From positions 11,757 through 75,756 of the IMG/VR virus record IMGVR_UViG_3300047400_000324: DNA of 64,000 nt. The stretch is one strand, 5' to 3'. Position numbers and translations under genes: made by a program. Positions 1 through 64,000 of this stretch are shown here, in pieces; position 1 is the stretch's first letter, and the number at the start of each line of letters is the position of its first letter. This stretch comes from a virus (taxonomy: Duplodnaviria > Caudoviricetes). The notes beneath the pieces are model-generated. The model saw nothing but the letters and a program-made list of their open reading frames with translations. It was not told the DNA's origin and ran no database searches.

Positions 1-1137
1 AGTTTTTATGAAAAATATGCGCCGTCTTGGTTAGGTGGAAAAGAAGCTCCTAAACAAACAGATGCAACCCCTTCTGATGCTGGAGGAGGTGGAGATCAAA
101 TATCTAATATACTTGCAACTATACGATCTAAAGAATCTAATACAGCTGGTGGATATAAAGCAAAAAATCCAAATTCTTCTGCTTCAGGCGCTTATCAGTT
201 TTTAGATGGAACATGGCAAGCTTTGACAAAAAAATACAATATAGGTACAGAATATCAACATGCAATGGATGCACCTCCTGAAATACAAGATGCTGTTGCT
301 AGAAATCATGTAAGCGATATATTAAAACAGGTCAATGGAGATGTATCGAAAATACCTATAGTTTGGTATACAGGAAATCCACAAGGAAAATCTAATGCAG
401 TAAGCCAGGAAGTAATTTTAAAATACCAACAAGAATGGATGGCAAATTACAGTAAATTGGGAGGTGGAGAACAGATTGCCGATGCTTCTAAACCTAGCGA
501 GGCAACAAAGACTGGTGGAAAATTAACTACTCAATCTGGAATTTCATTGGAAGGTGTCGATCCCAATGTTGTTGCTGGTGTTGAAAAAATTCAATCTGCA
601 TTTGGAAAAAATCTAGTTATAAGCAGTGGCGTTAGAACTTCAGCAACTCCAGGAGTAGGCGGACAAGATCCACATCAAAAACATGCAGCGGTAGATATTT
701 CTTATAAATCTAGTGGTATAGGTGAAAATGATATAAAAACATTGGCTTCGCTTGCATTGAATGCTGGATTTACTGGTATAGGGTTGGAAGATACACATTT
801 ACATTTAGATAATTCGCATGCAGTAAAAACATTATGGGGTCAAGATTATCATTTTGGTTCTGCTCCGGAATGGGCAAAAACTATGACAGATTGGGGAAAT
901 GCTGGTGTAAAAATGGCAAGTGCACCAACTTCTGGTCAACAATTGAGCGCACAATCCGGTAGAATAGAAGCATCCGAACAAGCAGCTATGGCAAATCAAA
1001 CTACAAATATGACCATGAATTCTCAATCGCAAACTTCTCCAAATCCACCGGTTTTAAATAATAATTCATCGAACTTTCAAGATATTTCTATAATGACAAG
1101 ATTGCAACAAACTTTCCCACAAGCATGGGCAGCATAA
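1..1137 (+). CDS. 5'-truncated baseplate/tail-associated protein with lytic transglycosylase-like and peptidase M15-like domains
   Basis: Frame is open from base 1 (SFYEKY...ATIRSKESNTAGGYKAKNPNSSASGAYQFLDGTW), an SLT/lysozyme-like ES...GAYQF motif. Later ISSGVR...HQKHAAVD...GFTGIG...HLHLD resembles M15 Zn-peptidases. Confidence 0.7.
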   Translation, partial: SFYEKYAPSWLGGKEAPKQTDATPSDAGGGGDQISNILATIRSKESNTAGGYKAKNPNSSASGAYQFLDGTWQALTKKYNIGTEYQHAMDAPPEIQDAVARNHVSDILKQVNGDVSKIPIVWYTGNPQGKSNAVSQEVILKYQQEWMANYSKLGGGEQIADASKPSEATKTGGKLTTQSGISLEGVDPNVVAGVEKIQSAFGKNLVISSGVRTSATPGVGGQDPHQKHAAVDISYKSSGIGENDIKTLASLALNAGFTGIGLEDTHLHLDNSHAVKTLWGQDYHFGSAPEWAKTMTDWGNAGVKMASAPTSGQQLSAQSGRIEASEQAAMANQTTNMTMNSQSQTSPNPPVLNNNSSNFQDISIMTRLQQTFPQAWAA

Positions 1138-1141
1138 ACAA

Positions 1142-3388
1142 ATGGCAAGAAAACCGAAAGAAGCAATAACTCCCGATACCGATATAAGCAACTTCTCTCC
1201 TGAAGTTCAGAAAAGATTAAGAGAAGAATTGGACAAATATTTGTCCGATAAATTGGCTATGGAAACTAAACCAGCATCACAAGATGATAATATCATATCT
1301 GTAGATGAAAATAATTCAGACAATCTATTGAAAAAAGTTTCAATAGAAAAAGAAATAGAACAACATCCAAAAACTATAGAAGAATCTTTAGAAAAAGAAA
1401 TAGATTTAGCCGAAAAAGAAGACGAAATACAAGAAAACGAAAGTGTTCTTGTTGTAGACGATTCTCAACATCCTCCGAAAATAAAAAAAGCGAAATTGCC
1501 AGAAATTGTTAAAAGAGGTAGAAAAAGAAAAGAAGATAATAGACCTATTTTGCAAAGAATGGCATCGGATTTATATGCAACTCTTTTTCCAGGTATCAAA
1601 GATACAACGGATTATATCGGCAAAACTTCTAAAATAACAAAATCAGATGGATTAGGTTCGGCATTAAAAACTGCTGGGCCCGATTTATTTTCTACATTAT
1701 TCCCAGATATAGCAAAAGTATTTAAATATTTCAAAAAAACAGAGGATGATAAAAAAGAACAAGATTCAGAATCCTCATATAAAGAATTTGCATCGCAAAG
1801 ACCTATAATAAATGCGTTAAATCAAACAAATCATAATATATTGTCTTTGAATGATAATTTAACAGACAGTTTGAATAATAGTAAAAAAATTACTTCATTA
1901 TTGCAAAATATTTTAGAATCAATGGATTCCATAAAACCCAATTCTTCGAATTTAAATTTACCGGATTTACTAGGTGGGGGAAGTTTTCTTACAGATTTAT
2001 TAGGATTAGGTAAATCGACTCCGAAATCTGGTAATTCTTTATTATCTAATGGATTATCACGTGGAAAAGACATTATCAGTTCTTTATTTAGATCACAAGC
2101 TGTAAGAACTTTATCGACAGTTGCAACTGAAAATGCATTGCCAGCTTTATTAGAAACACTTGCCGCTGGTGCTGCTACTATTTTTGCAATAAAAGGAGCA
2201 TTTTATTTAGCGGATAAATTGACACCAGAAAATGAAAAGGGAGCTATTACAAATCCTATTTCTTTATCTTTAATATCGCAAACACCAGAGAAATATAAAA
2301 TTAAAATTTTAACCGATAGTTTAAAGGAAGATGGATTTATAAAGGATAGAGAATATACAGTAGACGATATATTTAAAAAATATAATGTTAAACCAGAAGA
2401 ACGAGAATCTTTTTTAAAATCGCTTATCGACAGTAAAGATGTACAAATCAATTCTCCAATATCTTTAACAAATATAGAAGATGATATAAAGAAAAAATCT
2501 ATAAAATTGACGAATGATGTAATTGAGTCGAACGCCGATTTAAAAAATCACAATCTTGCAAAATTACAAGATTTTCTCGTTGATTTAGCAGAAAATTTTT
2601 ATAAATCTAGATTATATGATACATCGGCAGAAACAGAACTAGCATTGCCAGAATTTAAACGTTATATGACTGAAGAAGGTTTAAAATTTCTAAAAATAAC
2701 ACCAGCAACATCAACAACATCACCAGCAACACCAGCAGAAACAACGCCTACAGCAACACCAACAACACCAGCAGAAACAACTTCTACAACACCACCAGCA
2801 ACACCATCAGCAACACCAGCAGAAACAACGCCTAATACTGAATCCAATGTCCGCAAAGAATCATTTAAAATTGGTGGGGAAACAATTTCAAAGGGTAATA
2901 AATTATCGTCAATTCAAATATCGGCGATTCGCGCTGCATTACAAACAAATCCAGAAAATAGAAATTTATATCCAGAATGGGTTATAAATCAATATAATGA
3001 ACAAATTAAAAATGCAACCCCAGTAAAACCGCCGGAAGCACAAACTAAACAATCTCCAGCAGCAACACCAGCAGGAACAACGACTACAACACCATCGGGA
3101 GCACAAACTAAACAACCACCAGCAGCAACACCATCATCAGGTGCACCTAAAACAGGTCCCGCATTGAAAACACAATCGGAATCGTACGATCAATCTAAAA
3201 GACCGACACCACCACCTTCAACAGCTTCTCCTCCTGTAGGAGAAAGTGGAAAGGGTGGCGGTGCCACAACAGGTGCTAAATCTCCAACAGACATGGGCGA
3301 TCCAGGAAATGTTGAACCGCCCAATGCCGCTGAAAGATTTAAAGAGTTGTTTAAGTCATTTTTTGATTATAGCAAGATACCCACTTAA
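1142..3388 (+). CDS. Large virion structural protein (baseplate hub/tape-measure-like) with Pro/Thr/Ala-rich C-terminal repeats
   Basis: 748 aa ORF following the tail hydrolase gene and converging on gene 32, a position typical of T4-like hub genes. Function is inferred from synteny only. Confidence 0.45.
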   Translation: MARKPKEAITPDTDISNFSPEVQKRLREELDKYLSDKLAMETKPASQDDNIISVDENNSDNLLKKVSIEKEIEQHPKTIEESLEKEIDLAEKEDEIQENESVLVVDDSQHPPKIKKAKLPEIVKRGRKRKEDNRPILQRMASDLYATLFPGIKDTTDYIGKTSKITKSDGLGSALKTAGPDLFSTLFPDIAKVFKYFKKTEDDKKEQDSESSYKEFASQRPIINALNQTNHNILSLNDNLTDSLNNSKKITSLLQNILESMDSIKPNSSNLNLPDLLGGGSFLTDLLGLGKSTPKSGNSLLSNGLSRGKDIISSLFRSQAVRTLSTVATENALPALLETLAAGAATIFAIKGAFYLADKLTPENEKGAITNPISLSLISQTPEKYKIKILTDSLKEDGFIKDREYTVDDIFKKYNVKPEERESFLKSLIDSKDVQINSPISLTNIEDDIKKKSIKLTNDVIESNADLKNHNLAKLQDFLVDLAENFYKSRLYDTSAETELALPEFKRYMTEEGLKFLKITPATSTTSPATPAETTPTATPTTPAETTSTTPPATPSATPAETTPNTESNVRKESFKIGGETISKGNKLSSIQISAIRAALQTNPENRNLYPEWVINQYNEQIKNATPVKPPEAQTKQSPAATPAGTTTTTPSGAQTKQPPAATPSSGAPKTGPALKTQSESYDQSKRPTPPPSTASPPVGESGKGGGATTGAKSPTDMGDPGNVEPPNAAERFKELFKSFFDYSKIPT
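2701..3135 (+). repeat. Intragenic imperfect tandem repeats encoding TPAETT and AQTKQ(S/P)PAATP units
   Basis: acaccagcagaaacaac occurs three times in 2728-2830; cacaaactaaacaa..ccagcagcaacacca occurs twice in 3040-3135. Confidence 0.85.
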
Positions 3389-3400
3389 GATTGAAAAATC

Positions 3401-4330
3401 TTATCGACTGAGCTTTTGGAAAAACTTCAAATCGGTATCGTCTTCATCATCGTCATTCGATGATGCCATTTGACGAGTCGGCTTGGAATTATTCCAAGGA
3501 GCATCTTCATCCTCATCGTCAGAAGAAGTCCTCTGAGCCGCTGCCATTCTAGATGCTTGTGGAGTAGGCTTTCCGTTGTCATTCAATCCAAGAACACGAT
3601 TCAATTTTGCCTTCAATTCATCATAAGACTTGAAATTGGAAGGAGCAAGGAAAGCTTGCAATGAATGTTCTTGCTTCCAAATAGCTTCCATTTGTTCATC
3701 GTCATCGAACAGAGGCGAAGGATTTGCAAATTCTGACTTATCATAATTGCGATATCCTTCTACATTTCGAATCTTAAGTTTAAATGTAGCACCAGTCCAA
3801 AGATCGAATGGATTCATAGGATCTTCATCAGCAAATTGTGGATTCATTGCTTCATTCAACTTATCGTAAATCTTCTTTCCAAACTTGTAAAGCCGAACTG
3901 TTCCATTGTTTTGAGGATTTGCTTGATCTTGAATGATATAAATGTTTGAAATGAAATTGAGTTTACGCTTTTGATCGCGAGCTTGCTTACGTGTGGGAGA
4001 ATTATCATCGTCCGACATGTTCCAAAGCTTCGAATTCAATTCCCCACAAGGATCAGGCTTATTGATCGTTGTAAGAGAATTTTCGATATACCAAAGACCA
4101 GTAGGTCCCTTGAATCCATGTTCCCAAACACGAACAAACGGAACTTCTTCATCTCCAGGCGCAGGCAAAAAACGAATGGACGCAAATCCATTCCCAGCCT
4201 TATCTACATCCGGATACCAAAAACGTTCGTCGCGACCTGTTTCTTGATTTGTATTGAGCTTCGCCAATTCAGCAGTCAATTGGCCAAGCGAACTAGAACC
4301 AGAGTTCTTTTTAAGCGCAGAAAAATCCAT
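3401..4330 (-). CDS. 32: Single-stranded DNA-binding protein gp32
   Basis: DERFWYP.VDKAGNGFASIRFLPAP, HGFKGPTGLWYIENSLTT, YKFGKKI and an acidic C-terminal tail. Confidence 0.97.
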   Translation of the reverse strand: MDFSALKKNSGSSSLGQLTAELAKLNTNQETGRDERFWYPDVDKAGNGFASIRFLPAPGDEEVPFVRVWEHGFKGPTGLWYIENSLTTINKPDPCGELNSKLWNMSDDDNSPTRKQARDQKRKLNFISNIYIIQDQANPQNNGTVRLYKFGKKIYDKLNEAMNPQFADEDPMNPFDLWTGATFKLKIRNVEGYRNYDKSEFANPSPLFDDDEQMEAIWKQEHSLQAFLAPSNFKSYDELKAKLNRVLGLNDNGKPTPQASRMAAAQRTSSDDEDEDAPWNNSKPTRQMASSNDDDEDDTDLKFFQKLSR

Positions 4331-4340
4331 TTTATACTCC

Positions 4341-4391
4341 TGTATATTAGTATATGATTGTATAATTAGTATGTGATTGTATAATTAGTAT
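4341..4391 (-). repeat. About 2.6 copies of a 19-nt AT-rich repeat in the gene 32 leader
   Basis: attagtat(a/g)tgattgtata at 4346-4364 and 4365-4383, partial copy from 4384, immediately upstream of the SD (GGAG). Confidence 0.85.
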
Positions 4392-4411
4392 TTGGATCAT
4401 CGATCCAAATA

Positions 4412-4419
4412 TATTTATA
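4412..4419 (-). promoter_or_regulatory. T4-type late promoter TATAAATA upstream of gene 32
   Basis: Exact TATAAATA on the minus strand; the cognate gp55 sigma factor is in the window. Confidence 0.75.
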
Positions 4420-4430
4420 ATGAGATTGAA

Positions 4431-4523
4431 TGGTGGGAGTGGTAAGAGTCGAACTTACAATGTTTACCATATAGGACGCGATTTACAGTCGCGGGATGCA
4501 CACGCCATAGCATCAACACTCCC
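4431..4523 (-). tRNA. tRNA-Tyr (GUA)
   Basis: Acceptor GGGAGTG/CACTCCC-A-CCA, anticodon arm CGCGA-CTGTAAA-TCGCG, long variable region, T loop TTCGACT. Confidence 0.9.
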
Positions 4524-4534
4524 TCAATAATTCC

Positions 4535-4562
4535 AATATATCGTATATTTTGTATATGTCAA
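4535..4562 (-). promoter_or_regulatory. Sigma70-like promoter for tRNA-Tyr
   Basis: TTGACA-N16-TATATT just upstream of the tRNA. Confidence 0.6.
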
Positions 4563-4564
4563 CA

Positions 4565-4741
4565 TCAATTTTGATATATACCATAGAAAATGATGTATTT
4601 AACCTCTACAATATTGAATAAATCTTCAGTTAAGATTTCAGAAACATAATTTTGAATATGCAAGCAAATTAGATCATTGAGTCTATCAATGAAATAATCG
4701 CAATTATCGATATTGCATTTTACGGATTTTGGTTTTTTCAT
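4565..4741 (-). CDS. Small hypothetical protein (58 aa, not in the ORF track)
   Basis: MKKPKSVKCNIDNCDYF...; its ATG overlaps the phoH stop (ATGA coupling). Confidence 0.45.
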   Translation of the reverse strand: MKKPKSVKCNIDNCDYFIDRLNDLICLHIQNYVSEILTEDLFNIVEVKYIIFYGIYQN

Positions 4742-5505
4742 AATGGCTGTATTTCACCCAATTCTTCTAATCGTTCTCTTTCTAGCAAATATTCTTTCAC
4801 TATATCGCCGCGAACAATATCTTTACTAGTAAATTCAATTGTATTGAAAGAATTCATATTTCTTATTACTTTAAAAAAATCGCCGAATCCTGATTCTTCT
4901 TTTCTTGGATTCAAATCGTTCTGTTTAACATCTCCAGCTATAATTACTCTGCATTTTTTTCCAATGCGAGTAAAAACAGAATTTATTTCAGAAGCAGTCA
5001 TATTTTGCAATTCATCGATAAACACAACAGAATTGTTTACAGTAATGCCTCTAACAAATGAAGTGGTCACAAATTCTACTAAATTCTTATTCTTTAAGAA
5101 ATCATAAGCATCTCCACGTCCAAATATTTCTGAAAATATAGAATAATATGGAGCTTCATAGACTTTCGATTTTTCACGATTTGATCCTGGAAGAAATCCC
5201 ATATCTCTTGTAGGAACTACGGATCTGACAATCAACATTTTTTCATAATCTTGTTGCTGCAATATACAATTCATACCCATATAAGCAGATAGAAAAGATT
5301 TACCGGTACCAGCAGTACCAACAAGCAACAAATTTTTTCCAGATTTCCAAGAATCAAATGTTATTTCTTGATTTTTTGTAAGAGGTTCTATGAATTTGAG
5401 ATCGAAATGAAGTTTTTCGAATATATTTTGTTGAGAATTTTCATTCGATACCCTTTCCTGTCTTTGTTGTCTTCTTTCTTTTCTTGAAATTCTTTTAGTA
5501 GTCAT
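4738..5505 (-). CDS. phoH: PhoH-like ATPase
   Basis: GTAGTGKS Walker A, IVRSVVPTRDMGFLPG, FVRGIT, DELQN, GDVKQNDL and DIVR motifs. Confidence 0.95.
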   Translation of the reverse strand: MTTKRISRKERRQQRQERVSNENSQQNIFEKLHFDLKFIEPLTKNQEITFDSWKSGKNLLLVGTAGTGKSFLSAYMGMNCILQQQDYEKMLIVRSVVPTRDMGFLPGSNREKSKVYEAPYYSIFSEIFGRGDAYDFLKNKNLVEFVTTSFVRGITVNNSVVFIDELQNMTASEINSVFTRIGKKCRVIIAGDVKQNDLNPRKEESGFGDFFKVIRNMNSFNTIEFTSKDIVRGDIVKEYLLERERLEELGEIQPL

Positions 5506-5515
5506 GGAATCCTAT

Positions 5516-5764
5516 TTAAAAATCATTGATGGTGCTTTTTGTCAATCCTCGTGAATGTGTCTTTTTGATTTCACGCAATCTATCACGAAAAGCATCATCT
5601 GGTTTACGTAAACCCATTCTAATACTATCTCCTAGAGCTGGAGCCTTCACTATTTGTTGTTGTATATGTTTATTCTTTTTTAAATATTTATCTCGTTCAG
5701 CAATACTCATCATTTCTTGCACAATATCGCCAGTTTCTGTGTTCAAAAATGTGTATATTGGCAT
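5516..5764 (-). CDS. Conserved T4-like small protein (FmdB-like N-terminus, MPIYTF)
   Basis: MPxYxF.N..TG pattern common next to phoH in T4-like phages. Confidence 0.6.
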   Translation of the reverse strand: MPIYTFLNTETGDIVQEMMSIAERDKYLKKNKHIQQQIVKAPALGDSIRMGLRKPDDAFRDRLREIKKTHSRGLTKSTINDF

Positions 5765-5767
5765 AAT

Positions 5768-5968
5768 TCAATACTTGCAATTTCTATAACTGAAAAAATC
5801 TTCTTCATCGTCAATATCCATAAGTCTGTCTACGTTTTTCGATCTAATCAAATTTCGCATACGTTTTTCGAATCGTTTCTGTTTACTCTGCATATGATTT
5901 ACACCATAATCATCGCCATAATCATCGTATTGAATACGGCGATCGTCTCTGCTTCTAGATTTTCCCAT
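5768..5968 (-). CDS. Hypothetical protein
   Basis: In-operon ORF; its start abuts the upstream stop. Confidence 0.6.
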   Translation of the reverse strand: MGKSRSRDDRRIQYDDYGDDYGVNHMQSKQKRFEKRMRNLIRSKNVDRLMDIDDEEDFFSYRNCKY

Positions 5969-6391
5969 TTAAATAAGCCCCGGAAATGCTTTATTGATGA
6001 TATCTTTTGTTACACCTGGATATGGCAAATTTTTGTCTTTCATGTGCAATAACAATTTTGCATCGTCTTTATCTACCGATTCTAACAATTCGATGAACAA
6101 AGATTCTCTACGAATTTGTTTCAAATTTGGATTTCCATTTTTTGTAAACAAATATAAACGTCTATATTCCGAATACAAAATATTTTGCTGATCCACCAAA
6201 TCGTTTTCTTTATAGGGCGGATTTCCTTCAGGCAGCTGCCACTCAATCGATGGATCGAGAGCACCTTTCAAAATACCACGAAGAACGTTGCTATCGTTTT
6301 GCCTAAGCCAACCAATACGCATTTTTTCGTCTTTTATTTCTGAAGCCTTTTTCAGTATTTCGCTTATACCAAGTTTCATTTTTTTACACAA
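5969..6391 (-). CDS. Conserved T4-like hypothetical protein
   Basis: W.LPEG.PPY and RE.LFI.LLE pattern typical of the gene following rnh in T4-like phages. Confidence 0.7.
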   Translation of the reverse strand: MCKKMKLGISEILKKASEIKDEKMRIGWLRQNDSNVLRGILKGALDPSIEWQLPEGNPPYKENDLVDQQNILYSEYRRLYLFTKNGNPNLKQIRRESLFIELLESVDKDDAKLLLHMKDKNLPYPGVTKDIINKAFPGLI

Positions 6392-7238
6392 AGTCTCCTA
6401 TATTTTCTGTGAGATTTCTTAGTCTATTAGCAATAAAATAGTTCAACAAGTTTGGACTTTTCTTATTTTCTTGATTATCAAAGCTTTCCATAACTTGAAG
6501 TTTGATTCTATTAGGTATTTGAGATAAATCGATAAGTGTTTTATTGCGAGTATAATTTCTAAAACATTCATGATCGAATTTACCAATCAAATTTGTATTC
6601 ATCAATGCATCCATTCGTTTTTTAGTGAGAGGCTTCTGTCTTTCGTTTATAACAAAACAATTGTCAGAAGACAAAACGTTTGGAATACCATCGCTTACGT
6701 CGCCCTTCAAAATATGTTCTTCCAAAAATTTATCAGGATCATTGCATTTTATATATTTCTTCAAAACCGGATTATATTGTGTTACATTTATGTATTTTTG
6801 AAGTTGTTGAAAATCTTTGTCTCCGCTTAGAATAAGAATTTTCTCCGAAGTATTTCCAAATTCTTCACAAAGAGTTCCAATGATATCGTCAGCTTCCGCC
6901 GATTCAATATCGATAATTCTATAAGGAAAGTTTTCCTTCAATTCAGAACGAATTTTGTTCAGACATTCGAAAATATCTTTCCAATTCAATTCGGATTCTG
7001 TCTGAGATTTCTTGCGATTTGCTTTATAATAAGGAAAGACATGCTTGCGCCAGTAATTTCTGTTGTCGCAGGCAATAATCAATTCACCGTATTCGTCGGC
7101 AAACTTAGTTTTATACATACGAATAGAATTCAATACCATATGTCTTACCATTGGTTCATCTATCCGAGCATTTGTATGATTTCCAAGTTGTGCCATAATA
7201 TTCGATAACATAACTTGTGAAAAATCGAGAATAATAAT
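6384..7238 (-). CDS. rnh: RNase H / 5'-3' exonuclease (T4 Rnh family); probable ATT start at 7238
   Basis: DNRNYWRK..FPYYKANRKK, AEADDIIG, ILSGDKDFQQL, GDVSDGIPN. The family N-terminus IILDFSQV lies upstream of the ATG at 7211. Confidence 0.93.
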   Translation of the reverse strand: MIILDFSQVMLSNIMAQLGNHTNARIDEPMVRHMVLNSIRMYKTKFADEYGELIIACDNRNYWRKHVFPYYKANRKKSQTESELNWKDIFECLNKIRSELKENFPYRIIDIESAEADDIIGTLCEEFGNTSEKILILSGDKDFQQLQKYINVTQYNPVLKKYIKCNDPDKFLEEHILKGDVSDGIPNVLSSDNCFVINERQKPLTKKRMDALMNTNLIGKFDHECFRNYTRNKTLIDLSQIPNRIKLQVMESFDNQENKKSPNLLNYFIANRLRNLTENIGDFV

Positions 7239-7256
7239 AACACTTACTCCATAATA

Positions 7257-7646
7257 TCAATTAGAATTATCGGCATTTTTGTTTATAATAATTGAAAGAT
7301 TATCTGTCAATTTTAAATTGCCTTCATCGTCCTCATCGAAAAAACTGGTCGATATAATCTGAAGAGGATGACCTAAACTATAACATTTCAATAAAAAAGA
7401 CCTGATAGATTCTACAATCAGACATCCATCTTTATATAAAGATGGATCGCTATCGATGTTTGGATAGAATCCTAATACCGATAAACTATTGAAAAGCATA
7501 GGCAATACTGCATCAATACTTTCTTGAATATGAATGAATCTAAGATTTTCGATGTTATCGCAAATTTCCTCTTCACTAAGATGTTGAGTGATCTTAGACT
7601 TAGGATTACCTGGAAATTTTATAATGTTGTCGATAATATCATTCAT
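7257..7646 (-). CDS. Hypothetical protein
   Basis: 129 aa ORF preceded by TTGACA-N17-TATATT (7654-7682). Confidence 0.65.
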   Translation of the reverse strand: MNDIIDNIIKFPGNPKSKITQHLSEEEICDNIENLRFIHIQESIDAVLPMLFNSLSVLGFYPNIDSDPSLYKDGCLIVESIRSFLLKCYSLGHPLQIISTSFFDEDDEGNLKLTDNLSIIINKNADNSN

Positions 7647-7689
7647 GATTAGTAATATAACACTTATTTTTTACACTGTCAATCATTAT

Positions 7690-8268
7690 TTATAATACCA
7701 GAGAATTTTTATTCAAAGAATTTAAATATCTCATTTTTTGAGATATAGAATGCAATATCATCATATGAGTATCTTCAACAACTCCATAATTTGCAGAAGG
7801 AATATGAATAGAAACATCTGCAATTTCTTTTGCTTCTCCACCGGTAAATCCAGTAAGAGCAAAAGTCTTCATTCCTTTTGCTTTTGCCCTATTCAAACCA
7901 TTTATAATATTCTTTGAATTGCCGCTTGAAGAAATAGCAATTGCAATATCGTCTGAATTCGCGCCAATAAAATCCAATTGTTGCGAAAATATTTCATGGT
8001 ATCCAATATCGTTTGCTATAGCTGTGATCAAAGGCATATTTGAAGATAAACTCACTGCCTTGACTCTTATACCGGTATCGAGTCTTACGCCTTTGGATAT
8101 ATCGCATACCCAATGTTCGGCAATTGCAGCAGAACCACCATTTCCAAACAAATATACTGTAGGATTTCCTGACAATATCGAATTATACAATGTATCTACC
8201 GATTCTGCATTGACAAAATGCAATGCAGATGAAATGTTTTGTCTATAAGTTTCAAAATTTGTAATCAT
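7690..8268 (-). CDS. gmhA: Phosphoheptose isomerase (GmhA-type SIS protein)
   Basis: GNGGSAAIAEH, TAIANDIGY..IFSQQL, ISSSGNSKNI, LTGFTGG, VEDTHM. Confidence 0.88.
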   Translation of the reverse strand: MITNFETYRQNISSALHFVNAESVDTLYNSILSGNPTVYLFGNGGSAAIAEHWVCDISKGVRLDTGIRVKAVSLSSNMPLITAIANDIGYHEIFSQQLDFIGANSDDIAIAISSSGNSKNIINGLNRAKAKGMKTFALTGFTGGEAKEIADVSIHIPSANYGVVEDTHMMILHSISQKMRYLNSLNKNSLVL

Positions 8269-9239
8269 ATTGTTATAGCGGAGCTTCCCATATCTGTAAA
8301 ATTGAAGTGAAATCTTCTATATTCTTTCATTTTCGATTTAACGCTATCTTGATATTTTTGTGGCACATAAAATAACATATATCCACCGCCACCAGCACCT
8401 AACAATTTACCTCCCAATGCACCAGCAGACATTGCAGTTTCATACATATCGTCTATATGTTCATTTGTAATATTTGGTGCCAATTCTCGTTTCAATATCC
8501 ATCCTTCATGCAACAACGATCCAAAATCGTCAATCTTATTGTGCTTAAGATAATCGATAGATTGTTTTGCCAATTCTACCATGATTTTAGTATTTTCAAA
8601 GGTTTTACTGTTGGTTGAAATCATGTTTACTTGATTGGACAATATGTCGGATGTTTTTCTTGTAATTCCTGTATTGTAACACAATAAATTTTCATTCAAT
8701 GTTTTAATATTCGAAGTTTTCATTCCCAATGGAATAACTTCTACACCATCGTTATAAAAATGCATTGCATTGAATCCACCATATGCCGCAGCATATTGAT
8801 CCTGTTTTCCAATGGGTTCTCTACATTTTTCAATTTCGATATCGCAAGCCATTTCAGCCAAATCTTTTTTATTATAATCGTATTTCAAATGATTATAAAT
8901 TCCATTGATTAAACCTACAGTATAAGACGAACTTGAACCTAAACCAGAACCATTTGTCGTTATATCAGAAAAACTTACAATTTCTATATTCGATTTGACG
9001 TTGAAATGCTTCAATATTTCCTTAGCACGAGTATGCTTTACATTTTCAACATCATTTACTTGTTCGAATTCTGAATATATAACCTTTATATGTCTAGGTT
9101 CGCATTTGTTTATGGCAATTTGAATATGTTTATTTATAGATGTAGATACTACCAATCCTGGCGATTTTTCAAAAAATGCTGGAATGTCACTTCCTCCACC
9201 AAAAAATGACAATCTCAATGGAGTTTTCGTAACAATCAT
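8265..9239 (-). CDS. hddA: GHMP kinase, D-glycero-alpha-D-manno-heptose-7-phosphate kinase-like
   Basis: TPLRLSFFGGGSD, GSGLGSSSS, IGKQDQYAAAYGG, GGKLLGAGGGGY. Confidence 0.88.
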   Translation of the reverse strand: MIVTKTPLRLSFFGGGSDIPAFFEKSPGLVVSTSINKHIQIAINKCEPRHIKVIYSEFEQVNDVENVKHTRAKEILKHFNVKSNIEIVSFSDITTNGSGLGSSSSYTVGLINGIYNHLKYDYNKKDLAEMACDIEIEKCREPIGKQDQYAAAYGGFNAMHFYNDGVEVIPLGMKTSNIKTLNENLLCYNTGITRKTSDILSNQVNMISTNSKTFENTKIMVELAKQSIDYLKHNKIDDFGSLLHEGWILKRELAPNITNEHIDDMYETAMSAGALGGKLLGAGGGGYMLFYVPQKYQDSVKSKMKEYRRFHFNFTDMGSSAITI

Positions 9240-10255
9240 CGGCGATTTGTTGTGCTATATGAAAACATCATTTTTGGAATGTTTCTGTTTTCAGGATTTG
9301 GATATATGGAAAGCAATTCCTCAAGCATATCTTTCCATTGATCCGCTATTCGATTTGCATTGTACCTGTAATTGGCATATCCCTTTTGCAATTGCAATTT
9401 GCTTTCCGGAAAATTTTTATTTTGTATAGCCAATATAGCATTTTCCAACTTTTCATAAAACATTCTAGCATGCAACTGTTGATCCGCATGGAATTGATAC
9501 ATTTCTGTTAAATTTCCGGATGTATCCGATAGTCCAGCCAAATTGGGATGCACGCAAATACATCCAGATGACATTGCTTCTATCAAAGACCTTGAATTGC
9601 ATTCCATCCATATGGATGGATATGAAAAAATATCAGCGGCGGCAACAGTTTTTCTAACTTCTTCATTTGCAGCATAGCCATGATATACAATTTGCGGGTG
9701 TTGCCTGCAAGTTTCATATAAAGGCTCGTATTGCTTATCCATTTCTTCCCATCCATAAATTTTGAAACTAGAAAATACATCAAGATGGATATTGGGATAT
9801 TTCTTGGCCAATTCGACAAAAACGGGAACAAGTAATGACAAACCTCGTTGAGGAGTCGAAGTATAAACAAGACGAATTTTACCATCGTTTGGCTTAGCAT
9901 CTATAATTTCTTTTTCTGTAAATGGAACTATTGGTGTATCTAAAACAATCAATTTATTGGTTGGTTGTATATTTAACTTAGACAAAAACGAATTATATTG
10001 CCAATTTCCACAAAAAACAATTTTATGAAATCTGTCTTGACTTGTTTTTTCTTTAAGATGATTTGTTTCAGGATCTTCCGGGAGATCATGTAAATGATAT
10101 ATACGGATTTTATCATCATTTAAATGAGTAACTCTAGATGGAATGATTTGGAAATCTTCTAGTAAATCAGTTGGCAATAATGATTGCAATTGGCGTGATA
10201 CTTGTTCAGTACCTCCATTAGATTTCTCTTGCATTTCTGTGTAATAAAAACCCAT
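9236..10255 (-). CDS. GT-B glycosyltransferase (GT4-like)
   Basis: YTSTPQRGL, YPSIWMECNSRSLIEAMSSG (E-X7-E-like motif). Confidence 0.85.
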   Translation of the reverse strand: MGFYYTEMQEKSNGGTEQVSRQLQSLLPTDLLEDFQIIPSRVTHLNDDKIRIYHLHDLPEDPETNHLKEKTSQDRFHKIVFCGNWQYNSFLSKLNIQPTNKLIVLDTPIVPFTEKEIIDAKPNDGKIRLVYTSTPQRGLSLLVPVFVELAKKYPNIHLDVFSSFKIYGWEEMDKQYEPLYETCRQHPQIVYHGYAANEEVRKTVAAADIFSYPSIWMECNSRSLIEAMSSGCICVHPNLAGLSDTSGNLTEMYQFHADQQLHARMFYEKLENAILAIQNKNFPESKLQLQKGYANYRYNANRIADQWKDMLEELLSIYPNPENRNIPKMMFSYSTTNRR

Positions 10256-10328
10256 TTTTAAAAAAACTCCATTTTATAATCAGCTAATATGAAAAGATGG
10301 CACTTTGATAGATGTAGAAATTAAAACA

Positions 10329-11297
10329 TCATATTTTTCTATACTCCATCGCAGAATTTATCATATAATCTAAATCGTCATGCAAATAATTGAAACCAGT
10401 TTCACGGATAAATTTGTCATTATTTGCCACAAGATATTGTGGATCACCTTCTCTTCTAGGACCAATTTCTGTTTTTATATTTCCAACCAGTTCTTGAAAT
10501 TTATTCACGATTTGATTTACAGAAAATCCTTTAGAAGAACCTAAATTGTATGAGTTGAAATAAGGAAATTCTGTTTGTCTTAAAATATTATCCATGTGTA
10601 TCATAGCTCTTGCAATATCGATAACATGGACATAATCTCGTATGCAAGTACCATCAGGTGTCATATAATCGTTGCCATTTATAATAAATGTTTCAGAATT
10701 TTTATAACAATCGATAAGTCTATTTAAAATGTGAGGAGTATTTGGCAATTGTCCTACATCTTCATATGCGCCTGCAACATTGAAAAATCTAAATGCGACA
10801 GATTTCCAATTCATTTTATCGTAACATGACCGAATCATTTGTTCGGTCATAAGTTTCGATAATCCATAATTGTTTGGAGGAACAAGAAAACTTATATCTT
10901 CATAACAGGCAATATCTGTTATAGCATATGTTGCGGCAGTACTTGCAAAAATAAACCTTCTATCTTTACCAATATTATTCATGAGCGATGTAGTTTTAGC
11001 AGTATTGTTATTGAAATAAAGCAAAGGATCGAAAGCGCTTGGTCCCAAAAGACTCGATGCCGCTAAATGAAAAACTGTAGCATCTTCAAATCTATCTAAA
11101 ATCGCATTGGTACGAGTGCTTTTTATATCGCACAAAAAGGATTCATCTACATATTTATTTCGTTTATCGTAGATATCGTATACCGATCTTGAATCGGTAT
11201 CTATACCAACAACATAGTAATCGTTTTCTTTGAGAAGTTTGGTCAATACATTTCCAATATAACCAAAATAACCAGTAACTATTGCACGTTTTTCCAT
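10329..11297 (-). CDS. galE: NAD-dependent epimerase, UDP-glucose 4-epimerase-like
   Basis: VTGYFGYIG, FASTAATY, YGLSK, FRFFNVAGA, DGTCIRDYVHV, YNLG, RREGDP. Confidence 0.88.
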   Translation of the reverse strand: MEKRAIVTGYFGYIGNVLTKLLKENDYYVVGIDTDSRSVYDIYDKRNKYVDESFLCDIKSTRTNAILDRFEDATVFHLAASSLLGPSAFDPLLYFNNNTAKTTSLMNNIGKDRRFIFASTAATYAITDIACYEDISFLVPPNNYGLSKLMTEQMIRSCYDKMNWKSVAFRFFNVAGAYEDVGQLPNTPHILNRLIDCYKNSETFIINGNDYMTPDGTCIRDYVHVIDIARAMIHMDNILRQTEFPYFNSYNLGSSKGFSVNQIVNKFQELVGNIKTEIGPRREGDPQYLVANNDKFIRETGFNYLHDDLDYMINSAMEYRKI

Positions 11298-11300
11298 AGA

Positions 11301-11915
11301 TTATTGAATCTCATTCACTTTTGTATAAGTAGCATTTATACTAGTATATCTACCATATTCAGAAATAATATCAGAGCGTATGAATCCATATTTTGAAAAA
11401 ATATCGTTCCACCAAGTTTCTTCTTTCAATGTTACATGATAATTTTCATCAGGAAATGTTGCTATACCAACAATAAAATGACCATTCATATTGAGATGAT
11501 TGTTTACATTTATAAACAATTGATGCAAATCTTTTTCATATATATGTTCTAGAACATCGAACGCCGAAATTGCATCGAATTTTATTATTTGTTCAGAATC
11601 ATCTACAATTTTAAATGGTTTAGTTATATCTGCCGTAAAAAGATTATGGGGAATATTATTCCATTCTCCAGTTTTATTCTTAAATCCATAATCGCTACCA
11701 TCTATGCCAATTGCAAAAATATTATTTTTTATAAATTGCGATACAAATCCACCACCGGCACAACCCAAATCCAAATATTTCATGTTTGGGCCCAATTTAC
11801 GAATCAAATTTCTAACATATAAACCGTTTTTTGTATTATCTTGTTTAGTTCCCTTTGGATTTGTATGATCATAGCTTTCACATGCTATTGGAAAATCTGT
11901 CAATAATTTATGCAT
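11301..11915 (-). CDS. Class I SAM-dependent methyltransferase
   Basis: YLDLGCAGGGFV motif I; FDVLEHI. Confidence 0.85.
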   Translation of the reverse strand: MHKLLTDFPIACESYDHTNPKGTKQDNTKNGLYVRNLIRKLGPNMKYLDLGCAGGGFVSQFIKNNIFAIGIDGSDYGFKNKTGEWNNIPHNLFTADITKPFKIVDDSEQIIKFDAISAFDVLEHIYEKDLHQLFINVNNHLNMNGHFIVGIATFPDENYHVTLKEETWWNDIFSKYGFIRSDIISEYGRYTSINATYTKVNEIQ

Positions 11916-12318
11916 TTTTTATCCTTTCTCTAAGTTCCGAAGAACTCCATCCATGTTCACGGGAAAAATAAATCAATCCAATTCCCTTATTTTTACAAAC
12001 GTTTTTGCCGGTAAATTCATTTGAGTTATAATCGTCTCCAAGGAATCTTAAATGTATATCGGTAGTAATCAATATATTGATTAAATCTTTTTCCGTATCA
12101 TAAGGAATAATATCATCGACATATTTTGTAGATGATAGTTGCAACCATCTTTCATATAAACTTTGAATCGGTTTATTCTTTTCTGGTCTTTCTATAGATG
12201 GATCGCTATGCAAACCAACTATAAGACGATTGCATTTCATTTTGCATGATTTAAAAAGAGAAATATGCCCTGGATGAAGTAAATCGAAAGTACCGCATGT
12301 AAAACCAATAGTAGTCAT
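11908..12318 (-). CDS. HIGH-family sugar-phosphate nucleotidyltransferase (TagD/HldC-like)
   Basis: GTFDLLHPGH, LIVGLHSD, KPIQSLYER, GDDY, SSSELRERI. Confidence 0.88.
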   Translation of the reverse strand: MTTIGFTCGTFDLLHPGHISLFKSCKMKCNRLIVGLHSDPSIERPEKNKPIQSLYERWLQLSSTKYVDDIIPYDTEKDLINILITTDIHLRFLGDDYNSNEFTGKNVCKNKGIGLIYFSREHGWSSSELRERIKNA

Positions 12319-12329
12319 TTTTTTTATTT

Positions 12330-12719
12330 TTAAGCCTTACGATTGATAAATCGCTTCTTTATATTCTTAGCTTTGAAATATTCACGAACTAACTTTTCAA
12401 CAACCGAACTGTCATATTCTTTGCAAGAAAAAACATCCAAATACAATTCATTCAATTCATTTACAAAATGACAACAGATATTGCTTGTTTCAATAAGTTG
12501 AACCAGCGTAAATCCAGCTTTGTCTCCACTGCCAAAATCTACAATTTGTGGTTCCCCATAAGCTACCATATCGATATCGTTTACCAATTGCTTAGCAAAA
12601 TTATAAACATTGGTATAATTCGTAATCAATTCATAATCGCATTCAGATGCATCTATGATAGTGTGATATCCCCACCAAGATTGTTTTTGTGTTTCAGTCA
12701 TCAACTTAATTCCCATCAA
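12330..12719 (-). CDS. speD: Pyruvoyl-dependent S-adenosylmethionine decarboxylase-like proenzyme (copy 1)
   Basis: GYHTIIDASEC, AGFTLVQLIETSNICCHF, YLDVFSCK. Confidence 0.8.
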   Translation of the reverse strand: MMGIKLMTETQKQSWWGYHTIIDASECDYELITNYTNVYNFAKQLVNDIDMVAYGEPQIVDFGSGDKAGFTLVQLIETSNICCHFVNELNELYLDVFSCKEYDSSVVEKLVREYFKAKNIKKRFINRKA

Positions 12720-13006
12720 TAATTATCTATAATTTGAACATAAAGAACGCTATCTATACGAAACGATCTCCAGCCATTTGCTACAACATCCCAAGCTGCA
12801 ATGACATCTGGATTTTTAACATGAAAATCATTTTCTTCACGTTGTTCTTCTAAATTTCTTTGATAAAGTTCTGGCAACAAATGTGTTTGTAGAGTACAAC
12901 GCATTATGCGTTGTTCACCATTTACTTTAGTAAAATGAACTTCAATAACATGTTCACGAAGGTCCTTAAGCAAAGTATCGCGTGAATACTGACCACTTTT
13001 CATCAT
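12716..13006 (-). CDS. Conserved phage SH3-like beta-barrel protein (DUF2693-like)
   Basis: VHFTKVNGEQRIMRCTL ... AWDV...GWRSFR. Confidence 0.7.
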   Translation of the reverse strand: MMKSGQYSRDTLLKDLREHVIEVHFTKVNGEQRIMRCTLQTHLLPELYQRNLEEQREENDFHVKNPDVIAAWDVVANGWRSFRIDSVLYVQIIDNY

Positions 13007-13021
13007 ATTATATATCCTTAT

Positions 13022-13282
13022 TTATTCAGTAAGAAATACTTCTGTAGAATTGGCATGATTCAATGAAATATGTTCATTCAATTCTGTATAACCGCCAATA
13101 TAAAATCCATCGATAACAATTACTGGAAAGGATTTTGCAGATGGAAATTTAGAAAGCAGTATTTCTCTCGTAAAATCTTTACCAAGTTTATATTCCTGAA
13201 AGGAAATATTATTTTCTATCAATAGAAATTTGGATCTTGTGCAATAATTGCAATTATCCTTTGTGTATAGTTCGAATTTCAT
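13022..13282 (-). CDS. Glutaredoxin
   Basis: CNYC active site; SFPVI.IDG.YIGGY. Confidence 0.92.
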   Translation of the reverse strand: MKFELYTKDNCNYCTRSKFLLIENNISFQEYKLGKDFTREILLSKFPSAKSFPVIVIDGFYIGGYTELNEHISLNHANSTEVFLTE

Positions 13283-13773
13283 TACGAAATAGCCTCTGTA
13301 CCGCCAGCTCCAACAACAGTATATCGTTCGTTGTAATTGGAAAGTTCGGCAAAATAAGAAGTAAATTTGCTCACGGCTTCTTCAAAAGTCTTTGCCCAAA
13401 CAAGGCGTTCTTGTTCAGCAAATACAGAATCAGATCCAATTGCATCTCTTCGAACTCTGCCCTTTATAAGGAAAAGAGTATTGAAAGAATCTTCATTTAC
13501 TGCCGGCAAGGCAATCATATTTGGTGTAGCTACTGGGTCAGTATCTGGTATAGAATTCTTTGGCTTCAGAGGATACTTCAGTCCCTTATTCCAAGGAACT
13601 TTCTTAGGTTTATCCGATTCTACATTTACATTTGCAGTTCCATTCATAACCGCAGTATAAAGAGCATCGTTATCGCCCTCTGTTTCATAATCGAATTCTC
13701 GTGGAGAATTTTCTACTTTAGTTTCTTCTGGCATAATGTACCTCATTATTTTTTTGAATAATTTCAACTTCAA
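13282..13773 (-). CDS. Hypothetical protein
   Basis: In-operon ORF; the true start may be downstream of 13773. Confidence 0.6.
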   Translation of the reverse strand: MKLKLFKKIMRYIMPEETKVENSPREFDYETEGDNDALYTAVMNGTANVNVESDKPKKVPWNKGLKYPLKPKNSIPDTDPVATPNMIALPAVNEDSFNTLFLIKGRVRRDAIGSDSVFAEQERLVWAKTFEEAVSKFTSYFAELSNYNERYTVVGAGGTEAIS

Positions 13774-14290
13774 CTTTTGCTACTCCTTTATCGATAAGAC
13801 CTAGGAGTTTGGCCGAAGATTCACTTAAATCGAATTCACGACCTTTTATATATGGTCCTCTATCGTTTACACGAGCAATGACCGTTATACCTGTATTTAT
13901 ATTCATAAATCTAACCATTGTTCCAAATGGAAGAGTTTTATGTGCTACAGTAAATGCATGAGGATTATATCTCTCACCGCTCGCAGTAATTCCACGTTGT
14001 TTATACCAAGATACGTAAACAATACGTGTTGTTTTTGATTTCCTATTTACAATAGGATGAGCATTTAACGGCACAATAGTTGCAACCGATTTTGGCTCTT
14101 CTGACATTGAAGCCTTCGAAGTCTGGGCAGTAGCATCTAAAGATGCTGTTTTTATAACTGTGGTATCGACTTGCTGGTCGATAATTGCAATCGCTTTCGT
14201 TTCATAAACGTTGGTGTTTTTAACAGAGTCACCAACAACCCCCAAAGTAGTGCCCAAACCTAGAAGACCACAACAAATGGTCTTAAACAT
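13718..14290 (-). CDS. rlpA: RlpA-like (DPBB) lytic transglycosylase with signal peptide
   Basis: SWY...TASGERYNPHAFTVAHKTLPFGTMVR...RVNDRGPYIKGREFDLSESSA. Confidence 0.88.
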   Translation of the reverse strand: MFKTICCGLLGLGTTLGVVGDSVKNTNVYETKAIAIIDQQVDTTVIKTASLDATAQTSKASMSEEPKSVATIVPLNAHPIVNRKSKTTRIVYVSWYKQRGITASGERYNPHAFTVAHKTLPFGTMVRFMNINTGITVIARVNDRGPYIKGREFDLSESSAKLLGLIDKGVAKVEVEIIQKNNEVHYARRN

Positions 14291-14317
14291 TGGTTTGTCT
14301 CCTTTTATAATATATAT

Positions 14318-14797
14318 TTATGCTGCCGCTTGCAGTTCCTTAAATCTATCGGCAGCGGCAGAGGCTGCAAATGCAGCAGGTTTTACAACAGGTTTAATAT
14401 TGCATGTTCCAACAATATATCCTATTGCTTGTTGAATGACACACGATGAACCTCTTTGTTCATCTGGATTTAAATCGAGATGTATTTCCGTATACCGTTC
14501 TCCTATCGATGATTTTATTTTTTCATAAAATTCGACTACTTTATAAACCTCCTTCATCAATCTTATAGAAGGTTTTCCTGGTCTTACATCATAATCCATT
14601 TCTCTAGTTACTTCACCAAATATTTTAGCGCCGCGATTGCCATCTATATGTATAACAGCAACCGTCGCATAATCTGCCATCCATTTATTTTTATATCTAA
14701 ATCTTTCTGAATCGCATCCTATGTATATCTTAGAATTTGCAGACGAGGCTGCAATATAAGATGTGACTTGATTTATATCTAATGAGTTCATAATCAT
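14318..14797 (-). CDS. YkuK/DUF458 RNase H-like protein
   Basis: KIYIGCDS, RLMKEV, EIHLDLN, KP.AFAASAAADR. Confidence 0.75.
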   Translation of the reverse strand: MIMNSLDINQVTSYIAASSANSKIYIGCDSERFRYKNKWMADYATVAVIHIDGNRGAKIFGEVTREMDYDVRPGKPSIRLMKEVYKVVEFYEKIKSSIGERYTEIHLDLNPDEQRGSSCVIQQAIGYIVGTCNIKPVVKPAAFAASAAADRFKELQAAA

Positions 14798-14801
14798 GAT
14801 A

Positions 14802-15227
14802 TTATATCAGTTTATGTGAATTGTCAACAAAAATTTTTCTCAAATGCGATCTATGAACTTTTACAAAAATCCAATCGTTGTAAAATTTATCGGATTCCAA
14901 AACTTCATATTCAAACTGAAATTTTGCTTCAATATAGTTCATTTCACCACGAGTCTTGCACAATCTAAGAATAGTTCTAACAAATTTATTTTCGCCAACA
15001 GATTTGACTTCTTCAATTAAATATTTATTAGACCCCCAATATTTTTTCCAATCGGAATCAACTAATATTCTTTTTTTCTTGCCCTTTATTTGTTTCGTTT
15101 TTTTGAATTTCAACATTTTTTTACCAATATACATTTTGCCAGTATCGATACGAGAAATCATATAAACAAAACCTATGTAAGGAACAAGTTCAGCCTCATC
15201 TATTTCCTTTCCTTTGTATATCCACAT
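14802..15227 (-). CDS. GIY-YIG-family endonuclease-like protein
   Basis: GFVY.I.....GKMYIGKK, SDWKKYWGS, FYNDWI. Confidence 0.65.
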   Translation of the reverse strand: MWIYKGKEIDEAELVPYIGFVYMISRIDTGKMYIGKKMLKFKKTKQIKGKKKRILVDSDWKKYWGSNKYLIEEVKSVGENKFVRTILRLCKTRGEMNYIEAKFQFEYEVLESDKFYNDWIFVKVHRSHLRKIFVDNSHKLI

Positions 15228-15268
15228 ATTGAGAGTTCCATAATATATCTCTCAATATTTATATTTTT

Positions 15269-16378
15269 TTATAACGATAGATTTTCAAATGTATTGTTAT
15301 CTACATCTTTCTTGATACCACCAATAATATATGAAATAATTTGGGTTTCTTGAGGTGCCACTTGAATTTCAGCTCCACTTATCCATTTTCCTGTCCATGG
15401 AAGAGGATTGGAACCTGTTTTATAAATTTGTGGCAATCCTAAACTTTGCATCCTCTTATTGACAATCCATTCCACATATTCATTAAGAAGTTGTGAATTC
15501 AACCCTATCATAGAACCATCTTTAAAAAGATAATCCGACCATTTCTTTTCTTGTTCAGCCGCAGAACGAAACATTTCAATGCATTCATCCCTTGTTTCTT
15601 CTTTGATTTTTATAAATTCTTCATCATCGACAGGAAGAATTTTTAAAATCTGTTGTGTTCCAGCAAGATGTAGATTTTCATCCCTGCAAATCAATTTAAT
15701 GATTTTAGCATTTCCTTCCATTTTCTTAAGTTCAGCAAAAGCCCAAGAACAAGCAAAACTCACATAAAATCTAATACCTTCTAAAATGTTGACAGACATC
15801 AATGCCAACCAAAGAGCTTTTTTATGCGAATATGAAGATACCGAAATATTCGAATATGCATTCAAAGAACTGTTAAAATAAATCAAATCATCATAATATC
15901 TGCTAATATCGTTAGCACAATTTACAATTTCTTGAATATCCAAGATTCCATCCAATATTTCTGAAGGATCGGAAAATACATTACGGATAATATGTGTATA
16001 GGACCTAGAATGCACAGATTCACTGAAAGTCCATGCAGTCAACCAATTTTCCATTTCCGGAATAGAACAAATAGTCGAAAATGCCATCGTTGGCGCACGG
16101 CCTTGAACTGAATCCAAAAGAATTTGACGTTTCAAGTTACTGGTAAAAATATGTTTTTCATGATTTGTTAATGCACGAAAGTCTTTAATATCGCGAGTCA
16201 AATCTACTTCTTCAGGAACCCAGAAAAAACCCATAGAAGTTCTAGTCAATTTTTCTAAAAATGGATATTTTTGTTTATCGAATCTAGCAATTGTAGGTAT
16301 ACCAGATGTATCGAAAAACATCTTCGATTTCATATGATCTTGTTTATTTGTAGAATCGAATACACCGTTGAACATCAC
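15269..16378 (-). CDS. nrdB: Ribonucleotide reductase class Ia beta subunit
   Basis: FFWVPEEV, LDSVQGR, ESVHSRSY, LEGIRFYVSF, RDENLH, VAPQET. Confidence 0.97.
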   Translation of the reverse strand: MMFNGVFDSTNKQDHMKSKMFFDTSGIPTIARFDKQKYPFLEKLTRTSMGFFWVPEEVDLTRDIKDFRALTNHEKHIFTSNLKRQILLDSVQGRAPTMAFSTICSIPEMENWLTAWTFSESVHSRSYTHIIRNVFSDPSEILDGILDIQEIVNCANDISRYYDDLIYFNSSLNAYSNISVSSYSHKKALWLALMSVNILEGIRFYVSFACSWAFAELKKMEGNAKIIKLICRDENLHLAGTQQILKILPVDDEEFIKIKEETRDECIEMFRSAAEQEKKWSDYLFKDGSMIGLNSQLLNEYVEWIVNKRMQSLGLPQIYKTGSNPLPWTGKWISGAEIQVAPQETQIISYIIGGIKKDVDNNTFENLSL

Positions 16379-16575
16379 AGAAGAATTCCTTCAATTTCTT
16401 TATTGTCTATTTTTTCCAAACAATGTTCTGGAACAGAAACTTTTATATTATCGACCATTACAAGACATTGTGAACTCCGTGAAAAATGTATATCCATTAT
16501 TTTTCCAAATGTTCCTATAAAATAAAAATCATCCACCATCAGCTTTACTGCATCTCCGATTTTTAAATTTTGCAT
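16375..16575 (-). CDS. Hypothetical protein
   Basis: Small ORF between nrdA and nrdB, coupled to the nrdB start. Confidence 0.55.
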   Translation of the reverse strand: MQNLKIGDAVKLMVDDFYFIGTFGKIMDIHFSRSSQCLVMVDNIKVSVPEHCLEKIDNKEIEGILL

Positions 16576-16592
16576 TTAAAATTTTCCTACAT

Positions 16593-18869
16593 TTATATTG
16601 TACAAGAATCGCAATTTTCATCATCTTCCAACTCATCTTTATCCAATTGAATTTCTCCAGCTGAATCGTTTGTGTTGAAATAATATAATTGTTTTCCACC
16701 ATATTTGTAGAACATAATTATATGTTTTATGAGTTCTGATAACGGAAGTTCTTCATTTTCATAAAATTTTGGATTGTAACTTGTATTTACAGATATTCCC
16801 TGATCGATAAATTTTTGAAGAACCGCACAGATTTTCAAATATCCTTCAGGACTTTTTTGATCCCACAATAAATCATATTTATTTTTCAATCTACGAACAC
16901 CAGGAACAACTTGTTTTAAAACACCATCTTTAGAAGTTTTAATAGACACAAGCGCTCTAGGCGGTTCGATTCCATTTGTGCTGTTGCTTACCTGGGCGCT
17001 GGTCTCAGCCGGCATCAATGCCATCAAAGTAGAATTACGAATACCAAATTGTTTTGCTATCGATTTTAAATTATCCCAATCCATATAATAAATTGGATCT
17101 ACCAATTCATCTACCTCTTTCTTATATGTATCTATAGGCATAATTCCCATAGAATATTTCGTCTGATTCGACAAATTGCAAGCTTCTTTTTCAGAAGCAA
17201 GATCGACAGATGCTTTAATAAGATAATAAGACCATGCCTCTGCATATTCGTGAATTTTTTGCAAGCCTTCTTTTGTAATATTTTGATATGTCAAATCATT
17301 TTTAGCCAACCAATAAGCCAAATTGATTATACCTATACCAAGCGGTCTTCTATTATAAGTGCTTAATTGCGCCGCTACTATTGGATAATTTTGATAATCC
17401 AATAATTCATCCAAAGCTCTTACAGATAAATTGCACAAACGTTCAAAATCTTTTGGATGTTTAATTTTGCCCCAATTTATTGCTGAAAGCGTGCATAGGC
17501 TTATTTCGCCTGATGGATCGAATAAACTATTCAATGGTTTCGTGGGCAAATCCACTTCCTGGCAAAGATTCGATTGACGAATAGGTGCAATATCTTTAAT
17601 AAATGAACCATGATCATTTGCATGATCTACATTTTGCAAATAAATTCTTCCAGTATCTTTTCTTTCTTGTATAAAAATAGAAAACAAATCGATGGCAGGA
17701 ACAGACTTCTTTTTTATATTAACATCATTTTCATATTTTGTATACAATTCTCTAAATTTATCTACATCGATAAAAAATGATTCATATAAATCAGGAACGT
17801 CGTGAGGGCAAAACAGTGTAATATTTCCATTGGATAACAACCGTTCATACATAACTTTATTGAATTGAATTGAATAATCCATATTTCTAACACGTGTTTC
17901 ATCAGTGCCCTTATTGTTCTTAAGCACCAACAAATCTTCTATTTCTGCATGCCAAAACACTGTATGAATTGTTGCAGATCCGCCTCTAACTCCTCCTTGA
18001 GAACAACTTTTAGTTGCAGATTGAAACAGTTTATAGTATGGAATATTTCCTTCGGATGTAGCATCGCCCTTTCTAACTTGAGAACCAACCGCTCTAATAG
18101 AACCAGCGCCAATTCCAATACCAGCTTTTTGACTTACATATTTGATAATAGAACTAGAAGCTGCTATAATTGAATCCAGAGAATCGCCGGCTTCAATTAA
18201 AACGCATGAAGAAAATTGACGTTGTGGTGTCCTCAATCCTGCCATAATAGGAGTAGGTAATGATATTTCAAAATTGGAAATAGCATCATAAAAGTCTTTG
18301 ACATATTTGAGTCTAATTTCTTTGGAATATCGTTGAAACAAAGTCATAGCTATAAGCATGAAAGCCATTTGCGGCGTTTCATAATATTTTTTTGTGGCAC
18401 GATTTTTTACAAGATATTTTCCACGAAATTGTTCCATTCCTGCATATGCAATATTGTAATCACGTGAATGATCTATTTGTTTATTCAACCAATCTATATC
18501 GTTTTTATCATAATTTTTAAGAATACTATTATCGTAATATCCTTCATTTACGACATTTTCTATATGATTATAAAGATCGATTGGTTCTTGTGAATTATAA
18601 ATTTCTTTTCGAAGATTTGCATTGATCAATCTAGAAGCAACATATTGATAATTGGGCGTATCTTCGCTTATCAATTCGGCAGAAGCCTTGATTAAAGTTT
18701 CATGTATATCTTTTGTTTTGATTTTATCATAAAATTGAACATTGGATTTCAATTCAATAAGACTTTCAGAAACTCCTGTAAACCCTTCGCATGCCCATGA
18801 AGTGACTTTATGAAACTTATAAAGATCAAGAGGTTCAATTTTTCCATTACGTTTTGTTACATTTATCAT
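16593..18869 (-). CDS. nrdA: Ribonucleotide reductase class Ia alpha subunit (with ATP cone)
   Basis: VTKRNG ATP cone, QFSSCVL, SNLCQE, ALMPAETSA, C-terminal CDSC. Confidence 0.97.
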   Translation of the reverse strand: MINVTKRNGKIEPLDLYKFHKVTSWACEGFTGVSESLIELKSNVQFYDKIKTKDIHETLIKASAELISEDTPNYQYVASRLINANLRKEIYNSQEPIDLYNHIENVVNEGYYDNSILKNYDKNDIDWLNKQIDHSRDYNIAYAGMEQFRGKYLVKNRATKKYYETPQMAFMLIAMTLFQRYSKEIRLKYVKDFYDAISNFEISLPTPIMAGLRTPQRQFSSCVLIEAGDSLDSIIAASSSIIKYVSQKAGIGIGAGSIRAVGSQVRKGDATSEGNIPYYKLFQSATKSCSQGGVRGGSATIHTVFWHAEIEDLLVLKNNKGTDETRVRNMDYSIQFNKVMYERLLSNGNITLFCPHDVPDLYESFFIDVDKFRELYTKYENDVNIKKKSVPAIDLFSIFIQERKDTGRIYLQNVDHANDHGSFIKDIAPIRQSNLCQEVDLPTKPLNSLFDPSGEISLCTLSAINWGKIKHPKDFERLCNLSVRALDELLDYQNYPIVAAQLSTYNRRPLGIGIINLAYWLAKNDLTYQNITKEGLQKIHEYAEAWSYYLIKASVDLASEKEACNLSNQTKYSMGIMPIDTYKKEVDELVDPIYYMDWDNLKSIAKQFGIRNSTLMALMPAETSAQVSNSTNGIEPPRALVSIKTSKDGVLKQVVPGVRRLKNKYDLLWDQKSPEGYLKICAVLQKFIDQGISVNTSYNPKFYENEELPLSELIKHIIMFYKYGGKQLYYFNTNDSAGEIQLDKDELEDDENCDSCTI

Positions 18870-18881
18870 TTTTGATCTTTC

Positions 18882-19043
18882 TTATTTCTTTATATGTGTA
18901 TTCGAAGAATTGTCAAGAAAAAAATCGATTATATCTATAGCTAAGCTGACTATATTTGCATATTCAAATTTTTTATCGGCAGTCAATTTATCTTCAAGTA
19001 GTTTCATTCTCTCAATATGTTTGTTTATAGTATTTGAGTTCAT
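18882..19043 (-). CDS. Small hypothetical protein (53 aa, not in the ORF track)
   Basis: MNSNTINKHIERMK...HIKK*, with GGAG upstream. Confidence 0.45.
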   Translation of the reverse strand: MNSNTINKHIERMKLLEDKLTADKKFEYANIVSLAIDIIDFFLDNSSNTHIKK

Positions 19044-19087
19044 TAGTTCTACTCCAAACTAAATTGAGTAGAACTATTTAATATTAC

Positions 19088-19765
19088 TTAATTCGCAAAA
19101 ACATCTTTGAGAAATGAAAAATTGTTTGAAAGTTGAGAAGCTGCGCTTACAGCAACTTCCCGATGTTCTTTTTGTGTTGATTTATCGCATCTGAGCATAC
19201 AATAGTGAATCCAGCTTCTTAGAGATCCATTCATATACATTCTCGATAAAGTCAAACCTTCTGGCAAAACAGTTCTTGCTTGTTCTTTAGCTATACCATT
19301 GGATATAGCCCATGCATATGCCTTTTTAGATACATTGATAGCATCCGTTTGAATTGCATTCCAATTCAATTGCAATTCTTTATCGTCTGTATCAAAACTG
19401 TTTTGCCGATTTTTTACATCCTGCAATCTAGCTTCTCGTAAAGTAAATCCAAGATCGTTTACTGGATCTGCATATCTTTGACTGAATTCCTGAAAACTAA
19501 AACTGCGATGTCGCAAAATCTGCCGAGCAATATCTCTAGTAGTATTAATTTCCATAACAACATTGACCATTTCGAAAATCGACCAATGATTGTTTTTAAT
19601 ACAATATTTCAAAAGCTTATCGGACGTTTGAGTATTCATTTGATTTGAAGGATTTGAAACCCTAGCACAATACGCAATAAAATCATTTGCATTCATTTGC
19701 TTATTTGTTATAGGGTCTACAATCAAAGGTTGGCTGATAGATATAATTTTAGCCATATTATTCAT
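19088..19765 (-). CDS. thyX: Flavin-dependent thymidylate synthase
   Basis: HWSIFE, RQILRHRSFSFQEFSQRY, ARTVLP, GSLRSWIHY, TQKEHR. Confidence 0.96.
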   Translation of the reverse strand: MNNMAKIISISQPLIVDPITNKQMNANDFIAYCARVSNPSNQMNTQTSDKLLKYCIKNNHWSIFEMVNVVMEINTTRDIARQILRHRSFSFQEFSQRYADPVNDLGFTLREARLQDVKNRQNSFDTDDKELQLNWNAIQTDAINVSKKAYAWAISNGIAKEQARTVLPEGLTLSRMYMNGSLRSWIHYCMLRCDKSTQKEHREVAVSAASQLSNNFSFLKDVFAN

Positions 19766-19985
19766 TGTTGATATCTTTATCCTTCAAAATATCCAAATGA
19801 TTTCCAATAGAATCATTGAAAGGAAGAACATATCCAATCGCTCTTAGAAAATCGGTATATTCTTCTAGTGCTTGAATCCAAGTAATTCCATTATCCGATT
19901 TTAGAGAACCAAAAGATACCGATACATTCCGGTTATTTTCATATTCATCATCAAGGCCTTGATACTCGTAAAGGTGCATTCCCAT
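19758..19985 (-). CDS. Hypothetical protein
   Basis: In-operon ORF; FLRAIGY pattern. Confidence 0.6.
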   Translation of the reverse strand: MGMHLYEYQGLDDEYENNRNVSVSFGSLKSDNGITWIQALEEYTDFLRAIGYVLPFNDSIGNHLDILKDKDINNE

Positions 19986-19988
19986 AAT

Positions 19989-20195
19989 TTATTTCTCCTT
20001 CTTTATATGATTGTATTTTTTTTCAGCACGCTCTGCTGATTCTATCAATGTTTGCCGAAGACCTATTTCACAAAAAATCTTTACAGCATCTGGACTCATT
20101 TTGAATTTAATCAAAGCATCTCCAGATTCCAATTCTTCGATATCTTCAACTTCTATCGATAAATCTTCTAATGTAATTTTATCATGATAACTCAT
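19989..20195 (-). CDS. Hypothetical protein
   Basis: MSYHDKITLE...; start chosen at the internal ATG (the track start is 20222). Confidence 0.55.
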   Translation of the reverse strand: MSYHDKITLEDLSIEVEDIEELESGDALIKFKMSPDAVKIFCEIGLRQTLIESAERAEKKYNHIKKEK

Positions 20196-20400
20196 TCCGT
20201 TTTCTCCTGTTGTCAAATTCACTGCAAAATAGTTTCAATAGATTCGAATTTCTAGAATATTCTTGTGTCATACTTATAAAGAATCCTCCATTGTCTCTAT
20301 CGTCATCGTCTGCACCGTGTCTACCTTCCAACACAGCATAAAGATATTCTTGGTCTTTCAACTTCATTGTATTGTTTTTATTTTTTCTAATCATCATCAT
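20182..20400 (-). CDS. Hypothetical protein
   Basis: ORF directly after the primase gene, with SD AGGAG. Confidence 0.5.
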   Translation of the reverse strand: MMMIRKNKNNTMKLKDQEYLYAVLEGRHGADDDDRDNGGFFISMTQEYSRNSNLLKLFCSEFDNRRKRNELS

Positions 20401-20404
20401 TCTC

Positions 20405-21433
20405 CTATGCTTTACTCCAATTATTCAATTCGAATTTAGCCTTTAGATCACGATATGTATGAGTATCGATAACATATTTAATGAAGTCAGAACTCAATCC
20501 AGACAATATCATATCGTTTACGTCCTTCGACATCATATTCGATGGCCATATACACACATTATAACCATTCATTATAGCTTTGTCAATCTTTTTTCTTGTG
20601 TCTATCGATCTAGGTTCATTGTCATACACTATTACTAAATTTTCTTTAGGAAAATCGGAAATTGCTGATATCAAATCGCCACCAGCAGTAGCAATAGAAT
20701 TAGGAATAAACATCGAATCGATTGGACCTTCGAAAACATAAGTTTTCTTTTTAAGATCGACTTTATCCAAACCATAAATCTTCGGTATTTCATCATCATA
20801 AACAATTGTTATATAACGCATGTTATCTGTTTTAGATAAAGCCCTACCTTGAAATGCATGCAATTTATCGTTATTGATAAATGGAATTATCAATCTCGGT
20901 TCGTCTCTTTCAATAGAGTTTTCTGAAAATTTATTCGGAATAAAGGAATTTACCCATGTAAAAAACTTTGGACAATAAAAAAGCTTTGCATGATACAGAT
21001 TAGGTATCTTTCTACTCTCTATAAATATTTTGCATGTATGATTGTATTTAAGCTGGCTTATCTTTTTGAGGTTAGATAGAGGACCAGTCTTTACGTAAAG
21101 AGGAACTTTCAGTTTAGCAATCAAATCTTCTAAACCAGATTCAATGCGTTTTTCTTTACCTTGTTCTTTCAACTTCTCTAAGACATATTCATGATGAAGC
21201 GATTGATCGATTTTATATAAAAATTTATCGAATGTATTGGTAATACCACAATTATGGCAATGATATATTGTATTGCCTTTTTTCTCGTAAATATAACCTC
21301 TTGCTTTATTTTTATTCGTTGCAGAATCACCACACAAAGGACAAGAAAAGTTGAATAGTGTTCCACTTTTTCTTTTATAATTGTTGAATCTATTTGAAAC
21401 TAAATTAATATATTTCTGATCTATCCAATTCAT
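20405..21433 (-). CDS. 61: DNA primase gp61
   Basis: Zn finger CPLCGD...HCHNC, AFQGRAL, TOPRIM VFEGPIDS, DNEPR, KDVNDM. Confidence 0.96.
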   Translation of the reverse strand: MNWIDQKYINLVSNRFNNYKRKSGTLFNFSCPLCGDSATNKNKARGYIYEKKGNTIYHCHNCGITNTFDKFLYKIDQSLHHEYVLEKLKEQGKEKRIESGLEDLIAKLKVPLYVKTGPLSNLKKISQLKYNHTCKIFIESRKIPNLYHAKLFYCPKFFTWVNSFIPNKFSENSIERDEPRLIIPFINNDKLHAFQGRALSKTDNMRYITIVYDDEIPKIYGLDKVDLKKKTYVFEGPIDSMFIPNSIATAGGDLISAISDFPKENLVIVYDNEPRSIDTRKKIDKAIMNGYNVCIWPSNMMSKDVNDMILSGLSSDFIKYVIDTHTYRDLKAKFELNNWSKA

Positions 21434-21507
21434 TTATAAACTCATATTATTTTTTCATGTCAATACTGATTATACAGTCTTTGGATAAAATGTCAATATA
21501 TATTTTT

Positions 21508-21858
21508 TTATTTGAAAATTAATTTATTGAGAATTGGATTGCCTAACCACGAAAATAAAGCCAATGCACCGGCAGCCATCCATATATATTTTTGAAGAAC
21601 TTCAATTTTTACTTTTACGTTGGAATAATCTTTTTCCATATTGGAAAATATTTTTTCAAAATAATCTTTCAAGTCTTTAAATTTTGCATCTACTTCATCG
21701 CGTCTTTTTTCTAAGGATGCACTAAGAGTGTCCGCCGCCTTTTCTTGAGTATCTAAACGTTGTTCATGGACTGCTAACATTTTAGACAAATCGGCAGAAA
21801 CTGTTGCCAATCTTTGTATGGCATCGTCTATTTTATAAAATCTAGATTCCTCGTCCAT
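21508..21858 (-). CDS. Coiled-coil protein with C-terminal transmembrane segment
   Basis: LAVHEQRL coiled coil followed by YIWMAAGALALFSWL. Confidence 0.6.
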   Translation of the reverse strand: MDEESRFYKIDDAIQRLATVSADLSKMLAVHEQRLDTQEKAADTLSASLEKRRDEVDAKFKDLKDYFEKIFSNMEKDYSNVKVKIEVLQKYIWMAAGALALFSWLGNPILNKLIFK

Positions 21859-21865
21859 TTTTTTT

Positions 21866-22045
21866 TTATCCTGTCGGCATTTTTCTTTTTAATGGAAACA
21901 ATTTTCTAAGCTTTGATTTTTCTTTTGTTGGTTGTTTCAATAAAGGATCATATGTATCTATGGGACCAGAACCAGCTGTAGAACTAGAAGTGCCCATACC
22001 ATTCATAGATCCAACAGATTCGGTTTCTTCTATTTTTTCAGCCAT
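21866..22045 (-). CDS. Small hypothetical protein (59 aa, not in the ORF track)
   Basis: MAEKIEETESVGSMNG...GPIDTYDPLL...; overlaps the upstream stop. Confidence 0.55.
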   Translation of the reverse strand: MAEKIEETESVGSMNGMGTSSSTAGSGPIDTYDPLLKQPTKEKSKLRKLFPLKRKMPTG

Positions 22046-22430
22046 TGTTTATTTTCCTTAAAGCATTTATTATTCCTTGATCCATCATTATATCGTCTGT
22101 ATATATTGTATCGTATTTTCCGACACAATTTATAGTTTTGGGCAAAGCATTTATCATCAATAAAAATGGTTTTATATAATGAAAATGATTTTCAAATTTA
22201 AGATACAATATTTTAGCTAAATTTATTCCAAAACAATTATGCAGTGTAATGATATGATTCAATATCAATCTTTCTTTCAATTCACCGCCTTCTTCATATC
22301 TAGTCAATAATTTTTTTATATACTTGATTCTATTCAAGTCTTCCATAAATTCTTCGGTAGATGCAATAGTTATATTATCATATATTTTCGCACAAAAAAT
22401 AATATAATTTTCTTCAGTAAGTTTATCCAT
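22038..22430 (-). CDS. Conserved T4-like hypothetical protein
   Basis: EEFMEDLNRIKYIKKLL.RY...GELKERLILNHII motif. Confidence 0.75.
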   Translation of the reverse strand: MDKLTEENYIIFCAKIYDNITIASTEEFMEDLNRIKYIKKLLTRYEEGGELKERLILNHIITLHNCFGINLAKILYLKFENHFHYIKPFLLMINALPKTINCVGKYDTIYTDDIMMDQGIINALRKINNG

Positions 22431-22432
22431 AC

Positions 22433-22693
22433 TTACCAGGCAAGATTAAGACTGACCTTACCCCATGTGTTGTTCGATACGCAAACATAAAAACTTGTAT
22501 TGTCATAAGCAATTTGACCAGCAATTCCGTTTGCATATCTTGAAACAGGAGCGGTTGTTATCAATCTATCCAAATACTGTGTTTGTATTGTTTTGAGAAC
22601 GGGGGTAGTATCCGGAGTAGAAAGAATAACTACCCTATCGTTCGCTGAATACGTATTTGTGGTCGGTAAGCTCGATATTGTTATTTCAGCCAT
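22433..22693 (-). CDS. Putative virion protein
   Basis: ITISSLP N-terminus and GQIAYD...YVCV..NTW C-terminus, as seen in fibre/structural proteins. Confidence 0.5.
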   Translation of the reverse strand: MAEITISSLPTTNTYSANDRVVILSTPDTTPVLKTIQTQYLDRLITTAPVSRYANGIAGQIAYDNTSFYVCVSNNTWGKVSLNLAW

Positions 22694-22710
22694 AATATAT
22701 TTTCTTTAAA

Positions 22711-23460
22711 TTATACGCCAGGGAATTTGGTATTGTCTGTAGAAGCATCGTTAGCAATAGCAGGTGTTCCATAAGCAGCAGTTTGAGCACCAAGAGAACC
22801 AAATGCTACGAGAGTTTCATAATGAACTCTGCCAGCTCTACCACCAGCCGTTGCTGTAAAATACGTTACTGTTGCATTTCCAGAAGCAGTACCACCGGTA
22901 GAATTTGTTATAGATATATTAGATGTTGGAATTGTTACGTTTGTAAATCCTGCGCCTTTATTTGCAATTGTAAATTGCAAATTTCCACCAGTTGCGTTAG
23001 TTGTAAATGTAATTGAAGCATTTCCGCCGGCTTGCTGGGAAGTTACAACGATAACATCTGTATTATTATAAGCTGTTTGCGTTCCACCATTGGTAGTAAA
23101 ACTGATAATAGAACCAGTTCCTGCTTTTCTTAAATTCCAACCAGCATGCTGCGGCATTTCTGTAGAATTATTTAAAATATTATTTGCCATTTCTGTTGCA
23201 GAAACACCAAATATTCCTACTGTCTGATTTGTTGTAAATGCGCCCGGTGTTGTATTATTGAACATATTGACATCAACAGAAGCTCTGGAACCTGGAGAAG
23301 TATTTCCAAAATGAGCATTCGAACCCATCGAAATTGGTGAAGTTCCATTTCCAGAACCCTTGACCAAAGCAAAAGTACCCAGAGGTGCACCAGTTGTAGA
23401 TTCACGTGTAGTGGTTGAATTGGCTGTTACCGCTTGGTCATTTCTACCGAAAAGTGACAT
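22711..23460 (-). CDS. Putative virion structural protein (Gly/Thr/Asn-rich)
   Basis: MSLFG.ND N-terminus, HAGWNL, GRAGRVHYETLVA pattern of T4-like head/neck-associated proteins. Confidence 0.6.
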   Translation of the reverse strand: MSLFGRNDQAVTANSTTTRESTTGAPLGTFALVKGSGNGTSPISMGSNAHFGNTSPGSRASVDVNMFNNTTPGAFTTNQTVGIFGVSATEMANNILNNSTEMPQHAGWNLRKAGTGSIISFTTNGGTQTAYNNTDVIVVTSQQAGGNASITFTTNATGGNLQFTIANKGAGFTNVTIPTSNISITNSTGGTASGNATVTYFTATAGGRAGRVHYETLVAFGSLGAQTAAYGTPAIANDASTDNTKFPGV

Positions 23461-23677
23461 TTGTATACTCCTAAGTTATTTTTTATATATTTATTATAAT
23501 CGTATTTTCAATCGGAAATGGTATAATCCGAAGTATTTTTATTAGGTGAAAAGCCACTTTGATCTTGGTTTGGACCGCGAATGGGAGCAGAAACCACGGT
23601 TGGTGGTTCCGGCTCCCGTTTTCTTTTATTATTTTTTGACTTTTCTTTGGATTCATGAATCCATTGACAAAAATTTA

Positions 23678-24709
23678 TCATGCAGCTGGTTCTGTTGGTG
23701 TAGAATATTTTGCCATTATTTCTGCATGTCTTCTTTTTGCTTCAATTGCTGCTTTTTCTGCATCGGCATGTGCTTTATCTATATCATATCCAGACTTTTT
23801 CAACGCCGTTGACATTCTTTGCTGTGGTGTCTTGCCAGATTTCAATGGTTGTTTAAAAAATCTTGAAGTTTCCGATACTTCGGTTTCTTCATTGCGTTGT
23901 TTTGCATAATATGCTGCAATAGCTTGTTTAGTGCGTTCTTCTTTTGTCTTACCAGCAAATTTTGGATTCTTAGATTTAACAAAATCATGAATCCATTCCC
24001 CAGCTGAAGATGATTTAGTCAAAACTTCATCTACCTGTTCGACTTCTTCTTTTACAGAATCGCATACACAAGGCGATTCTCCGCACTTCGGACACTTCTT
24101 CGATTTATCTTTCTTTTTCTTATCATCCTTTGAATCTTTATCGTTATCGCCATCATTTACAGCATCGTCTGTTGTGGGATTCAATTCTACTTCCGTCGTT
24201 CCACCTTCCAATTCATCAGACGATTTCTTTAAATCTTTCTTTTCCATAATAGATTTAGCAGCAGCAACAAGACTTGCCGATAAACCAAAATTTGTTGTCA
24301 ATGCCATTGCTTTATCCTCATCGATGATTTTTGTTTTTATTTGAGCTTGTTTAGACAATTTACTGGATTGAGTAGGTTTTGGATCGTTGGGTCTTCCAAC
24401 ATTTTCAATCTTTTCCCTTTTCTCTGAATTAGTTTCTTCTTGTGCCAATTTCAGTGTTTCCTTACTTCTTTTATTCGATTTTTTCGTTCTTTTTTCTATT
24501 TCTTGTTCTCTATTTTTTTCGTTTTCTTTATTTCTCTTTACTATATATTCTTCTTGATCTCTATTTCTTTTAGCACCAACAGAAATACCTGAAGAAGGAT
24601 CATGGCTGCTCATCGATTTTCGTCCTGAGCTGGAGCGATGTCCTTCTATATGATTCTGAGATACAATTTCACTTAAAGATTTCACTTGCTTGTTGCCTTC
24701 ATCATCCAA
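23678..24709 (-). CDS. Highly charged putative head/internal protein
   Basis: Lys/Glu-rich; HDFVKSKNPKFAGKTKEER...AIAAYY motif; candidate (I/L/V)xE cleavage sites. Confidence 0.55.
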   Translation of the reverse strand: MDDEGNKQVKSLSEIVSQNHIEGHRSSSGRKSMSSHDPSSGISVGAKRNRDQEEYIVKRNKENEKNREQEIEKRTKKSNKRSKETLKLAQEETNSEKREKIENVGRPNDPKPTQSSKLSKQAQIKTKIIDEDKAMALTTNFGLSASLVAAAKSIMEKKDLKKSSDELEGGTTEVELNPTTDDAVNDGDNDKDSKDDKKKKDKSKKCPKCGESPCVCDSVKEEVEQVDEVLTKSSSAGEWIHDFVKSKNPKFAGKTKEERTKQAIAAYYAKQRNEETEVSETSRFFKQPLKSGKTPQQRMSTALKKSGYDIDKAHADAEKAAIEAKRRHAEIMAKYSTPTEPAA

Positions 24710-25116
24710 CCAAGTTTTTCGTGTTTATCCAATCTATCTTGAATAAAATTCGATAAACCCATTTTATTAGCAGATTCTGCCAATTTATATGCTTTATTGA
24801 GTTCTTCGATCAATATATTGTTGTCCTTTATCAATTCGACAATCATAAGTTTTGCTTGCGGTATATTTATTTGATCTTCTATAACCGACAATTCAAGATA
24901 TCTATTGAGAGAACCTGGAGCATACGAATTCAAAGTTCTTATACGTTCAGCTATAGAATCTACTGCATCGAATGCATCGGTATATATTGTTTCAAACAAC
25001 CCATGATATTGTGGAAAATCGGGTCCTTCTACATTCCAATGGAATGCATGTGCTTTAAGATAATAAGAGAAAGTGCTTGCTAATACTACTTTCAATTGTT
25101 TTAAAAGATCATTCAT
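24682..25116 (-). CDS. dps: Dps/ferritin-like DNA protection protein
   Basis: YLKAHAFHWNVEGPDFPQYH.LFE.IY....DAVDSIAERIR; HEKLGWM. Confidence 0.92.
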   Translation of the reverse strand: MNDLLKQLKVVLASTFSYYLKAHAFHWNVEGPDFPQYHGLFETIYTDAFDAVDSIAERIRTLNSYAPGSLNRYLELSVIEDQINIPQAKLMIVELIKDNNILIEELNKAYKLAESANKMGLSNFIQDRLDKHEKLGWMMKATSK

Positions 25117-25136
25117 ATTTTCATACCTTTGTTATA

Positions 25137-25310
25137 TTATTCGCCTCCACCACCAGAACTACCGCTTTTTCCGGGTGAATGTTTTTCTATTTTACCATTT
25201 GCCATTCTTATTGGAACTAACGGTGCGGAAACAGTTTCTCTCTTTCCTGTAGTTCCTTTGGGAACAGACAATTCCGAGATGAATTCTTTAAAATTTACCA
25301 AGCGCGGCAT
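25137..25310 (-). CDS. Small protein with capsid-targeting-like N-terminus
   Basis: MPRLVNFKEFISE...; internal ATG at 25310 chosen as start. Confidence 0.55.
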   Translation of the reverse strand: MPRLVNFKEFISELSVPKGTTGKRETVSAPLVPIRMANGKIEKHSPGKSGSSGGGGE

Positions 25311-25987
25311 GACCAATATCTCGCTTTTGTTTTTGGTCCAGGTGTTTCGCAATGGTGTCTAGCCCTAAAGCTTTTTCTTCTGGCGGGAATATGTTTCTTG
25401 ATAGTCATATTAGGATCACCGAAATTTACTTTTTTTATATTTCCGGTAGATGGATCTCTTACATATACTTTAGATTTTTTTACATCGCCTTTTGTGGGTT
25501 TATTCAATGAAACTTCTTTACCGTGATAATCCGCTTCATAAATTCCCAGCGCTTCTTTTACTATTCGTTTTACTATTTTTGCGGTTGTTTGTCCAGGAGT
25601 TTCATTTTTATAAACATTTACCAATGAATCTGTACCGTCCAATCTTGAATCTGGATCATTCGGATTTATCGATTGTGGTTCCGGTGTTTCACTGGTTTTA
25701 CGATGTTTGGATGTTTCATGGGGTTTCTTTATAGGGCGCATATCAGTTTCTTCCGATGCCGATTTGAAATCCGATTCCGTGGGTCTTCCTTTTTCACCAG
25801 GTTTACGCATATGTTCTCCAGAACCTCGTTTTATTCTTTCTCTTTTTGCATGAATATTATCCCATAAACCATGGGTATTTTCCTCTTTCATTCTTTCTTT
25901 CATGTAAGCAGTCATGACTCTTGGCAAACCTTTCTCATCTTTCGGTTTCTTCAATTCATGAGAAAATGGATGTTTAAAATTTTTCAT
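25295..25987 (-). CDS. Conserved T4-like putative head protein
   Basis: GLWDNIHAKRERIK.GSGE.MRKPG and KVNFGDPNM..K..PARRKSFRARHHC..PGPKTKARYWSC. Confidence 0.7.
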   Translation of the reverse strand: MKNFKHPFSHELKKPKDEKGLPRVMTAYMKERMKEENTHGLWDNIHAKRERIKRGSGEHMRKPGEKGRPTESDFKSASEETDMRPIKKPHETSKHRKTSETPEPQSINPNDPDSRLDGTDSLVNVYKNETPGQTTAKIVKRIVKEALGIYEADYHGKEVSLNKPTKGDVKKSKVYVRDPSTGNIKKVNFGDPNMTIKKHIPARRKSFRARHHCETPGPKTKARYWSCRAW

Positions 25988-26007
25988 CGAATTACTTTCT
26001 TTTTTTA

Positions 26008-27861
26008 TTATTTATAATTTTTACGCCATTCATTCAATATATCGTGTGTAAGTAAAGAAATAGTTTCATTTACTTGTTTTTTGGGTTTAGGTTGTTGTCC
26101 TGTTCTAACATCATTATAAAGTTCTTCTGCATGTTCTGGTTTGATATTTGGAGACAATCCTTGACGAAATTTATTGAAATTTCCATTTTTTGCATGTTCT
26201 CTCATTTTAGATGCTGACATACCAGAAACACCTTCTGCATCTGGATCTCTATGACCAGCAGATACAACATTGATTTGTTTGAAGTTGAATTCTTTTCCTG
26301 GTCCATTATATCTATCTAATAATCTTTTGTATTCATCGACTCTATCCGAACCAGCAACCATAGTAACGTGTGTAACACCTTGTTTATGCAATTCCTTTAA
26401 ATGATGCATAAAAGTTGGATTTTCCCTCGTTGCTACACTTATATTTGTATTTGGAAACATTCTTTGTGCATGTTTCAATTTTTGTTCTGGCGATAAAGGA
26501 TTTTTATCTGAATCTTGTGTTCTTGAAAGAACAATAGAATGATTTGCGCCATTCAATCTTGCCAATTCTTTTACTTTATCGACTAAAGCACCATGACCAA
26601 CAGTTGGTGGATTCATTCTACCAAATGCAAATACATGATGCTTTTCTTCTTCGTTTATAGGTGCAATTTCAGATTTATCTGTTTCACCACGACCTCTATT
26701 GTTTGCAAAATTATTTCTTGAAAATTCTGCTCTATCGACCAATTTAGTAGGTCTTCCATTGCGTATTGCAACAAATCCCTCTGGTTTTACAGATTTTCCA
26801 CCCATAGTATGTTCAAATTCAGTTGGATTTCCTAAAGAATTTACGAGAACATCTTTTGCTTTTTGTATATGATGATGCAAATCGAATGCATGACCAAATT
26901 GTTCTTGATTGCCTTCTACATCATTTATAAAATTTCCATAATGTTCTATTTTTCTCTGTTTGGCTGAAGGTGTTTTTACTTTGCTTGCTTCATTGTCTCT
27001 TTTTTGTTTTAGAAATTTTACATATTCTTTTGGATTTGGTGTTGTTCCATCTCTGACGGTTTGATTTATGTATTGTTTCATGTGTTCGGCATGATTGCCT
27101 AATTTTTCCATAGTTTCTGGATGTATTTTTTGATAAGATTCTAAAGCATTTTTCTTATGCAATGCAAATTTACTTTGTGCAGGTTTGGTATAATTGAATG
27201 AATGACCAGAATTTATTTCTGGGTTTACTAAATTTACATCTGGGTGTTGTTTGAATTTGCTGTGATCTACATCGAATCCAGCTTTCATATCTTCAAACTT
27301 TTTACCTTTATATTTTGTATGAACTACAAATCCAATTTGTGAATTAGCAATTCTTTTTCCCATACCAGAATTTTTATGGGCACCATACGTAATAGTATTT
27401 GGAGTAAATTTATACTTATCTCCATCTTTTGTAACGTCGGGTTTTTCATAAAGAAAATCGCCCTGATAAACACCACCTTCATTGGGCATTGTTTTTGGTA
27501 AATGTTTAAGGGCAGCTTTTAATTTTGCCGCTAGCCCAGGAGCATGACCATGATTTTTGTCTATATCTTCTTCTGTATAATTTATTTTTGGATTTTTATT
27601 AAATGCAGATTTAGATGCTACAAAAAATTTACCAGTTTCTGGATGTTTGCCAAATACAACGCTTGGACTACCATCGTATTTTACTGTAATCTTAGATTTT
27701 GATTTTTTGCCTGACAATAAATTATGAGCATCTTCCAATGTAGATGCCGCATGTCCTACACCTTCATCCCCACCATGTATTATATGATCTTCTGCATGTT
27801 CTAAATGCTGAAGTTTATCGACATCCAAGGATTCGGCTAAAAAAGAATAAAAGTTTAACAT
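26008..27861 (-). CDS. Fusion of an ATP-dependent ligase-like N-domain and a HIGH-family nucleotidyltransferase C-domain
   Basis: N-domain VKYDG, QGD, EGFV, KLV; C-domain FGRMNPPTVGH, VAGSDRV, MSASKMR. Confidence 0.7.
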   Translation of the reverse strand: MLNFYSFLAESLDVDKLQHLEHAEDHIIHGGDEGVGHAASTLEDAHNLLSGKKSKSKITVKYDGSPSVVFGKHPETGKFFVASKSAFNKNPKINYTEEDIDKNHGHAPGLAAKLKAALKHLPKTMPNEGGVYQGDFLYEKPDVTKDGDKYKFTPNTITYGAHKNSGMGKRIANSQIGFVVHTKYKGKKFEDMKAGFDVDHSKFKQHPDVNLVNPEINSGHSFNYTKPAQSKFALHKKNALESYQKIHPETMEKLGNHAEHMKQYINQTVRDGTTPNPKEYVKFLKQKRDNEASKVKTPSAKQRKIEHYGNFINDVEGNQEQFGHAFDLHHHIQKAKDVLVNSLGNPTEFEHTMGGKSVKPEGFVAIRNGRPTKLVDRAEFSRNNFANNRGRGETDKSEIAPINEEEKHHVFAFGRMNPPTVGHGALVDKVKELARLNGANHSIVLSRTQDSDKNPLSPEQKLKHAQRMFPNTNISVATRENPTFMHHLKELHKQGVTHVTMVAGSDRVDEYKRLLDRYNGPGKEFNFKQINVVSAGHRDPDAEGVSGMSASKMREHAKNGNFNKFRQGLSPNIKPEHAEELYNDVRTGQQPKPKKQVNETISLLTHDILNEWRKNYK

Positions 27862-28097
27862 TTATACATCTCTATGAAGTTTATATTTCTTATATATTTA
27901 TTTTTTTCTGTTGATATCAAAACTTCTTTTATTATAGCGTCTATATTATCTTTCCAATAATTCAAAAATTTATGAACTTTTGGTATTTCTGGTAAAATGT
28001 CTTCCGTTTGCCATATAAATTCCTGAACAAGACTATAATGTGGAATATAATATAATATATCTATTGTTATCAAATAATTTTTTTTGATAATAAACAA
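27855..28097 (-). CDS. usg: Usg-family protein
   Basis: LIT..ILYY.P...LVQEFIWQ..D..PE.P...KFL.YW...I matches the alphaproteobacterial Usg pattern. Confidence 0.7.
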   Translation of the reverse strand: MFIIKKNYLITIDILYYIPHYSLVQEFIWQTEDILPEIPKVHKFLNYWKDNIDAIIKEVLISTEKNKYIRNINFIEMYKC

Positions 28098-28103
28098 TTT
28101 AAA

Positions 28104-29312
28104 TTATTTTTCGTCGAGTTTTATATTACCAGAGCGACCATTTCCTTTGGGTAATGCAACTCTCATTGGGGGTCCATCGTGATCTAATTCATCGACATGT
28201 TTTGCAGAAGCATTTAATTTGTTATCACCCGATTTAACAAGATAACTTGCTGTGCCTTCAGGACCTTCAAATTTTCCTTCACCTGTAGTAGCTTCTCTTC
28301 TCACAAAACCATTCAATTTTGGATGATCTTCATGAAGTTTATCTAATATAGATTGTGCCTTTTTCCTATGTTCTTCTTGTTCTTCTTTAGAAGCATTTTT
28401 CATATTATTCAAGTGCTTCGACACTGTTTTCATTCTATTCATTATATCATTATGAATTTCTTGTCTTTGTTTTTCATTATGATTACGATAATCGGGGTGT
28501 GAAGATAACATTTGATTTGTGGCATGATGAACGACGGCAGAAGATTCTTCTGGACCAGCAGACATAAGTTGTGATCCACCACCCTTTTTCATTGAAATCC
28601 TAACGCCTTCTGTTCCATCGCCATTTGGATTTCTTAAAACTAAATCAGCTTTCGATGTTGCCGAAGAAGCTCCATATTTTCCCCACAATGAAGATAATTT
28701 AGATTTAGATGCACCTGCAACACTGGCTCTATAACCTTTTTTAACAGCATCTTTCAATTTTGGATGATTACGCAACGCAATAATACTACCTACAGCTGTA
28801 TGCAATTCCTTATGATAGGAATCTTTATGGTCTTCGGTTTTTTTACCACCTGAAAATCCATCATTTTCTGCATTGGAAAAATGTAAAGGATGATTTTTAT
28901 CATTTTTTGCTTTTTCTATTTCTTGATGCAATTTTTCTTCTGTATCTATACCATGATCTATCGCATAATTCCATATTTTTGTATGTGCATGTTCATCATT
29001 GTATGTTGGTGATTTTCCTTTTGGTTTTTTCAATTTACTCATAGGTATGGTTATTTTATTTCCGTCATCTTTACTAACAACAACATGATGAATACCTTTA
29101 TCATCTATTTGATGACTATGCAATGTTACTCTATCTCCAGGATTGAATTCACCAATTTTACTTGATATTTCATGAGTACCATCGCCAGTATGTCTTGAAC
29201 CTCCTGGCAAATATGGTTTAATATATTTTTCATGATCGTAATTAGCTCTATTTCCACTGGATGTCAAATTAGCTTCGGATATAAGAAATTTCAATTGTTT
29301 AGCTGTGATCAT
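28104..29312 (-). CDS. Hypothetical protein, possible PD-(D/E)xK-like domain
   Basis: TSKADLVL...VRISMKKGGGSQLMS; N-terminal FLISE. Confidence 0.5.
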   Translation of the reverse strand: MITAKQLKFLISEANLTSSGNRANYDHEKYIKPYLPGGSRHTGDGTHEISSKIGEFNPGDRVTLHSHQIDDKGIHHVVVSKDDGNKITIPMSKLKKPKGKSPTYNDEHAHTKIWNYAIDHGIDTEEKLHQEIEKAKNDKNHPLHFSNAENDGFSGGKKTEDHKDSYHKELHTAVGSIIALRNHPKLKDAVKKGYRASVAGASKSKLSSLWGKYGASSATSKADLVLRNPNGDGTEGVRISMKKGGGSQLMSAGPEESSAVVHHATNQMLSSHPDYRNHNEKQRQEIHNDIMNRMKTVSKHLNNMKNASKEEQEEHRKKAQSILDKLHEDHPKLNGFVRREATTGEGKFEGPEGTASYLVKSGDNKLNASAKHVDELDHDGPPMRVALPKGNGRSGNIKLDEK

Positions 29313-29316
29313 GGAT

Positions 29317-29943
29317 TCAATGCCTTGTTGTTACTACTATTGTTTTTCTGGTATATGGATTATGTTTAACTAGATGCGAATACAATTTCACATCGGGATG
29401 TTCCAATTTCAATTTAGCAAATTCTTTATGGTTACCTTCATCGTCATCATAAAGATGCACCTCTTTCAATTTATCTCGTTTAATTAAATCCGATAAAACT
29501 CTTCTTTTTCGATCTCCAGTAGATGTGCCTTCTACATTTCCAGCCCTTCTCAAATGTGTTTTATCTATATCTATACCATATCTTTTTAAATGATGTTTGA
29601 CTGCCAGTTTATCGTCTAAATCCGATCTAGCTGTAAGTATTTCTGTTCTATTTCCTCTTTGGCGAAGTTTATTCAATCTATTTATCATCGAACGAATTGG
29701 AGTTCCGGATTTACGCAATACTTTTGCAGATTTAAATTCACCAAAATCATATTTGTGACCTAAAGGCAATTTATGTTTATTGAATTCCTGTGTGGTTAAA
29801 CTTCTAACTCTATTACCGTTGCTATCTATAACGTGAATTTTAATTTTATGAGGATCGTGGTGTATCAATGTATCATCTAAATCGAAGAAAAAAGCTTTAT
29901 TTCGTATACCCTCAGTTATAAATTCTTTGAAAGAAATCATCAA
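29317..29943 (-). CDS. HAD-superfamily phosphatase
   Basis: FDLDDTL motif I, ILTAR motif II, K, LYDDD motif IV; N-terminal FKEFITE. Confidence 0.8.
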   Translation of the reverse strand: MMISFKEFITEGIRNKAFFFDLDDTLIHHDPHKIKIHVIDSNGNRVRSLTTQEFNKHKLPLGHKYDFGEFKSAKVLRKSGTPIRSMINRLNKLRQRGNRTEILTARSDLDDKLAVKHHLKRYGIDIDKTHLRRAGNVEGTSTGDRKRRVLSDLIKRDKLKEVHLYDDDEGNHKEFAKLKLEHPDVKLYSHLVKHNPYTRKTIVVTTRH

Positions 29944-29958
29944 AATTTCCTTTCTTTT

Positions 29959-30032
29959 TATAAATAGTTAATACTAGTCGCGGACTGCCATCCCACTAGT
30001 TCTATTGCTAGAGAAAAAAAAGGAGCAACAGC
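29959..30032 (+). promoter_or_regulatory. Late promoter plus structured leader of HNH gene 1
   Basis: TATAAATA 29959-66; ACTAGT-CGC-GGA(CTGCCA)TCC-C-ACTAGT-TCTA; TTGCT/AGCAA hairpin overlapping GGAG. Confidence 0.65.
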
Positions 30033-30611
30033 ATGATTGATATTTATAATTCATCAGATTACAGAAAAATTTTCATGAAAACATATGGTTCTATACCTAA
30101 AGACAAGGACGGTAGATCATATGAAATTCATCATATAGATGGAAATAATTCAAATAATTCTCCAGAAAATTTGAAAGCTGTTTCTATAGAAGAACATTAT
30201 TATATTCATTTGTCTCAAGGTGATTATGGCGCTTGTTTATTAATATCAAGTAGAATGACTACAACACCAGAAGAAAAGAGCAATTTGGCTAGATCTCATG
30301 TCATTAAACAACTTGAAGAAAATAGACATCCATGGAAAACAGACTCATATCGTGAATCTCAAAGACTAAGAGCTTTATCAGAAAATAATCCATTTCTTGG
30401 AGGTGAAATTCAAAGAAAAAGTAGTAGAAAACGTGTAAGGGAAGGCACACATCATCTTTTAGGCGATAAAACAAATTTTAATATGATTAAAGAAGGTAAG
30501 CATCCATCTCAAAAAATATGGACATGCGAACATTGTGATATTATCGGTAAAGGAACAACTAATTATATTAGATGGCATGGTAATAATTGCAAAAAATTAA
30601 TAAAAAAATAA
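30033..30611 (+). CDS. Free-standing HNH homing endonuclease
   Basis: YEIHHIDGNNSNNSPENL..VSIEEH...H; C-terminal CEHC...WHGNNC; antisense to its neighbours. Confidence 0.9.
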   Translation: MIDIYNSSDYRKIFMKTYGSIPKDKDGRSYEIHHIDGNNSNNSPENLKAVSIEEHYYIHLSQGDYGACLLISSRMTTTPEEKSNLARSHVIKQLEENRHPWKTDSYRESQRLRALSENNPFLGGEIQRKSSRKRVREGTHHLLGDKTNFNMIKEGKHPSQKIWTCEHCDIIGKGTTNYIRWHGNNCKKLIKK

Positions 30612-30636
30612 GTGTCTGGAGTTTCCTCCAGACACT
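30602..30636 (-). terminator. Intrinsic terminator
   Basis: 11-bp stem AGTGTCTGGAG/CTCCAGACACT with GAAA loop, then TATTTTTTT on the minus strand. Confidence 0.85.
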
Positions 30637-30745
30637 CGATAAATTTGCAGCAATGTCGAGCGGAACCCCACCGTTATTCTCAACTATTCCTCAGATTGAT
30701 CTGCTTTGCCACTGCGTCCTAGAAACGCTAATGCTGCTTGAGATT
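30612..30745 (-). ncRNA. Candidate structured small RNA
   Basis: Bounded by TATAAATA (30747-54) and the terminator; several complementary segments; no credible minus-strand ORF. Confidence 0.5.
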
Positions 30746-30765
30746 CTATTTATATTTTTAAGATT

Positions 30766-30969
30766 TTAGAAATAAGAATTTTTAGGTGGATTTAGAAAAA
30801 AACTTGGAGTCCATCCATCAAATCCAGATCCATTATTCAACGATGTCTTTAAAATTTGTGCATCCCATTCATCCTCGCATTGCATTATATTTTGTTCAGT
30901 ACGACTTTCAAAAATTTCATAGATATCGTTATCGTCCACATTTCGTTTAATCATATAATTCATTTTCAT
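30766..30969 (-). CDS. Conserved T4-like small protein
   Basis: LNNGSGFDGWTPSFF motif; located downstream of gene 41. Confidence 0.7.
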   Translation of the reverse strand: MKMNYMIKRNVDDNDIYEIFESRTEQNIMQCEDEWDAQILKTSLNNGSGFDGWTPSFFLNPPKNSYF

Positions 30970-30975
30970 TTTCTC

Positions 30976-32178
30976 CTATGCAAATCCTTCAAATTTCTTA
31001 GAAAATTTAGACCTATTTTGAAAAAATTCATTATCTCGTTGACCATATTCTGTTTTATCCATAATTGGAATGTCGTCCTGTATATTCTCCTGTTCTGTTT
31101 GATCTACATCGTATAATTTCATTTTCGATCTATCGATACCGATAACAAATCGGCGATTTTTAGATAAATCGCTGTATCTATTTTTAAGTTGTTTTACCAT
31201 AATTTGATTGAACGATTCTAACTGTTCATTGCTAATAAGAGCAAACATCAAATCGGCAGTCGCAGGTAATCCGAAACTTTCCGAAACATCTGTCAAAACG
31301 ACATCGGACGACGCATACCCACTTCTTGTTGTTTGTGTAGCTGTAACTATAGGAAGATCGTGTTCAACAGCTAAACCACGAAATTCTTCCGCAATAGCCT
31401 TTACATAAGTATAACTATTTACCGACGCGGTATATTTTACTCGGCTAGAAGCACAAATATTGAGATAATCGATATAAATGATATCTGGAATAAAATTCTT
31501 TTTCAATTTCAATTCATTCAATAAATGTCTGAAATTTGCTGCACCAGCAGTAGACGTTGGATATTCTTTGATAATAAGCTTACCAACAGTTTTCTTTTTT
31601 ACCCTATCGATTTTTTTCATGAAAGAATCTTTTGGAACGGTTTCAATTTCATCCAAAGACATATCCAATAGATTTGCATCGATACGTTCTGCAATTCTTT
31701 CTTCAGCCATTTCCATAGTAATATAAAGAACATTTTTACCATCAAGCAAATTGCTAGCGGCAAAATGACACATCGCAAGACTTTTCCCAACACCGGTATT
31801 ATGGCTTGAAATTCCATTAGTATAATATCTATGATTTTCATGTTCTACATTAATATCTACGATAGGAATTATATTGCCGGTATAACGAACAGCTCCCCTT
31901 TCAAATCCATTTTTTGTTAAAAAATTTGCATATTCAATTTTAGATAATTGTAGCGCGCTTATCCATCCATTATCAGTTTCAAATAAATGTTCTGCATTGC
32001 ATAATACAGATTCACTATTATTTTCCAACTGAAGGCTGTATTCTTCATAAATTCCCTTATCGATAAAGAAATTTACTCCTACCCATCCATCGGGAGAATC
32101 TACTTCAATTTCATAATTTTCTTCTAACATGGTTTTTATTTTACTGATAGGGATTTCAATTTCAGTCCAAATTTTCAT
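30976..32178 (-). CDS. 41: gp41 helicase C-terminal part fused to a 127-aa C-intein
   Basis: SD AGGAG before MKIWTE (32178). Intein blocks CNAEHLF and VDINVEHENHRYYTNGISSHN, then TGVGKS (rest of Walker A), YITMEMAEE, IYIDYLNI, ATQTTR, SESFGLPATAD. Confidence 0.92.
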   Translation of the reverse strand: MKIWTEIEIPISKIKTMLEENYEIEVDSPDGWVGVNFFIDKGIYEEYSLQLENNSESVLCNAEHLFETDNGWISALQLSKIEYANFLTKNGFERGAVRYTGNIIPIVDINVEHENHRYYTNGISSHNTGVGKSLAMCHFAASNLLDGKNVLYITMEMAEERIAERIDANLLDMSLDEIETVPKDSFMKKIDRVKKKTVGKLIIKEYPTSTAGAANFRHLLNELKLKKNFIPDIIYIDYLNICASSRVKYTASVNSYTYVKAIAEEFRGLAVEHDLPIVTATQTTRSGYASSDVVLTDVSESFGLPATADLMFALISNEQLESFNQIMVKQLKNRYSDLSKNRRFVIGIDRSKMKLYDVDQTEQENIQDDIPIMDKTEYGQRDNEFFQNRSKFSKKFEGFA

Positions 32179-32192
32179 TAAAAAATTTCTCC

Positions 32193-32265
32193 TATAAATA
32201 ATATTGTAGATCGCGATGCTACCAACATCCATCTACTCTAACGTCTGAAAAGGAGACATCAGCAA
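32193..32265 (+). promoter_or_regulatory. Late promoter plus structured leader of HNH gene 2
   Basis: TATAAATA 32193-200; GTAGAT-CGC-GATG(CTACCAA)CATC-C-ATCTAC-TCTA; GTCT/AGAC hairpin overlapping GGAG. Confidence 0.65.
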
Positions 32266-32901
32266 ATGTATTTACGCATTTATAATAATCTATGTTCATC
32301 AAATTGTCAACGAAAAGAATTGTGGTTGCCAGGTTCTGGTATTCATAGACATCATATATTACCAAAACATATGGGCGGATTGGATGAAGATAATAATTAT
32401 ACATATCTATATCCACGCGAACATCAAATAGCACATTTTTTATTATGGAAAATATATAAAAATCCAAATGATCTTAGATCAATGCATATGCTTGGTGCAA
32501 AATTAACTATTTCACAGAGAAAAATTGTAGGCATTTGGTGTAGAGACAACAAAATAGGAATTCATGGTTCTTCCTCTGAAAATAGAAAACAGTGGGCTTT
32601 AAAAGGATTAGAAACACAAAAAGAATCAAATAATAAAAAAACATTTTATTATTGGTCTACAGAAACTGGCAGAAAAGAACGATGTGCTTTGGGGGGAAAA
32701 TCTGGTTCTAAAACACAAATAAAAAATAAAATTGGTATATTCGATTCTAATAAAAGAACTGAATATGCTAAACTTGGCGGACAATCATTGAAGGGAATGA
32801 TTTGCGTAACCAATGGTATTCATAGAACTAGAATTAAACCTCATTTATTAGATGAATATGTGTCAAATGGTTATCGTTTAGGATTTACTCTTTTTTCCTA
32901 A
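32266..32901 (+). CDS. Free-standing HNH homing endonuclease between the split gene 41 halves
   Basis: HRHHILPKHMGGLDEDNNYTYLYPREHQIAH.LLWK. Confidence 0.9.
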   Translation: MYLRIYNNLCSSNCQRKELWLPGSGIHRHHILPKHMGGLDEDNNYTYLYPREHQIAHFLLWKIYKNPNDLRSMHMLGAKLTISQRKIVGIWCRDNKIGIHGSSSENRKQWALKGLETQKESNNKKTFYYWSTETGRKERCALGGKSGSKTQIKNKIGIFDSNKRTEYAKLGGQSLKGMICVTNGIHRTRIKPHLLDEYVSNGYRLGFTLFS

Positions 32902-33520
32902 ATCTTATTCTAACTTTTGTATCTGGATGAACACATCCTGCCAATATAACATTCAATGTCTTTCTAGAAAGCCCGCCTTTAGTGATAAGATTCATGTATT
33001 CCAGATTGAAAGGCATTTTTGCTTCTTTACGATGATAAAAATCGTAACGAGTTTCAGCGTCTTCCAAAAAACTATGACCAATATTAGAATCGAAACTTAC
33101 AGCCAGAGCATCGGATAAAATCTGTGGTATTGCGCCTTTATCATATTTGCTATTTTTATTATCCAAAATTTGAATAGAATCCATAATAGCATTATAAACG
33201 GCTTTTTCTTGACAAAATTTTTCTGTTTTTTCTACAAGCCAATCTACTTCTGTTTTAGGATCATAAGAGAGTTGATCTATGATATCTTTGCACATATCAT
33301 GAATTGGTTGACTTATACCAGTTTTTGAATTCATTTCAACTTCAATCGCTTCCTTTGATGGAAAGCGATTGAATTTGTTTACATAATTTTCAATCAATTC
33401 AAAAATAATTTTGTCGGAAATATCATGAAAATATTCCGATTTTAGAAAAGGTATTACTTTGCGTGCATAATCGTCACGATTTATAATATTACCAAAAATT
33501 ACTTGTTCAAAAGACGCCAT
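32885..33520 (-). CDS. 41: gp41 helicase N-terminal part fused to a 16-aa N-intein
   Basis: gp41 N-terminus (RKVIPFLKSEYF, EKFCQEKAVYNAI, VSFDSNIGH); ends NVILAG-CVHPDTKVRIRFRKKE*. Confidence 0.92.
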   Translation of the reverse strand: MASFEQVIFGNIINRDDYARKVIPFLKSEYFHDISDKIIFELIENYVNKFNRFPSKEAIEVEMNSKTGISQPIHDMCKDIIDQLSYDPKTEVDWLVEKTEKFCQEKAVYNAIMDSIQILDNKNSKYDKGAIPQILSDALAVSFDSNIGHSFLEDAETRYDFYHRKEAKMPFNLEYMNLITKGGLSRKTLNVILAGCVHPDTKVRIRFRKKE

Positions 33521-33752
33521 GCAACCTCCAGGTTGTTTTATCCAATCTTATATTTCCATTTACAAAATTTTTTGCAATACTTTCCATATAATCCATGGAT
33601 TTATTCGTAGTCAAAATACTGTCGAAGAGAATTTCATCTTTATAAAAATCTACATAATAATTTCCATTCCATAAAACAATGCAAGATTTCAAAGAATCTT
33701 TTAAATTGATAAATCTATTTAATTCAACTTCATTCTGATCTATCTTCATCAT
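33507..33752 (-). CDS. Hypothetical protein (gp40 position)
   Basis: Between uvsX and 41; start placed at the ATG overlapping the uvsX end. No gp40 similarity recognised. Confidence 0.5.
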   Translation of the reverse strand: MMKIDQNEVELNRFINLKDSLKSCIVLWNGNYYVDFYKDEILFDSILTTNKSMDYMESIAKNFVNGNIRLDKTTWRLHGVF

Positions 33753-34776
33753 GGAGCATTTCCACCAATCCTGTAGAGTATTTGTTTCTAATCCATTCAG
33801 CGAAATTTGTTTCTTCAAAAATCGTTTTCCAAAATTCATTATTGTCTATAATCTCCGCAGCACGATATTTCTTATCCATCACTTCACCAGTTTCTTGATT
33901 GACTCTTGCATACCAACCAACACTTGGCTTTGTAATAAATTTGCCCTCTAATGCCAAATCCAACATTCCAGAACAACGATTGATTCCTGAATCATATGTT
34001 ACTGTAATGGGAATTTTAGATTTTTCTTTGACATAACGGGACTTTTCAATGCTGATAACAAAATGATAACCAACAATTTCTTTATCGTCTTTTTCTTGCT
34101 GACGACCAATAATCCAAATATTGTCAGCCGAATAATATACGCCAGTTCCTCCACTTACTACAGGTTTTGAATACATTTCTTGTGTCATATAGACATGATT
34201 TACCACAACCATAGGAATATCTTTCATGGTTAAATGTGGTGTTAACATTCTAAACAAAGATTTGAGTTGTTTTGCGCGTGACATATCGGCTGCCGAATTT
34301 TGTTTCATGGCATCTTCAACTTCTTTCTTCGAAGCTAAATTGCCAATAGAATCAATAATAATCATAACTTTATCGTCGCGCTTGATTTCATCCATTTGTT
34401 TCATAATATCGAATTTAAGCTGTTCGATATCAGTAACAGGTGTATGAATTACAGATTCTTTTGGTACACCGAACATATCGAAATACGATTGAGGCGTGCC
34501 AAATTCCGAATCGTAAAACAAAACAACACCATCGGAATATCTTTTAAGAAAAGCAGATGCCATCAAAAGACTAAATGCTGTTTTAAAATGCTTCGAAGGA
34601 GCAGCCAAAACAGTCAATCCGGGGGTTAAACCACCATCTATTCTACCTGACAATGCTACATTGATCATAGGAATGGCAGTCGGAATCATATCCTTTTTAC
34701 CATAAATCTTAGATTCTGTCAAGATAGCCGTATGTGACACGGTACTGTTTTTTATCAATCTTTCTTTTAAAGACAT
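33730..34776 (-). CDS. uvsX: RecA-like recombinase UvsX
   Basis: APSKHFKT, FYDSEFG, DSIGNLASKKE, SGGTG.YYSAD. Confidence 0.96.
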   Translation of the reverse strand: MSLKERLIKNSTVSHTAILTESKIYGKKDMIPTAIPMINVALSGRIDGGLTPGLTVLAAPSKHFKTAFSLLMASAFLKRYSDGVVLFYDSEFGTPQSYFDMFGVPKESVIHTPVTDIEQLKFDIMKQMDEIKRDDKVMIIIDSIGNLASKKEVEDAMKQNSAADMSRAKQLKSLFRMLTPHLTMKDIPMVVVNHVYMTQEMYSKPVVSGGTGVYYSADNIWIIGRQQEKDDKEIVGYHFVISIEKSRYVKEKSKIPITVTYDSGINRCSGMLDLALEGKFITKPSVGWYARVNQETGEVMDKKYRAAEIIDNNEFWKTIFEETNFAEWIRNKYSTGLVEMLHDEDRSE

Positions 34777-34836
34777 ATTTTATAACTCCTATTTTTTATA
34801 TCATATACTATCGAATATAATCTGTCAATACAAATT

Positions 34837-35049
34837 TCACAATTTATTCATTTTGTCGATAAAATCGTCAATGCTTTGTATACGCTGTTTTGCTGGCCAG
34901 TTTATAATATCTTTGTCTGGATTGCTTTTTAAATTGTTCAGCAAAGGCATAATCATTTTTTTCAACGTGTCAAGTTTAGAAGTATCTTCTACAGGAACTT
35001 TCACTTCAAACGTTTTCTTATCGTGAAATGTGAATCCAAAATCGTCCAT
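34837..35049 (-). CDS. Conserved T4-like small protein
   Basis: MDDFGFTF...PLLNNLKSNPDKDII.WP motif; ATG at 35049. Confidence 0.7.
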   Translation of the reverse strand: MDDFGFTFHDKKTFEVKVPVEDTSKLDTLKKMIMPLLNNLKSNPDKDIINWPAKQRIQSIDDFIDKMNKL

Positions 35050-35057
35050 ATTATTTC

Positions 35058-37583
35058 CTATCCAAAGAAAGATTCTAATGTATTTGTTTTTTCTAAACTC
35101 CAATCTATAACTTCTACTATAGATTGAATTGGATCTACAAATGCTTTTTGAAATTGCAATTCTTTGTTTATACAATGGTCTAAATTGAATTCTGTCGGCA
35201 GAGAATCCAATATAGTTATAACGTTTTCACGCAATGGATTTGGCATTGACAGATATGCAAATTTAACTTTATCGCCGTCGCCAATCATTTGATATTGATT
35301 ATGTAAATTTTTCTTATCAATCATGTTATTGTATAATAGAGCACCGCGAACATGAATTGGTGTGCCTTTGGCATATATATTATGTTTGTCTTTATATTTA
35401 TTCATACCTTTCATACCACGAGGAAAGGCTATATCCAAAAAAGACATTTTCATAAATTCTGTTTTAAAATCTGCTATATATTTTTGAAACGTTTCTTCAT
35501 CTTCGTTCATAATTATTTTAAGCGATTTTTTAATTGCGTCTCTGCACGATTTTGGTGTAGAAGACCTAACCGCTTCAATACCCATGATTTTCAATTGTGG
35601 TTCTGAAAATCTTACTCCTTCGATATCCAAGGCGTTTAGAATATACATCTTTCTTGCTTTCCAAATGCCTTTATTCGCTATAGTTTCACGTTTCATGAAC
35701 ATCTTTTGCTGATAAGCATGCATATATTCAGATAAATCTGTATAAGACCGATTTATCATATTTTGAATTTTTGTGCTGCAAAATTTATCAAGGCAATCGA
35801 CGATATTGGATATATTTGTTTTATCGTTTGCATCGATGCCAAGACGTTTAACCAATGGTTCCATATTGATATAAACAGAATCTGTATCGGATGCAATAAC
35901 ATAATCCAAATCTTTTGTTTTCAAAAGATCGTTGAAATATCGATTGAATTCTTTTTCAATCCAACGAATTGACAATTGACCAGACATAGTTATAGCTTCA
36001 GCCAAATCAAAGTCGAACCATCGAAAATATTCATTTGCCAACGCGCCGTATGCCGAATTCAATTGTATCTTTTTTGCTAATTGAAGATTGTGATATTTTG
36101 CAATATCGTTTGAAACTAGGCGTCTTTGTTCGATTTCTTCCTCTGGAATTGTTTCAAGTTTTTTCTTAACATCAAGCATTTTCTGTTTATAAACAGATCG
36201 ATCATTATAAAATTTTTCCATCAATGCTGGAAGAAAACCTTGTTTTTCTCTGTTGAAAATTACACCGTTTGCAGCGCGTATCAGTCCATCGTTTTCTATT
36301 TCAAATCTTTTTTCCAAAAGAGAATCGATTGATGGAAAAGTTTCTGAACGACTTATTTTCGTTTCCGGCGATATATTATATTGCATGATCAAATGTGGAT
36401 AGAGAGAGGTCAAATCAAAAGAAACTACCCAATTTGTCAATCCAACTTTTACATCTTTCACATATCCACCAACAAGTGAATTATTGAAATTTTTCTTTTT
36501 GAATTGAGGAATAACAATACATCTATCCAACAAGAAATTGTGTATAATCACATCCCAAGGTCTAACAGTTGTCATTGTATCGTTATAATTTACTTTTGCA
36601 TCATATGCAAAAACAATTACTTGTTCGATAAATTTTAGTTTTTGTTCAAGCATATCGATAAGTGTAACGTCATGGATGTTATAATCAATAAACAAATCAT
36701 GATTTTTCTTATAAAGATCATCGAGCGATTTATAACCAGAAGAAGAATAATCTACTTTCTTTTCTCCAAGTTCTTTTTCAGCAATCGCATCCAATTTATA
36801 AGATTCTTGTTGTTCGAATTTGAATTTTTTATAAAGATGCAAATAATCTAAAATATTGATACCTGCTGGAATAAAAGTTTGACAATCTTTGTCGTGTATA
36901 TTGACAGTTCTTTCTTCCAAGAATCCCCATGGAGACAATTTGTTTGCTTCATGATTTCCAAGAACATTACGAATTCTGTTGACAATATAAGGCAAATCGA
37001 AAAATTCGATATTCCAACCTGTCAATATATCTGGCATGTATCTGCCAGATTGCCATATTTTAATAAAATTATTGAGAAGATGCCATTCATCTGCACATTT
37101 TATATAATTCACTTTATCCGATTTTACTGTATATTCTCCCATGCCAAGAACCACTTTCTCGCCTTTGCGAGACATAGTAATAGCAGTAATTTCTTTATCG
37201 GCTTTTTCTATATCGGGAAAACCATCGTCCGATCTAGTTTCAATATCCAATGAAATAACATTGATTCTATCGACATCATAATTCATTTCCGGAAATTTAT
37301 CTCTAATATAAACATAATGAAATAAATTGAATCCAAAGATTTCAACATTCGATACATCGCTGTATTGTTTGATAAAATCTTTAGCTTCATGAATGTTATC
37401 GAAATCTATTTTATCTACTGGGTATCCATCGAGAGTTCGATAACGTGTATCCGTTTTACCGGTAGATTTTATAAAAAGATATGGCTTATAATCTACGGTT
37501 TCATTCACTCTTCTACCATCTTTATAACCACGATAGTATATTTTATTTCCACGCGTAAAAACGTTTGTATAAAATTCAGACAT
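35058..37583 (-). CDS. 43: Family B DNA polymerase gp43
   Basis: Exonuclease motifs DIET, GWNIEFFD, YNIHD; polymerase motifs SFDLTSLYP, KIQLNSAYG, SDTDS. Confidence 0.98.
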   Translation of the reverse strand: MSEFYTNVFTRGNKIYYRGYKDGRRVNETVDYKPYLFIKSTGKTDTRYRTLDGYPVDKIDFDNIHEAKDFIKQYSDVSNVEIFGFNLFHYVYIRDKFPEMNYDVDRINVISLDIETRSDDGFPDIEKADKEITAITMSRKGEKVVLGMGEYTVKSDKVNYIKCADEWHLLNNFIKIWQSGRYMPDILTGWNIEFFDLPYIVNRIRNVLGNHEANKLSPWGFLEERTVNIHDKDCQTFIPAGINILDYLHLYKKFKFEQQESYKLDAIAEKELGEKKVDYSSSGYKSLDDLYKKNHDLFIDYNIHDVTLIDMLEQKLKFIEQVIVFAYDAKVNYNDTMTTVRPWDVIIHNFLLDRCIVIPQFKKKNFNNSLVGGYVKDVKVGLTNWVVSFDLTSLYPHLIMQYNISPETKISRSETFPSIDSLLEKRFEIENDGLIRAANGVIFNREKQGFLPALMEKFYNDRSVYKQKMLDVKKKLETIPEEEIEQRRLVSNDIAKYHNLQLAKKIQLNSAYGALANEYFRWFDFDLAEAITMSGQLSIRWIEKEFNRYFNDLLKTKDLDYVIASDTDSVYINMEPLVKRLGIDANDKTNISNIVDCLDKFCSTKIQNMINRSYTDLSEYMHAYQQKMFMKRETIANKGIWKARKMYILNALDIEGVRFSEPQLKIMGIEAVRSSTPKSCRDAIKKSLKIIMNEDEETFQKYIADFKTEFMKMSFLDIAFPRGMKGMNKYKDKHNIYAKGTPIHVRGALLYNNMIDKKNLHNQYQMIGDGDKVKFAYLSMPNPLRENVITILDSLPTEFNLDHCINKELQFQKAFVDPIQSIVEVIDWSLEKTNTLESFFG

Positions 37584-37637
37584 TCAAAATACCCTCAAAT
37601 ATACATATACAATATCATAAGGTATTAAAAATGTCAA

Positions 37638-38252
37638 CTATTGAAATATCACCAAACCGTTGTGATAAAGTTCTTCTCTTTCCGTCAATCCAAGCGTGCC
37701 ACCATTGATTTTCTTAGTAACAGTAATAACATCGTCTAAATCCGAAGGTTCGTTCAAATTGTGTTCATTCCAAAACCAACCAGCACTATGAATAGACCCG
37801 GCAACAGTTCCCATATATTCTACTGCCTCTTCTAAACTCAGATCATTGTCCTTTGCAAATTTGGTATAATTGCTTCTTCCCGTCAGTTGTATAAATCCTC
37901 TACCACGGAAATTATATCCATCGCCGCTGGATTCCGGACCATTTCCCATACGATTTGCATAAACTCTATTTGCAATTTTTTGTGGATTATGCGCGTATTC
38001 ATGCACATCTACACCACGAAAATGTGTCGGAAAAATAACTGCAAGCCTTTCTGGACGATAATTCAAATTTTCTTCTTTGACTCTAAATCCACCAGATTCA
38101 TGGCCACATTGTGCTATAAACATAGCAATACGATTGAGATTGTCTATATTGTATTCTTGCAAAGTCATGTTCAATGGATTCAAAAGTTCATCGATTGCGG
38201 TAATAGGCGTCGATGGAAACATACGTTGCATTTGTTCTTCTGTCACAGGCAT
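37638..38252 (-). CDS. GH19 endolysin
   Basis: FIAQCGHESGGF...EENLNY, FRGRGFIQLTGRSNY, AGWFW, TKKINGG; SD AGGAG before MPVTEE. Confidence 0.92.
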   Translation of the reverse strand: MPVTEEQMQRMFPSTPITAIDELLNPLNMTLQEYNIDNLNRIAMFIAQCGHESGGFRVKEENLNYRPERLAVIFPTHFRGVDVHEYAHNPQKIANRVYANRMGNGPESSGDGYNFRGRGFIQLTGRSNYTKFAKDNDLSLEEAVEYMGTVAGSIHSAGWFWNEHNLNEPSDLDDVITVTKKINGGTLGLTEREELYHNGLVIFQ

Positions 38253-38270
38253 AATAAATCTCCTATTATA

Positions 38271-38303
38271 AAAAGGGGATTGAAACAATTTCAATCCCTT
38301 TTT
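38271..38303. terminator. Bidirectional intrinsic terminator
   Basis: aaaa-ggggattgaaa-caa-tttcaatccct-tttt. Confidence 0.75.
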
Positions 38304-38315
38304 ATTTATTTCATA

Positions 38316-38480
38316 TCAATATTTCGGAAAAAAACCTTTACTCAAAGCAAGAACATCGCATCTATTGATGCCCATATCCTTCAAATCATGGCCGGACATA
38401 TTGGCCAATTGAGCCAATTCTTTCATATTTTTAAAATACGATCGAATTTCCTTTATAGTATCAAAAATTTGTGTAAACAT
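38316..38480 (-). CDS. DUF1127-family small protein (54 aa, not in the ORF track)
   Basis: RSYFKNMKELAQLANMSGHDLKDMGINRCDV resembles the DUF1127 pattern R...EL..LSD..L.DIG..R.D; abuts the hsp20 stop. Confidence 0.65.
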   Translation of the reverse strand: MFTQIFDTIKEIRSYFKNMKELAQLANMSGHDLKDMGINRCDVLALSKGFFPKY

Positions 38481-38974
38481 TAAATCTTCTCCGATGTAGT
38501 CTCTGAGGTTTGCTTTTTGTCTGTAATTTCAATCTTTTTTGGTTTCTTATCTTCTGGAATAATATGATCCAACCAAATCTTCAAGATTCCATTCAGCATT
38601 TCAGCATTGTCAATCACGACATTATCGGCAAGAGTAAATTGTCGAGTAAATGCACGGTTTGCAATTCCCATATGAAGATACTTATCTGCATCTTCCTTTG
38701 TATCGGCAGTTGCATTTCCCTTAATAAAAAGTTTCTTATCTTCTAGTGTAATTTCAATATCTTGTTTGCTAAAACCAGCAACAGCCATTTCAATTACATA
38801 CTTATTATCCGATGTTTTCTTCAGATTGAAAGGCGGATAAGTTGTTGTTGCTGTATTTGCTAGCCATTCGGCATTTTGTTTCAGTGTTTCAGCGATTCTG
38901 TCTGCACCAATAAAAAAACGATCAAAATTGGATGCATCGAACGTAAAAGTCTTCCAATAATTTGTGGAATTCAT
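38480..38974 (-). CDS. Small heat-shock protein (Hsp20, IbpA-like)
   Basis: YPPFNL, IEMAVAGF, YLHMGIANRAFTRQFTLA, A.MLNGILKI.L; SD AAGGAG before ATG 38974. Confidence 0.93.
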   Translation of the reverse strand: MNSTNYWKTFTFDASNFDRFFIGADRIAETLKQNAEWLANTATTTYPPFNLKKTSDNKYVIEMAVAGFSKQDIEITLEDKKLFIKGNATADTKEDADKYLHMGIANRAFTRQFTLADNVVIDNAEMLNGILKIWLDHIIPEDKKPKKIEITDKKQTSETTSEKI

Positions 38975-38980
38975 GTTATT

Positions 38981-39037
38981 TCTCCTTGTTAAGCGAGATT
39001 GAAAAAATATCCAAAACCCATTAGGCATTTTGGATAT
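38981..39037 (-). promoter_or_regulatory. ROSE-like RNA thermometer
   Basis: TCTCGCTTAACAAGGAGA over the SD, plus upstream hairpin ATATCCAAAA/TTTTGGATAT. Confidence 0.55.
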
Positions 39038-39080
39038 ACTATATATAATATAAACCAGTCAAAATGTCAATAAAAAGGTA

Positions 39081-39281
39081 TCAATGATATTTTTTATTCA
39101 ATCTTTCTTCGGAAGTAACCGATAGTTCCCTTGTATATTGATTATAAATATATACTGGTGTAATCAATGCTTCTGAATAAATTTTGCCCTCGTCCAAAGC
39201 CTGTTGAAATATATTGTTGTTTTCATCGGCATTGAGCATAGCATAATTTTTTATTACATATTCTGGTACTATTGCAAACAT
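39081..39281 (-). CDS. Hypothetical protein
   Basis: ORF with GAGG SD. Confidence 0.55.
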   Translation of the reverse strand: MFAIVPEYVIKNYAMLNADENNNIFQQALDEGKIYSEALITPVYIYNQYTRELSVTSEERLNKKYH

Positions 39282-39309
39282 TATTACCTCTTATAATTGG
39301 AAGAAAAAA

Positions 39310-39669
39310 ATGTTGGGGTTATTTGGAATAAATAAATTTACGATGTTTTTAATAGCTTTTGTATTTATCTCATCCGTGTATTATATATGGAAAAAGAATA
39401 TAGAACATGCTGCTTTGATAGAATTCAATAACGCACAAATGCAGCAAACGCTCAAAGATCAAGAAAAATATATACAAGATCAAAAAAGATTGGCTGATCA
39501 GACAATTGAAGCGGTAAATCAAATACAAGCAAACAATGCTAAATTGCAAACAAAAATAGGCAATTTAAATAATATTATAAACACCAGTCAAAATCAATCT
39601 TCTTCGACGATTCTCAAACAAACTTTTGAAAAATTGACAGAAATACAACAAGAAGAAAACAAAAAATGA
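39310..39669 (+). CDS. Putative inner-membrane spanin (Rz-like)
   Basis: N-terminal transmembrane helix followed by a coiled coil; overlaps a downstream lipoprotein gene. Confidence 0.7.
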   Translation: MLGLFGINKFTMFLIAFVFISSVYYIWKKNIEHAALIEFNNAQMQQTLKDQEKYIQDQKRLADQTIEAVNQIQANNAKLQTKIGNLNNIINTSQNQSSSTILKQTFEKLTEIQQEENKK

Positions 39670-39980
39670 AACATATTTTTATCATTTATGCTTTTACCAT
39701 TTTAATGTTACTTTTAGCTGGATGTTCTTCAGAAAATGAAATGATAATATCCCACAAATATACAGTTGTTATGCCTGATGATAGGCTTTTCAATTGCAAT
39801 TCTCCAGATATTTTACCAAATTCAAAAACACTTACAGATGCAGATGTAGCAAAAACTGTTGTAAAACTTTATCAAAACAATGTTCAATGCAAAAGAAGCA
39901 TCGATTCGATAAAAAAATTTCTAGAAGATTCTAAGAAAAATATAGAAGCAGAAGAGTCAAAGGACAATCAACGCCAATAA
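39666..39980 (+). CDS. Putative outer-membrane spanin lipoprotein (Rz1-like)
   Basis: Lipobox LLAGC; two further Cys; ATGA coupling. Confidence 0.7.
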   Translation: MKHIFIIYAFTILMLLLAGCSSENEMIISHKYTVVMPDDRLFNCNSPDILPNSKTLTDADVAKTVVKLYQNNVQCKRSIDSIKKFLEDSKKNIEAEESKDNQRQ

Positions 39981-40186
39981 TGGCGATAAATTGGTCTAGT
40001 ATATACTACAATTGGAGGTGGTGCATATACAGGAGGAGATACATATACTCCAGATGCATAATATGGTGAATATACAGGTGTTTGTACTGCACATCCACTA
40101 CATACAATAAGCACACCAAAAAATACAATCAAATTAACGATAAATTTCATTTTTATTTTCCAAAAAATCGATTGTAGGAATACCAA
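39968..40186 (-). CDS. Small Pro/Tyr-rich lipoprotein
   Basis: Lipobox-like CSGC then PVYSPYY...PPPIVVY. Confidence 0.5.
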   Translation of the reverse strand: MVFLQSIFWKIKMKFIVNLIVFFGVLIVCSGCAVQTPVYSPYYASGVYVSPPVYAPPPIVVYTRPIYRHYWR

Positions 40187-40346
40187 TTACAACATTGGTA
40201 TTTGAAATCCTTTTAGAGAAAGTTACAGCATCTGTAATTGTAGGAAATATCTTTGTTTTTTCAATTGTATATCCATACATATTTGAACCTTTATTTTGGC
40301 AAAGTTCCTGATATGTGCATTTAACAGACATGATTTCAATCTCCAT
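40134..40346 (-). CDS. Hypothetical protein
   Basis: ORF with GGAG SD. Confidence 0.45.
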   Translation of the reverse strand: MEIEIMSVKCTYQELCQNKGSNMYGYTIEKTKIFPTITDAVTFSKRISNTNVVIGIPTIDFLENKNEIYR

Positions 40347-40360
40347 ACGATATTTATAAT

Positions 40361-40720
40361 TTATCGTCTCATTTGGGATATTTCAACCGCAGAATTTTGA
40401 GAAAATACTGGTACCATATTGCTTTTATGCATAATAGCAATACCCACCAAATTTTTACCTGTATATTTGTTTTCTGTTTTTTTCAATCCAGTGATTCCAA
40501 CATTTTCAAAAGATCCTTCTAGAATCTTAGATACAGGTGTTGTGAAAAGAACTGTCGTGTTTTTGCATTTATTGTTTTTAGTTCTTTTTTTGATTTGTGA
40601 AATATGAACGCCATTCTGTTTAAGCCAATTCTCATGATCTTGCTTGGCTTTAATTTGTTTAGTAGAAAGCTTGGATCGGCAAGATCCATTTGTATTGAAT
40701 TTATGGGAAAGAAGCTGCAT
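40361..40720 (-). CDS. Conserved phage hypothetical protein
   Basis: YTG..LVGIAIMHKSNMVPVFS...A.EISQMRR. Confidence 0.7.
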   Translation of the reverse strand: MQLLSHKFNTNGSCRSKLSTKQIKAKQDHENWLKQNGVHISQIKKRTKNNKCKNTTVLFTTPVSKILEGSFENVGITGLKKTENKYTGKNLVGIAIMHKSNMVPVFSQNSAVEISQMRR

Positions 40721-40773
40721 AACATAACTCCATTTATTTCACAAATGCGAATATATCATATATTGAATATATG

Positions 40774-40953
40774 TCAATAACTATATTCGTATTCCATGGA
40801 ATAAATGGATTTACGATGTTTTTGATTTCTCTTATAAAGAGTTTTATCACCAATGACCTTGCTTTTGAAGTTATTCTCTCGCGAGAACAATTCAACAGCC
40901 CTACGACGACGCTTTGGAGCAGAAGGCATATCGAATTTTACAATGTTAGACAT
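40774..40953 (-). CDS. ArfA-like basic peptide (59 aa, not in the ORF track)
   Basis: ELFSRENNFKSKVIGDKTLYKRNQKHRK; SD GAGG. Confidence 0.5.
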   Translation of the reverse strand: MSNIVKFDMPSAPKRRRRAVELFSRENNFKSKVIGDKTLYKRNQKHRKSIYSMEYEYSY

Positions 40954-41030
40954 TTTTGCGATTTCCTCTTCAATTTCAATATATATCTTATATCATCGTT
41001 TACAATGTTTGTCAACCTTTTTTGAAGAAT

Positions 41031-41384
41031 TTATCCGCGTTTTAAAATTTTTATCGATTGTCTTTCTGGTTTATAAAATTCTATAATTTTTGGCAAACTT
41101 GTTTCCGGATCCGAAACGCCACAATAAAATGCATCTATAGCTGCATATCCTTCTTCTGGCCATGTATGAACGGATATATGGCTTTCGGACAATATAATAA
41201 CTCCCGTATATCCACACCCATTTCCAAAATGATGCCAACGTTCTGTTATAATAGTAACACCAGAAAATTTTGCGGCTTCTTTTAAAGCCACCGCTGCCTC
41301 ATCCATATTCCAATAAGGCAAAGAATTTTTTTCACCCCATATATCGAGTATCAGATGTTTTCCTTGAGGAGGTACATTGTGCAT
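41031..41384 (-). CDS. speD: Pyruvoyl-dependent S-adenosylmethionine decarboxylase-like proenzyme (copy 2)
   Basis: GKHLILD, GYTGVIILSESHISVHTWPE.GYAAIDAFYCG. Confidence 0.9.
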   Translation of the reverse strand: MHNVPPQGKHLILDIWGEKNSLPYWNMDEAAVALKEAAKFSGVTIITERWHHFGNGCGYTGVIILSESHISVHTWPEEGYAAIDAFYCGVSDPETSLPKIIEFYKPERQSIKILKRG

Positions 41385-41418
41385 TTCATTTTAAATCCTT
41401 TTATATTAGTTTTTTTAT

Positions 41419-41655
41419 TTATGATTGATAATAGGATTCATATGATACCGTTGTTCTTTTTATCAATCTACCACCACCATTGCATCTAAGACAATTGATT
41501 TGTGTTTCTTTTCTTTTATTTTCATTATAATCTACGGTAACATCGCGCATTTTATATCCAAATCCATGACAATTTGGACATATTACTATTTCTTTAATGT
41601 CATGGGAATTGAAATCTAATGTAGCCATATGTTTATTCAACATGGCATTCCTCAT
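41419..41655 (-). CDS. Small Zn-finger protein (DnaJ-type CxxCxGxG repeats)
   Basis: CPNCHGFG and CLRCNGGG. Confidence 0.6.
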   Translation of the reverse strand: MRNAMLNKHMATLDFNSHDIKEIVICPNCHGFGYKMRDVTVDYNENKRKETQINCLRCNGGGRLIKRTTVSYESYYQS

Positions 41656-41917
41656 TCATTGATTATTGATTGATTTTGGTGGACCAGCACGGTACTGCCC
41701 CGTGTCTTTCTGCGTGCAAAGCAGATGTGCTACCTTTTATCACTACGGGCCCAATTCCTTGATTCTGTCTAGAAAATATTGCAATACAATTTTATGCTCT
41801 CTATTTTCTTTCTTATTCATTTTTTTAACATTTTTTACATTCAATTTATTTATCACTTCAAATTGAAATGCATTTTTCAAAAAAATGGATATAGAATCAG
41901 TCATATGATATCAATTT

Positions 41918-42337
41918 CTATCGAATTTCTTCTGACAATTCTTTATAACCAGCCCAAGAAGGGTGAATTCTATCGTTCTGCAACTTATGCGTAGTAATAA
42001 GCTTATCGCCAAAATTACCAGCAATAGTTTGTACAATATAATTGATATCTGGTTTGCAAAACTTTTCATTGCAGGGAGGCATAATCCAAAATACTCGATC
42101 TGCCTTTACGGCAGACCTCATTTTCATCAATTCATCGTATGTTTTAATGCCTTTATAGTCATTTGTTCCCAAACTGATAACAACAGTATGTGCTGTAAGA
42201 TCCTTATGTTCCCGATCGATGAATTTTTGATTCCATTGCCATGTAGTCCATCCACTCTTTGCATATTCTACGCATTCGGTTTTAACACTATGAGTTCCTA
42301 CAGCAATACTATCGCCCAAAATAATACAGTCCAACAT
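41918..42337 (-). CDS. SGNH/GDSL-like hydrolase
   Basis: LGDSIA, G, SLGTND, DRIHP blocks. Confidence 0.75.
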   Translation of the reverse strand: MLDCIILGDSIAVGTHSVKTECVEYAKSGWTTWQWNQKFIDREHKDLTAHTVVISLGTNDYKGIKTYDELMKMRSAVKADRVFWIMPPCNEKFCKPDINYIVQTIAGNFGDKLITTHKLQNDRIHPSWAGYKELSEEIR

Positions 42338-42339
42338 TT

Positions 42340-42648
42340 TTATTCCTCCGTTTTGGTATAAATGTATGTAACATCGGATCCATATGATGGAACCAACATC
42401 AGTTTTTCCGGCATACCATTTTGATCTTTATTGCCAATATAACCAGTGATAAAAATAGTATCTGGAAATTTGTCAGGTGTAAGTTGCCGAAGGATTTTTG
42501 CTTGATCGTCGCATTTCATCTTAAGACGTTCTATTTCTTTTACAGCATTTGTTATAAGTTTAGTAAAAGCGTTTGGAAGACCACGAACCGATGCCGCTAA
42601 AATAATTTCATGCAATTCATCGATGATATTATTGGTATTTTGCGTCAT
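42340..42648 (-). CDS. Hypothetical protein
   Basis: In-operon ORF. Confidence 0.55.
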   Translation of the reverse strand: MTQNTNNIIDELHEIILAASVRGLPNAFTKLITNAVKEIERLKMKCDDQAKILRQLTPDKFPDTIFITGYIGNKDQNGMPEKLMLVPSYGSDVTYIYTKTEE

Positions 42649-42696
42649 ATCATAGTAGCTTTCACTGAATTATTAAAAGGCAACAAACAAAAATAA

Positions 42697-42773
42697 TGGT
42701 GGAAGCGGTCCGATTCGAACGGACGATAAATCGGTTATGAGCCGACGGCCTTAAACCACTTGGCGACGCTTCC
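42697..42773 (-). tRNA. tRNA with CAU anticodon (elongator Met or Ile2)
   Basis: GGAAGCG/CGCTTCC-A-CCA; GTCGG-CTCATAA-CCGAT. Confidence 0.9.
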
Positions 42774-42829
42774 ATTTATATTATGTCGATAATGTAACAC
42801 GAAAATTTATTCATGTCAACTATTTTATT

Positions 42830-42904
42830 TGGTGCGAGATATAGGGTTTGAACCTATGACATTTTCGGTGTAAACGAAACGCTCTACCACTGAGCTAATC
42901 TCGC
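42830..42904 (-). tRNA. tRNA-Val (UAC)
   Basis: GCGAGAT/ATCTCGC-A-CCA; TTTCG-TTTACAC-CGAAA. Confidence 0.93.
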
Positions 42905-42914
42905 ATAAATTTAA

Positions 42915-42991
42915 TGGTCCGTGCGGCTGGATTTGAACCAGCGACCCCATGGTCCCAAACCATGTATTCTACCAGACTGAACTACGCGCGG
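42915..42991 (-). tRNA. tRNA-Pro (UGG)
   Basis: CATGG-TTTGGGA-CCATG; encoded CCA. Confidence 0.92.
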
Positions 42992-42997
42992 TAATTA

Positions 42998-43085
42998 TGG
43001 CGGAGAGACTGGGATTTGAACCCAGGGAACATTTCTGTTCGGAAGTTTTCAAGACTTCTAGTTTCAGCCACTCACTCACCTCTCC
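42998..43085 (-). tRNA. tRNA-Ser (UGA)
   Basis: GAAGT-CTTGAAA-ACTTC, long variable arm, G73, CCA. Confidence 0.92.
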
Positions 43086-43111
43086 TGAAAACAAAATGAT
43101 TAATGTAGATA

Positions 43112-43187
43112 TGGCGCACCGTCAAGGAATCGAACCCTGCTATTCGGTTTTGGAGACCGATACATCGCCACTAAATGCTTACGGTAC
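43112..43187 (-). tRNA. tRNA-Trp (CCA)
   Basis: GTACCGT/ACGGTGC-G-CCA; TCGGT-CTCCAAA-ACCGA. Confidence 0.9.
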
Positions 43188-43189
43188 TA

Positions 43190-43278
43190 CGGAAATGAGA
43201 GGATTCGAACCTCCGGATCATATTTCTACGATCAACGGTTTAGCAAACCGCCACTTTAAACCACTCAGTCACATTTCC
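43190..43278 (-). tRNA. tRNA-Ser (GCU), no encoded CCA
   Basis: GGAAATG/CATTTCC-G; GCGGT-TTGCTAA-ACCGT; long variable arm. Confidence 0.9.
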
Positions 43279-43292
43279 AGTTTATTCGAATA

Positions 43293-43826
43293 TCAGAACC
43301 GATAGTTTACACCAGCACTAAACACGTGATCTTGCTTGATAGCAGAATTGCTACGATTCATTGGACGAATTTCACGATATCGGGCATCCAATTCAACAGA
43401 TTCCGAAACGGCAATTCTAGTACCTGCGCCAACATCCCAAATAGCCCTTTCAGAATTTGTTGTGCGAATGGTCGAAAGCCCGTTGAATGAATAACCAGCG
43501 CCAGCCAAAACATAAGGTGTTACGACTGTATTGGGAATACGATATTGTACAATTCCGTTTACCATGGCACGATAACCTTCACGATCAGACCGCCACACCT
43601 TGTCAATATCGGCCTCGGCTCGCAAATGCTTTCCAATTTGAAATCCAGCATCTACACCAAAAACACGTTCATTGAAATTGCCGGTCGATGACCCAAGAGA
43701 ACCACCAACATAAGCACCGGTTCGATCTAGATTTACAGAGGTTGGAAATGCTGTATCTGCTGCCATAGAGGCTGCTTGCAATCCAGCAATCATCATAACA
43801 GCCGCACTAATTGTCTTAAAATTCAT
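43293..43826 (-). CDS. Outer-membrane beta-barrel protein (Omp25/RopB/OmpA-TM-like)
   Basis: Signal peptide, GAYVGGSLG, TPYVLAGAGY, DVGAG, ELDARYR, C-terminal GVNYRF. Confidence 0.88.
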   Translation of the reverse strand: MNFKTISAAVMMIAGLQAASMAADTAFPTSVNLDRTGAYVGGSLGSSTGNFNERVFGVDAGFQIGKHLRAEADIDKVWRSDREGYRAMVNGIVQYRIPNTVVTPYVLAGAGYSFNGLSTIRTTNSERAIWDVGAGTRIAVSESVELDARYREIRPMNRSNSAIKQDHVFSAGVNYRF

Positions 43827-43931
43827 TTTTTACATCCTTTACAATTATCAAAAAATAAGCATATTGGAAATGTGGTACAATAATTACCCTATGCTTTAAA
43901 CCACGAATAGGAACCAATATGTTTATATGAG

Positions 43932-43939
43932 TATTTATA
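43932..43939 (-). promoter_or_regulatory. Late promoter for the OMP/tRNA transcript
   Basis: TATAAATA on the minus strand. Confidence 0.65.
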
Positions 43940-43971
43940 CACTATAATGAATGGTTTGTCAACCACAAAAT

Positions 43972-44394
43972 TTATACCAATTCGATTTTATCTCTAACTA
44001 CGTGCAATCTAACTTGTTTCGCATCGGCAATACGTTCTCCTCCAAAACGAAGATAATCTCGCCCTCCATCGACAAAAATGCCTTTATGAGTTCTATAGTC
44101 ATGTCTATATCTACTATAGATAACTTCATCGTCTATCTGTATTCCAGAAAAATCTTCGATAGCACTTATTGCATCGGTGATCATAGAATCACCTTGATCA
44201 GATATATAAAATCCAAACCAATTCGAACCTTGGGGATGAGCCTGTTCGGTATAAAAAACAGCAACTGGAAAATTTACCCATCCACCATATTTGTTTTTCA
44301 AACAACTTTCAAAAACATATGTTGCATTCATTTTGTTTTCTATAATTTTAATGCTTGCATCTTTGAGAAAAGACGATTCATTCAAAATTTTCAT
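43972..44394 (-). CDS. Conserved phage hypothetical protein
   Basis: IYSRYRHDYR....IFVDGGRDYLR. Confidence 0.7.
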   Translation of the reverse strand: MKILNESSFLKDASIKIIENKMNATYVFESCLKNKYGGWVNFPVAVFYTEQAHPQGSNWFGFYISDQGDSMITDAISAIEDFSGIQIDDEVIYSRYRHDYRTHKGIFVDGGRDYLRFGGERIADAKQVRLHVVRDKIELV

Positions 44395-44397
44395 AGT

Positions 44398-45405
44398 TTA
44401 AAATATCTCTCTAAACATAATTTCAAATGCCGCAGCTAAAAATCCAGCAGCAGGAATAGTCAAAATCCATGCAATAAGAATTTCTTGAGCCTTTTTCCAT
44501 TTGACTTTTGGTTCCGATTGACTCGCACCAACTCCAAGAATGGAACCTGTTATAGTATGAGTAGTACTGACAGGTATACCCAATCCACTGGCGATAAACA
44601 ACATCATTCCTCCACCAGTTTCTGCCATAAATCCGCCTCTGGAATCCAACCTAGTAAGTTTGAATCCTAATGTTTGCACAATTCTCCAACCACCGGCAAG
44701 AGTCCCAAGTCCCATTGCAATAAAACTACACCATACAGCCCACATTGGAATATTGCTAGCAGTAGATACAAAACCACTTACAATCAATATCAACCAAATA
44801 ATACCAGCTGTCTTTTGTGCATCGTTCGATCCATGCCCTAAACTATAAAATGCAGCACTGCTTATTTGAGCCCAACGAAAAAAACGCAATTGTTTTTCTG
44901 TAGTTTCAGGCAATAAATTTCTTATAATAGTATTGATACCAGCTCCAAGAATAAATCCGATACAAGGACTAGCAACAATAAAAATAAGAGTTTTTCCCAA
45001 TCCTTCCCAAAGAAGATTATTTGCACCACCAATAGCAACAACAGATCCAATAATACCACCTATCAGTGCATGACTGCTACTTGTAGGTAAACCGAAATAC
45101 CATGTTATCATATTCCAAGAAATAGCACCACAAAGTGCTCCAGCTATAACATAAAGATCGATGGCGCTTGGAACTACAATACCTTTTCCAATTGTAGCGG
45201 CAACTGAAAGATTCATAATAAACATGGAAATGAAATTGCATATAGCTGCCATAACTACAGCTTGAGTTGCCGTCAAAGTTCCAGTTGCAACAACTGTTGC
45301 AATACTGTTTGCGGCATCGTGAAACCCATTTGTAAAATCGAAAATAAGAGCAAGCAATATCAAAGATATCACAATCAATGTTAAATTTGTCATTTTTTCA
45401 TCCAA
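44398..45405 (-). CDS. pit: Inorganic phosphate transporter (PiT family)
   Basis: FTNGFHDAANSIAT, PTSSSHALIG, HGSNDAQK, PVSTTH signatures. Confidence 0.95.
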   Translation of the reverse strand: MDEKMTNLTLIVISLILLALIFDFTNGFHDAANSIATVVATGTLTATQAVVMAAICNFISMFIMNLSVAATIGKGIVVPSAIDLYVIAGALCGAISWNMITWYFGLPTSSSHALIGGIIGSVVAIGGANNLLWEGLGKTLIFIVASPCIGFILGAGINTIIRNLLPETTEKQLRFFRWAQISSAAFYSLGHGSNDAQKTAGIIWLILIVSGFVSTASNIPMWAVWCSFIAMGLGTLAGGWRIVQTLGFKLTRLDSRGGFMAETGGGMMLFIASGLGIPVSTTHTITGSILGVGASQSEPKVKWKKAQEILIAWILTIPAAGFLAAAFEIMFREIF

Positions 45406-45421
45406 TCATAACGTCATTTTT

Positions 45422-45498
45422 TGGAGCTGATTGCCGGTAACGCTCCGGTCCTCTCCAGTGTGGAAAACTGGGGGCCCATCTATCTAGACCAAATCAGC
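45422..45498 (-). tRNA. Atypical tRNA-Gly (UCC)
   Basis: GCTGATT/AATCAGC-U73-CCA; CCAGT-TTTCCAC-ACTGG; T loop AGCGTTA. Confidence 0.65.
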
Positions 45499-45937
45499 GA
45501 ATAATATACTCATAGTTAATAGTTTTTTCATTTTCTTTTAAAAGAACAGCACCATTCGATAAATGGAATCGGCGCGCCATTTCCGTTTTTGGACTCAATG
45601 TGACAAATCTTTTAATATGCGGTTTATTTTTTTGAATGTATTTTACTATATCGAAAATAATTTGTCTACCATATCCTTTTTCATACGACCAGACCGTATA
45701 AAAAACAGCAATTCGCGGTGGATCGGCAAATTCTGGAAATGCATTCAATTCTTCTACAATTGTTGGAATTTGATCTAGATAAGCTACACAACAAATTGCC
45801 AACGGTGCACAAGAATTATCTATTTGAAAAATTTGTTTGCCAAAACTTGTTCTGAATTCATAATCCAATTCAGGTCTTACAGGATCGTCTTTGATATAAT
45901 CTTTGTAATTATTTGGCATTTCACGAAAATGAGACAT
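45494..45937 (-). CDS. Conserved phage protein, possible GNAT fold
   Basis: KDDPVRP, AVFYTVWSYEKGYGR, TLSPKTEMARRFHL.NGA. Confidence 0.55.
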   Translation of the reverse strand: MSHFREMPNNYKDYIKDDPVRPELDYEFRTSFGKQIFQIDNSCAPLAICCVAYLDQIPTIVEELNAFPEFADPPRIAVFYTVWSYEKGYGRQIIFDIVKYIQKNKPHIKRFVTLSPKTEMARRFHLSNGAVLLKENEKTINYEYIIR

Positions 45938-45939
45938 TT

Positions 45940-46131
45940 TTATTTCTTTTTTCTGCCATTACCCTTTTTATATCCAGTGCCAAAAGGAGAATAACCCGTA
46001 ACAACCCAAGAGTTTTTTTGTTTTTTACCGGCTTGATTTGCAACTTTTGTAAAAGAAGCAGTACTGCCATCTTTATATCTTTTAGTTTTTTGTAAGCTTG
46101 ATTTAGAAACAGTTTTTGCCATAATATTCAT
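45940..46131 (-). CDS. Small basic hypothetical protein
   Basis: Lys-rich in-operon ORF. Confidence 0.5.
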   Translation of the reverse strand: MNIMAKTVSKSSLQKTKRYKDGSTASFTKVANQAGKKQKNSWVVTGYSPFGTGYKKGNGRKKK

Positions 46132-46165
46132 TTCTTTTATTGATTAATTTATATAATATATATAA

Positions 46166-46241
46166 TGGTGCCCCTTGTCCGACTCGAACGAACCACCTGC
46201 TGATTACAAATCAGCTGCTCTACCAGATGAGCTAAAGGGGC
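46166..46241 (-). tRNA. tRNA-Thr (UGU)
   Basis: GCCCCTT/AAGGGGC-A-CCA; GCTGA-TTTGTAA-TCAGC. Confidence 0.94.
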
Positions 46242-46244
46242 ATA

Positions 46245-46274
46245 AAGACCAGCTGATATATATCAGCTGGTCTT
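46245..46274. repeat. Perfect 30-bp palindrome
   Basis: aagaccagctgatat|atatcagctggtctt. Confidence 0.95.
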
Positions 46275-46279
46275 GAAAA

Positions 46280-46372
46280 TGGTAGGGAATGGCGGTAACG
46301 ATCCGCCCCGTTGCCCTCATCTAGGACTCTCCCGGGTTTATAAGGCCCAGCCGCACACCTGTGCTATCCCCC
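46280..46372 (-). tRNA. Atypical tRNA-like gene with UAU anticodon and long variable arm
   Basis: GGGGGAT/ATTCCCT-A-CCA; mini D arm GCAC-AGGT-GTGC; loop CTTATAA; V arm GTCCT/AGGGC; T arm GGCGG-ATCGTTA-CCGCC. Confidence 0.6.
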
Positions 46373-46435
46373 ATAATATGGGTGAGAAGTTAACCATGAC
46401 TTCTCGCGCGTTTATTGAGGAACGACCCTTTAATT

Positions 46436-46510
46436 TGGCTTGCCAGGTAGGACTCGAACCTACAACCATTCGGTTAACAGCCGAATGCTCTACCATTGAG
46501 CTACTGACAA
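46436..46510 (-). tRNA. tRNA-Asn (GUU)
   Basis: TTGTCAG/CTGGCAA-G-CCA; TTCGG-CTGTTAA-CCGAA. Confidence 0.94.
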
Positions 46511-46523
46511 TCAAATTCTTTTC

Positions 46524-46600
46524 TGGAGAACCGGGTGAGATTTGAACTCACATAAAACAGGATTTGCAATCCTGCGCCTAAGCCATTCGACCACCGGTCC
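46524..46600 (-). tRNA. tRNA-Cys (GCA)
   Basis: GGACCGG/CCGGTTC-U73-CCA; CAGGA-TTGCAAA-TCCTG. Confidence 0.92.
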
Positions 46601-46609
46601 ATTTTTTAT

Positions 46610-46816
46610 TTATACAACGTCATAAAAATAATACAAATCGAATAAGCTTCCATCCTCTCGAATGGATCGCATGCGTTTGTTCGGATAAGACCTTTGAAGA
46701 TCCCGAACGATCCGATTTGTAACAGATGGATTCTGATTTACACCATTGGTAATGGTGGTAACATGAACCCAGCCGGAACTATTGTCCAGATATTCGATTT
46801 TTAGATCGTCTTCCAT
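46610..46816 (-). CDS. Hypothetical protein
   Basis: ORF downstream of a TTGACA promoter, with SD AAAGG. Confidence 0.55.
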   Translation of the reverse strand: MEDDLKIEYLDNSSGWVHVTTITNGVNQNPSVTNRIVRDLQRSYPNKRMRSIREDGSLFDLYYFYDVV

Positions 46817-46875
46817 TTCATCGCCTTTCTATTTTGTGATCTTATATCACAAATAAAGGTTTGTCAACCATTTTT

Positions 46876-47055
46876 TTAGGCATCCAAATAAATGCCCAAA
46901 ATAGATATCTCCGCTTTAGATAAATCATCGTTGAACCTCGCGGAAGGATAACTAATCCATTGGATGATATGTTCGATCATTTTTTGACGAACTGGATCAT
47001 CCTTAGCCCTCCGTGAAGCCGATTTCAGCTTATCCGTAACAGCCACGATGTTCAT
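46876..47055 (-). CDS. Hypothetical early protein
   Basis: MNIVAVTDKLKS...; start downstream of the promoter at 47089-47117. Confidence 0.55.
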   Translation of the reverse strand: MNIVAVTDKLKSASRRAKDDPVRQKMIEHIIQWISYPSARFNDDLSKAEISILGIYLDA

Positions 47056-47088
47056 AACCAAATATCTCTCTTCGGTTTCGATAAAATT

Positions 47089-47117
47089 CTTATATAACGA
47101 TCCGGATCGAATGTCAA
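47089..47117 (-). promoter_or_regulatory. Sigma70-like leftward promoter
   Basis: TTGACA-N17-TATAAG. Confidence 0.75.
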
Positions 47118-47137
47118 CGATTTTTATATATAAAAAA

Positions 47138-47429
47138 GACATAGCTGATATGCGGATATCAATTAGATATCAGATACCAATGAGATACTAACTGGTATCC
47201 GGTTCAAAGCGCCAAAATATCTAGCGATCTCTCATCGACCTAGACGTGTTACGATACAGCTTGGATGGCTTAGGTCGCCGAGAGAGCGCTATTTTTAGCT
47301 AAGTCATTGATATACAACAAAACTAGATTTATCATCTAATCTAATGATATCAATAACTTAGCTAAAAATGGGCACTATCGTATTGTGGTTTGATAGCTAG
47401 CTATGCATTGTCCGCATATCAGATATGTC
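47138..47429. repeat. Nested inverted-repeat region at the strand switch
   Basis: 19-bp arms 47138-56/47411-29 (1 mismatch); 23-bp arms 47291-313/47347-69 (1 mismatch); interrupted stem 47222-47290. Confidence 0.85.
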
Positions 47430-47439
47430 AGAATTTAAA

Positions 47440-47468
47440 TTGACATTTCATCCATTTTAGGTTATAAC
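47440..47468 (+). promoter_or_regulatory. Sigma70-like rightward promoter
   Basis: TTGACA-N17-TATAAC. Confidence 0.75.
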
Positions 47469-47496
47469 CATTTTATGCAAATGAAGGTACAATATC

Positions 47497-48639
47497 ATGC
47501 CTCCTAAATCCATGCCTAACAAGGCACCAATAAAGGTGCCTAAAACTCGTAAGGTCAAGGCTACCCGTTCGGCTCAATATCTTACCGATCTCAAACATAT
47601 GGGCGAAGAACCCGATGTTGCCGGTAAGACCCTGTTCGGCACCGAGCTTGGGCACGTATTTAGCTGGTACAATTATATGTGCTCGCGTACGGAAGCTCGC
47701 GAATATGTAGAAAATTATCTAAAGTCGCATAAGCGGCAAGCCGATCTTGTGGCTTTTCGAAAAGTGCCAGATGCGTATATCGATACCGTTGCCGCATGGC
47801 AGGCTCGGATCATGATGCGCGGTGGTTCTACCGGATCCGATACGGCTGAAAAGTTTTCCAAACGTTTGGCAGATATGCTCAAACATGGAAATCGCAAATC
47901 TGTCGATACCATGTCCGATTCCAAGCCATCTATCCAAAACAGGATATCCGATAAGATATCCAATACGATTGGTGAATTGGACGAACTTATCGACCAAGAG
48001 GGTTGGACCATCGACGTATATGAATGGCTGACTCAAAAACAGGTCCCGCAAGCTTATGCCAAGCATATTGCTGAATTTTTCAAGCAAACTGCCGATGAAG
48101 CAGTTTTGCTGATCAGCAAAAAAGCTCCGAACGATCTGTTGGAAGGTTATAAATCTTTCAATAAGACAGAACTCAAACAACGTGCAAATTTTTATACAAA
48201 GCTTATCGCCGATTGCGCGCGATATGCCGATGTTGTAAAAAAGAGACGGGTTGTCAATAGGACAAAAAAGCCCATAACCGCCGAAAAGATGCTCAAAACG
48301 TTCAAACATCAAACGGAATCCAAGGAATATAAAATCGCTTCGGTAAAACCCGAAAAAATCCTTGGATGTCAAGAGCTTTGGACATTCAATACTCGCTACA
48401 AGACATTGCATGTTTTTTATGCAAATGGTCCAGCTGGTTTGAGCGTAAAGGGCACAACCATATTGGGATATGATGAAAACAAATCCCGAGGATTCCGAAT
48501 CGGTCGCAAAACCCAAGAATATTTGGGAATGACCCTAAAAGGTGGAGTGAGAAATCTATCGAAAATCATGGCTCTCAAACCATGCACGTTGCAGCATAGA
48601 TGCAATGAGAATACTATCCTGATAAAAGCTGATAAATAG
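47497..48639 (+). CDS. Conserved T4-like early protein of unknown function
   Basis: FSWYNY; IASVKPEKILG..ELWTFNTRYK.L....GLSVKGTTI pattern; GC-richer than the rest of the window. Confidence 0.7.
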   Translation: MPPKSMPNKAPIKVPKTRKVKATRSAQYLTDLKHMGEEPDVAGKTLFGTELGHVFSWYNYMCSRTEAREYVENYLKSHKRQADLVAFRKVPDAYIDTVAAWQARIMMRGGSTGSDTAEKFSKRLADMLKHGNRKSVDTMSDSKPSIQNRISDKISNTIGELDELIDQEGWTIDVYEWLTQKQVPQAYAKHIAEFFKQTADEAVLLISKKAPNDLLEGYKSFNKTELKQRANFYTKLIADCARYADVVKKRRVVNRTKKPITAEKMLKTFKHQTESKEYKIASVKPEKILGCQELWTFNTRYKTLHVFYANGPAGLSVKGTTILGYDENKSRGFRIGRKTQEYLGMTLKGGVRNLSKIMALKPCTLQHRCNENTILIKADK

Positions 48640-48642
48640 GAG

Positions 48643-48882
48643 ATGACAATGAAGAAGATGACAATTTCATTCGATATCGATATTCCGGAGGATAGTTCTG
48701 AACAAACTACCTCCCTGTATATCGAAGAAATTCTATTCAAAGCAGCAGAGAACCATGCACATCAGCTGATGCTGACCGCGTATGAAAAGCTCACTGGCAA
48801 TGAATTGAAAGAATTCTTGAATGAAGAAACACAAATACTAAATCAATTGGAACGAATACGCAACAGCATTACATATTCTTAG
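48643..48882 (+). CDS. Hypothetical protein
   Basis: SD AGGAG; followed by a terminator. Confidence 0.6.
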   Translation: MTMKKMTISFDIDIPEDSSEQTTSLYIEEILFKAAENHAHQLMLTAYEKLTGNELKEFLNEETQILNQLERIRNSITYS

Positions 48883-48890
48883 TGATTTAT

Positions 48891-48916
48891 AAAGGCAGCT
48901 TTGGCTGCCTTTTTTT
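48891..48916 (+). terminator. Intrinsic terminator
   Basis: aaggcagc-tttg-gctgcctt followed by a T run. Confidence 0.85.
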
Positions 48917-48918
48917 AT

Positions 48919-48926
48919 TATAAATA
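48919..48926 (+). promoter_or_regulatory. Late promoter for gene 3
   Basis: TATAAATA about 20 nt before the ATG. Confidence 0.8.
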
Positions 48927-48946
48927 TTGCAATAAGGGGAAAATTT

Positions 48947-49459
48947 ATGGTAGATATATCGAATAAAAACTTTCTTTCGCCACTCAATTTTAAATTTCAA
49001 TTGAAGCGAGCACCACACATCAATTTTTTTCTACAGACGATTAATATTCCATCATTGTCGTTGCCTTCTATAAATGTTTCCAATCCATTGGTCAGAGTTC
49101 CATTTCCTGGCGATCATTTGGTATATGAAGATTTGCAAATATCTTTTCGTGTGGACGAGGATTTACAGGATTACATGGAAATTCACAATTGGTTGAGAAG
49201 TCTGGGAAAATTGAATTATACAGAATATCAATCATTGACCTCCAATGCATCTTATACTGGTCAAGGTATAAGATCGGATATATCTCTTACAATTTTGACC
49301 AGTCAAAAAGTACCTAATTATGAAATTATTTTTAAGGATGCATTTCCCACAAATATATCTTCACTCAATTTTACCACAATGGACGAACAACTGACATATA
49401 TCGAGGCATCTGCTACATTTAAATTTGTTTATTTCGATATAAATGAAATTTCTGGTTGA
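48947..49459 (+). CDS. 3: Tail tube terminator/completion protein (gp3-like)
   Basis: NFLSPLNFKF, PFPGD.L.YEDL.I.F.VDEDL..Y.EIHNWL, FKDAFPT. Confidence 0.8.
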   Translation: MVDISNKNFLSPLNFKFQLKRAPHINFFLQTINIPSLSLPSINVSNPLVRVPFPGDHLVYEDLQISFRVDEDLQDYMEIHNWLRSLGKLNYTEYQSLTSNASYTGQGIRSDISLTILTSQKVPNYEIIFKDAFPTNISSLNFTTMDEQLTYIEASATFKFVYFDINEISG

Positions 49460-49484
49460 CAATGCTGTAAATCGATGTTATAAG
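49456..49484 (+). promoter_or_regulatory. Sigma70-like promoter for the uvsY-uvsW operon
   Basis: TTGACA-N17-TATAAG. Confidence 0.7.
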
Positions 49485-49522
49485 GTGTATTGACACAAAT
49501 AAATATATTATAGGATTATATT

Positions 49523-49960
49523 ATGGATACAGAAGATATCTTTAATGAATGGAAAAAAGATTCAGTATACGATGAAGCTAATTTAGATAAAGAAAGTCTT
49601 AAGACTCCTTCTTTGCATCATAAATATTATATGATGTATATTTCAGAAAAACATAAACTATCTAATCTTGAAACTGAATTGAAAATACTTAGTCATGAGA
49701 AAAAAGAATTTTATGAACAAGGTCATACAGAAGAAACAAAAAAGCTTGGGTGGAAATTGCCACCAAAAGGCATGATACTTAAATCAGAAAGTTTACGCTA
49801 CGTAGAAGCAGACCCTGATATTATATCTCTTTCAAAGAAGATAGGAAGACAATCTGAAAAGGTAGGATTTCTTAATAATATTTTGAATTATTTGAATAAA
49901 AATAGAGGATGGGATATTAAAAACGCTATAGATTTTAAGAAATTTCAAATGGGTGTATAA
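49523..49960 (+). CDS. uvsY: Recombination mediator UvsY
   Basis: EWKKDS..D, SL.TP.LH.KY, YVEADPD, RGW.IKNAIDF.KF; precedes uvsW. Confidence 0.88.
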   Translation: MDTEDIFNEWKKDSVYDEANLDKESLKTPSLHHKYYMMYISEKHKLSNLETELKILSHEKKEFYEQGHTEETKKLGWKLPPKGMILKSESLRYVEADPDIISLSKKIGRQSEKVGFLNNILNYLNKNRGWDIKNAIDFKKFQMGV

Positions 49961-51403
49961 TTGATAGAAGTTGTAAAGATTTGCAAATATAATGAGGTGT
50001 ATGCAAGAATAGAATGCGAACCAAGTACTGCTATGGAAATAGCAGAAAGATTTACGTTTATGGTGCCAGGTGCAAAATTCTCTCCTATGTATAAGAATAA
50101 ACTTTGGGATGGAAAAATAAGAATTTTCAATCCTATGAATCGTTTATTGTATATTGGATTGATTCCCGAACTTGAAAATCTTTGTAACAGCAGAAAATAT
50201 CATATAGAATATGAAATTGAAAATGCAGATATAGAATTTTCATTGCATGAAGCTGAAAAATTTGTAAAGGCTTTAGAACCAAAATATGAACCTAGAGATT
50301 ATCAATATGAAGCATTTGTACATGCAATAAGAAAAAGACGTGCATTGCTTCTTTCGCCAACAGGTTCAGGCAAATCTCTTATCATTTATATGTTAGCATG
50401 TTATTATCAATCTAAAACACTTATAGTTGTTCCAACCACTTCTCTTGTCCATCAGATGGCATCGGATTTCGAAGACTATGGATTTCCAAAAAAACTGATT
50501 CATAAAATTATGTCAGGAGAAGAAAAAGAAACAGATGCTCCTTATGTAATTTCAACTTGGCAATCTATTTTTAAAATGCCAAAACCATGGTTCAAACAAT
50601 TTAAAGTTGTTATAGGCGATGAAGCGCATTTATTCAAAGCAAAGTCTCTTACAGCTATAATGACTAAATTGGATGAATGCAAATATAGATTTGGATTTAC
50701 AGGAACTTTAGATGGGACACAGACAAATAAATTGATATTGGAAGGACTTTTTGGTCCCGTAAAAAGAGTGGCAGCCACTTCTGAATTGATAGAACAAAAA
50801 TATCTATCGGATTTAAAAATCAAATCGTGTCTTTTAAAACATCCAGATGAAACAAAAAAACTATTATATAGATCGGAATATCAAGATGAAATGGATTTTC
50901 TGGTAAAATGCGAAAAGAGAAATAGATTTATAGTCAATTTAGCATTATCTTTAAAGGGAAATTCTATGGTATTGTTTCAATACGTAGAAAAGCACGGAAA
51001 AGTTTTATATGATATGTTGACAAAAGAAGCACCGAATGTTAAAATATATTTTATATCTGGTGGAATAGATAGTCAAAAACGTGAAGAAATTAGAAAAATT
51101 CTGGAAACAGAACAAAATGCAATTCTTGTTGCTAGTTATGGAACTTCAAGCACAGGTCTTAACATTCGCAATTTGTCTAACGTTATATTTGCTAGTCCAT
51201 CAAAATCTCTTGTACGAGTCCTTCAATCGATAGGAAGAGTTCTTAGAATGACAGAATCCAAAGATGTCGCGACTCTTTTTGATATTGGCGATGATATTTC
51301 TTGGAAATCTAGAAAAAACTATACGTTGAATCACTATAACGAAAGATTGGAAATATACAATAAGGAAAAATTTTCATATAAGAAATATGATATACAATTA
51401 TAA
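49961..51403 (+). CDS. uvsW: SF2 helicase UvsW (TTG start)
   Basis: SPTGSGKS, IVVPTTSLV.Q, GDEAHLF, GFTGT, VLQSIGRVLR. Confidence 0.95.
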   Translation: MIEVVKICKYNEVYARIECEPSTAMEIAERFTFMVPGAKFSPMYKNKLWDGKIRIFNPMNRLLYIGLIPELENLCNSRKYHIEYEIENADIEFSLHEAEKFVKALEPKYEPRDYQYEAFVHAIRKRRALLLSPTGSGKSLIIYMLACYYQSKTLIVVPTTSLVHQMASDFEDYGFPKKLIHKIMSGEEKETDAPYVISTWQSIFKMPKPWFKQFKVVIGDEAHLFKAKSLTAIMTKLDECKYRFGFTGTLDGTQTNKLILEGLFGPVKRVAATSELIEQKYLSDLKIKSCLLKHPDETKKLLYRSEYQDEMDFLVKCEKRNRFIVNLALSLKGNSMVLFQYVEKHGKVLYDMLTKEAPNVKIYFISGGIDSQKREEIRKILETEQNAILVASYGTSSTGLNIRNLSNVIFASPSKSLVRVLQSIGRVLRMTESKDVATLFDIGDDISWKSRKNYTLNHYNERLEIYNKEKFSYKKYDIQL

Positions 51404-51417
51404 TTAGAGAGTTTGTT

Positions 51418-51945
51418 ATGGCTAGAAATTATGTGAATAATAAAGATTTTTATGAATCTATAATTAAATACAAAAAAGAACTGATCGAAAAACCAGAAAA
51501 GAAAGTGCCAGATTACATTGGTATCTGTATAAATCAAATTTGCAATAGGCTTTCTTCAAAACCTAATTTTTCTGGATATACGTTCCGTGATGAAATGATA
51601 TCGGACGCATTAGAAAATTGTTTCTATGCTTTACCTAAATTCAATCCAGAAAGAACAAATAATCCATTTGCGTATTTTACACAAGTTGCAAAAAACGCAT
51701 TTATCAGAAGAATAACAATTGAGAAAAAAGAGCAATATACAAAATATAAAAATTTGCAAACTCTTCAATTAGTTGGTCTATCTCAAAATATGTATGGAGA
51801 TAGCGATATACTTTTACATGATAAAAACAACGATGTTGCAAATGAAATTATTGGTTCCTTCGAAACTAAAATGAAATCAAAAAAGAAAATAAAAACAGGA
51901 ATCGATTTGTTTGCCAATGTATCTCTTGATAATTTTAAAGGATAA
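51418..51945 (+). CDS. 55: Late-transcription sigma factor gp55
   Basis: NYVNNKDFY, PDYIG.CI..I.NRLS.KPNF.GYTFRDEMISDA, NPFAYFTQ. Confidence 0.93.
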   Translation: MARNYVNNKDFYESIIKYKKELIEKPEKKVPDYIGICINQICNRLSSKPNFSGYTFRDEMISDALENCFYALPKFNPERTNNPFAYFTQVAKNAFIRRITIEKKEQYTKYKNLQTLQLVGLSQNMYGDSDILLHDKNNDVANEIIGSFETKMKSKKKIKTGIDLFANVSLDNFKG

Positions 51946-51950
51946 TTCAA

Positions 51951-53015
51951 TTGCGTATAGCTTTAATTACCGATACACATTGGGGAGTTAGAAATGACAA
52001 TATGGTTTTTTTGGATGCAAATAAAAAATTTTTGGATGAAACATTTTTTCCGACACTAGAATCGAATTCTATAAATCATATAGTGCATCTTGGCGATATC
52101 GTAGACAGAAGAAAACAAATAAGTTATTTGACAGCCAATCGATTGAGAGAAGATTTTCTAGATAAAATATTGCAAAAAGGTATGACGGCAGATATTATTG
52201 CAGGAAACCATGATTGTTATTATAAAAATACAAACAAAGTAAATGCTCTTACAGAATTGATCGATAGCAGTTATCCAAACATAAAATGTTATATCGATCC
52301 GACAGAAGTGAATTTATTTGGAGCTCCAACACTTTATTTGCCATGGATATGCGAAGAAAATAGAGAACAAAGTATGAGGATGATAAATGAAACAAAATCT
52401 ATTATATGTATGGGACATTTGCAAATATTGGGGTTCGAAATGTTTCGAGGCAGTATTGCGACTCACGGCGAAGATCGTAACATTTTTGATAAGTTTGCTA
52501 TTACTATGTCTGGTCATTTTCATCACAAGTCTACTATTGGCTCTATTTGTTACTTGGGTTCTCATAGTGAGTTTACTTGGTCTGATTACAATGATCCTAG
52601 AGGGTTTCACATCTTCGATACAGAAACACAAGATTTGAAATTTATCAGCAATCCATATCGAATATTCAAAAAAATATGGTATGACGATAGAGAAAAGGAA
52701 TTGGAAGAATTATTGAATTTCGATCCAAATCAATATAATAAAACTATGTTGAAAATTATTGTAACATCTAAGACAAATCCTTATTGGTTCGATTTGTTTT
52801 GCAATAAGATTGAAAAATCAGAACCTATAAACATGCAAATAGTAGAAGACCATTTCAATATAACTGCAAACGATGAAGCTGTAACCGAACAAGCAGAAAG
52901 CACTTTGGATATATTCAAGGAATATATATCGAATATGAATCATTCGAATTTAAATAAAAACAAATTGGAAAACGTTATAATCGATCTATATAATGAGGCT
53001 CAGCTTGTAGCATGA
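51951..53015 (+). CDS. 47: Recombination nuclease gp47 (Mre11/SbcD-like), TTG start
   Basis: DTHWG, HLGD, GNHD, GHL, SGHFH metallophosphoesterase motifs. Confidence 0.95.
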   Translation: MRIALITDTHWGVRNDNMVFLDANKKFLDETFFPTLESNSINHIVHLGDIVDRRKQISYLTANRLREDFLDKILQKGMTADIIAGNHDCYYKNTNKVNALTELIDSSYPNIKCYIDPTEVNLFGAPTLYLPWICEENREQSMRMINETKSIICMGHLQILGFEMFRGSIATHGEDRNIFDKFAITMSGHFHHKSTIGSICYLGSHSEFTWSDYNDPRGFHIFDTETQDLKFISNPYRIFKKIWYDDREKELEELLNFDPNQYNKTMLKIIVTSKTNPYWFDLFCNKIEKSEPINMQIVEDHFNITANDEAVTEQAESTLDIFKEYISNMNHSNLNKNKLENVIIDLYNEAQLVA

Positions 53016-54727
53016 GTGTATTGTTTAAATCCATTCGTTGGAAGAATTTTTTATCCACTGGAAATATATTTACTGAAATCGATTTGTCTGCAACCGGAAC
53101 AACACTTATCATGGGTGAAAATGGTTCCGGAAAATCGACAATTTTGGACGCTATCACTTTTTCTTTATTTGGTAAGCCATTTCGGAATATCAATAAACCA
53201 CAGCTTGTAAATTCAATAATTAGAAAAGATACAATTGTTGAAGTTGAATTTATTATAGGAAAAACAGAATATAAAATAGTTCGCGGAATCAAACCTGCTA
53301 TCTTTGAAGTTTATGTCAATGGTTCTATGATAAATCAAAACGCCGAGATGAGAGATTATCAGGAATTTTTAGAAAGAAATATTCTTAAAATAAATTATAA
53401 ATCTTTTTGTCAAGTTGTTATTTTAGGTTCTGCTTCTTTTGTTCCGTTTATGCAATTGCCAGCTGCTCAAAGAAGAAACATAATCGAAGACCTTTTAGAT
53501 TTGCAAGTTTTTACAACTATGAATACAATTCTAAAAGAAAAAATTCAAATCAATACAAAAAATATACAAGATAAAATAAATGAACAGAATTTGATCAAAA
53601 CTAAAATAACTATGGTCAAAGATCACATCAATGAAATGAATAACAAAAATATTCAATTCATTCGTGAGAAGAAAACGACATTATTGGATTTGAAAGAAAA
53701 AATAAATCAAACAGAAAATGAATGCACAAGTATAAAGAACGAAATAACAGAAAAAGAAAATGGAATAGAAGACGGGAATGCATTTAAGACAAAATTGAGT
53801 AAATTGAACTCGCACAAAATTCAAATGGAATTGAAGATTCAAAACTTCAATAAAAATATCGATTTCTTTCAAAATCATGACAATTGTCCAACATGCACAC
53901 AGAAAATAAGCAAGGAATTTAGTTGTGAGACCATAGATCAAAATTTAGAAGAAATTGTTAAAATAAAAGATGGACTAGATAAATTAGCAGAAATATATGA
54001 AAAAACACAAAATAATCTAACGGTTATTTTGGAAAAACAAAAAGAAATAGATCAATTGAAACACAATCTGTCGCATGAAAAGCTTCGGCTTAAAATGTAT
54101 AACGATCAGGCAAAATCGATACAAAATGAAATAGATAACGCTAAAAACGATATACCAAAAACAACCGATATAAAAATAGTCGATCTTGAAAATGAATTGA
54201 CAATTTTAAGTAATGAATATAATGAATTGCAAGATAATAAATTAGTTCTGTCGGCAGCCGCAACAATGTTGAAGGATGGCGGAATAAAAACAAAAATTGT
54301 CAATCAGTATATTCCTATTATCAATAGGACTATAAACAAATATCTTGGTGAATTCGATTTATTTGTAGAATTCGAATTGGACGAACAATTCAATGAAGTT
54401 ATTAGGTCTAGATATAGAGATGAATTTTCGTATTCTTCATTCAGCGAAGGTGAAAAACAGAAAATAGATTTGGCTATATTGTTTACTTGGAGAACAATTG
54501 CAAAGCTTAGAAATTCTTTAAACACCAATCTATTGATTTTGGATGAAATTTTCGATTCATCGCTTGACGGCAATGCAGCAGACGATCTTCTGAAAATTTT
54601 ACAAACAATAAGTGGCAATTCGAATGTATTTGTTATATCTCATAGAGAAAATTTACATGATAAATTCGAATCTGTAATAAAATTCGAAAAACATAAAAAT
54701 TTCTCAAGTATACAGGAAACACTATGA
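53012..54727 (+). CDS. 46: Recombination ATPase gp46 (Rad50/SbcC-like)
   Basis: GENGSGKS, CPTC zinc hook, FSEGEK, LILDEIFD, VISH. Confidence 0.96.
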   Translation: MSVLFKSIRWKNFLSTGNIFTEIDLSATGTTLIMGENGSGKSTILDAITFSLFGKPFRNINKPQLVNSIIRKDTIVEVEFIIGKTEYKIVRGIKPAIFEVYVNGSMINQNAEMRDYQEFLERNILKINYKSFCQVVILGSASFVPFMQLPAAQRRNIIEDLLDLQVFTTMNTILKEKIQINTKNIQDKINEQNLIKTKITMVKDHINEMNNKNIQFIREKKTTLLDLKEKINQTENECTSIKNEITEKENGIEDGNAFKTKLSKLNSHKIQMELKIQNFNKNIDFFQNHDNCPTCTQKISKEFSCETIDQNLEEIVKIKDGLDKLAEIYEKTQNNLTVILEKQKEIDQLKHNLSHEKLRLKMYNDQAKSIQNEIDNAKNDIPKTTDIKIVDLENELTILSNEYNELQDNKLVLSAAATMLKDGGIKTKIVNQYIPIINRTINKYLGEFDLFVEFELDEQFNEVIRSRYRDEFSYSSFSEGEKQKIDLAILFTWRTIAKLRNSLNTNLLILDEIFDSSLDGNAADDLLKILQTISGNSNVFVISHRENLHDKFESVIKFEKHKNFSSIQETL

Positions 54728-55206
54728 TTTTATTGAAACACACAGATAAAAATTTAAATCAAGTTTCAGAAAATTTCAATTTCAAAGAACCGCCGTTCGA
54801 TCCTATAGAATTTTCACAAGAACTTGTAAAATTTATGTATGATAATAATGGAATATGTTTAGCAGCTCCGCAAGTGGGCATTCCACTCAGAATATTTGCT
54901 ATGCGTGGTTCACCACAAAATTTTGTTGTGTTCAATCCAAAAGTTATTATGCCTAGTAAGGATGAAGTCAGATTGGAAGAAACTTCTATGACTTATCCTG
55001 GTCTTATTATTCCAGTAAAAAGATCGCAACATTGCCGTGTTAGATTTGCAACACCCAATGGTGAAGTTAGAACCGAAACATTTACGGGAATGACGGCACG
55101 CGCTTTTCTACAATCGATGGATTTTTTGGATGGAAAAAAATTCTATGCAAATTCGAATCCAATACATCGTGAAAGAGCTTTCCGGAAATGGAATAAAAAG
55201 AATTGA
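54724..55206 (+). CDS. def: Peptide deformylase homolog with degenerate active site
   Basis: GICLAAPQVG; EETSMTYPG in place of EGCLS; QSMDF in place of HEXDH. Confidence 0.8.
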   Translation: MILLKHTDKNLNQVSENFNFKEPPFDPIEFSQELVKFMYDNNGICLAAPQVGIPLRIFAMRGSPQNFVVFNPKVIMPSKDEVRLEETSMTYPGLIIPVKRSQHCRVRFATPNGEVRTETFTGMTARAFLQSMDFLDGKKFYANSNPIHRERAFRKWNKKN

Positions 55207-55230
55207 CAATTCTATTATACAGTGTATAAT
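55203..55230 (+). promoter_or_regulatory. Sigma70-like promoter
   Basis: TTGACA-N16-TATAAT. Confidence 0.7.
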
Positions 55231-55256
55231 GCATTCATATACATTGGAGATGGAAC

Positions 55257-55796
55257 TTGAATATCTTTTATTTGTCTCATTCCCCTGTGGAATCGGCACA
55301 ATGGATGGTGGATCGACATGTTGTGAAGATGATTTTGGAATCTGCACAATTATTGTCCACTGCACATAGATATTTGGATGGCGTAGAATTTGTTGGTAAA
55401 AGCAAAACTGGACGTAAAAAAACCAGCTGGGTATTGAAAGATGAACGTGAAACAGTTTTGTATGAAGCAACTCATATCAATCATCCTTCTGCCGTTTGGG
55501 TAAGAAAATCTGTAGAAAATTATTTGTGGCTTGTAGAACATTTTCACGCGCTAGGAAAAGAATACACATATCGATATGGTAAAACACATAAATGTTTTAC
55601 TTCAAATTTAAGTTATATGTTGTCTTCACCGCCTAATAATTTGCGAGAATATAATATGACTCTTATGCCGTCTGCTATGGCAGATGAATATAAAATCGGT
55701 ATCAGCCCGATTGAAAACTATCGCAATTATTATAAAAATGGCAAAAAGCACTTACATAGTTGGAAAAATCGTCAACCACCTGATTGGATTAGTTGA
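55257..55796 (+). CDS. Pyrimidine-dimer DNA glycosylase/endonuclease V-like protein
   Basis: MNIFYL...D.HVVKMILESAQLLSTAH, THINHPSAVW, YR.YY...K, W..R..PDW. Confidence 0.8.
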   Translation: MNIFYLSHSPVESAQWMVDRHVVKMILESAQLLSTAHRYLDGVEFVGKSKTGRKKTSWVLKDERETVLYEATHINHPSAVWVRKSVENYLWLVEHFHALGKEYTYRYGKTHKCFTSNLSYMLSSPPNNLREYNMTLMPSAMADEYKIGISPIENYRNYYKNGKKHLHSWKNRQPPDWIS

Positions 55797-55842
55797 CAAT
55801 TATGAGTTTACAATATAATATATGCTGACAATACAATAAATT

Positions 55843-56265
55843 ATGGAGAACAATATGTCAAATGATTGGCCGTATGATATCAATAAAATGCATGAGCATT
55901 ATAAAATATATAATGCTATATCTAAGCTTACCGAAGATAAAGAAAAGCTTCATGCTTTATTGCAATTTCGTATTTCATTTCTTAATGAAGAATTGAATGA
56001 ACTTAAAGATGCTACAAATGCTGAAGATGTTGTAGATGCTTTGATAGATTTGTGTGTTGTGGCCATTGGTACTTTGGATATTTTCGGCATCGATCCGTAT
56101 AAAGCTTGGGATGAAGTTCTTAAGGCTAATATGAATAAAACGCCAGGGGTAAACCCGTCGCGTCCAAATCCTTTAAATCTACCTGACTTAATTAAACCTG
56201 CAGGTTGGTCTGCACCTTCTCATGCCGAAAACCATGGAAATCTTGGAATCATTTTCAATGTCTAA
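55843..56265 (+). CDS. MazG-like all-alpha NTP pyrophosphohydrolase (candidate dCTPase)
   Basis: FLNEELNELKDA, VDALIDL.VVAIGTL, AWDEV.KANM.K, DLIKP.GW..P. Confidence 0.8.
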   Translation: MENNMSNDWPYDINKMHEHYKIYNAISKLTEDKEKLHALLQFRISFLNEELNELKDATNAEDVVDALIDLCVVAIGTLDIFGIDPYKAWDEVLKANMNKTPGVNPSRPNPLNLPDLIKPAGWSAPSHAENHGNLGIIFNV

Positions 56266-56854
56266 AGCATATAAACTTGATGATCTTATTTCTTCCCTTA
56301 AAGGCACGTGCATAGAAATCGATTCTAACGATTATAGAGACGAAATTGATATGCAAGTCGATACAAATTATGTACGGGAAATTAAAAAGTGTGAAAAACC
56401 ACGTTCTAAAGACGAAATATGGAAACATACAGTTGCTGGGTTTTGCGCTGAGAAATCTTTACAAATTATTAATGGGTCACTTGAATCGTATTCCCCCATC
56501 ACAAAAAACGCTGAAGGGCTTTCCTTTTTAAACCGACAAACCGATTTGTTGTACGGAAATACCCAAATTGCAGTTAAATCCAAGTCAAAAAAATATCCGA
56601 TGTTTTATTTGTCTCACAGCCAAATAAGTTCTATAAACCATTTAATTCCACATAATGAGTATATGATTGCTGTAGAATATGTAAATTCTGATCTTAATAA
56701 AAGTGTGTATAAATATAACCCTTTATTTATTGCTAAAACCAAACATATTGTTAAATATATTACTCCGCTTTTTGGCCGCTCCACTAAATGGAGCGGCCAT
56801 CATCTCAATTATCAATTAGGAATTGAAAAAAATGAATTCATCGATCTTAGATAA
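56222..56854 (+). CDS. Hypothetical protein, weak PD-(D/E)xK-like motif
   Basis: AEK...TDLLY..TQIAVKSK; lies inside the DNA-modification operon. Confidence 0.45.
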   Translation: MPKTMEILESFSMSKAYKLDDLISSLKGTCIEIDSNDYRDEIDMQVDTNYVREIKKCEKPRSKDEIWKHTVAGFCAEKSLQIINGSLESYSPITKNAEGLSFLNRQTDLLYGNTQIAVKSKSKKYPMFYLSHSQISSINHLIPHNEYMIAVEYVNSDLNKSVYKYNPLFIAKTKHIVKYITPLFGRSTKWSGHHLNYQLGIEKNEFIDLR

Positions 56855-57203
56855 CAATAATGAACCAATGTCGATTGAAGTGCTCCGTGAATGTATAGAG
56901 TTACAACTTAAGAAATCTCGCGACTATCAAAATCCAACATCTGCTGTTAAACAAGCAGATTATTATCCAAACGGTTGTTTGACGATTCATGATATTATGC
57001 ATACTAAAATGCTTCGGTTGAAGTCCGTCATGGAAGCTTTGCAAAATGATACGGCTTATAAACCAAATTTTGAATCTTTAGAAGATTCGGCAAAAGACCT
57101 GATCAACTATGCCAGTTTTTTTGTATCATATCTTCGTGGCAAAATAGACGGGCAAAGCCAAACGCATGATCTTTTCAATAAGGCCAACAATGAAACAAAA
57201 TAA
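56823..57203 (+). CDS. Nucleotide-modification-associated domain 1 (Nmad1/DUF1599-like) protein
   Basis: LQLKKSRDY, I.DIM..KMLRL, ESLEDS.KDLINYASF. Confidence 0.75.
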   Translation: MKKMNSSILDNNNEPMSIEVLRECIELQLKKSRDYQNPTSAVKQADYYPNGCLTIHDIMHTKMLRLKSVMEALQNDTAYKPNFESLEDSAKDLINYASFFVSYLRGKIDGQSQTHDLFNKANNETK

Positions 57204-57843
57204 AGTATCAGATATTCGTCAGGAATTTCTAAATTTAAAACACAATGAAGAATATATCATTGATAAAACTGGGGTAAAAACTCTTGAAATAATAAATGCA
57301 AATTTTATTGCAGACGAAGATACTATATTTGGACAGGTAAATCAAAACTACATTGAACGTGAAATTCAATGGTATAAATCTATGTCACTAAATGTTAATG
57401 ATATTCCAGGAAACACACCTACAATCTGGAAACAAGTTGCTGATGAAAATGGATATATCAATTCAAATTATGGATGGTGTATCTGGGCTGCAGAAAATAA
57501 AAATCAATATAATAATGTTTTGCAAGAATTGCAAAAAAATATTTTTTCAAGACGCGCTATTATGATTTACACTAGACCCAATATGTGGTATGATTATAAT
57601 CTAAATGGCCGTTCTGATTTTATGTGTACTAATACGGTTCAATATGTTGTTAGAAATAATAAATTGCATTGTATTGTGCAGATGAGAAGCAATGATGCTT
57701 GGGCTGGTTATCGTAATGATCGTTCATGGCAATTGTATGTTCTTAACATGTTAGCATCAGATCTTAATATAGAAGCTGGAAATATATATTGGAATTGTGG
57801 TTCTTTGCATTTCTATGCAAAACAATTTGATCTCATACAGTGA
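57166..57843 (+). CDS. 42: dCMP hydroxymethylase gp42
   Basis: Closely matches T4 gp42: DKTGVKT.EI..A.F.ADE, YI.RE..WYKS.SL, INSNYGW.IW, SRR..MIYTRP.M, DFMCTNTVQY, MRSND...G.RND, WN.GSLH.Y. Likely start MKQNK at 57190. Confidence 0.93.
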   Translation: MIFSIRPTMKQNKVSDIRQEFLNLKHNEEYIIDKTGVKTLEIINANFIADEDTIFGQVNQNYIEREIQWYKSMSLNVNDIPGNTPTIWKQVADENGYINSNYGWCIWAAENKNQYNNVLQELQKNIFSRRAIMIYTRPNMWYDYNLNGRSDFMCTNTVQYVVRNNKLHCIVQMRSNDAWAGYRNDRSWQLYVLNMLASDLNIEAGNIYWNCGSLHFYAKQFDLIQ

Positions 57844-57855
57844 ATGATATAAATT

Positions 57856-58311
57856 ATGTCAATTGATAATTTATCAACGAAATGGACAATCAATTATCTT
57901 GGTTTAGCAAAACATATTGCTGAATGGTCTAAAGATCCTTCTACTAAATGTGGGGCAATTGCAATTGGAAAACATATGCAGATTTTATCTGTTGGATTTA
58001 ATGGATTTCCAAGAAAAATAGAAGATACTGCCGAAAGACTGAATGATCGTCCTACAAAATATTCTTTAATGGTTCATGCTGAAATGAACTGTATATATAA
58101 TGCTACGCTCAATGGCATTAGTTTAGACGATGCAACTATGTTTGTTTATGGATTGCCTGTATGTTCAGAATGTGCAAAAGGTATAATTCAATCAGGCATA
58201 AAAAAAATTGTTGCTAGTTATCCTCCTATTATATCTGATAAATGGAGAGAAATGGGTCAACTTACAAGTCAAATGTTTGAAGAATGTGGTATTGAATATT
58301 ATAGTTTATAA
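57856..58311 (+). CDS. cd: dCMP deaminase
   Basis: SKDPSTKCGA, GFNGFP, HAEMN, PVCSEC. Confidence 0.92.
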   Translation: MSIDNLSTKWTINYLGLAKHIAEWSKDPSTKCGAIAIGKHMQILSVGFNGFPRKIEDTAERLNDRPTKYSLMVHAEMNCIYNATLNGISLDDATMFVYGLPVCSECAKGIIQSGIKKIVASYPPIISDKWREMGQLTSQMFEECGIEYYSL

Positions 58312-59568
58312 TTGAAAGATTTAATAATGGATAAAAAAATAGCTATTATTCTTGGGCGCGGTGTCGAAGGGTGTGGAGTAACAAAAAATGCTATTGAATT
58401 CAATAAATTTTATAAAAATTCATGCATATTTGCAACAGTTGATAAGATTTGGGGCCGTCACAATTCTATGAAATTTGAATATGTTGGATTCAAATGTTCA
58501 GATTTACAATCTGTCAATGATTTAATACATAATATAAATTCAAATTTTGATATTGTTATTTTTTATTCTATTCCTTCAATTAAACACGAAACATCGTGTA
58601 TTAAAAATTTTCTCCATTTAATAGATTCTATTAAATTGCCGAAAACAATGATACAAGTAGATCATAATAATGCATCGCTTCAACGAAATGCAAATTTAAT
58701 AGAAGTATGCAATATGATGGATCAATTATTGACGCATTCTTTAAACGGCGCATTTGCAAATTGGTGTTATTCAAATTCAATCCAAACACCGTTGAATACT
58801 ATGGGAGTAGGATTCAATTATGATTTACATCGTAGCATATGGTGGAAACCAATAGAAGAACAAGATGATCGTCATATAAAATGGATTGGCAGGTGTGCAG
58901 TATGGAAAGGGCCAGTTGAATTAATCAATTTTCACAATGAATGTTTGCGCAAACATTCATTTATTACTACGCTTGAAGGCTTAGAAGCTTCATTAGCATC
59001 TACTATTATAACACATATAAATGGAGATAAAGAAAAACCGCGGGATGTGAATGAATATATTCGTAGCGGAAGACATAAATTAGCACATAATTTATATGGT
59101 AAGGAAAAATATGGAGATGCTCCATGGCTTTACCCCAGTTATATTAATTTAGAATGCATGGAAAGATTGAGTCGTTGCGCGTTTGGTTCTGATTTATATA
59201 ATCTTAAAAAGGAGTATTATGGCAACAATATAGAATATTGCCACGCTGAAGTAATTGCGTCTGGTGCTGTACCTATTTTCCATAAACATTTTGGTGATAA
59301 TGTCATACATAGAAAAACTGGAATTCCATGCACTAAAACATTTTCTGGAACTATATGGTATGATCCAAATAATTTAGAATATACTACCAAGTATATTCTA
59401 AAACTTGCAAAGGATCGTGTAGCAAGGGATGAGTGGCGTGAAACAGCATATGAATTTTGGAAAGAGCATTCTGATGCCAGTATAATCAATAACGATATAT
59501 TGCAAAAATCTTTATCAGCAACACCAAATATTAGAAATCGTTCTTTTGGCATTGAAAGATTCATTTAA
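58312..59568 (+). CDS. agt: DNA alpha-glucosyltransferase (T4 Agt-like)
   Basis: GRGVEGCGVTK (T4 ARGLEGCGVTK), DH, WIGR...WKG, EGLE, Y.N.E..ER.S...FG, EY.H.E...G..P.F.K, RE.AYEF. Confidence 0.88.
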   Translation: MKDLIMDKKIAIILGRGVEGCGVTKNAIEFNKFYKNSCIFATVDKIWGRHNSMKFEYVGFKCSDLQSVNDLIHNINSNFDIVIFYSIPSIKHETSCIKNFLHLIDSIKLPKTMIQVDHNNASLQRNANLIEVCNMMDQLLTHSLNGAFANWCYSNSIQTPLNTMGVGFNYDLHRSIWWKPIEEQDDRHIKWIGRCAVWKGPVELINFHNECLRKHSFITTLEGLEASLASTIITHINGDKEKPRDVNEYIRSGRHKLAHNLYGKEKYGDAPWLYPSYINLECMERLSRCAFGSDLYNLKKEYYGNNIEYCHAEVIASGAVPIFHKHFGDNVIHRKTGIPCTKTFSGTIWYDPNNLEYTTKYILKLAKDRVARDEWRETAYEFWKEHSDASIINNDILQKSLSATPNIRNRSFGIERFI

Positions 59569-60761
59569 TGAAACACGCATCTATCATTCCGCTCATTGGC
59601 GGTGAAACTATCGGTTGTGAATATGCATTTGGGTCTCCGCCAGATTATTTTTTATCGTATGAACCATTTCAATCCAATGATCAACATATTTTAAATTATT
59701 ATAATAAAGAAATACCATATTATTTGCTTGATAAAAATCAAAAATATCCATATAAAGTAGATGTTATTTCAACCGTGTGTCCGTGCGCGGGTTTATCACA
59801 ACTTTCTACGATTGCCGGTGAAAATAATATTGCAAATCGATGGTTATTGGATACTACAAAATTTGTTCTCGAAGAAATGAAACCAATAGTTTTTTGGGGT
59901 GAAAACGCGCCGGGTTTAGCTGGAACAATAGGTAAAGGCATCCGTGATAAACTTTATGCAACAGCTATCGATTGCGGTTATAGTATGACTTTATATCGAA
60001 CGCGTTCTTTGCTGCATGGAGTCCCGCAGATAAGAGAAAGAACTTTTTATTTCTTTTGGCGTGGAAATAAAGTTCCTTTGATAAACTATTTTTCGCGCAA
60101 ACATACACCTATAGAAACTGTTATATGTGAATCTCGTGGAAATACTCAGCAAGAAACTATAAATAAAAATACTCCATCTAAAGATCCGTATTATCGATAT
60201 ATTTTAGAAGTTCTTTTTGACGGAATAACCCATTCAAAATTTTCTGAAATTATAGAACCAAGGGCTGCGGGTGGAAACGATACGCTTTCATATATAGAAA
60301 AACAAAACATTTCATATGCACAACTATCTGATTGGATGCAAATGCATGGCTATGATAAAGAAGCAGCGGCATGCATAAGAAGATATAATAAACTTAATGA
60401 TGGAAAACAGATAATGCGTCGTGGCATTATTGTACCAAAAGATTATATTGGTGCATTTGTTGGGCATCATCCATATTCAGTAACACATCCCATTGAAGAT
60501 AGATTTATTACATACCGTGAAGCTATGACAATAATGGGTTTGCCTGATAATTTTGAATTGATTGAACCAAGAAAAAACGTGAATCATATTTGTCAAAATG
60601 TTCCCGTGCAAACCGCAACGGATATGGCTAATGAAGTTTTAGCATATTTAAACGATAAAAGAACTATGATAGATAGCAGAATGATTTTTCAATATAATCA
60701 ACAAAGGAAAGAAAATATTATAAACACTAATAATGGAACACTTGAGATTTTTTTTAATTGA
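59568..60761 (+). CDS. C5-cytosine methyltransferase-fold protein with atypical motif I
   Basis: CPCAGLS (IV), GENAPGL (VI), QIRERTF (VIII), RFITYREAM.IMGLP (IX), QNVP (X); motif I reads SIIPLIGG. Confidence 0.8.
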   Translation: MKHASIIPLIGGETIGCEYAFGSPPDYFLSYEPFQSNDQHILNYYNKEIPYYLLDKNQKYPYKVDVISTVCPCAGLSQLSTIAGENNIANRWLLDTTKFVLEEMKPIVFWGENAPGLAGTIGKGIRDKLYATAIDCGYSMTLYRTRSLLHGVPQIRERTFYFFWRGNKVPLINYFSRKHTPIETVICESRGNTQQETINKNTPSKDPYYRYILEVLFDGITHSKFSEIIEPRAAGGNDTLSYIEKQNISYAQLSDWMQMHGYDKEAAACIRRYNKLNDGKQIMRRGIIVPKDYIGAFVGHHPYSVTHPIEDRFITYREAMTIMGLPDNFELIEPRKNVNHICQNVPVQTATDMANEVLAYLNDKRTMIDSRMIFQYNQQRKENIINTNNGTLEIFFN

Positions 60762-61203
60762 AAGGTATTATATTATGGCTAATACAGTAAAAGAATATTT
60801 GGATAATCCAAATGGGTTTGATTCTATGATAAAAGATACAAGTTATATTACAAATACTGGAAATATCACCGTTTCAAATAATGTCTGGGGAGTTATTACA
60901 AATACACAGAAGATAAATTTCAACCGAGAAAATATAGGTTTTAAATATAACGAAGATACTATTCTAGATGAAGTATATAAATATATTTGTAGCACATATG
61001 GCGGATATTACGGAAATACCGTTCAAGCACAAGATTTGATCGTTGAATCAGGTCATGCTGAAGGTTTTTATATCGGAAATGTTATTAAATATTCTTCACG
61101 ATATGGAAAGAAAGATGGTTATAATAAAAAAGATTTAATGAAAGTAATTCATTACGCTATATTGGCTCTCAATAATCACAATTTACAACATGAAAAGGTA
61201 TAA
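60733..61203 (+). CDS. DUF3310-like protein
   Basis: FKYNED.ILDEV..YI.STY, GFYIGNVIKYSSRYGKKDG...KDLMKVIHYA. Confidence 0.7.
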   Translation: MEHLRFFLIERYYIMANTVKEYLDNPNGFDSMIKDTSYITNTGNITVSNNVWGVITNTQKINFNRENIGFKYNEDTILDEVYKYICSTYGGYYGNTVQAQDLIVESGHAEGFYIGNVIKYSSRYGKKDGYNKKDLMKVIHYAILALNNHNLQHEKV

Positions 61204-61206
61204 ATT

Positions 61207-62055
61207 ATGGAAATAAATATTTCTGTTGAAGAACTTAGAAAGCGAAAATTATTTCTTGCTGTTCCGATGTATGGCGGACAATGCCACGGAATGTTTGCAA
61301 AATCAGTTGCGGATTTGACTTCTATTTGCACAAGTTATGGTATAGAACTTAGATCGTATTTTTTATTCAATGAATCTTTGATTACACGCGCTAGAAATTA
61401 CTGTGTTGATGAATTCATGCGTTCCGATATGACGCATATGATGTTTATCGATTCAGATATTGGTTTCGATCCGCGAGACGTTTTGGCTCTTTTGTCATTG
61501 CAATCGGACGATTCCGAATACGATGTCATTGCTGGACCTTATCCAAAGAAGTGTATTTCATGGGAAAAGATCAAGTTGGCAGTAGATAAGGGTATTGCCG
61601 ATGAAGATCCAAATGTTCTTGAAAAGTTTGTAGGAGATTTTGTATTCAATCCTAAAAGCGGCGGCGGTCAAATTCGTATAGATGTTCCAGTAGAGGTTTC
61701 TGAAGTTGGAACAGGATTTATGATGACACGAAGGAGCACATTTGAAAAATTCGCTTCAGCATATCCTCAATATAGTTATAAGCCGGATCATGTTAGAACA
61801 GAACAATTCGATGGTTCACGCGAAATTATGCAATACTTTCAAGCAGAAATCGATCCAGAATCCAAGCGTTATCTTTCCGAGGACTATTGGTTTTGCAGGA
61901 AGACTATCGATATTGGTGGAAGAATTTGGTATTGCCCGTGGATGAAAATTCAGCATTGCGGCTCATACATTTTTGGTGGATCACTAATCGATCTGGCATC
62001 AATTGGAGCTCCTGCAACAGCCGATCCATCAATGTTCAAAAAGCCTAAGTCATAA
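61207..62055 (+). CDS. GT-A fold glycosyltransferase
   Basis: LAVPMYGG, ESLITRARN, MFIDSD (DxD), GTGFMM, LSEDYWFC. Confidence 0.82.
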   Translation: MEINISVEELRKRKLFLAVPMYGGQCHGMFAKSVADLTSICTSYGIELRSYFLFNESLITRARNYCVDEFMRSDMTHMMFIDSDIGFDPRDVLALLSLQSDDSEYDVIAGPYPKKCISWEKIKLAVDKGIADEDPNVLEKFVGDFVFNPKSGGGQIRIDVPVEVSEVGTGFMMTRRSTFEKFASAYPQYSYKPDHVRTEQFDGSREIMQYFQAEIDPESKRYLSEDYWFCRKTIDIGGRIWYCPWMKIQHCGSYIFGGSLIDLASIGAPATADPSMFKKPKS

Positions 62056-62122
62056 ATCTGTTTACAATCGATAAAATTTGTGATATGATGTATAAATCAT
62101 CAATTCGTTATGGAGTATATAA

Positions 62123-62797
62123 ATGAAAATTTCATCTGAAACTTTGGATGTTTTGAAGAATTTTTCTTCCATCAATCTTTCTATTTTTGTGAAGCCTGGA
62201 AATATTCTTCGAACTATTTCGCCAACAAAGTCGGTATTTGCTGTAGCGGAAATTCCTGATACATTTGAAAAGCCATTTGGGATTTATAATCTAAGTCAAT
62301 TCTTGGCATGTCTTTCTATGTTTGAAAATCCCATTGTAGATTTTCAAGACGATATGTCTATCATCAGAGATGAAACAACAGATCGAGAATTGGATTATTA
62401 TTATTGCGATGAAAGCACAATTTTGCATGCGCCAGAAACATTGAAAATGCCGGCAATCGATGTGGAATTCGATTTGAAGGGAAATGATTTGGCTAATGCA
62501 TTGAAAGCAATGGGAGTTCTTGGTCTTCCTGAGATTGCAATTGTTGGCGATGGCAATACAATCATGATTGAAGCTTTCAACAGCAAAACTACAAATTCAA
62601 CCACAAAGTCTAATACTTATCGTGTAAAAGTTGGTAATACCGATAAGGTTTTTCGTGCTGTCTTTAGATGCGAAAATCTAAAGATGCCATCTATCGATCA
62701 TCATGTCAGTGTTTCTTCGAAGGGAATCGCACAATTCAAGGGCCCCCTTGTTACTTATTATGTTACTGTTGAAGCGAATTCCTCTAGTTGGGGATAA
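62123..62797 (+). CDS. 45: Sliding clamp gp45
   Basis: MKIS.ETL.VLKNFSSIN..I.VK.G, FGIYNLSQFL, YYV..E. Confidence 0.93.
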   Translation: MKISSETLDVLKNFSSINLSIFVKPGNILRTISPTKSVFAVAEIPDTFEKPFGIYNLSQFLACLSMFENPIVDFQDDMSIIRDETTDRELDYYYCDESTILHAPETLKMPAIDVEFDLKGNDLANALKAMGVLGLPEIAIVGDGNTIMIEAFNSKTTNSTTKSNTYRVKVGNTDKVFRAVFRCENLKMPSIDHHVSVSSKGIAQFKGPLVTYYVTVEANSSSWG

Positions 62798-62803
62798 GCT
62801 ATG

Positions 62804-62831
62804 AGGGAGAGAATATTCTCTCCCTTTTTTT
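62804..62831 (+). terminator. Palindromic terminator-like hairpin
   Basis: agggagagaat|attctctccct followed by a T run. Confidence 0.65.
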
Positions 62832-62846
62832 CTTTAATATGGAGTT

Positions 62847-63788
62847 ATGCGAATGCTTGAACAATTTTTGTTTGTAGAAAAATATCGTCCTAAATGCATT
62901 GCAGATACTATTCTTCCAGCAAATTTAAAATCTACATTTCAAAATTTTATCGATCAAAAAAATATTCCAAACCTAATTCTATCAGGAAGCGCTGGTATTG
63001 GTAAAACTACAGTTGCACGCGCTATGCTTGAAGAACTTGGTTGCGATTATATTATTCTAAATGGTTCTTTGAATGCTGGTATGGATACTCTTAGAAACGA
63101 TATAGCATCTTTTGCTTCCACTGTATCATTTTCTGGTGGTAGAAAATATGTTATTATCGATGAAGCAGATTATCTAAACCACCATGTTCAACCAGCGCTT
63201 CGAAATTTTATGGAAGAATTTTCTCGCAATTGCGGATTCATTCTCACATGCAATTTCAAAAATAAAATCATTTCACCGCTTCATTCTCGATGTTCTGTTA
63301 TCGATTTTGTCATTCCTAACAATATGAAAGCAAAACTTGCAGGACAATTTTTCAAACGTGTTATAAAAATTCTCGATATAGAAAAAATCAAATACGAAGA
63401 AAATGTTGTTGCTGAAGTAATCAATAAGTATTTTCCTGATTGGAGAAGAGTATTGAATGAACTCCAGCGATATAGCGTAAACGGTTCAATCGATTCTGGT
63501 ATTTTAACAAATTTTCAAGATTTATCCATCAAAGAAATATTTGGTTTTTGTAAGACAAAAGATTACGATTCAATTCGCAAATGGATCAGTGAAAATAGCG
63601 ATCAAGATTCTTCTGCTATTTTTGAATCCGTTTATAACAATGCTGAACAATATATGCAAAAACGATCGATTCCAGAATTGATTGTTATTCTATCTGATTA
63701 TCAATATAAAGCTGCATTTGTTGCAAATCATGAAATAAACATGTTGGCATTTTTCGTTGAAATTATGATGCGTTGTGAATGGTTGTAA
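62847..63788 (+). CDS. 44: Clamp loader large subunit gp44
   Basis: EKYRP, GSAGIGKTT, IIDEAD, LHSRC, FPDWRR.LNELQRY. Confidence 0.96.
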   Translation: MRMLEQFLFVEKYRPKCIADTILPANLKSTFQNFIDQKNIPNLILSGSAGIGKTTVARAMLEELGCDYIILNGSLNAGMDTLRNDIASFASTVSFSGGRKYVIIDEADYLNHHVQPALRNFMEEFSRNCGFILTCNFKNKIISPLHSRCSVIDFVIPNNMKAKLAGQFFKRVIKILDIEKIKYEENVVAEVINKYFPDWRRVLNELQRYSVNGSIDSGILTNFQDLSIKEIFGFCKTKDYDSIRKWISENSDQDSSAIFESVYNNAEQYMQKRSIPELIVILSDYQYKAAFVANHEINMLAFFVEIMMRCEWL

Positions 63789-64000
63789 ATGAATATGGAA
63801 AACGAAACTATCAATACTTTATTCGGAACAATAACAATACAAAAGGAAGAAAAAGAACAAAAACAAAATTTTACACCATTCGATTTTATTAAAGATATAA
63901 ATTACGAAAAACAATATTTGTATAGTGAGACGACTAAATCTGAATATAATCCATGGTTGACTAATATATCTATGTCTATGTTTACCGATACTTTGTTGCA
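63789..64000 (+). CDS. 62: Clamp loader small subunit gp62 (3'-truncated)
   Basis: TPFDFIKDIN, YNPWLTN.SMS...DT; follows gene 44. Confidence 0.8.
   Translation, partial: MNMENETINTLFGTITIQKEEKEQKQNFTPFDFIKDINYEKQYLYSETTKSEYNPWLTNISMSMFTDTLL

Follow-up and report, generated by a model that had tools for sequence, protein, structure and literature searches.

Homing endonucleases must be tightly restrained by their phage. To our knowledge, the leashes recognized so far are promoter choice, hairpins that mask the ribosome-binding site (RBS) and autorepression, worked out gene by gene in T4 and Aeh1. Here, we analyzed a 64,000-nucleotide stretch of a Caudoviricetes virus (IMG/VR record IMGVR_UViG_3300047400_000324; hereafter, the window), in which two dissimilar HNH genes start behind the same kind of structured leader. 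This raises the question of what a leader shared by such different genes is, on which strand it folds and how it may limit the nuclease behind it. A sequence-only reading had described it as a cis-regulatory RNA or operator module tied to free-standing HNH genes, on the late-promoter and RBS-hairpin scheme of T4.

A portable cassette at the start of endonuclease genes

The product of HNH gene 1 matches Pfam HNH_3 (E 2.9e-10) and phrog_12324, an intron-like DNA endonuclease (E 9e-37), and shares 35% identity with I-TevIII-type genes (E 1e-32). HNH gene 2 matches the homing endonuclease phrog_655 (E 4e-18), shows 29% identity to T4 mobE and has 78 homologues in IMG/VR. The two proteins are ~16% identical to each other, and both belong to homing-endonuclease families. 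The gp41 of this phage is 65–70% identical to that of Kyanoviridae, and the arrangement of copy 2 with gp41 is also present in a related-phage locus (L005). The genes concerned are as follows.

30033..30611, plus strand: HNH gene 1, 192 aa, I-TevIII-like
32266..32901, plus strand: HNH gene 2, 211 aa, MobE-like, inverted, with the halves of a split gp41 helicase gene on either side
29317..29940, minus strand: HAD/polynucleotide-kinase-like (HAD/PNK) gene, faced by the outward box of copy 1, its RBS directly after the cassette
30976..32178, minus strand: C-terminal part of the gp41 helicase, faced by the outward box of copy 2

A portable module of ~85–90 bp, here called the cassette, stands at the start of each HNH gene of the window. 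All features noted earlier in front of the two genes were confirmed at their positions, and the parts of both copies, including those on the opposite strand, are listed below.

Copy 1
29959–29966, plus strand: sense late-promoter box TATAAATA; in minus-strand reading, part of the U-rich tail after hairpin B
29973–29978 / 29995–30000: outer stem ACTAGT/ACTAGT
29979–29981: CGC
29985–29990: loop CTGCCA, enclosed by the inner stem GGA/TCC
29994: bulged C
30001–30004: TCTA
30022..30035, plus strand: Shine–Dalgarno (SD)-to-start region, with SD GGAG (30022–30025), CAGC (30029–30032) and ATG (from 30033)
29973..30000, minus strand: hairpin B; outer stem of 6 bp, then a lone G-C pair flanked by two bulged G, inner stem of 3 bp, loop of 6 nt
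30002..30031, minus strand: hairpin A, 8 bp including one G·U (30004/30029), 14-nt loop
30041..30048, minus strand: inward-facing late box TATAAATA, within codons 3–6 of HNH gene 1

Copy 2
32193..32200, plus strand: sense late-promoter box TATAAATA
32206–32211 / 32231–32236: outer stem GTAGAT/ATCTAC
32212–32214: CGC
32219–32225: 7-nt loop CTACCAA, enclosed by the inner stem GATG/CATC
32230: bulged C
32237–32240: TCTA
32252..32268, plus strand: SD-to-start region, with SD GGAG (32252–32255), CAGC (32260–32263) and start codon ATG (32266–32268)
32206..32236, minus strand: hairpin B; outer stem of 6 bp, then the G-C pair flanked by two bulged G, inner stem of 4 bp, loop of 7 nt
32238..32262, minus strand: hairpin A, 9 bp including two G·U (32240/32260 and 32242/32258), 7-nt loop
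32269..32275, minus strand: inward-facing late box GTAAATA (sense TATTTAC), codons 2–4 in an M-Y-L frame, 5 nt from GCUG

The inner box of copy 1 lies 8 nt from GCUG, while the spacing elsewhere is usually 5. The RBS of the gp41 C-terminal part (GGAG, minus strand, 32189–32192) adjoins the sense box of copy 2. RNAfold recovered the bulged hairpin in both copies, and the window contains the shared core TCGCG-N-CTRCCA twice, where 0.02 occurrences would be expected. A covariance model of the element scored 73.7 bits for copy 2 and 61.3 bits for the other window copy (E 1e-15 and 1e-12, respectively). A third match in the window (14306–14401, 22 bits) lies inside the 3′ end of a coding ORF and was dismissed as chance.

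In other IMG/VR contigs, homologues of both window genes also start with the cassette. Furthermore, a motif-first scan of IMG/VR, which required neither a late box nor an ORF, yielded about 100 further true, distinct copies, and the alignment set, drawn from other viral contigs, comprises 106–107 distinct copies. Behind nearly every copy stands an endonuclease ORF, and the families vary (NUMOD3 27, HNH 13, HNH_3 9, HNH_5 5, GIY-YIG 6, SegE 4, TnsA-like 2). Thus, the earlier proposal that the module travels with free-standing homing endonuclease genes holds, whereas its tie to HNH genes does not: GIY-YIG, NUMOD3, TnsA-like and other nucleases carry the cassette as well, and it is restricted to endonuclease genes, not to HNH ones. 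The proposed check by a covariance model and a search of phage DNA likewise returned homologues linked to endonuclease genes. In 94 related-phage loci (579 kb), the model gave 13 matches, which in the inspected loci (L005, L083–85) fall at endonuclease gene starts.

The same model found no match in S-PM2, Syn9, P-SSM2, HTVC008M or S-CRM01. No match was obtained by megablast of the whole region against cultured phages, and no credible one by blastn of two cassette copies against 50,697 cultured phage records. In a pattern scan of 185,579 bacterial and archaeal genomes, none of the 80 loci among the matches listed passed the model. The statement that the element corresponds to no named RNA family was borne out with Rfam, which at the gathering score matched only tRNAs in the window and, up to E = 1, nothing on either strand of 29900–32350.

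The strand on which the fold is selected

Across the 106–107 copies, 14 of the 19 base pairs show compensatory changes, and none of 500 shuffles attained the observed score. The module in front of the two dissimilar HNH genes is therefore real, conserved and covarying, as had been suggested from its two copies, and the support now comes from other contigs. In the helix of hairpin B (helix 2), 9 of 11 pairs are compensatory and 99.4% of cells are paired.

The same 19 pairs can be read on either strand, and the earlier assignment to the sense strand could not be upheld. Paired cells amount to 99.1% on the antisense strand versus 88.2% on the sense strand, and G·U wobbles number about 220 versus about 11, cell counts that overstate the independent events because the sequences share ancestry. 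Among the non-Watson–Crick cells of the sense strand, about 116 are A·C or C·A, to which one invariant A·C is added, and about 4 within helices are G·T. Since a sense A·C mismatch is an antisense G·U wobble, the fold has been selected on the strand opposite the endonuclease mRNA; the asymmetry gives the strand and not strictly the molecule, because single-stranded DNA tolerates G·T too. The states of the bulge pair (G-C 73, A·C 22, A-U 12, G·U 0) form a wobble path only when read on the antisense strand.

Folding energies show the same preference. The core has a minimum free energy (MFE) of −18.2 kcal/mol on the antisense strand versus −13.6 kcal/mol on the sense strand and is more stable on the former in 103 of 106 copies (p 8e-19), with the two-hairpin fold as the antisense MFE structure in 105 of 106. 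In copy 1 (29967–30035), the minus strand reaches −18 kcal/mol versus −10.9 for the plus strand, and in copy 2 the values are −20.5 (z −2.9) and −12.5 kcal/mol (z −1.5), respectively.

As for the hairpin previously seen to cover GGAG in part, it is present on the sense strand, where a 4–5-bp stem pairs the AG of GGAG and leaves GG in the loop. However, the lower half of this SD hairpin is just 70.7% paired on the sense strand versus 98.8% on the antisense strand, and only in the opposite-strand reading does the hairpin extend to 8 bp and include TCTA and CAGC. These two motifs are conserved because both pair on the antisense strand; the columns of TCRCG, CTCTA, GGAG and CAGC were preset by the search pattern in 96 of 107 sequences, so that their invariance rests on 13 copies found via proteins. 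In copy 1, TCTA and CAGC form the base of hairpin A, and its loop contains CC, the complement of the SD GG.

Facing late-promoter boxes and a predicted antisense RNA

The late promoter of cyanomyoviruses, that of Kyanoviridae, is NATAAATA (PMC2984593). In the window phage, ATAAATA occurs within 70 nt upstream of 17 genes in sense versus 5 in reverse orientation. The outer box, from which the module had been placed behind a late promoter, is found in 97 of 107 copies at a conserved distance of 5 nt upstream of the fold. Codons 2–5 contain a second box, (A/G)TAAATA, which is read on the opposite strand and points back at the core; this inward-facing box was absent from the sequence-only account. 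Its sense form TATTTA follows CAGC by 4–7 nt in 84 of 107 copies (by 5 nt in 56 of the 84), while TATTTA at the matching position was found in just 5 of 567 other long ORFs of related phages, a background of 0.9%.

Both boxes are conserved at the nucleotide level. The inner one is kept in three reading frames (M-x-I-Y, M-Y-L, M-I-F-I and others), and within the M-x-I-Y class codon 2 ends in T in 52 of 52 copies (background 0.34) and Ile is encoded by ATT in 47 of 52 (background 0.40). An explanation of TATTTA through the protein, with M-x-I-Y as the GIY motif, was rejected since silent sites are fixed, three frames are used and HNH genes carry it too. In the few variant copies, inspected by eye, a change in one box is not matched by a change in the other, a pattern that seems to fit protein-read boxes better than a helix. 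A predicted opposite-strand promoter box is thus present inside the 5′ end of the ORF and aimed at the leader.

We propose, with a probability of roughly 0.55, that convergent late promoters produce the nuclease mRNA and a structured antisense RNA lying over its ribosome site. The cassette would then read, in order, as an outer late box, a two-hairpin core of ~56 nt, the SD, the start codon and the opposite-strand late box. Because the boxes are located ~5 nt from the hairpin bases, the start predicted for either transcript (G at +1, preceded by T at −1) would fall exactly at a terminal stem. The endonuclease mRNA would come from the outer promoter, and from the inner one an RNA fully complementary to the mRNA leader, the RBS and the AUG, which would be the molecule whose fold is selected. 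This predicted RNA has a conserved stable fold of its own, laid out as hairpin A (8 bp with 1–3 G·U), a single A linker, hairpin B (11 bp with two invariant bulged G) and, after it, an AC-UUUUAUUUAU tail, the reverse reading of the outer box.

On the antisense strand, at least 5 U in 8 nt begin 0–2 nt after hairpin B in about 87% of copies; the tail of window copy 1 has just 3–4 U in 8. Unlike textbook terminators, hairpin B carries two bulged G, and a simple terminator scan gives no call. The RNA may end at the tail, at roughly 60–70 nt, or continue into the neighboring phage gene. A stronger tail where the outward RNA meets a converging gene was considered and rejected (5.4 versus 5.9 U). 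Pairing with the mRNA could begin by kissing of the complementary 6–7-nt loops, and collision of convergent polymerases could strengthen the effect. From this layout, we infer that the inner box fires, that the RNA accumulates with a 3′ end of this kind and that it represses its target, whereby endonuclease synthesis would be kept low late in infection, following the logic of IS10 RNA-OUT/RNA-IN and IS200 art200/tnpA.

A wider form of this proposal is more tentative, and we would place it somewhat short of even odds. Here, the cassette would be a portable governor whose facing late promoters give the mRNA and an antisense RNA of ~65 nt acting in trans on all endonuclease mRNAs of the phage and of co-infecting relatives, with a copy-number-dependent, IS10-like multicopy inhibition of homing. 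A large clade of uncultured phages, T4-like and jumbo, would share it among their homing endonucleases. Action in trans is suggested by the near identity of hairpin A, the SD region and the start among cassettes. If true, this would be the first general antisense control for homing endonucleases, exerted by a new RNA family.

Other readings of the same features have to be weighed against antisense restraint. The leader might act on the sense strand only, with a 5′-terminal hairpin stabilizing the late mRNA, a second one half-masking GGAG and an incidental inner box. In its favor, sense-strand pairing of hairpin 1 reaches 96.3%, 9 of its pairs are compensatory, the predicted late start is its first base, the AG of GGAG is paired, and RBS-masking hairpins are an established control of T-even endonuclease genes (PMC2988022); Dassa et al. 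took their own hairpins in this sense (PMC2677866). What makes it unlikely is that the sense strand has almost no G·U but more than 100 A·C mismatches, a weaker fold in nearly every copy and a poorly paired lower SD helix, and that TATTTA fixed at silent sites in three frames and the invariant TCTA and CAGC are left unexplained. A different sense-strand proposal, which we consider quite improbable, concerns early or middle read-through RNA, where AUAAAUA would pair with UAUUUAU of codons 2–5 in a helix that encloses the SD and AUG in a three-way junction; late transcripts, starting after the box, would escape. This is the logic of I-TevI, segB and mobE (PMC2988022), the boxes are exactly reverse-complementary and placed symmetrically about the fold, and the helix probability exceeds 0.5 in 37% of copies (mean predicted 0.38). 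However, this box/anti-box helix, the sole helix that contains a box, has a predicted probability of about 0 in both window copies, seven A-U pairs closing a multiloop are marginal, box variants (few variant copies) are uncompensated, and the antisense wobble asymmetry in the hairpins would go unexplained.

The outward direction of the inner box allows a further interpretation, in which the cassette repairs the damage done to a host operon by the inserted endonuclease: the inner box drives the next gene, and the hairpins protect its transcript as a structured 5′ leader or intercistronic insulator, with repression of the endonuclease secondary or absent. Promoters for host genes inside T4 seg and mob genes are known (PMC2988022). 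In both window copies, a gene starts within about 30 nt of the cassette (29940 and 32178), and 52 of 106 copies face a co-directional gene start. The HAD/PNK gene is isolated from upstream transcription by a strong minus-strand terminator (30610–30637), and the sole minus-strand late box before it is that at 30041–30048, the other promoter-like sites being two weak sigma-70-type matches (9/12). Nevertheless, about 30 copies aim into the 3′ end of a converging gene, where only antisense RNA would result, the U-rich tail does not differ in quality between the two orientation classes, and gp41 is not a late gene in T4; we therefore think it unlikely that outward transcription is the main function. 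The outward-promoter and antisense readings are compatible and not mutually exclusive. An antisense fold working only in read-through RNA of the host operon was rejected as the sole explanation, as about 30–34 cassettes are co-oriented with their neighbors. Finally, G·T is the best-tolerated DNA mismatch, so that the asymmetry by itself would also be compatible with a DNA element, whose antisense-strand hairpins would arise in single-stranded DNA in the course of replication or recombination and serve cassette exchange or homing-associated repair; one homologous module of ~90 bp before non-homologous nuclease genes does imply recombination at or near it. Against this very improbable role stand late boxes positioned for transcript starts at stem bases, a hairpin B followed by a U-rich tail, an SD/AUG geometry that follows RNA logic, no associated recombinase or HUH-type enzyme, and cassettes in both orientations relative to their neighbors, hence probably to replication.

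Comparison with known systems

If antisense restraint is confirmed, the cassette would represent a new phage RNA family missing from Rfam and would account for the unusual gene starts of many environmental endonucleases, with their conserved TCTA, CAGC and M-x-I-Y. It could also serve as an annotation marker for free-standing endonuclease genes and late promoters in uncultured T4-like phages, and as a compact convergent-promoter/antisense part with natural covarying variants.

In T-even phages and Aeh1, the late promoters of I-TevI, I-TevII, I-TevIII, segB and mobE lie inside an RBS-masking hairpin, and late transcripts lack its 5′ arm and are hence translated (PMC2988022). The cassette shares with them a late box TATAAATA immediately before a homing endonuclease gene, a hairpin in contact with the SD and the apparent purpose of limiting nuclease synthesis. 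The geometry of this scheme, which had been invoked for this locus, is not that of the cassette, since both arms of both cassette hairpins are downstream of the box and within the predicted late transcript. In addition, the cassette folds best on the opposite strand and has a second, inward-facing box. An antisense RNA opposite a homing endonuclease gene of a T4-like phage is known as well: CfrI of cyanophage S-PM2, of about 225 nt, links that gene to psbA (PMC2984593). It and the cassette are different elements, because the covariance model has no match in S-PM2.

Closer to the present case, Dassa et al. (2009) report that free-standing endonuclease genes of the "fractured genes" of environmental T4-like phages have hairpins in 15 of the 16 5′ UTRs, 10 of them with TATAAATA, together with two mutually complementary conserved motifs (PMC2677866). 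In that setting, gp41 and other replication genes are split by a free-standing endonuclease, as in window copy 2, and judged from the description these hairpins are very probably the same element. Their text treats them as sense translational hairpins from single RNAfold predictions and reports no covariation test, strand test or second promoter (PMC2677866); insofar as the match by description holds, they receive a new reading here.

The nearest parallels in logic are IS200 and IS10. The art200 RNA, of 90 nt, covers the 5′ UTR and three codons beside an SD-masking stem-loop and starts pairing at loops (PMC4513863), and RNA-OUT, of 69 nt, is made from pOUT facing pIN and ends beside pIN (PMC5006887). 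The cassette differs from both in having no sequence or Rfam relation to them, in its T4-type late boxes read by a phage sigma factor instead of sigma-70 promoters, in its host and nuclease (a lytic phage and a homing endonuclease instead of a transposase), and in a predicted overlap spanning the whole leader. Like these systems, it has promoter boxes that face each other, together with a ~56-nt core and complementary loops of 6–7 nt. In each case, a short, highly structured cis-antisense RNA, here a predicted one, opposes a selfish element's nuclease gene; it begins in the early codons of that gene, with complementarity to its SD, start codon and 5′ UTR. One exchangeable ~90-bp cassette before unrelated nuclease families would be a general solution, probably acting via antisense RNA, that resembles the way in which transposons tame their transposases.

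Two endonuclease genes and their leader

The window derives from a 75.7-kb IMG/VR viral contig with a completeness estimate of 46%, and the gp41 helicase of this phage is 65-70% identical to that of Kyanoviridae, the T4-like cyanophages and their relatives. Two plus-strand ORFs (30033-30611 and 32266-32901), whose proteins share only about 16% identity, are surrounded by minus-strand genes and each follow one copy of the leader cassette analysed here.

29317-29940, minus strand: neighbour of copy 1; weak Pfam HAD-phosphatase matches, and phrog_415 'polynucleotide kinase' (E 8e-14)
29959-30048: cassette copy 1
30033-30611, plus strand: HNH gene 1, HNH_3 / I-TevIII-like endonuclease
30610-30637, minus strand: strong terminator just past the stop of HNH gene 1 (perfect 12-bp hairpin, GAAA loop, U run)
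30976-32178, minus strand: gp41 C part; phrog_19 positions 362-602, matching from residue 128 on only
32193-32275: cassette copy 2
32266-32901, plus strand: HNH gene 2, MobE-like homing endonuclease, inverted between the two parts of split gp41
32885-33520, minus strand: gp41 N part; phrog_19 positions 161-361

HNH gene 2 occupies the gap in gp41 and shares 17 nt with the end of the gp41 N part. The gp41 C part carries about 127 extra N-terminal residues ahead of its phrog_19 match. The same split-gp41 layout with an inverted endonuclease is found in a second locus (L005). The split gp41 (30976-33520) resembles a 'fractured gene' bearing a split intein, of the kind in Dassa et al. 2009 (PMC2677866).

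Both HNH genes are preceded by TATAAATA, a 6-bp stem, CGC, a 3-4-bp stem with a 6-7-nt loop, a bulged C and the return stem, followed by TCTA, a small hairpin including the AG of GGAG, CAGC and the ATG. RNAfold predicts this bulged hairpin in the window leaders, and the shared core occurs twice against 0.02 occurrences expected. The sequence-only reading, which proposed a cis-regulatory RNA or operator module accompanying free-standing HNH genes, had described both leaders exactly as they stand in the sequence.

A third endonuclease-like ORF (14802-15263, minus strand; 141 aa, GIY-YIG-like) matches phrog_7363 (homing endonuclease) and phrog_447 (labelled NAD synthetase). Its leader is short and of another kind, with TATAAATA (15256-15263), a TTGAGAG...CTCTCAA hairpin and then the ATG directly, and the cassette is absent from it. 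The minus strand also carries eight tRNA genes in two clusters at 41680-46600 (Rfam RF00005, 33-74 bits), one cluster being closely preceded by TATAAATA on the same strand (46607-46614).

Distribution of the cassette

On other IMG/VR contigs, homologues of the two endonucleases have the same leader with other stem sequences, and RNAalifold on 13 copies found 8 of 11 pairs to be compensatory. IMG/VR was scanned with a pattern made of the conserved unpaired letters only, which demanded neither a promoter nor an ORF. Among the 131 matches listed, about 100 are true copies, at least 96 of them distinct; in nearly every one, an xTAAATA box precedes the first stem by 5 nt and CAGC leads straight into an ATG. 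The 94 intact ORFs downstream share a mean of about 10% identity per alignment column and belong to families including NUMOD3 (27), HNH (13), HNH_3 (9), HNH_5 (5), GIY-YIG (6), SegE-type GIY-YIG (4), TnsA-like (2) and the I-TevI DNA-binding domain (2). The module proposed earlier is real and travels with endonuclease genes, but its supposed confinement to HNH genes does not hold, as NUMOD3, GIY-YIG and TnsA-like genes carry it too.

Cassettes also head endonuclease genes pseudogenised by stops or frameshifts (L179, L236, L242, L284 and L292). One copy (L257:124-211) lies directly ahead of a terminase large-subunit gene, without a normal endonuclease gene. Another (L225:1178-1268) is followed by an 11-codon remnant (MNIYNNTILLK) and then a different ORF (start GSGFEREVAKFL...), which by eye looked like a Holliday-junction-resolvase/PD-(D/E)XK-type nuclease. 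Conversely, about 55 contigs (L114-L172) carry, at the same site in gp41, an HNH gene 2 homologue whose leader (TATAAATA..AGCAGGGACAGGGAAATG) is short and unstructured and lacks the cassette. The cassette is therefore an exchangeable module rather than part of the gene, and leaders have been swapped between otherwise homologous endonuclease genes.

A covariance model of the cassette (R1) has the two copies as its only credible matches in this contig. It gave 13 matches in 94 loci (579 kb) of related phage DNA, located at endonuclease gene starts in those loci inspected. None of the 80 pattern matches listed from bacterial and archaeal genomes passed R1, and five cultured cyanophages and pelagiphages gave no match. 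Blastn against 50,697 cultured phage records returned no credible cassette match, and Rfam returned none; the sequence-only reading had likewise not matched it to a named family.

The folded strand and the two facing boxes

On the gene strand of 107 copies, the non-Watson-Crick cells comprise about 116 A.C or C.A oppositions plus one invariant A.C, with only about 4 G.T cells inside helices. Each A.C corresponds to a G.U wobble on the complementary strand. When one tool was applied to the same 19 pairs, 99.1% of cells were standard pairs antisense versus 88.2% sense. The pair between the central base of CGC and the 'bulged C' is G-C in 73 copies, A.C in 22, A-U in 12 and G.U in 0, which is a classic wobble path only when the antisense strand is read. 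On that strand, TCTA and CAGC, both unexplained in the sequence-only reading, pair with each other (C-G, U-A, G.U), and the former 'SD hairpin' lengthens to 8-9 bp; this lower helix is 98.8% paired antisense and 70.7% sense. We refer to this SD-spanning hairpin as A and to the bulged one, which adjoins the upstream promoter box, as B.

Folding energies point the same way. The mean core energy is -18.2 kcal/mol antisense versus -13.6 sense. In 103 of 106 copies (p 8e-19) the antisense core has the lower energy, and in 105 of 106 its minimum-energy fold takes the two-hairpin shape. In the window, the respective values are -18.0 and -10.9 for copy 1 (29967-30035), and -20.5 and -12.5 for copy 2 (32201-32268). 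Judged from wobble asymmetry and stability, the conserved fold belongs to the strand opposite the endonuclease gene, and its earlier placement on the sense strand was wrong.

Besides the sense late-promoter box upstream of the fold (outer box), an equally conserved box (inner box) lies on the opposite strand inside the first codons, with the antisense consensus (A/G)TAAATA-N2-CAU-GCUG.... Its sense form, TATTTA, lies 4-7 nt after CAGC in 84 of 107 copies (exactly 5 nt in 56), while in related phages it holds that position in only 5 of 567 other long ORFs. All three frames are used, with the readings M-x-I-Y, M-Y-L, M-I-F-I, M-L-F-I and M-x-Y-L. Among the 52 M-x-I-Y genes, codon 2 ends in T in all 52 (background 0.34), ATT encodes Ile in 47 (background 0.40) and TAT encodes Tyr in 48. 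The fixed silent positions and the use of all three frames rule out a protein motif.

A gap of about 5 nt separates each box from a stem base, placing T at -1 and G at +1, where transcription from a T4-type late promoter would start. In T4, TATAAATA is recognised by the gp55/gp33/gp45 machinery. The cyanomyovirus late promoter is NATAAATA (PMC2984593). Since ATAAATA upstream of genes in this contig occurs 17 times in sense versus 5 times in reverse orientation, the window phage very likely uses this promoter type. Hairpin B is followed on the antisense strand by AC-UUUUAUUUAU, the outer box backwards, and this tail has at least 5 U in 8 nt in about 87% of copies.

A predicted antisense RNA and its known counterparts

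Convergent late promoters about 70 bp apart would yield the endonuclease mRNA and, fully complementary to it, a stably folded RNA that covers its leader, SD and AUG; polymerase collision could add a second layer of repression. We consider it somewhat better than an even chance (about 0.55) that the predicted RNA is a cis-antisense repressor of endonuclease translation. A purely sense-strand leader, the mechanism put forward originally, is disfavoured by both the wobble asymmetry and the inner box. In a read-through RNA, the two boxes could instead form a long-range helix, as predicted in 37% of copies, but neither window copy is among these, and the few box variants read are uncompensated. Less probably, the fold could act as a DNA-level hairpin, which would leave the geometry of promoter and tail unexplained.

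The predicted antisense RNA may stop at hairpin B or continue into the adjacent gene. In the window it may also serve that neighbouring gene, because both copies have a gene start within about 30 nt in the direction of the outward box, the tail of copy 1 is a poor U-tract, and the 30610-30637 terminator cuts copy 1's neighbour off from upstream transcription. Family-wide, about 52 copies point at the start of a co-directional gene, but about 30 point into a converging gene with similar U-tails, so a neighbour-dependent function cannot be the general one. Separately, the minus strand has a TATAAATA (30747-30754) about 110 nt ahead of the 30637-30610 hairpin, which could possibly give a small late transcript that converges on the endonuclease gene.

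Control of selfish nucleases by antisense RNAs or leaders is already known, and these hairpins themselves were seen in 2009. For free-standing endonuclease genes of environmental 'fractured genes', gp41 included, Dassa et al. reported hairpins in 15 of 16 5' UTRs, along with TATAAATA and two motifs complementary to each other (PMC2677866). This is very probably the same element, which they read, without covariation or strand analysis, as a sense-strand translational hairpin. In T-even phages and Aeh1, the late promoter of endonuclease genes lies inside an RBS-masking hairpin (PMC2988022), an arrangement that the cassette does not share. S-PM2, of the same phage group, encodes CfrI, an antisense RNA opposite a homing endonuclease gene (PMC2984593), but lacks this cassette according to the covariance model. 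The closest working analogues are IS200 art200/tnpA, where art200 pairing starts at loops (PMC4513863), and IS10 RNA-OUT/RNA-IN, where the promoter of the 69-nt RNA-OUT faces the transposase promoter (PMC5006887); with no sequence relation to either, the cassette resembles them in logic only.

Follow-up and report, generated by a model that had tools for sequence, protein, structure and literature searches.

A candidate family of late-transcribed structured RNA genes in uncultured aquatic T4-like phages

Comparative analysis of a 64,000-nucleotide stretch of viral DNA (hereafter the window), which belongs to a 75.8 kb IMG/VR viral contig with a CheckV completeness of 46% and whose gene surroundings are typical of a T4-like aquatic myovirus, indicates that a short segment of the minus strand forms a free-standing gene, equipped with its own late promoter and terminator, whose product is a folded non-coding RNA of ~135 nt (130-140). 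This reading is well supported by the sequence. With a probability of roughly 0.7, the segment constitutes an independent, late-transcribed gene for a small, stable and trans-acting structured RNA. On the comparative evidence, the RNA in the window is the first described member of a family that is carried by many uncultured aquatic T4-like phages. The family would be a new one of a known general kind, the stand-alone phage small RNA, and its function may itself be new.

The RNA gene extends from position 30754 to 30602 of the minus strand and comprises three parts. Specifically, it holds a T4-type late promoter box that can be read directly in the sequence (TATAAATA, 30754-30747), a conserved, GC-enriched RNA core of 95 nt that forms a four-helix junction and is recognised by the covariance models R1 and R2 (30739-30645), and an intrinsic terminator (30637-30602) consisting of a 12-bp stem, a GAAA loop and a U7 tract. 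The terminator stem, GAGUGUCUGGAG-GAAA-CUCCAGACACUU, is perfect (30637-30610) and is followed by AU7. An initial annotation of this DNA had described a minus-strand unit of ~135 nt followed by a GAAA-loop terminator, and both the unit and its placement are borne out; the same is true of its remark that the unit is GC-rich against an AT-rich background, with a G+C content of 0.41-0.47 in the core region versus ~0.30 in both flanks. The minimum-free-energy fold of the window RNA reaches -47.6 kcal/mol (z = -3.8 versus dinucleotide shuffles), and the RNA scores 95.4 bits with R1 and 77.5 bits with R2 (E ~1e-19 to 1e-20).

The upstream neighbour of the RNA gene is c1, a 67-aa ORF on the same strand (30766-30969), which is preceded by the C-terminal part of the replicative helicase gp41 (intein C-part plus helicase; 30976-32232, minus strand), the synteny anchor of the analysis; the gp41 gene in the window is split by an intein and an HNH gene. 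On the other side, a free-standing HNH homing-endonuclease gene (30033-30611, plus strand; Pfam HNH_3, 2.9e-10; phrog_12324, 8.8e-37) converges on the RNA gene, such that the RNA terminator stands back-to-back with its stop codon and is common to both. The next conserved gene past the HNH gene is HAD/Pnk-phosphatase-like (29317-29943, minus strand), beyond which lies a 402-aa gene. This convergence, to which the initial annotation had drawn attention, is real but incidental, as it recurs in only 2 of ~70 loci: the HNH gene is an insertion that separates the RNA terminator from the conserved gene beyond it, and it lies outside the RNA unit, and in relatives HAD-like or other genes directly follow the terminator. 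The slot that holds the RNA is hypervariable, and homing endonucleases also insert there.

Homologues were sought in 80 related viral loci anchored on gp41. By blastn and nhmmer, the stretch is present downstream of gp41 in six of them. The covariance model R1, built from three sequences, was run on the gp41 loci and on loci retrieved with the strict search pattern GGAAYAG-N8-15-GGTGGGGTTCC, which alone matches at least 119 viral contigs, and it yielded full-length matches in about 80 loci; for the second model, R2, 86 matches were realigned, 75 of them distinct. In all, ~85 homologues are found in IMG/VR viral contigs, and phage loci score 55-90 bits with R2 versus at most 27 bits for chance bacterial pattern matches. 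A search for homologues downstream of gp41, which the initial annotation had recommended, thereby recovers relatives whose helices covary.

This covariation provides the strongest evidence for a selected fold. In the R2 alignment of 75 distinct sequences, 96.2% of cells are in standard pairs; the figure drops to 64% in shuffles and to 34-50% once the 3' partners are moved by 1-3 columns. These percentages are to be read with some caution, as A5 and A7 are model-fitted alignments, in which the fraction paired is inflated. In the same R2 alignment, compensatory changes on both sides are seen at 19 of 19 modelled pairs, and the covariation score is 0.847, versus 0.236 for shuffles and 0.06-0.14 for slid registers. 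The slid controls, together with compensatory changes read by hand in the raw sequences, argue that model-fit bias is not the source of the signal. The paired fraction amounts to 98% for P1, 86% for P2, 99.8% for P4 and 99.6% for P5. Moreover, the alignment contains 62 G-U cells versus 6 A-C cells, and this asymmetry indicates that the selected molecule is the RNA of the promoter-bearing strand and not the DNA.

The fold that follows from the alignment is a nested four-helix junction. In the window, P1 pairs 30737-30732 with 30652-30647 (GCAGCA/UGCUGC), whereas other members have GUAAAUGUG/CACAUUUGC, AUAUG/CAUAU or GUGCGUG/CACGCAU in its place. Inside it, P2 (30728-30725 with 30717-30714, GCGU/ACGC) is followed by the junction strand GUGGCA (30712-30707), by P3 (30703-30700 with 30695-30692, CAGA/UCUG) and by a second junction strand, GGAAUAG (30690-30684). 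P4 (30684-30679 with 30660-30655) reads GUUGAG/CUCGAC in the window and GUCGGG/CCCGAC, GCUGAG/CUCAGC, GUCUGG/CCAGAC or GGCAGG/CCUGCU elsewhere, with compensatory changes at all six positions; an A-rich bulge after its 5' strand leads to the P5 hairpin, CGG-UGGGGUU-CCG (30673-30661, CGG pairing with CCG), all of these elements being on the minus strand. In the family, the closing pair of P5 alternates between C-G and A-U and covaries. In most members a short and variable hairpin, P3, separates the two conserved junction strands, and it reaches at least 3 bp in the minimum-free-energy fold of 68 of 74 members (mean z -1.3).

The consensus accordingly begins with P1 (6-9 bp), UAU or GUA, the P2 hairpin, A(A)GN-GGCA-MG and the P3 hairpin, continues with NN-GGAAUAG, the 5' strand of P4 (6 bp), an A-rich bulge of 3-5 nt and N-GG-UGGGGUU-CC-N', and ends with the 3' strand of P4, 0-3 nt and the 3' strand of P1. 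Every helix drifts in sequence, whereas GGCA, GGAAUAG and GGUGGGGUUCC are essentially invariant. The invariant hairpin is NGG-UGGGGUU-CCN, a 7-nt loop on an invariant GG:CC stem.

These data also revise the pairings that had been proposed from the window sequence by itself. The hairpins GCGT..ACGC, CAGAT/ATCTG and CGG..CCG correspond to P2, P3 (as CAGA/UCUG) and P5, of which P2 and P5 covary. Of the suggested crossing of TCTCAA/TTGAGA with GCAGCA/TGCTGC, the second pairing survives as P1 and covaries, but the crossing is not conserved: TCTCAA/TTGAGA is confined to the window sequence (family mean of the longest run 3.1, versus 3.3 in shuffles), as is CTCGA/TCGAG (4.1 versus 3.9). The possible pseudoknot is therefore not supported. 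TTGAGA and CTCGAC pair with each other as P4, a helix that had been overlooked.

The signals that flank the fold are conserved along with it. A late-promoter box precedes the RNA in all 74 distinct members with upstream sequence (TATAAATA in 52, NTAAATA in 22), and the distance from its end to the first P1 pair is 7-17 nt in nearly all of them, with a mode of 11 and outliers at 19, 27 and 29 nt. The TATAAATA octamer occurs only 19 times on both strands of the 64 kb window (128 kb). T4 late transcripts begin ~6 nt downstream of the box, and transcription of the window RNA would start at about 30741, about 6 nt past TATAAATA and at the foot of P1. A terminator (strong hairpin plus U-tract) lies downstream in 72 of 73 members, separated from P1 by a median gap of 7 nt, and the first nucleotides past the promoter pair with the stretch preceding the terminator in 52 of 71 minimum-free-energy folds. 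The predicted transcript would measure ~125-155 nt across the family. Expression of the gene, the ends of its transcript and the stability of the RNA are thus predictions made from sequence signals. The terminator loop is GAAA in 29 of 70 members and UUCG in 14 of 70, and others occur too; a role of the GAAA loop as a conserved tertiary contact was rejected on these grounds, and the element is best described as a generic stable terminator.

The position of this terminator bears on a first rival explanation, to which we assign a small probability, namely that the element is a cis-acting riboswitch or attenuator, with the junction as ligand aptamer and the terminator as expression platform for the downstream gene. 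The invariant, purine-rich junction strands among variable helices do resemble an aptamer, albeit in a non-specific manner; the terminator closely follows P1, at the median of 7 nt; and in the window CUCGA can pair with UCGAG overlapping the terminator foot. However, in most loci a TATAAATA and a Shine-Dalgarno sequence that belong to the next gene follow directly on the terminator, and in 41 members this second box, the Shine-Dalgarno sequence and the ATG of the next gene directly adjoin it. The downstream genes (HAD-like, DUF6267-cytidylyltransferase and several uncharacterised families) fall into more than ten unrelated clusters and do not form a coherent regulated set. Complementarity between the 3' strand of P4 and the linker or terminator is 4.05 versus 3.90 in shuffles, which gives no sign of an antiterminator, and no riboswitch in Rfam matches the RNA.

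Further evidence comes from a divergent subgroup (L016, L030, L045, L054 and L077) in which the whole RNA unit is inverted relative to gp41 and c1. The inverted unit keeps its own GTATAAATA and its terminator, the latter shared tail-to-tail with c1, such that the RNA points into the 3' end of c1, where there is nothing to regulate. It is therefore neither a mere 3' UTR nor the leader of a downstream gene. As a separate observation, the HAD/Pnk-phosphatase-like and DUF6267-cytidylyltransferase genes are part of the gene order that is usual in this phage group and is also seen in HTVC008M. Their occurrence does not follow that of the RNA, and downstream gene function was consequently rejected as a clue to what the RNA does.

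An equally improbable alternative regards the RNA as a 3'-UTR element of a gp41-c1 operon, such as a stabiliser or processing site, rather than as a separate gene. In its favour, gp41 lies upstream of the RNA in 60 of 70 loci and c1 immediately upstream in 57 of 70, with the order gp41, c1, RNA in 57-60 of 70 and the RNA directly past c1 in 57, and the same terminator closes the c1 transcript in relatives that are devoid of the RNA. This view is countered by the late-promoter box, which is kept at a near-fixed distance in every member with upstream sequence, by the inversion of the RNA unit in one subgroup and by the finding that about half of the c1 loci have no RNA. Specifically, among the 80 gp41-anchored loci 32 have c1, 15 of these with the RNA and 17 without, and two more loci (L016 and L060, the latter a weak hit) have an RNA match with no detected c1.

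The distribution of the RNA among close relatives is consistent with a dispensable unit. In a quick tree of gp41, the RNA-positive loci all lie in one clade, where they are scattered in patches, and at least four gains or losses of the RNA are needed to fit the well-supported branches. L010, for instance, carries the RNA, and its sisters L013 and L019 lack the core but still have a TATAAATA, which overlaps the stop codon of c1, and a GAAA-loop terminator that is homologous; L013 and L019 are natural 'empty' alleles. Similarly, the RNA is present in L045 and missing from L047. The inverted subgroup with its own promoter and the patchy presence together argue that the RNA is an independent, dispensable transcription unit.

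The c1 protein, which so often accompanies the RNA, belongs to a family of 55-100 aa proteins with the motif LNxG(G/S)GFDGWTPxFF (invariant tail LNxGGGFDGWTPxF), a family that comprises 1057 metagenomic clusters at 50% identity. Neither Pfam nor PHROG gives a hit for c1; its beta3-alpha structure model (pLDDT 82) finds no informative match with Foldseek in the PDB or with VIA wide (best Z 5.3); the ESM Atlas returns viral hypothetical proteins only; and tblastn of two c1 proteins against cultured phages (INPHARED) finds nothing. The designed propeller Tako8 came up in a PDB profile comparison but was dismissed as a spurious hit. As about half of the loci with c1 are devoid of the RNA, c1 is not an obligate partner, and this finding and the uninformative fold led to its rejection as the RNA-binding partner.

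Database searches place the RNA outside every catalogued family. A search of the whole window against Rfam 15 at the gathering threshold finds tRNAs only; for the RNA region at E<=10, the only hits are driven by the terminator and score 14-18 bits against thresholds of 42-80; and eleven other diverse family members share no common hit. The RNA belongs to none of the 4227 families of Rfam 15, in keeping with the initial impression that it represented no recognised family. BLAST of three family members against cultured phages (INPHARED) finds nothing, and covariance-model searches give no match in the whole genomes of HTVC008M, Melnitz, S-E7, P-RSM4, S-CREM1 and S-PM2 or in one marine single-cell virus; in HTVC008M, Melnitz and four cyanophages, gp41 is followed by MazG or other genes. 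A pattern scan of 185,579 bacterial and archaeal genomes returned at least 120 hits, approximately the number that chance predicts for 596 Gb, and among the matches listed all score at most 27 bits with R2, except for a 1.7-kb phage-like contig binned in a Pseudobdellovibrionaceae MAG. A reading of some of the bacterial hits as tRNA-Tyr genes proved wrong, with no tRNA at six checked loci, and among those listed the hits are chance matches that provide no host template for the RNA.

Likewise, the RNA is not described in the literature that could be searched. Comparative genomics of phages and metagenomes has uncovered orphan structured RNA motifs (Weinberg et al. 2010, PMC2864571; 2017, PMC5737381), and roughly 8,500 candidate 'csRNAs' have been reported from IMG/VR (Fremin, Bhatt & Kyrpides 2023, PMC10690425). 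The present RNA resembles the motifs of these three studies in having a covarying fold and in occurring mainly in uncultured aquatic viral sequences. The text of PMC10690425 does not discuss a gp41-adjacent or late-promoter RNA, and its unnamed csRNA catalogue may include this one.

A coding function, which the initial annotation had put forward as a possible refutation, finds no support in the family: there is no conserved ORF or start codon, and the helices covary at all codon positions. A 28-aa frame that opens with TTG (30683-30597) was dismissed as it is not conserved, other members having no start codon there.

A new self-cleaving or otherwise catalytic RNA, an interpretation on a par with the two cis-acting readings and hence improbable, would account for the compact multi-helix junction and for the clustering of conserved nucleotides, reminiscent of small ribozymes, in one loop and the strands of the junction. 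Molecules of this sort abound in phage and metagenome sequences. However, no Rfam ribozyme family matches even weakly, which excludes the known classes, the sequence indicates no cleavage site, and the RNA is single-copy and has no association with repeats, retroelements or rolling-circle replicons.

Still less probable is a tRNA-related mimic or tRNA-binding RNA. E. coli tRNA-Tyr opens with the invariant 11-mer GGUGGGGUUCC (its nucleotides 1-11), as the sequence in PMC7695249 confirms; the strand A-G-N-G-G-C-A (A-G-Y-G-G-C-A) resembles a D-loop; and the four helices give a cloverleaf-like outline. These similarities are offset by several observations. ARAGORN calls neither a tRNA nor a tmRNA, and the Rfam tRNA model RF00005 is silent even at E<=10. 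In the RNA the 11-mer makes its own hairpin, with a covarying closing pair, and a complementary CCCCACC strand is absent. The phage's own tRNA-Tyr, moreover, starts with GGGAGUG and thus has a different acceptor stem. The match is post hoc, having come from a text search; the identity with tRNA-Tyr is an unexplained coincidence, to be treated as a lead rather than as evidence.

Finally, the element could be a GC-richer spacer that folds by chance, or could act at the level of DNA, for instance as an origin or recombination site. Nothing but its location in a variable intergenic slot, into which homing endonucleases also insert, speaks for this reading, and it is effectively refuted by the covariation, by the excess of G-U over A-C cells and by the conservation of promoter and terminator, the same observations that uphold the original proposal of a discrete non-coding RNA.

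The data are thus most compatible with an independent late gene for a trans-acting structured RNA. In this model, the phage would transcribe the RNA late in infection from its own T4-type promoter and end it at its own intrinsic terminator. P1 would lie at or beside the predicted 5' end and the terminator hairpin would cap the 3' end; with both ends protected, the RNA should be stable. The invariant GGCA, GGAAUAG and UGGGGUU loop on its GG:CC stem may form a sequence-specific surface, and the RNA would act in trans by binding to a conserved partner, either a protein or another RNA, that may come from the host or be one of the core factors of the phage. The phage genome shows no enrichment of sites complementary to the invariant loop, and phage mRNA targets were rejected.

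An accessory role in host interaction appears most likely, because the gene is dispensable, patchy and located in a hypervariable slot. In the favoured, though tentative, version of such a role, the RNA would serve as a decoy or sponge that captures a protein of the host or a sensor of its defences. Phage decoy RNAs, such as the pseudo-ToxI of PhiTE and RNA anti-CRISPRs, bind a host defence protein and have their own expression signals, and the working model proposes the same action for this small accessory phage RNA. In contrast to the PhiTE pseudo-ToxI and the RNA anti-CRISPRs, which copy a host RNA (ToxI or CRISPR repeats), this RNA has no template that could be found. It also differs from ToxI-type antitoxin RNAs, which consist of tandem repeats next to an endoribonuclease toxin gene, as it is present in a single copy in the genome, has no internal or tandem repeats in its core, and has gp41, c1 and variable genes as neighbours.

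Somewhat more speculatively, the RNA could represent a new functional class, so far undescribed for T4-like phages, in which the invariant G-rich hairpin and the junction of a late-expressed RNA bind and neutralise a conserved host factor or defence sensor, or serve catalysis or ligand binding, in the manner of a free-standing RNA 'moron'. Such a class might be read as a counter-defence decoy that has no host-RNA template and is traded among aquatic phages. The morons of lambdoid phages are independent promoter-gene-terminator cassettes inserted between conserved genes. The RNA unit likewise has its own promoter and terminator flanking the cargo (74 of 74 and 72 of 73 members, at the level of sequence), lies between conserved genes, and is present or absent at the same site among close relatives (L010/L013/L019 and L045/L047), with 'empty' sites. 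Unlike morons, which carry a protein gene and have a sigma-70 promoter that is active in lysogens, the unit has a structured RNA as its cargo and a T4-type late promoter.

Abundant structured small RNAs of phages that are neither tRNA nor mRNA have precedents in the stable RNAs C and D of T4 (species 1 and 2) and in the pRNA of phi29. The T4 RNAs C and D are processed out of a tRNA operon, whereas the present RNA has its own late promoter and lies 11 kb away from the phage tRNA cluster. It is also set apart from the packaging pRNA of phi29, as no Rfam family of any kind matches it, pRNA included.

These results bear on a group of viruses, the abundant uncultured T4-like phages of oceans and lakes, about whose non-coding RNAs almost nothing is known. 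They define one such family precisely, with a consensus fold, invariant motifs and a predicted promoter and terminator. The core of ~100 nt is a small target for structure probing, for ribozyme and ligand screens and for metatranscriptome mining, and the covariance model can be used to annotate the RNA locus in viral metagenomes. The helicases of the phages that bear the RNA are only ~65-72% identical, and an 11-nt hairpin that stays invariant across helicases as distant as ~65% identity implies a conserved molecular partner. Taken together, the RNA would be a dispensable gene exchanged among close relatives, a distribution that is typical of host-interaction or counter-defence cargo.

The gp41 helicase is encoded by a fractured gene (window 30976-33520, minus strand) whose break point lies within Walker A. 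Its N-gene (32885-33520) ends with a 16-aa N-fragment of the intein (CVHPDTKVRIRFRKKE), which comes after ...ILAG, and the C-gene (30976-32232) begins with an intein portion of ~140 aa that ends in SSHN and is followed by TGVGKS. An HNH gene (32266-32901, plus strand) sits inverted between the two halves. The gp41 intein is atypically split, with a very short N-part.

Between gp41 and the structured RNA gene lies the gene for c1, a 67-aa protein (window 30766-30969, minus strand). The c1 family shares the motif LNxGGGFDGWTPxF and comprises 1057 clusters at 50% identity, all of about 55-110 aa, with no relative in Pfam, PHROG or PDB. In one clade of aquatic T4-like phages, its gene is always the immediate downstream neighbour of gp41. 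Natural 'empty sites' that lack the RNA core occur at two related loci in other contigs (L013:4985-5075 and L019:4985-5070), where the late promoter box TATAAATA overlaps the c1 stop codon and is followed by about 25 nt and then by a terminator that is homologous to the one in L010, a sister locus that carries the RNA. A further copy of the RNA, at full score (78.6 bits), is carried by a contig of 1756 bp (L226, JBMOJS010000386.1) that was binned into a Pseudobdellovibrionaceae MAG and is most likely mis-binned or co-assembled phage DNA.

The invariant 11-mer of the RNA, GGUGGGGUUCC (window 30662-30672, minus strand), is identical to the first 11 nucleotides of tRNA-Tyr from E. coli (PMC7695249). 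On the minus strand, late promoter boxes (TATAAATA) also occur near tRNA genes, one at 46607-46614, 7 nt upstream of a tRNA cluster starting at 46600, and one at 4412-4419, just downstream of an isolated tRNA-Tyr gene (4431-4523); these boxes suggest that the surroundings of the tRNA genes are transcribed from late promoters. In the subgroup of loci in which the RNA unit is flipped relative to gp41 and c1, TTGACA lies about 15-17 nt before TATAAA upstream of the RNA late box (L045:1655-1700; L054:6348-6390). The inverted copies might therefore also be read early in infection by host sigma-70 polymerase.

Among the other neighbouring genes, relatives encode DUF6267 proteins downstream of the RNA gene (L128:1140-3125, L141:4503-6461 and L136:7026-8252); these contain a K-Y-D-G motif resembling motif I of nucleotidyltransferases or ligases, and a cytidylyltransferase-like domain is often fused to DUF6267 proteins. 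Within the window, an 80-aa ORF (27855-28097, minus strand) matches the Usg-like family (PF06233, 1e-16), a domain uncommon for phage.

The RNA-gene terminator is also the point on which HNH endonuclease genes converge, at window 30033-30611 (plus strand) and at L138:11486-11986. The same insertion spot has been used by two unrelated HNH endonuclease genes in two different phages. A possible homing target or hot-spot here is either the conserved RNA gene itself or its terminator.

Follow-up and report, generated by a model that had tools for sequence, protein, structure and literature searches.

Several described phage systems bear on the locus analysed here. Among the closest is the T-even pathway for hydroxymethylcytosine (hmC), comprising T4 gp56, gp42, gp1, cd, alpha-gt and beta-gt. 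In a second type, phage clusters combining a C5-MT, a 5mYOX/TET enzyme and a glycosyltransferase (GT), the methylase makes 5mC and TET oxidation then leads to glycosylated 5hmC (PMC8256090; bioRxiv 10.1101/2023.12.21.572611). CmoX of Synechococcus phage S-B43 (PDB 8yf3) is a DNA cytosine C5-carboxymethyltransferase (PMC12783734), and the RB69/DLP3 clusters carry a 5-hydroxy-dCMP synthase and are associated with arabinosyl-5hoC (PMC13326640). To compare our locus with these systems, we list the relevant features of the window (the whole 64,000-nucleotide stretch of DNA that was analysed):

19127-19696 (contig 30883-31452), minus strand: ThyX, flavin-dependent thymidylate synthase (PF02511, 2.9e-41)
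35058-37583, minus strand: family B DNA polymerase gp43, 841-aa frame (PF00136)
55793-55821, plus strand: sigma-70-like (early-type) promoter match, TTGACA-17-TAATAT, 10/12 matches, just upstream of the MazG-like gene
55843-56265, plus strand: MazG-like all-alpha NTP pyrophosphohydrolase (PF01503, 9.6e-9; phrog_671, 3.8e-19)
56258-56854, plus strand: 198-aa protein of no family (recorded product; the ORF opens at 56222)
56823-57203, plus strand: Nmad1-like small helical protein (nucleotide-modification-associated domain 1; PF07659/DUF1599, E 0.024)
57166-57843, plus strand: dCMP hydroxymethylase of the T4 gp42 type (PDB 1b49, E 1.5e-78)
57856-58311, plus strand: dCMP deaminase of the T4 cd type (PF00383, 4.3e-16; phrog_174, 1.1e-38)
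58312-59568, plus strand: DNA alpha-glucosyltransferase homologue Agt, GT-B fold (PF11440, 5e-37; PDB 1y6f, 2.2e-48)
59568-60761, plus strand: C5-cytosine-methyltransferase-fold enzyme, C5-MTase-like (PF00145, 1.2e-19; Foldseek M.HaeIII, M.HhaI, DNMT1)
60733-61203, plus strand: DUF3310 protein (PF11753, 2.2e-8; translation may in fact begin at the ATG at 60775)
61207-62055, plus strand: GT-A-fold glycosyltransferase, 282 aa (profile; AF2 model with Foldseek)
62123-62797, plus strand: gene 45 sliding clamp (PF09116, 6.6e-16; phrog_223, 1.1e-65)
62803-62826, plus strand: intrinsic-terminator-like hairpin, 10-bp stem then a T run, after gene 45

All of the gene families named in the sequence-only reading were found where it placed them, contiguous and on the plus strand. 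The hmC module proper is the interval 55843-60761, which runs from the MazG-like gene through a variable small protein, the Nmad1-like protein, gp42, the dCMP deaminase and Agt to the C5-MTase-like gene. The module shares with the T-even pathway a gp42 orthologue whose active-site residues are unchanged, a cd-type deaminase and a full-length Agt homologue, and, as in T4, it lies amid the replication genes 47-46-45-44-62. Our preferred reading, to which we assign a probability of about 0.72, is that this is a T4-type glucosyl-hmC module ending in a clamp-tethered C5-MTase-like enzyme, and that the DUF3310 and GT-A genes downstream belong to the phage backbone.

The first step of the pathway was assigned through gp42, which matched the T4 dCMP hydroxymethylase structure over residues 16-224 and the ThyA-fold family PF00303 at 2.2e-19. 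The motifs SDFMCTN and MRSND...YRND are retained, the catalytic Cys is present, and SDFMCTN and YRNDRSW line up with SDFMCTN and FRNDYAW of T4. In E. coli ThyA numbering, Asp in place of N177 goes with specificity for dCMP, a further mark is an acid in place of L143, and the D169 position is Asp in hm-dCMP makers and Asn in 5-hydroxy-dCMP synthases (PMC13326640). The phage homologue has Asp at the L143, D169 and N177 positions; the Asp at N177 and the acid at L143 are shared with the RB69/DLP3 enzymes, whereas their diagnostic D169N change is absent from the phage protein and its relatives (RSND; MRSND in the window, in the related loci L007 and L010, and in Pseudoalteromonas phage XG4). Since this change is absent, the predicted product is hm-dCMP and not 5ho-dCMP, and these residues place the thymidylate-synthase homologue with the dCMP hydroxymethylases of the T4 type. 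It is not needed for dTMP, the synthesis of which is covered by ThyX, present in place of the Td of T4. By homology, gp42 would convert dCMP to hm-dCMP, and the deaminase would turn dCMP into dUMP, thereby supplying substrate for ThyX.

The remaining supply steps differ from those of T4. The contig, about 46% complete, yielded no orthologue of gp56, of a gp1-type dNMP kinase or of Bgt. The MazG-like protein, whose gene accompanies gp42 in relatives and whose best PDB match was the MazG-like DR2231 (4e-4), was rejected as a gp56 orthologue, as T4 gp56 was not among the tblastn matches. By analogy, we infer that this MazG/PRA-PH-type hydrolase replaces gp56 and would remove dCTP, perhaps together with the Nmad1-like protein. 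The weak PF07659/DUF1599 match of the latter recurs in relatives, the protein is 55-77% identical across module-bearing relatives, and phrog_18404 (1.5e-13) spans both it and the MazG part. The 198-aa protein between the two matched no Pfam, PHROG or NCBIfam family and was the sole match in its own homologue search; in relatives, its slot is filled by differing small proteins. T4 endonuclease IV, suggested by the ESM Atlas with a feature score of 0.91 and a TM of 0.65, was dropped as a lead after BLASTP and hhalign against T4 DenB gave no confirmation. The hm-dCMP would then be phosphorylated by some kinase. Because the gp1-type kinase, Bgt and gp56 orthologues are missing from this partial contig, the full replacement of C put forward in the sequence-only reading is treated here as an assumption.

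Glucosylation is represented by Agt, which is 33% identical to T4 Agt and covers profile positions 1-354 of 355 in PF11440 (128 bits, cut-off 25), with residues 9-391 aligned to PDB 1y6f. By homology, this enzyme would put glucose on hmC in DNA. The proposal of a T4-style pathway of hmC synthesis and alpha-glucosylation was thus borne out at the level of homology by gp42, the deaminase and the full-length Agt.

In contrast to T4, an extra C5-MTase-like gene ends the phage module, and T4 has no counterpart of this component. Among the 38 loci that carry the gene and extend 5 kb or more upstream of it, 37 also have gp42, and because of this the C5-MTase-like gene is truly linked to the hmC pathway. 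It forms the fixed 3' end of the module, and in relatives a variable sugar/GT cassette of 1.1-4.5 kb separates it from the deaminase; the RB69/DLP3 clusters likewise include DNA glycosyltransferases and sugar-nucleotide genes, a set that differs from one relative to the next (PMC13326640). In phage XG4, a 30%-identical homologue adjoins glycosyltransferases and a ThyA homologue of the dCMP type, and another of the same identity has a like context in the TIM5-like cyanophages, where Agt matches also occur.

We next consider how this enzyme would reach its substrate. Its C-terminus, NGTLEIFFN, resembles that of the phage's own polymerase gp43, TNTLESFFG, which served as reference, and KASLDFLFG of T4 gp43. 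The polymerase tail of T4/RB69 reportedly binds gp45. Using a regular expression composed after the C5-MTase-like and polymerase tails had been seen, we screened the window's 119 ORFs of 80 aa or more and found the motif in 3 (0.06 expected by chance): the polymerase, Agt and the C5-MTase-like enzyme, with the Agt C-terminus, GIERFI, bearing a weak likeness to the clamp tail. The motif fits 45 of 51 distinct tails among the homologues and 17 of 41 tails of neighbouring GTs; the homologues of XG4 and S-TIM5 have no clamp-type tail. From these tails, the C5-MTase-like enzyme probably rides the replication clamp gp45 via its C-terminal TLEIFFN. Tethered in this way, it would act on freshly replicated phage DNA with intact Cys/Glu/Arg machinery, and it could methylate or hydroxymethylate rare cytosines missed by replacement, or derivatise hmC.

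The chemistry of the enzyme was approached through its fold and motifs. Foldseek returned M.HaeIII, M.HhaI and DNMT1, with E values between 1e-13 and 1e-12, as well as 8yf3, and the PF00145 score (71.3 bits) exceeded the cut-off of 22. VCPC (motif IV), GENAP (motif VI Glu) and QIRER (motif VIII QxRxR) are invariant in 20 homologues. These features would suit an ordinary SAM-dependent methylase of residual C in nascent DNA, in which case the virion would contain no novel base, just glucosyl-hmC with a small amount of 5mC. The adenine-binding Asp55 (motif III) and Asn344, at the M.HhaI N304 position, are retained, so the enzyme may still use SAM in the ordinary way; the position of Asn344 is Arg in the carboxymethyl-transferring CmoX. 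Moreover, even homologues of 30% identity have the same N-terminal motifs, as would be expected of a genuine cofactor site. Against an ordinary methylase, motif I reads IPLIGG in place of FxGxG, even in homologues of 30% identity, with M.HhaI F18 replaced by I and G20 by L, and the motif II acid position is variable in the family. In addition, PCA stands in place of PCQ and ENA in place of ENV (Q82A is among the changes engineered in M.HhaI to enlarge its pocket), the TIGR00675 score of 33.7 bits falls short of the 100.65 cut-off, and the HMM alignments start only at residues 55-63, leaving residues 1-55 and motifs I-III unaligned. The strict linkage to gp42 is also hard to account for on this reading, which we consider a possibility worth weighing, although on balance unlikely.

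The same departures from canonical motifs, which indicate a pocket remodelled around the transferred group, can be read as a sign of new hmC chemistry, either attack at C6 with exchange or extension of the 5-hydroxymethyl group, or SAM-free hydroxymethylation of leftover C, and the outcome would be an undescribed base. In its favour, C5-MTases reportedly catalyse reactions of this kind in vitro, on hmC and in the absence of SAM. The C5-MTase-like gene is linked to hmC modules only, in three divergent lineages, and a clamp-type tail would put the enzyme on nascent hmC DNA. There is also a precedent in CmoX, a phage C5-MTase fold repurposed by an altered cofactor pocket (PMC12783734). However, no donor-supplying partner is conserved alongside the gene, neither CmoA (TIGR00740) nor TET/JBP had a match on the roughly 46%-complete contig, the CmoX signature (SPPC, Arg350) is absent, and the case is built on predicted motifs throughout; we hold this reading to be tentative and rather doubtful. 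Identity with CmoX itself was rejected, as the phage protein has VCPC and Asn344 and not SPPC and Arg at the M.HhaI N304 position, with no CmoA on the 46%-complete contig. The locus likewise differs from the C5-MT and TET clusters, with which it shares a C5-MTase-fold gene adjoining a DNA glycosyltransferase (PMC8256090; bioRxiv 10.1101/2023.12.21.572611), in that hmC here would come from gp42 before replication, no TET/JBP was found on the contig and the methylase motifs are non-canonical.

Returning to the preferred reading, its last part concerns the two genes between the module and the clamp gene. The plus-strand genes of 55843-62055 overlap or are separated by gaps of 0-12 bp, and the sole strong terminator of the region lies 3' of gene 45. 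Because of this tight packing and because no terminator precedes gene 45, transcription of the module probably continues through the DUF3310 and GT-A genes; the promoter at 55793-55821 is a consensus match only, such sites being no more frequent in the region than in shuffled controls. The sequence-only reading had counted both genes as parts of an hmC operon and suggested, as an example, a second sugar added through the GT-A enzyme; on such a reading this enzyme and DUF3310 belong to the pathway, and glucosyl-hmC would become a di-glycosylated base. The adjoining position and probable co-transcription favour this proposal, as do the existence in phages of GT-A-fold enzymes that attach sugars to 5hmC in DNA and the resemblance of the Arg, DxD and ED-Y/F signature to the one described for them (bioRxiv 10.1101/2023.12.21.572611); the residues in the phage protein are Arg63, DSD 82-84 and ED 225-226, with D82 and D84 invariant.

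The neighbourhoods of relatives argue otherwise. Among the 25 related metagenomic loci that span pdf to GT-A, 5 contain the hmC module, and in the other 20 the DUF3310 and GT-A genes precede gene 45 with no gp42, Agt or C5-MTase-like gene there. Stenotrophomonas phage DLP_6 and Caulobacter phage Cr30 have the same order (pdf ... GT-A ... gene 45), with both genes in the same slot and no hmC genes there. The C5-MTase-like gene tracks gp42, whereas DUF3310 and GT-A (60733-62055) are best read as conserved backbone genes outside the hmC pathway. Conservation differs between the two sets: the GT-A protein is 81-90% identical among relatives against 55-65% for the module proteins, and its nearest relatives (81-87% identical) include L012 and L014, which have no module, and L094, whose module proteins are just 62-67% identical. 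Unlike the DNA enzymes of the module, the GT-A protein has no clamp-type tail.

Structural comparison points the same way. The GT-A protein has no Pfam match; its family profile matched STIV A197 at 1.7e-4, and Foldseek with the AF2 model (pLDDT 93) gave A197 (2.4e-9) and the glycosyltransferase domains of LH3, Mnn9 and ppGalNAc-T. The GT-A domains of STIV A197, LH3, ColGalT1 and mimivirus R699 share its fold and DxD and are its best profile and structural matches, at an identity of only 9-16%; these and Mnn9 are protein or glycan transferases, whereas the phage protein is encoded by a T4-like backbone gene beside gene 45. Relatives of the phage protein occur as fusions with PLOD-type GT or Methyltransf_24 domains. 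As for DUF3310, its PF11753 domain is also carried by the T7 gp1.7 nucleotide kinase (4.5e-23), and BLASTP aligned the two at 36% over 55 C-terminal aa (E 6e-6), with no similarity across the whole kinase. A second sugar added by GT-A is therefore unsupported, given that GT-A and DUF3310 precede gene 45 where hmC genes are absent, and we regard it as very improbable.

Taken together, the hmC module fills a variable slot in the conserved backbone of replication genes of this uncultured, aquatic T4-like phage. An undescribed final base, as the sequence-only reading suggested, is possible through the C5-MTase-like enzyme alone.

The window covers the final 64 kb of an IMG/VR virus record that is 75.7 kb long (~46% complete), and a megablast search of phage records with the region gave no match. 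From 51951 to the window end, the plus strand carries gp47, gp46, a peptide-deformylase-like gene (pdf), a DenV-like gene, a set of nine genes, genes 45 and 44 and the beginning of gene 62, in that order, including the following features.

55257-55796, plus strand: DenV-like gene, pyrimidine-dimer glycosylase (phrog_624; Pyr_excise PF03013 in the relative L010)
55843-60761, plus strand: hmC module, encoding MazG-like, 198-aa, Nmad1-like, gp42, dCMP deaminase, Agt and C5-MTase-like proteins
59568-60761, plus strand: C5-MTase-like gene, the last of the module
60733-61203, plus strand: DUF3310 gene
61207-62055, plus strand: GT-A gene
62123-62797, plus strand: gene 45

All of the families that a sequence-only reading had named at this locus are present, by Pfam or PHROG matches or, for the GT-A enzyme, by profile and model. 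The MazG-like, ThyA-fold, dCMP deaminase, Agt, C5-methylase and DUF3310 proteins passed the Pfam cut-offs, and the Nmad1 call comes from a weak PF07659 match (E 0.024) that recurs in relatives; a single PHROG family spans both the MazG-like and the Nmad1-like proteins. Neighbors within the nine-gene set overlap or are separated by gaps of at most 12 bp, with a TTGACA-17-TAATAT site upstream of the MazG-like gene and the sole strong terminator 3' of gene 45. A perfect sigma-70 consensus (TTGACA-16-TATAAT, 12/12) is also found at 55203-55230, upstream of the DenV-like gene. Between the MazG-like and Nmad1-like genes, the recorded product of the 56222-56854 ORF begins at the second ATG, 56258, and is 198 aa long; with this start, most of its overlap with the MazG-like gene disappears. 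A tblastn search against phages and a homologue search both returned only the protein itself, whose one detectable relative is a 32%-identical ORF in the relative locus L054. An ESM Atlas lead to T4 endonuclease IV (DenB) was not confirmed (BLASTP E 16; hhalign probability 1.3%).

The ThyA-fold protein matched T4 dCMP hydroxymethylase with an E-value of 1.5e-78. Since some phage ThyA homologues produce 5-hydroxy-dCMP, not hm-dCMP, and are diagnosed by Asn at the position of E. coli ThyA D169 (PMC13326640, 2026), we inspected the corresponding residues. The window protein (motifs SDFMCTN and MRSND...YRND) has the catalytic Cys, Asp at both 169 and 177, and an acidic residue at 143, as does T4 gp42, and relatives including phage XG4 have the same diagnostic residues; 5-hydroxycytosine in place of hmC was rejected on the Asp at the D169 position. 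dTMP synthesis is covered by a predicted ThyX (19127-19696, minus strand). Agt spans the entire T4 alpha-glucosyltransferase (PF11440, 5e-37; PDB 1y6f, 2.2e-48; 33% identity). A gp56 orthologue was absent among the tblastn matches of the MazG-like protein. The protein is not itself an orthologue of gp56; because of its fixed position at the module head, it is a putative dCTPase that would remove dCTP. T4 gp1 dNMP kinase had no match on the contig, nor in the three incomplete relatives searched, a null result that is uninformative because these records are only 30-47% complete, and the lack of a match for Bgt (PF09198) on the contig is weak evidence, as the controls were silent too. By homology, the phage encodes a predicted route for the production of hm-dCMP, the deamination of dCMP and the alpha-glucosylation of hmC in DNA.

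The sequence-only reading had gone further, proposing additions beyond those of T4, for example a second sugar by way of the GT-A enzyme, and listing the DUF3310 protein in the same operon. The GT-A protein had no Pfam match, and a profile of 36 relatives matched the STIV A197 glycosyltransferase (1.7e-4) in an alignment that pairs the DxD motifs. Its model (pLDDT 93) matched A197, the GT domains of LH3 and ColGalT1, mimivirus R699, Mnn9 and ppGalNAc-transferases. Among cultured phages, Stenotrophomonas phage DLP_6 (68%) and Caulobacter phage Cr30 (60%) have the nearest homologues, and Ochrobactrum, Sinorhizobium and Rhizobium phages come next. In both DLP_6 and Cr30, the GT-A gene lies between gp47-gp46-pdf and gene 45, an interval from which the hmC genes are absent. 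The GT-A profile was then used to retrieve 80 loci from IMG/VR, in which every window protein was searched for. Among the 25 loci spanning pdf to GT-A, hmC genes were present in 5 and absent in 20, and the loci without them still had both DUF3310 and GT-A. DUF3310, like GT-A, is a backbone gene and not a pathway member. The stretch from DenV to DUF3310 forms a variable slot that in some loci, such as L044 (~2100-8000) and L053 (~4200-9400), two relatives lacking the module, is filled by other cargo of 5-6 kb; gene sets are exchanged here as at a hot spot.

The GT-A protein is the best-conserved of the region, with 81-90% identity in relatives; in these, identity is 38-60% for gp44, gp45 and gp46 and 55-67% for the module proteins. 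Since the GT-A protein is better conserved than the clamp and clamp loader, the constraint on it seems unusually strong. Many homologues carry one or two LAGLIDADG inteins and for that reason reach 500-1100 aa in length (P0245, P0248, P0251, P0253, P0276, P0339 and P0381). Among distant relatives, P0369 and P0380 have an N-terminal PF25342 PLOD (collagen-lysyl-type) GT domain and P0363 is fused C-terminally to PF13578 Methyltransf_24, a class I methyltransferase, and these fusions hint at a glycan or protein acceptor, not DNA. Although GT-A-fold DNA glycosyltransferases have been published (bioRxiv 10.1101/2023.12.21.572611), retention without hmC genes, in the same place in DLP_6, Cr30 and 20 of the 25 loci, fits poorly with a second-sugar role, as do the far higher conservation, the inteins and the fusions, and we consider such a role improbable.

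The C5-MTase-like gene behaved differently from GT-A and DUF3310 in the neighborhood surveys, being linked to gp42 where those two are not. A reverse survey with the C5-MTase-like profile yielded 80 loci, 38 of which had at least 5 kb upstream, and gp42 accompanied the gene in 37 of these 38, and an Agt-like gene in 17. The C5-MTase-like gene does belong to the hmC module. Of the original pathway proposal, the hmC-plus-glucose route and an extra module-specific enzyme are supported; the GT-A second sugar and DUF3310 membership are not. Depending on the locus, 1.1 to 4.5 kb separate the deaminase from the C5-MTase-like gene, and sugar genes are swapped among relatives within this interval. In three closely related loci (L007, L008 and L009, 5018-7997), Agt is replaced by a 377-aa protein without a Pfam family, together with an NAD-dependent epimerase/dehydratase and a gene resembling UDP-glucose/GDP-mannose dehydrogenases; gp42 of the hm type (RSND) and the C5-MTase-like gene are retained, so another sugar is probably placed on hmC. 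In L011 (5816-6696), gp42 is separated by an HNH_3 endonuclease gene from a dCMP deaminase ORF shortened to 107 aa, whereas in the sister contig L010 the deaminase is intact (166 aa) and the HNH gene is missing; the insertion looks like a recent homing-endonuclease event.

Cultured carriers of the family, with homologues at 30% identity, fall into only two groups, the TIM5-like cyanophages and Pseudoalteromonas phage XG4. The TIM5-like cyanophages have an Agt match and a ThyA homologue in which the N177 position is Asp, so that S-TIM5 gp076 (L001, 3766-4602), annotated as thymidylate synthase, is probably an enzyme acting on dCMP. In XG4, the C5-MTase-like gene closes an unannotated cluster (L002, 100-6580) that also encodes an hm-type ThyA homologue, a sugar nucleotidyltransferase, a GT-B and the product of an unknown gene. 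Metagenomes contained 2391 homologues at E <= 0.001, at least 571 confirmed IMG/VR stretches carry the family, and the literature searched held no description of it within gp42 modules.

The model of the C5-MTase-like protein (pLDDT 85) adopts the fold of DNA C5-methyltransferases. Catalytic Cys73, the Glu of ENA, QxRxR, motif IX/X (QNVP) and Asp55 at the adenine-binding position are invariant in the family. Motif I reads IPLIGG rather than FxGxGG, even in 30%-identity homologues, the motif II acid is unconserved, and PCQ and ENV are changed to PCA and ENA. The family signature is IPLxGG / xC(A/S)GLS / ENAP / QNVP, usually with a clamp-type LExF(F/L) tail at the end. HMM alignments to the protein begin at about residue 55, and the NCBIfam dcm model scored 33.7 bits against a cut-off of 100.65. 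The carboxymethyltransferase CmoX was ruled out, since its SPPC is absent and Asn replaces its Arg350. CmoA (TIGR00740) had no match on the ~46% complete contig, nor did TET/JBP (PF12851), the latter being weak evidence because its controls were also silent. The C5-MTase-like enzyme would meet DNA in which cytosines already have a C5 substituent. We consider two readings, of nearly equal and fairly low probability. In one, the protein would be a SAM enzyme methylating the few cytosines that evade replacement. In the other, it would act on hmC itself or add a hydroxymethyl group without SAM, which agrees with side reactions of C5-methylases in vitro and with the widened pocket.

The C-terminus of the protein (...NNGTLEIFFN), preceded by a low-confidence linker, resembles those of the phage family B polymerase (35058-37583, minus strand; ...TNTLESFFG) and T4 gp43 (...ASLDFLFG). 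The polymerase tail of T4 and RB69 is the classic gp45-binding peptide. The motif ends 3 of the 119 window ORFs of at least 80 aa, namely the polymerase, the C5-MTase-like protein and, matching less well, Agt (GIERFI), against ~0.06 ORFs expected at random, a statistic that is indicative only because the pattern was defined after the tails were viewed. In the fetched loci, the loose motif occurs in 45 of 51 distinct C5-MTase-like tails and in 17 of 41 tails of the adjacent upstream GT gene, across several unrelated GT size classes, and it is absent from the GT-A and DUF3310 proteins. Upstream GTs of 355-469 aa (for example in L106, L112, L113, L124, L129, L133, L162 and L168) end in (S/T/N)LE(A/S/D)F(F/L), as do the C5-MTase-like protein and the polymerase; T4-Agt-like proteins of 410-418 aa mostly lack this tail. 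Through such tails, DNA-modifying enzymes may be brought to clamps on new DNA. Judged from sequence, we place at roughly 30% the probability that the C5-MTase-like enzyme is replication-coupled and performs an undescribed chemistry on hmC or unreplaced cytosines in nascent DNA.

Glucosylation of hmC is a textbook phage counter-defence, and further sugar variants keep appearing; the locus alone contributes little to this picture. The module is now cleanly delimited, with neighbors inside and outside distinguished, and a conserved virus-borne C5-methylase fold with no described pathway using it has been singled out. The puzzle is the presence of a cytosine-5-methylase fold where the C5 positions of DNA should be filled already, and because two cultured phage groups carry the family, the question is directly testable. 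If hmC editing or stray-cytosine clean-up at the fork is true, DNA hypermodification would gain a new step and the enzyme could become a tool, and a large group of abundant aquatic T4-like phages, the TIM5-like cyanophages and XG4 would carry an unrecognised base or a modification-proofreading step.
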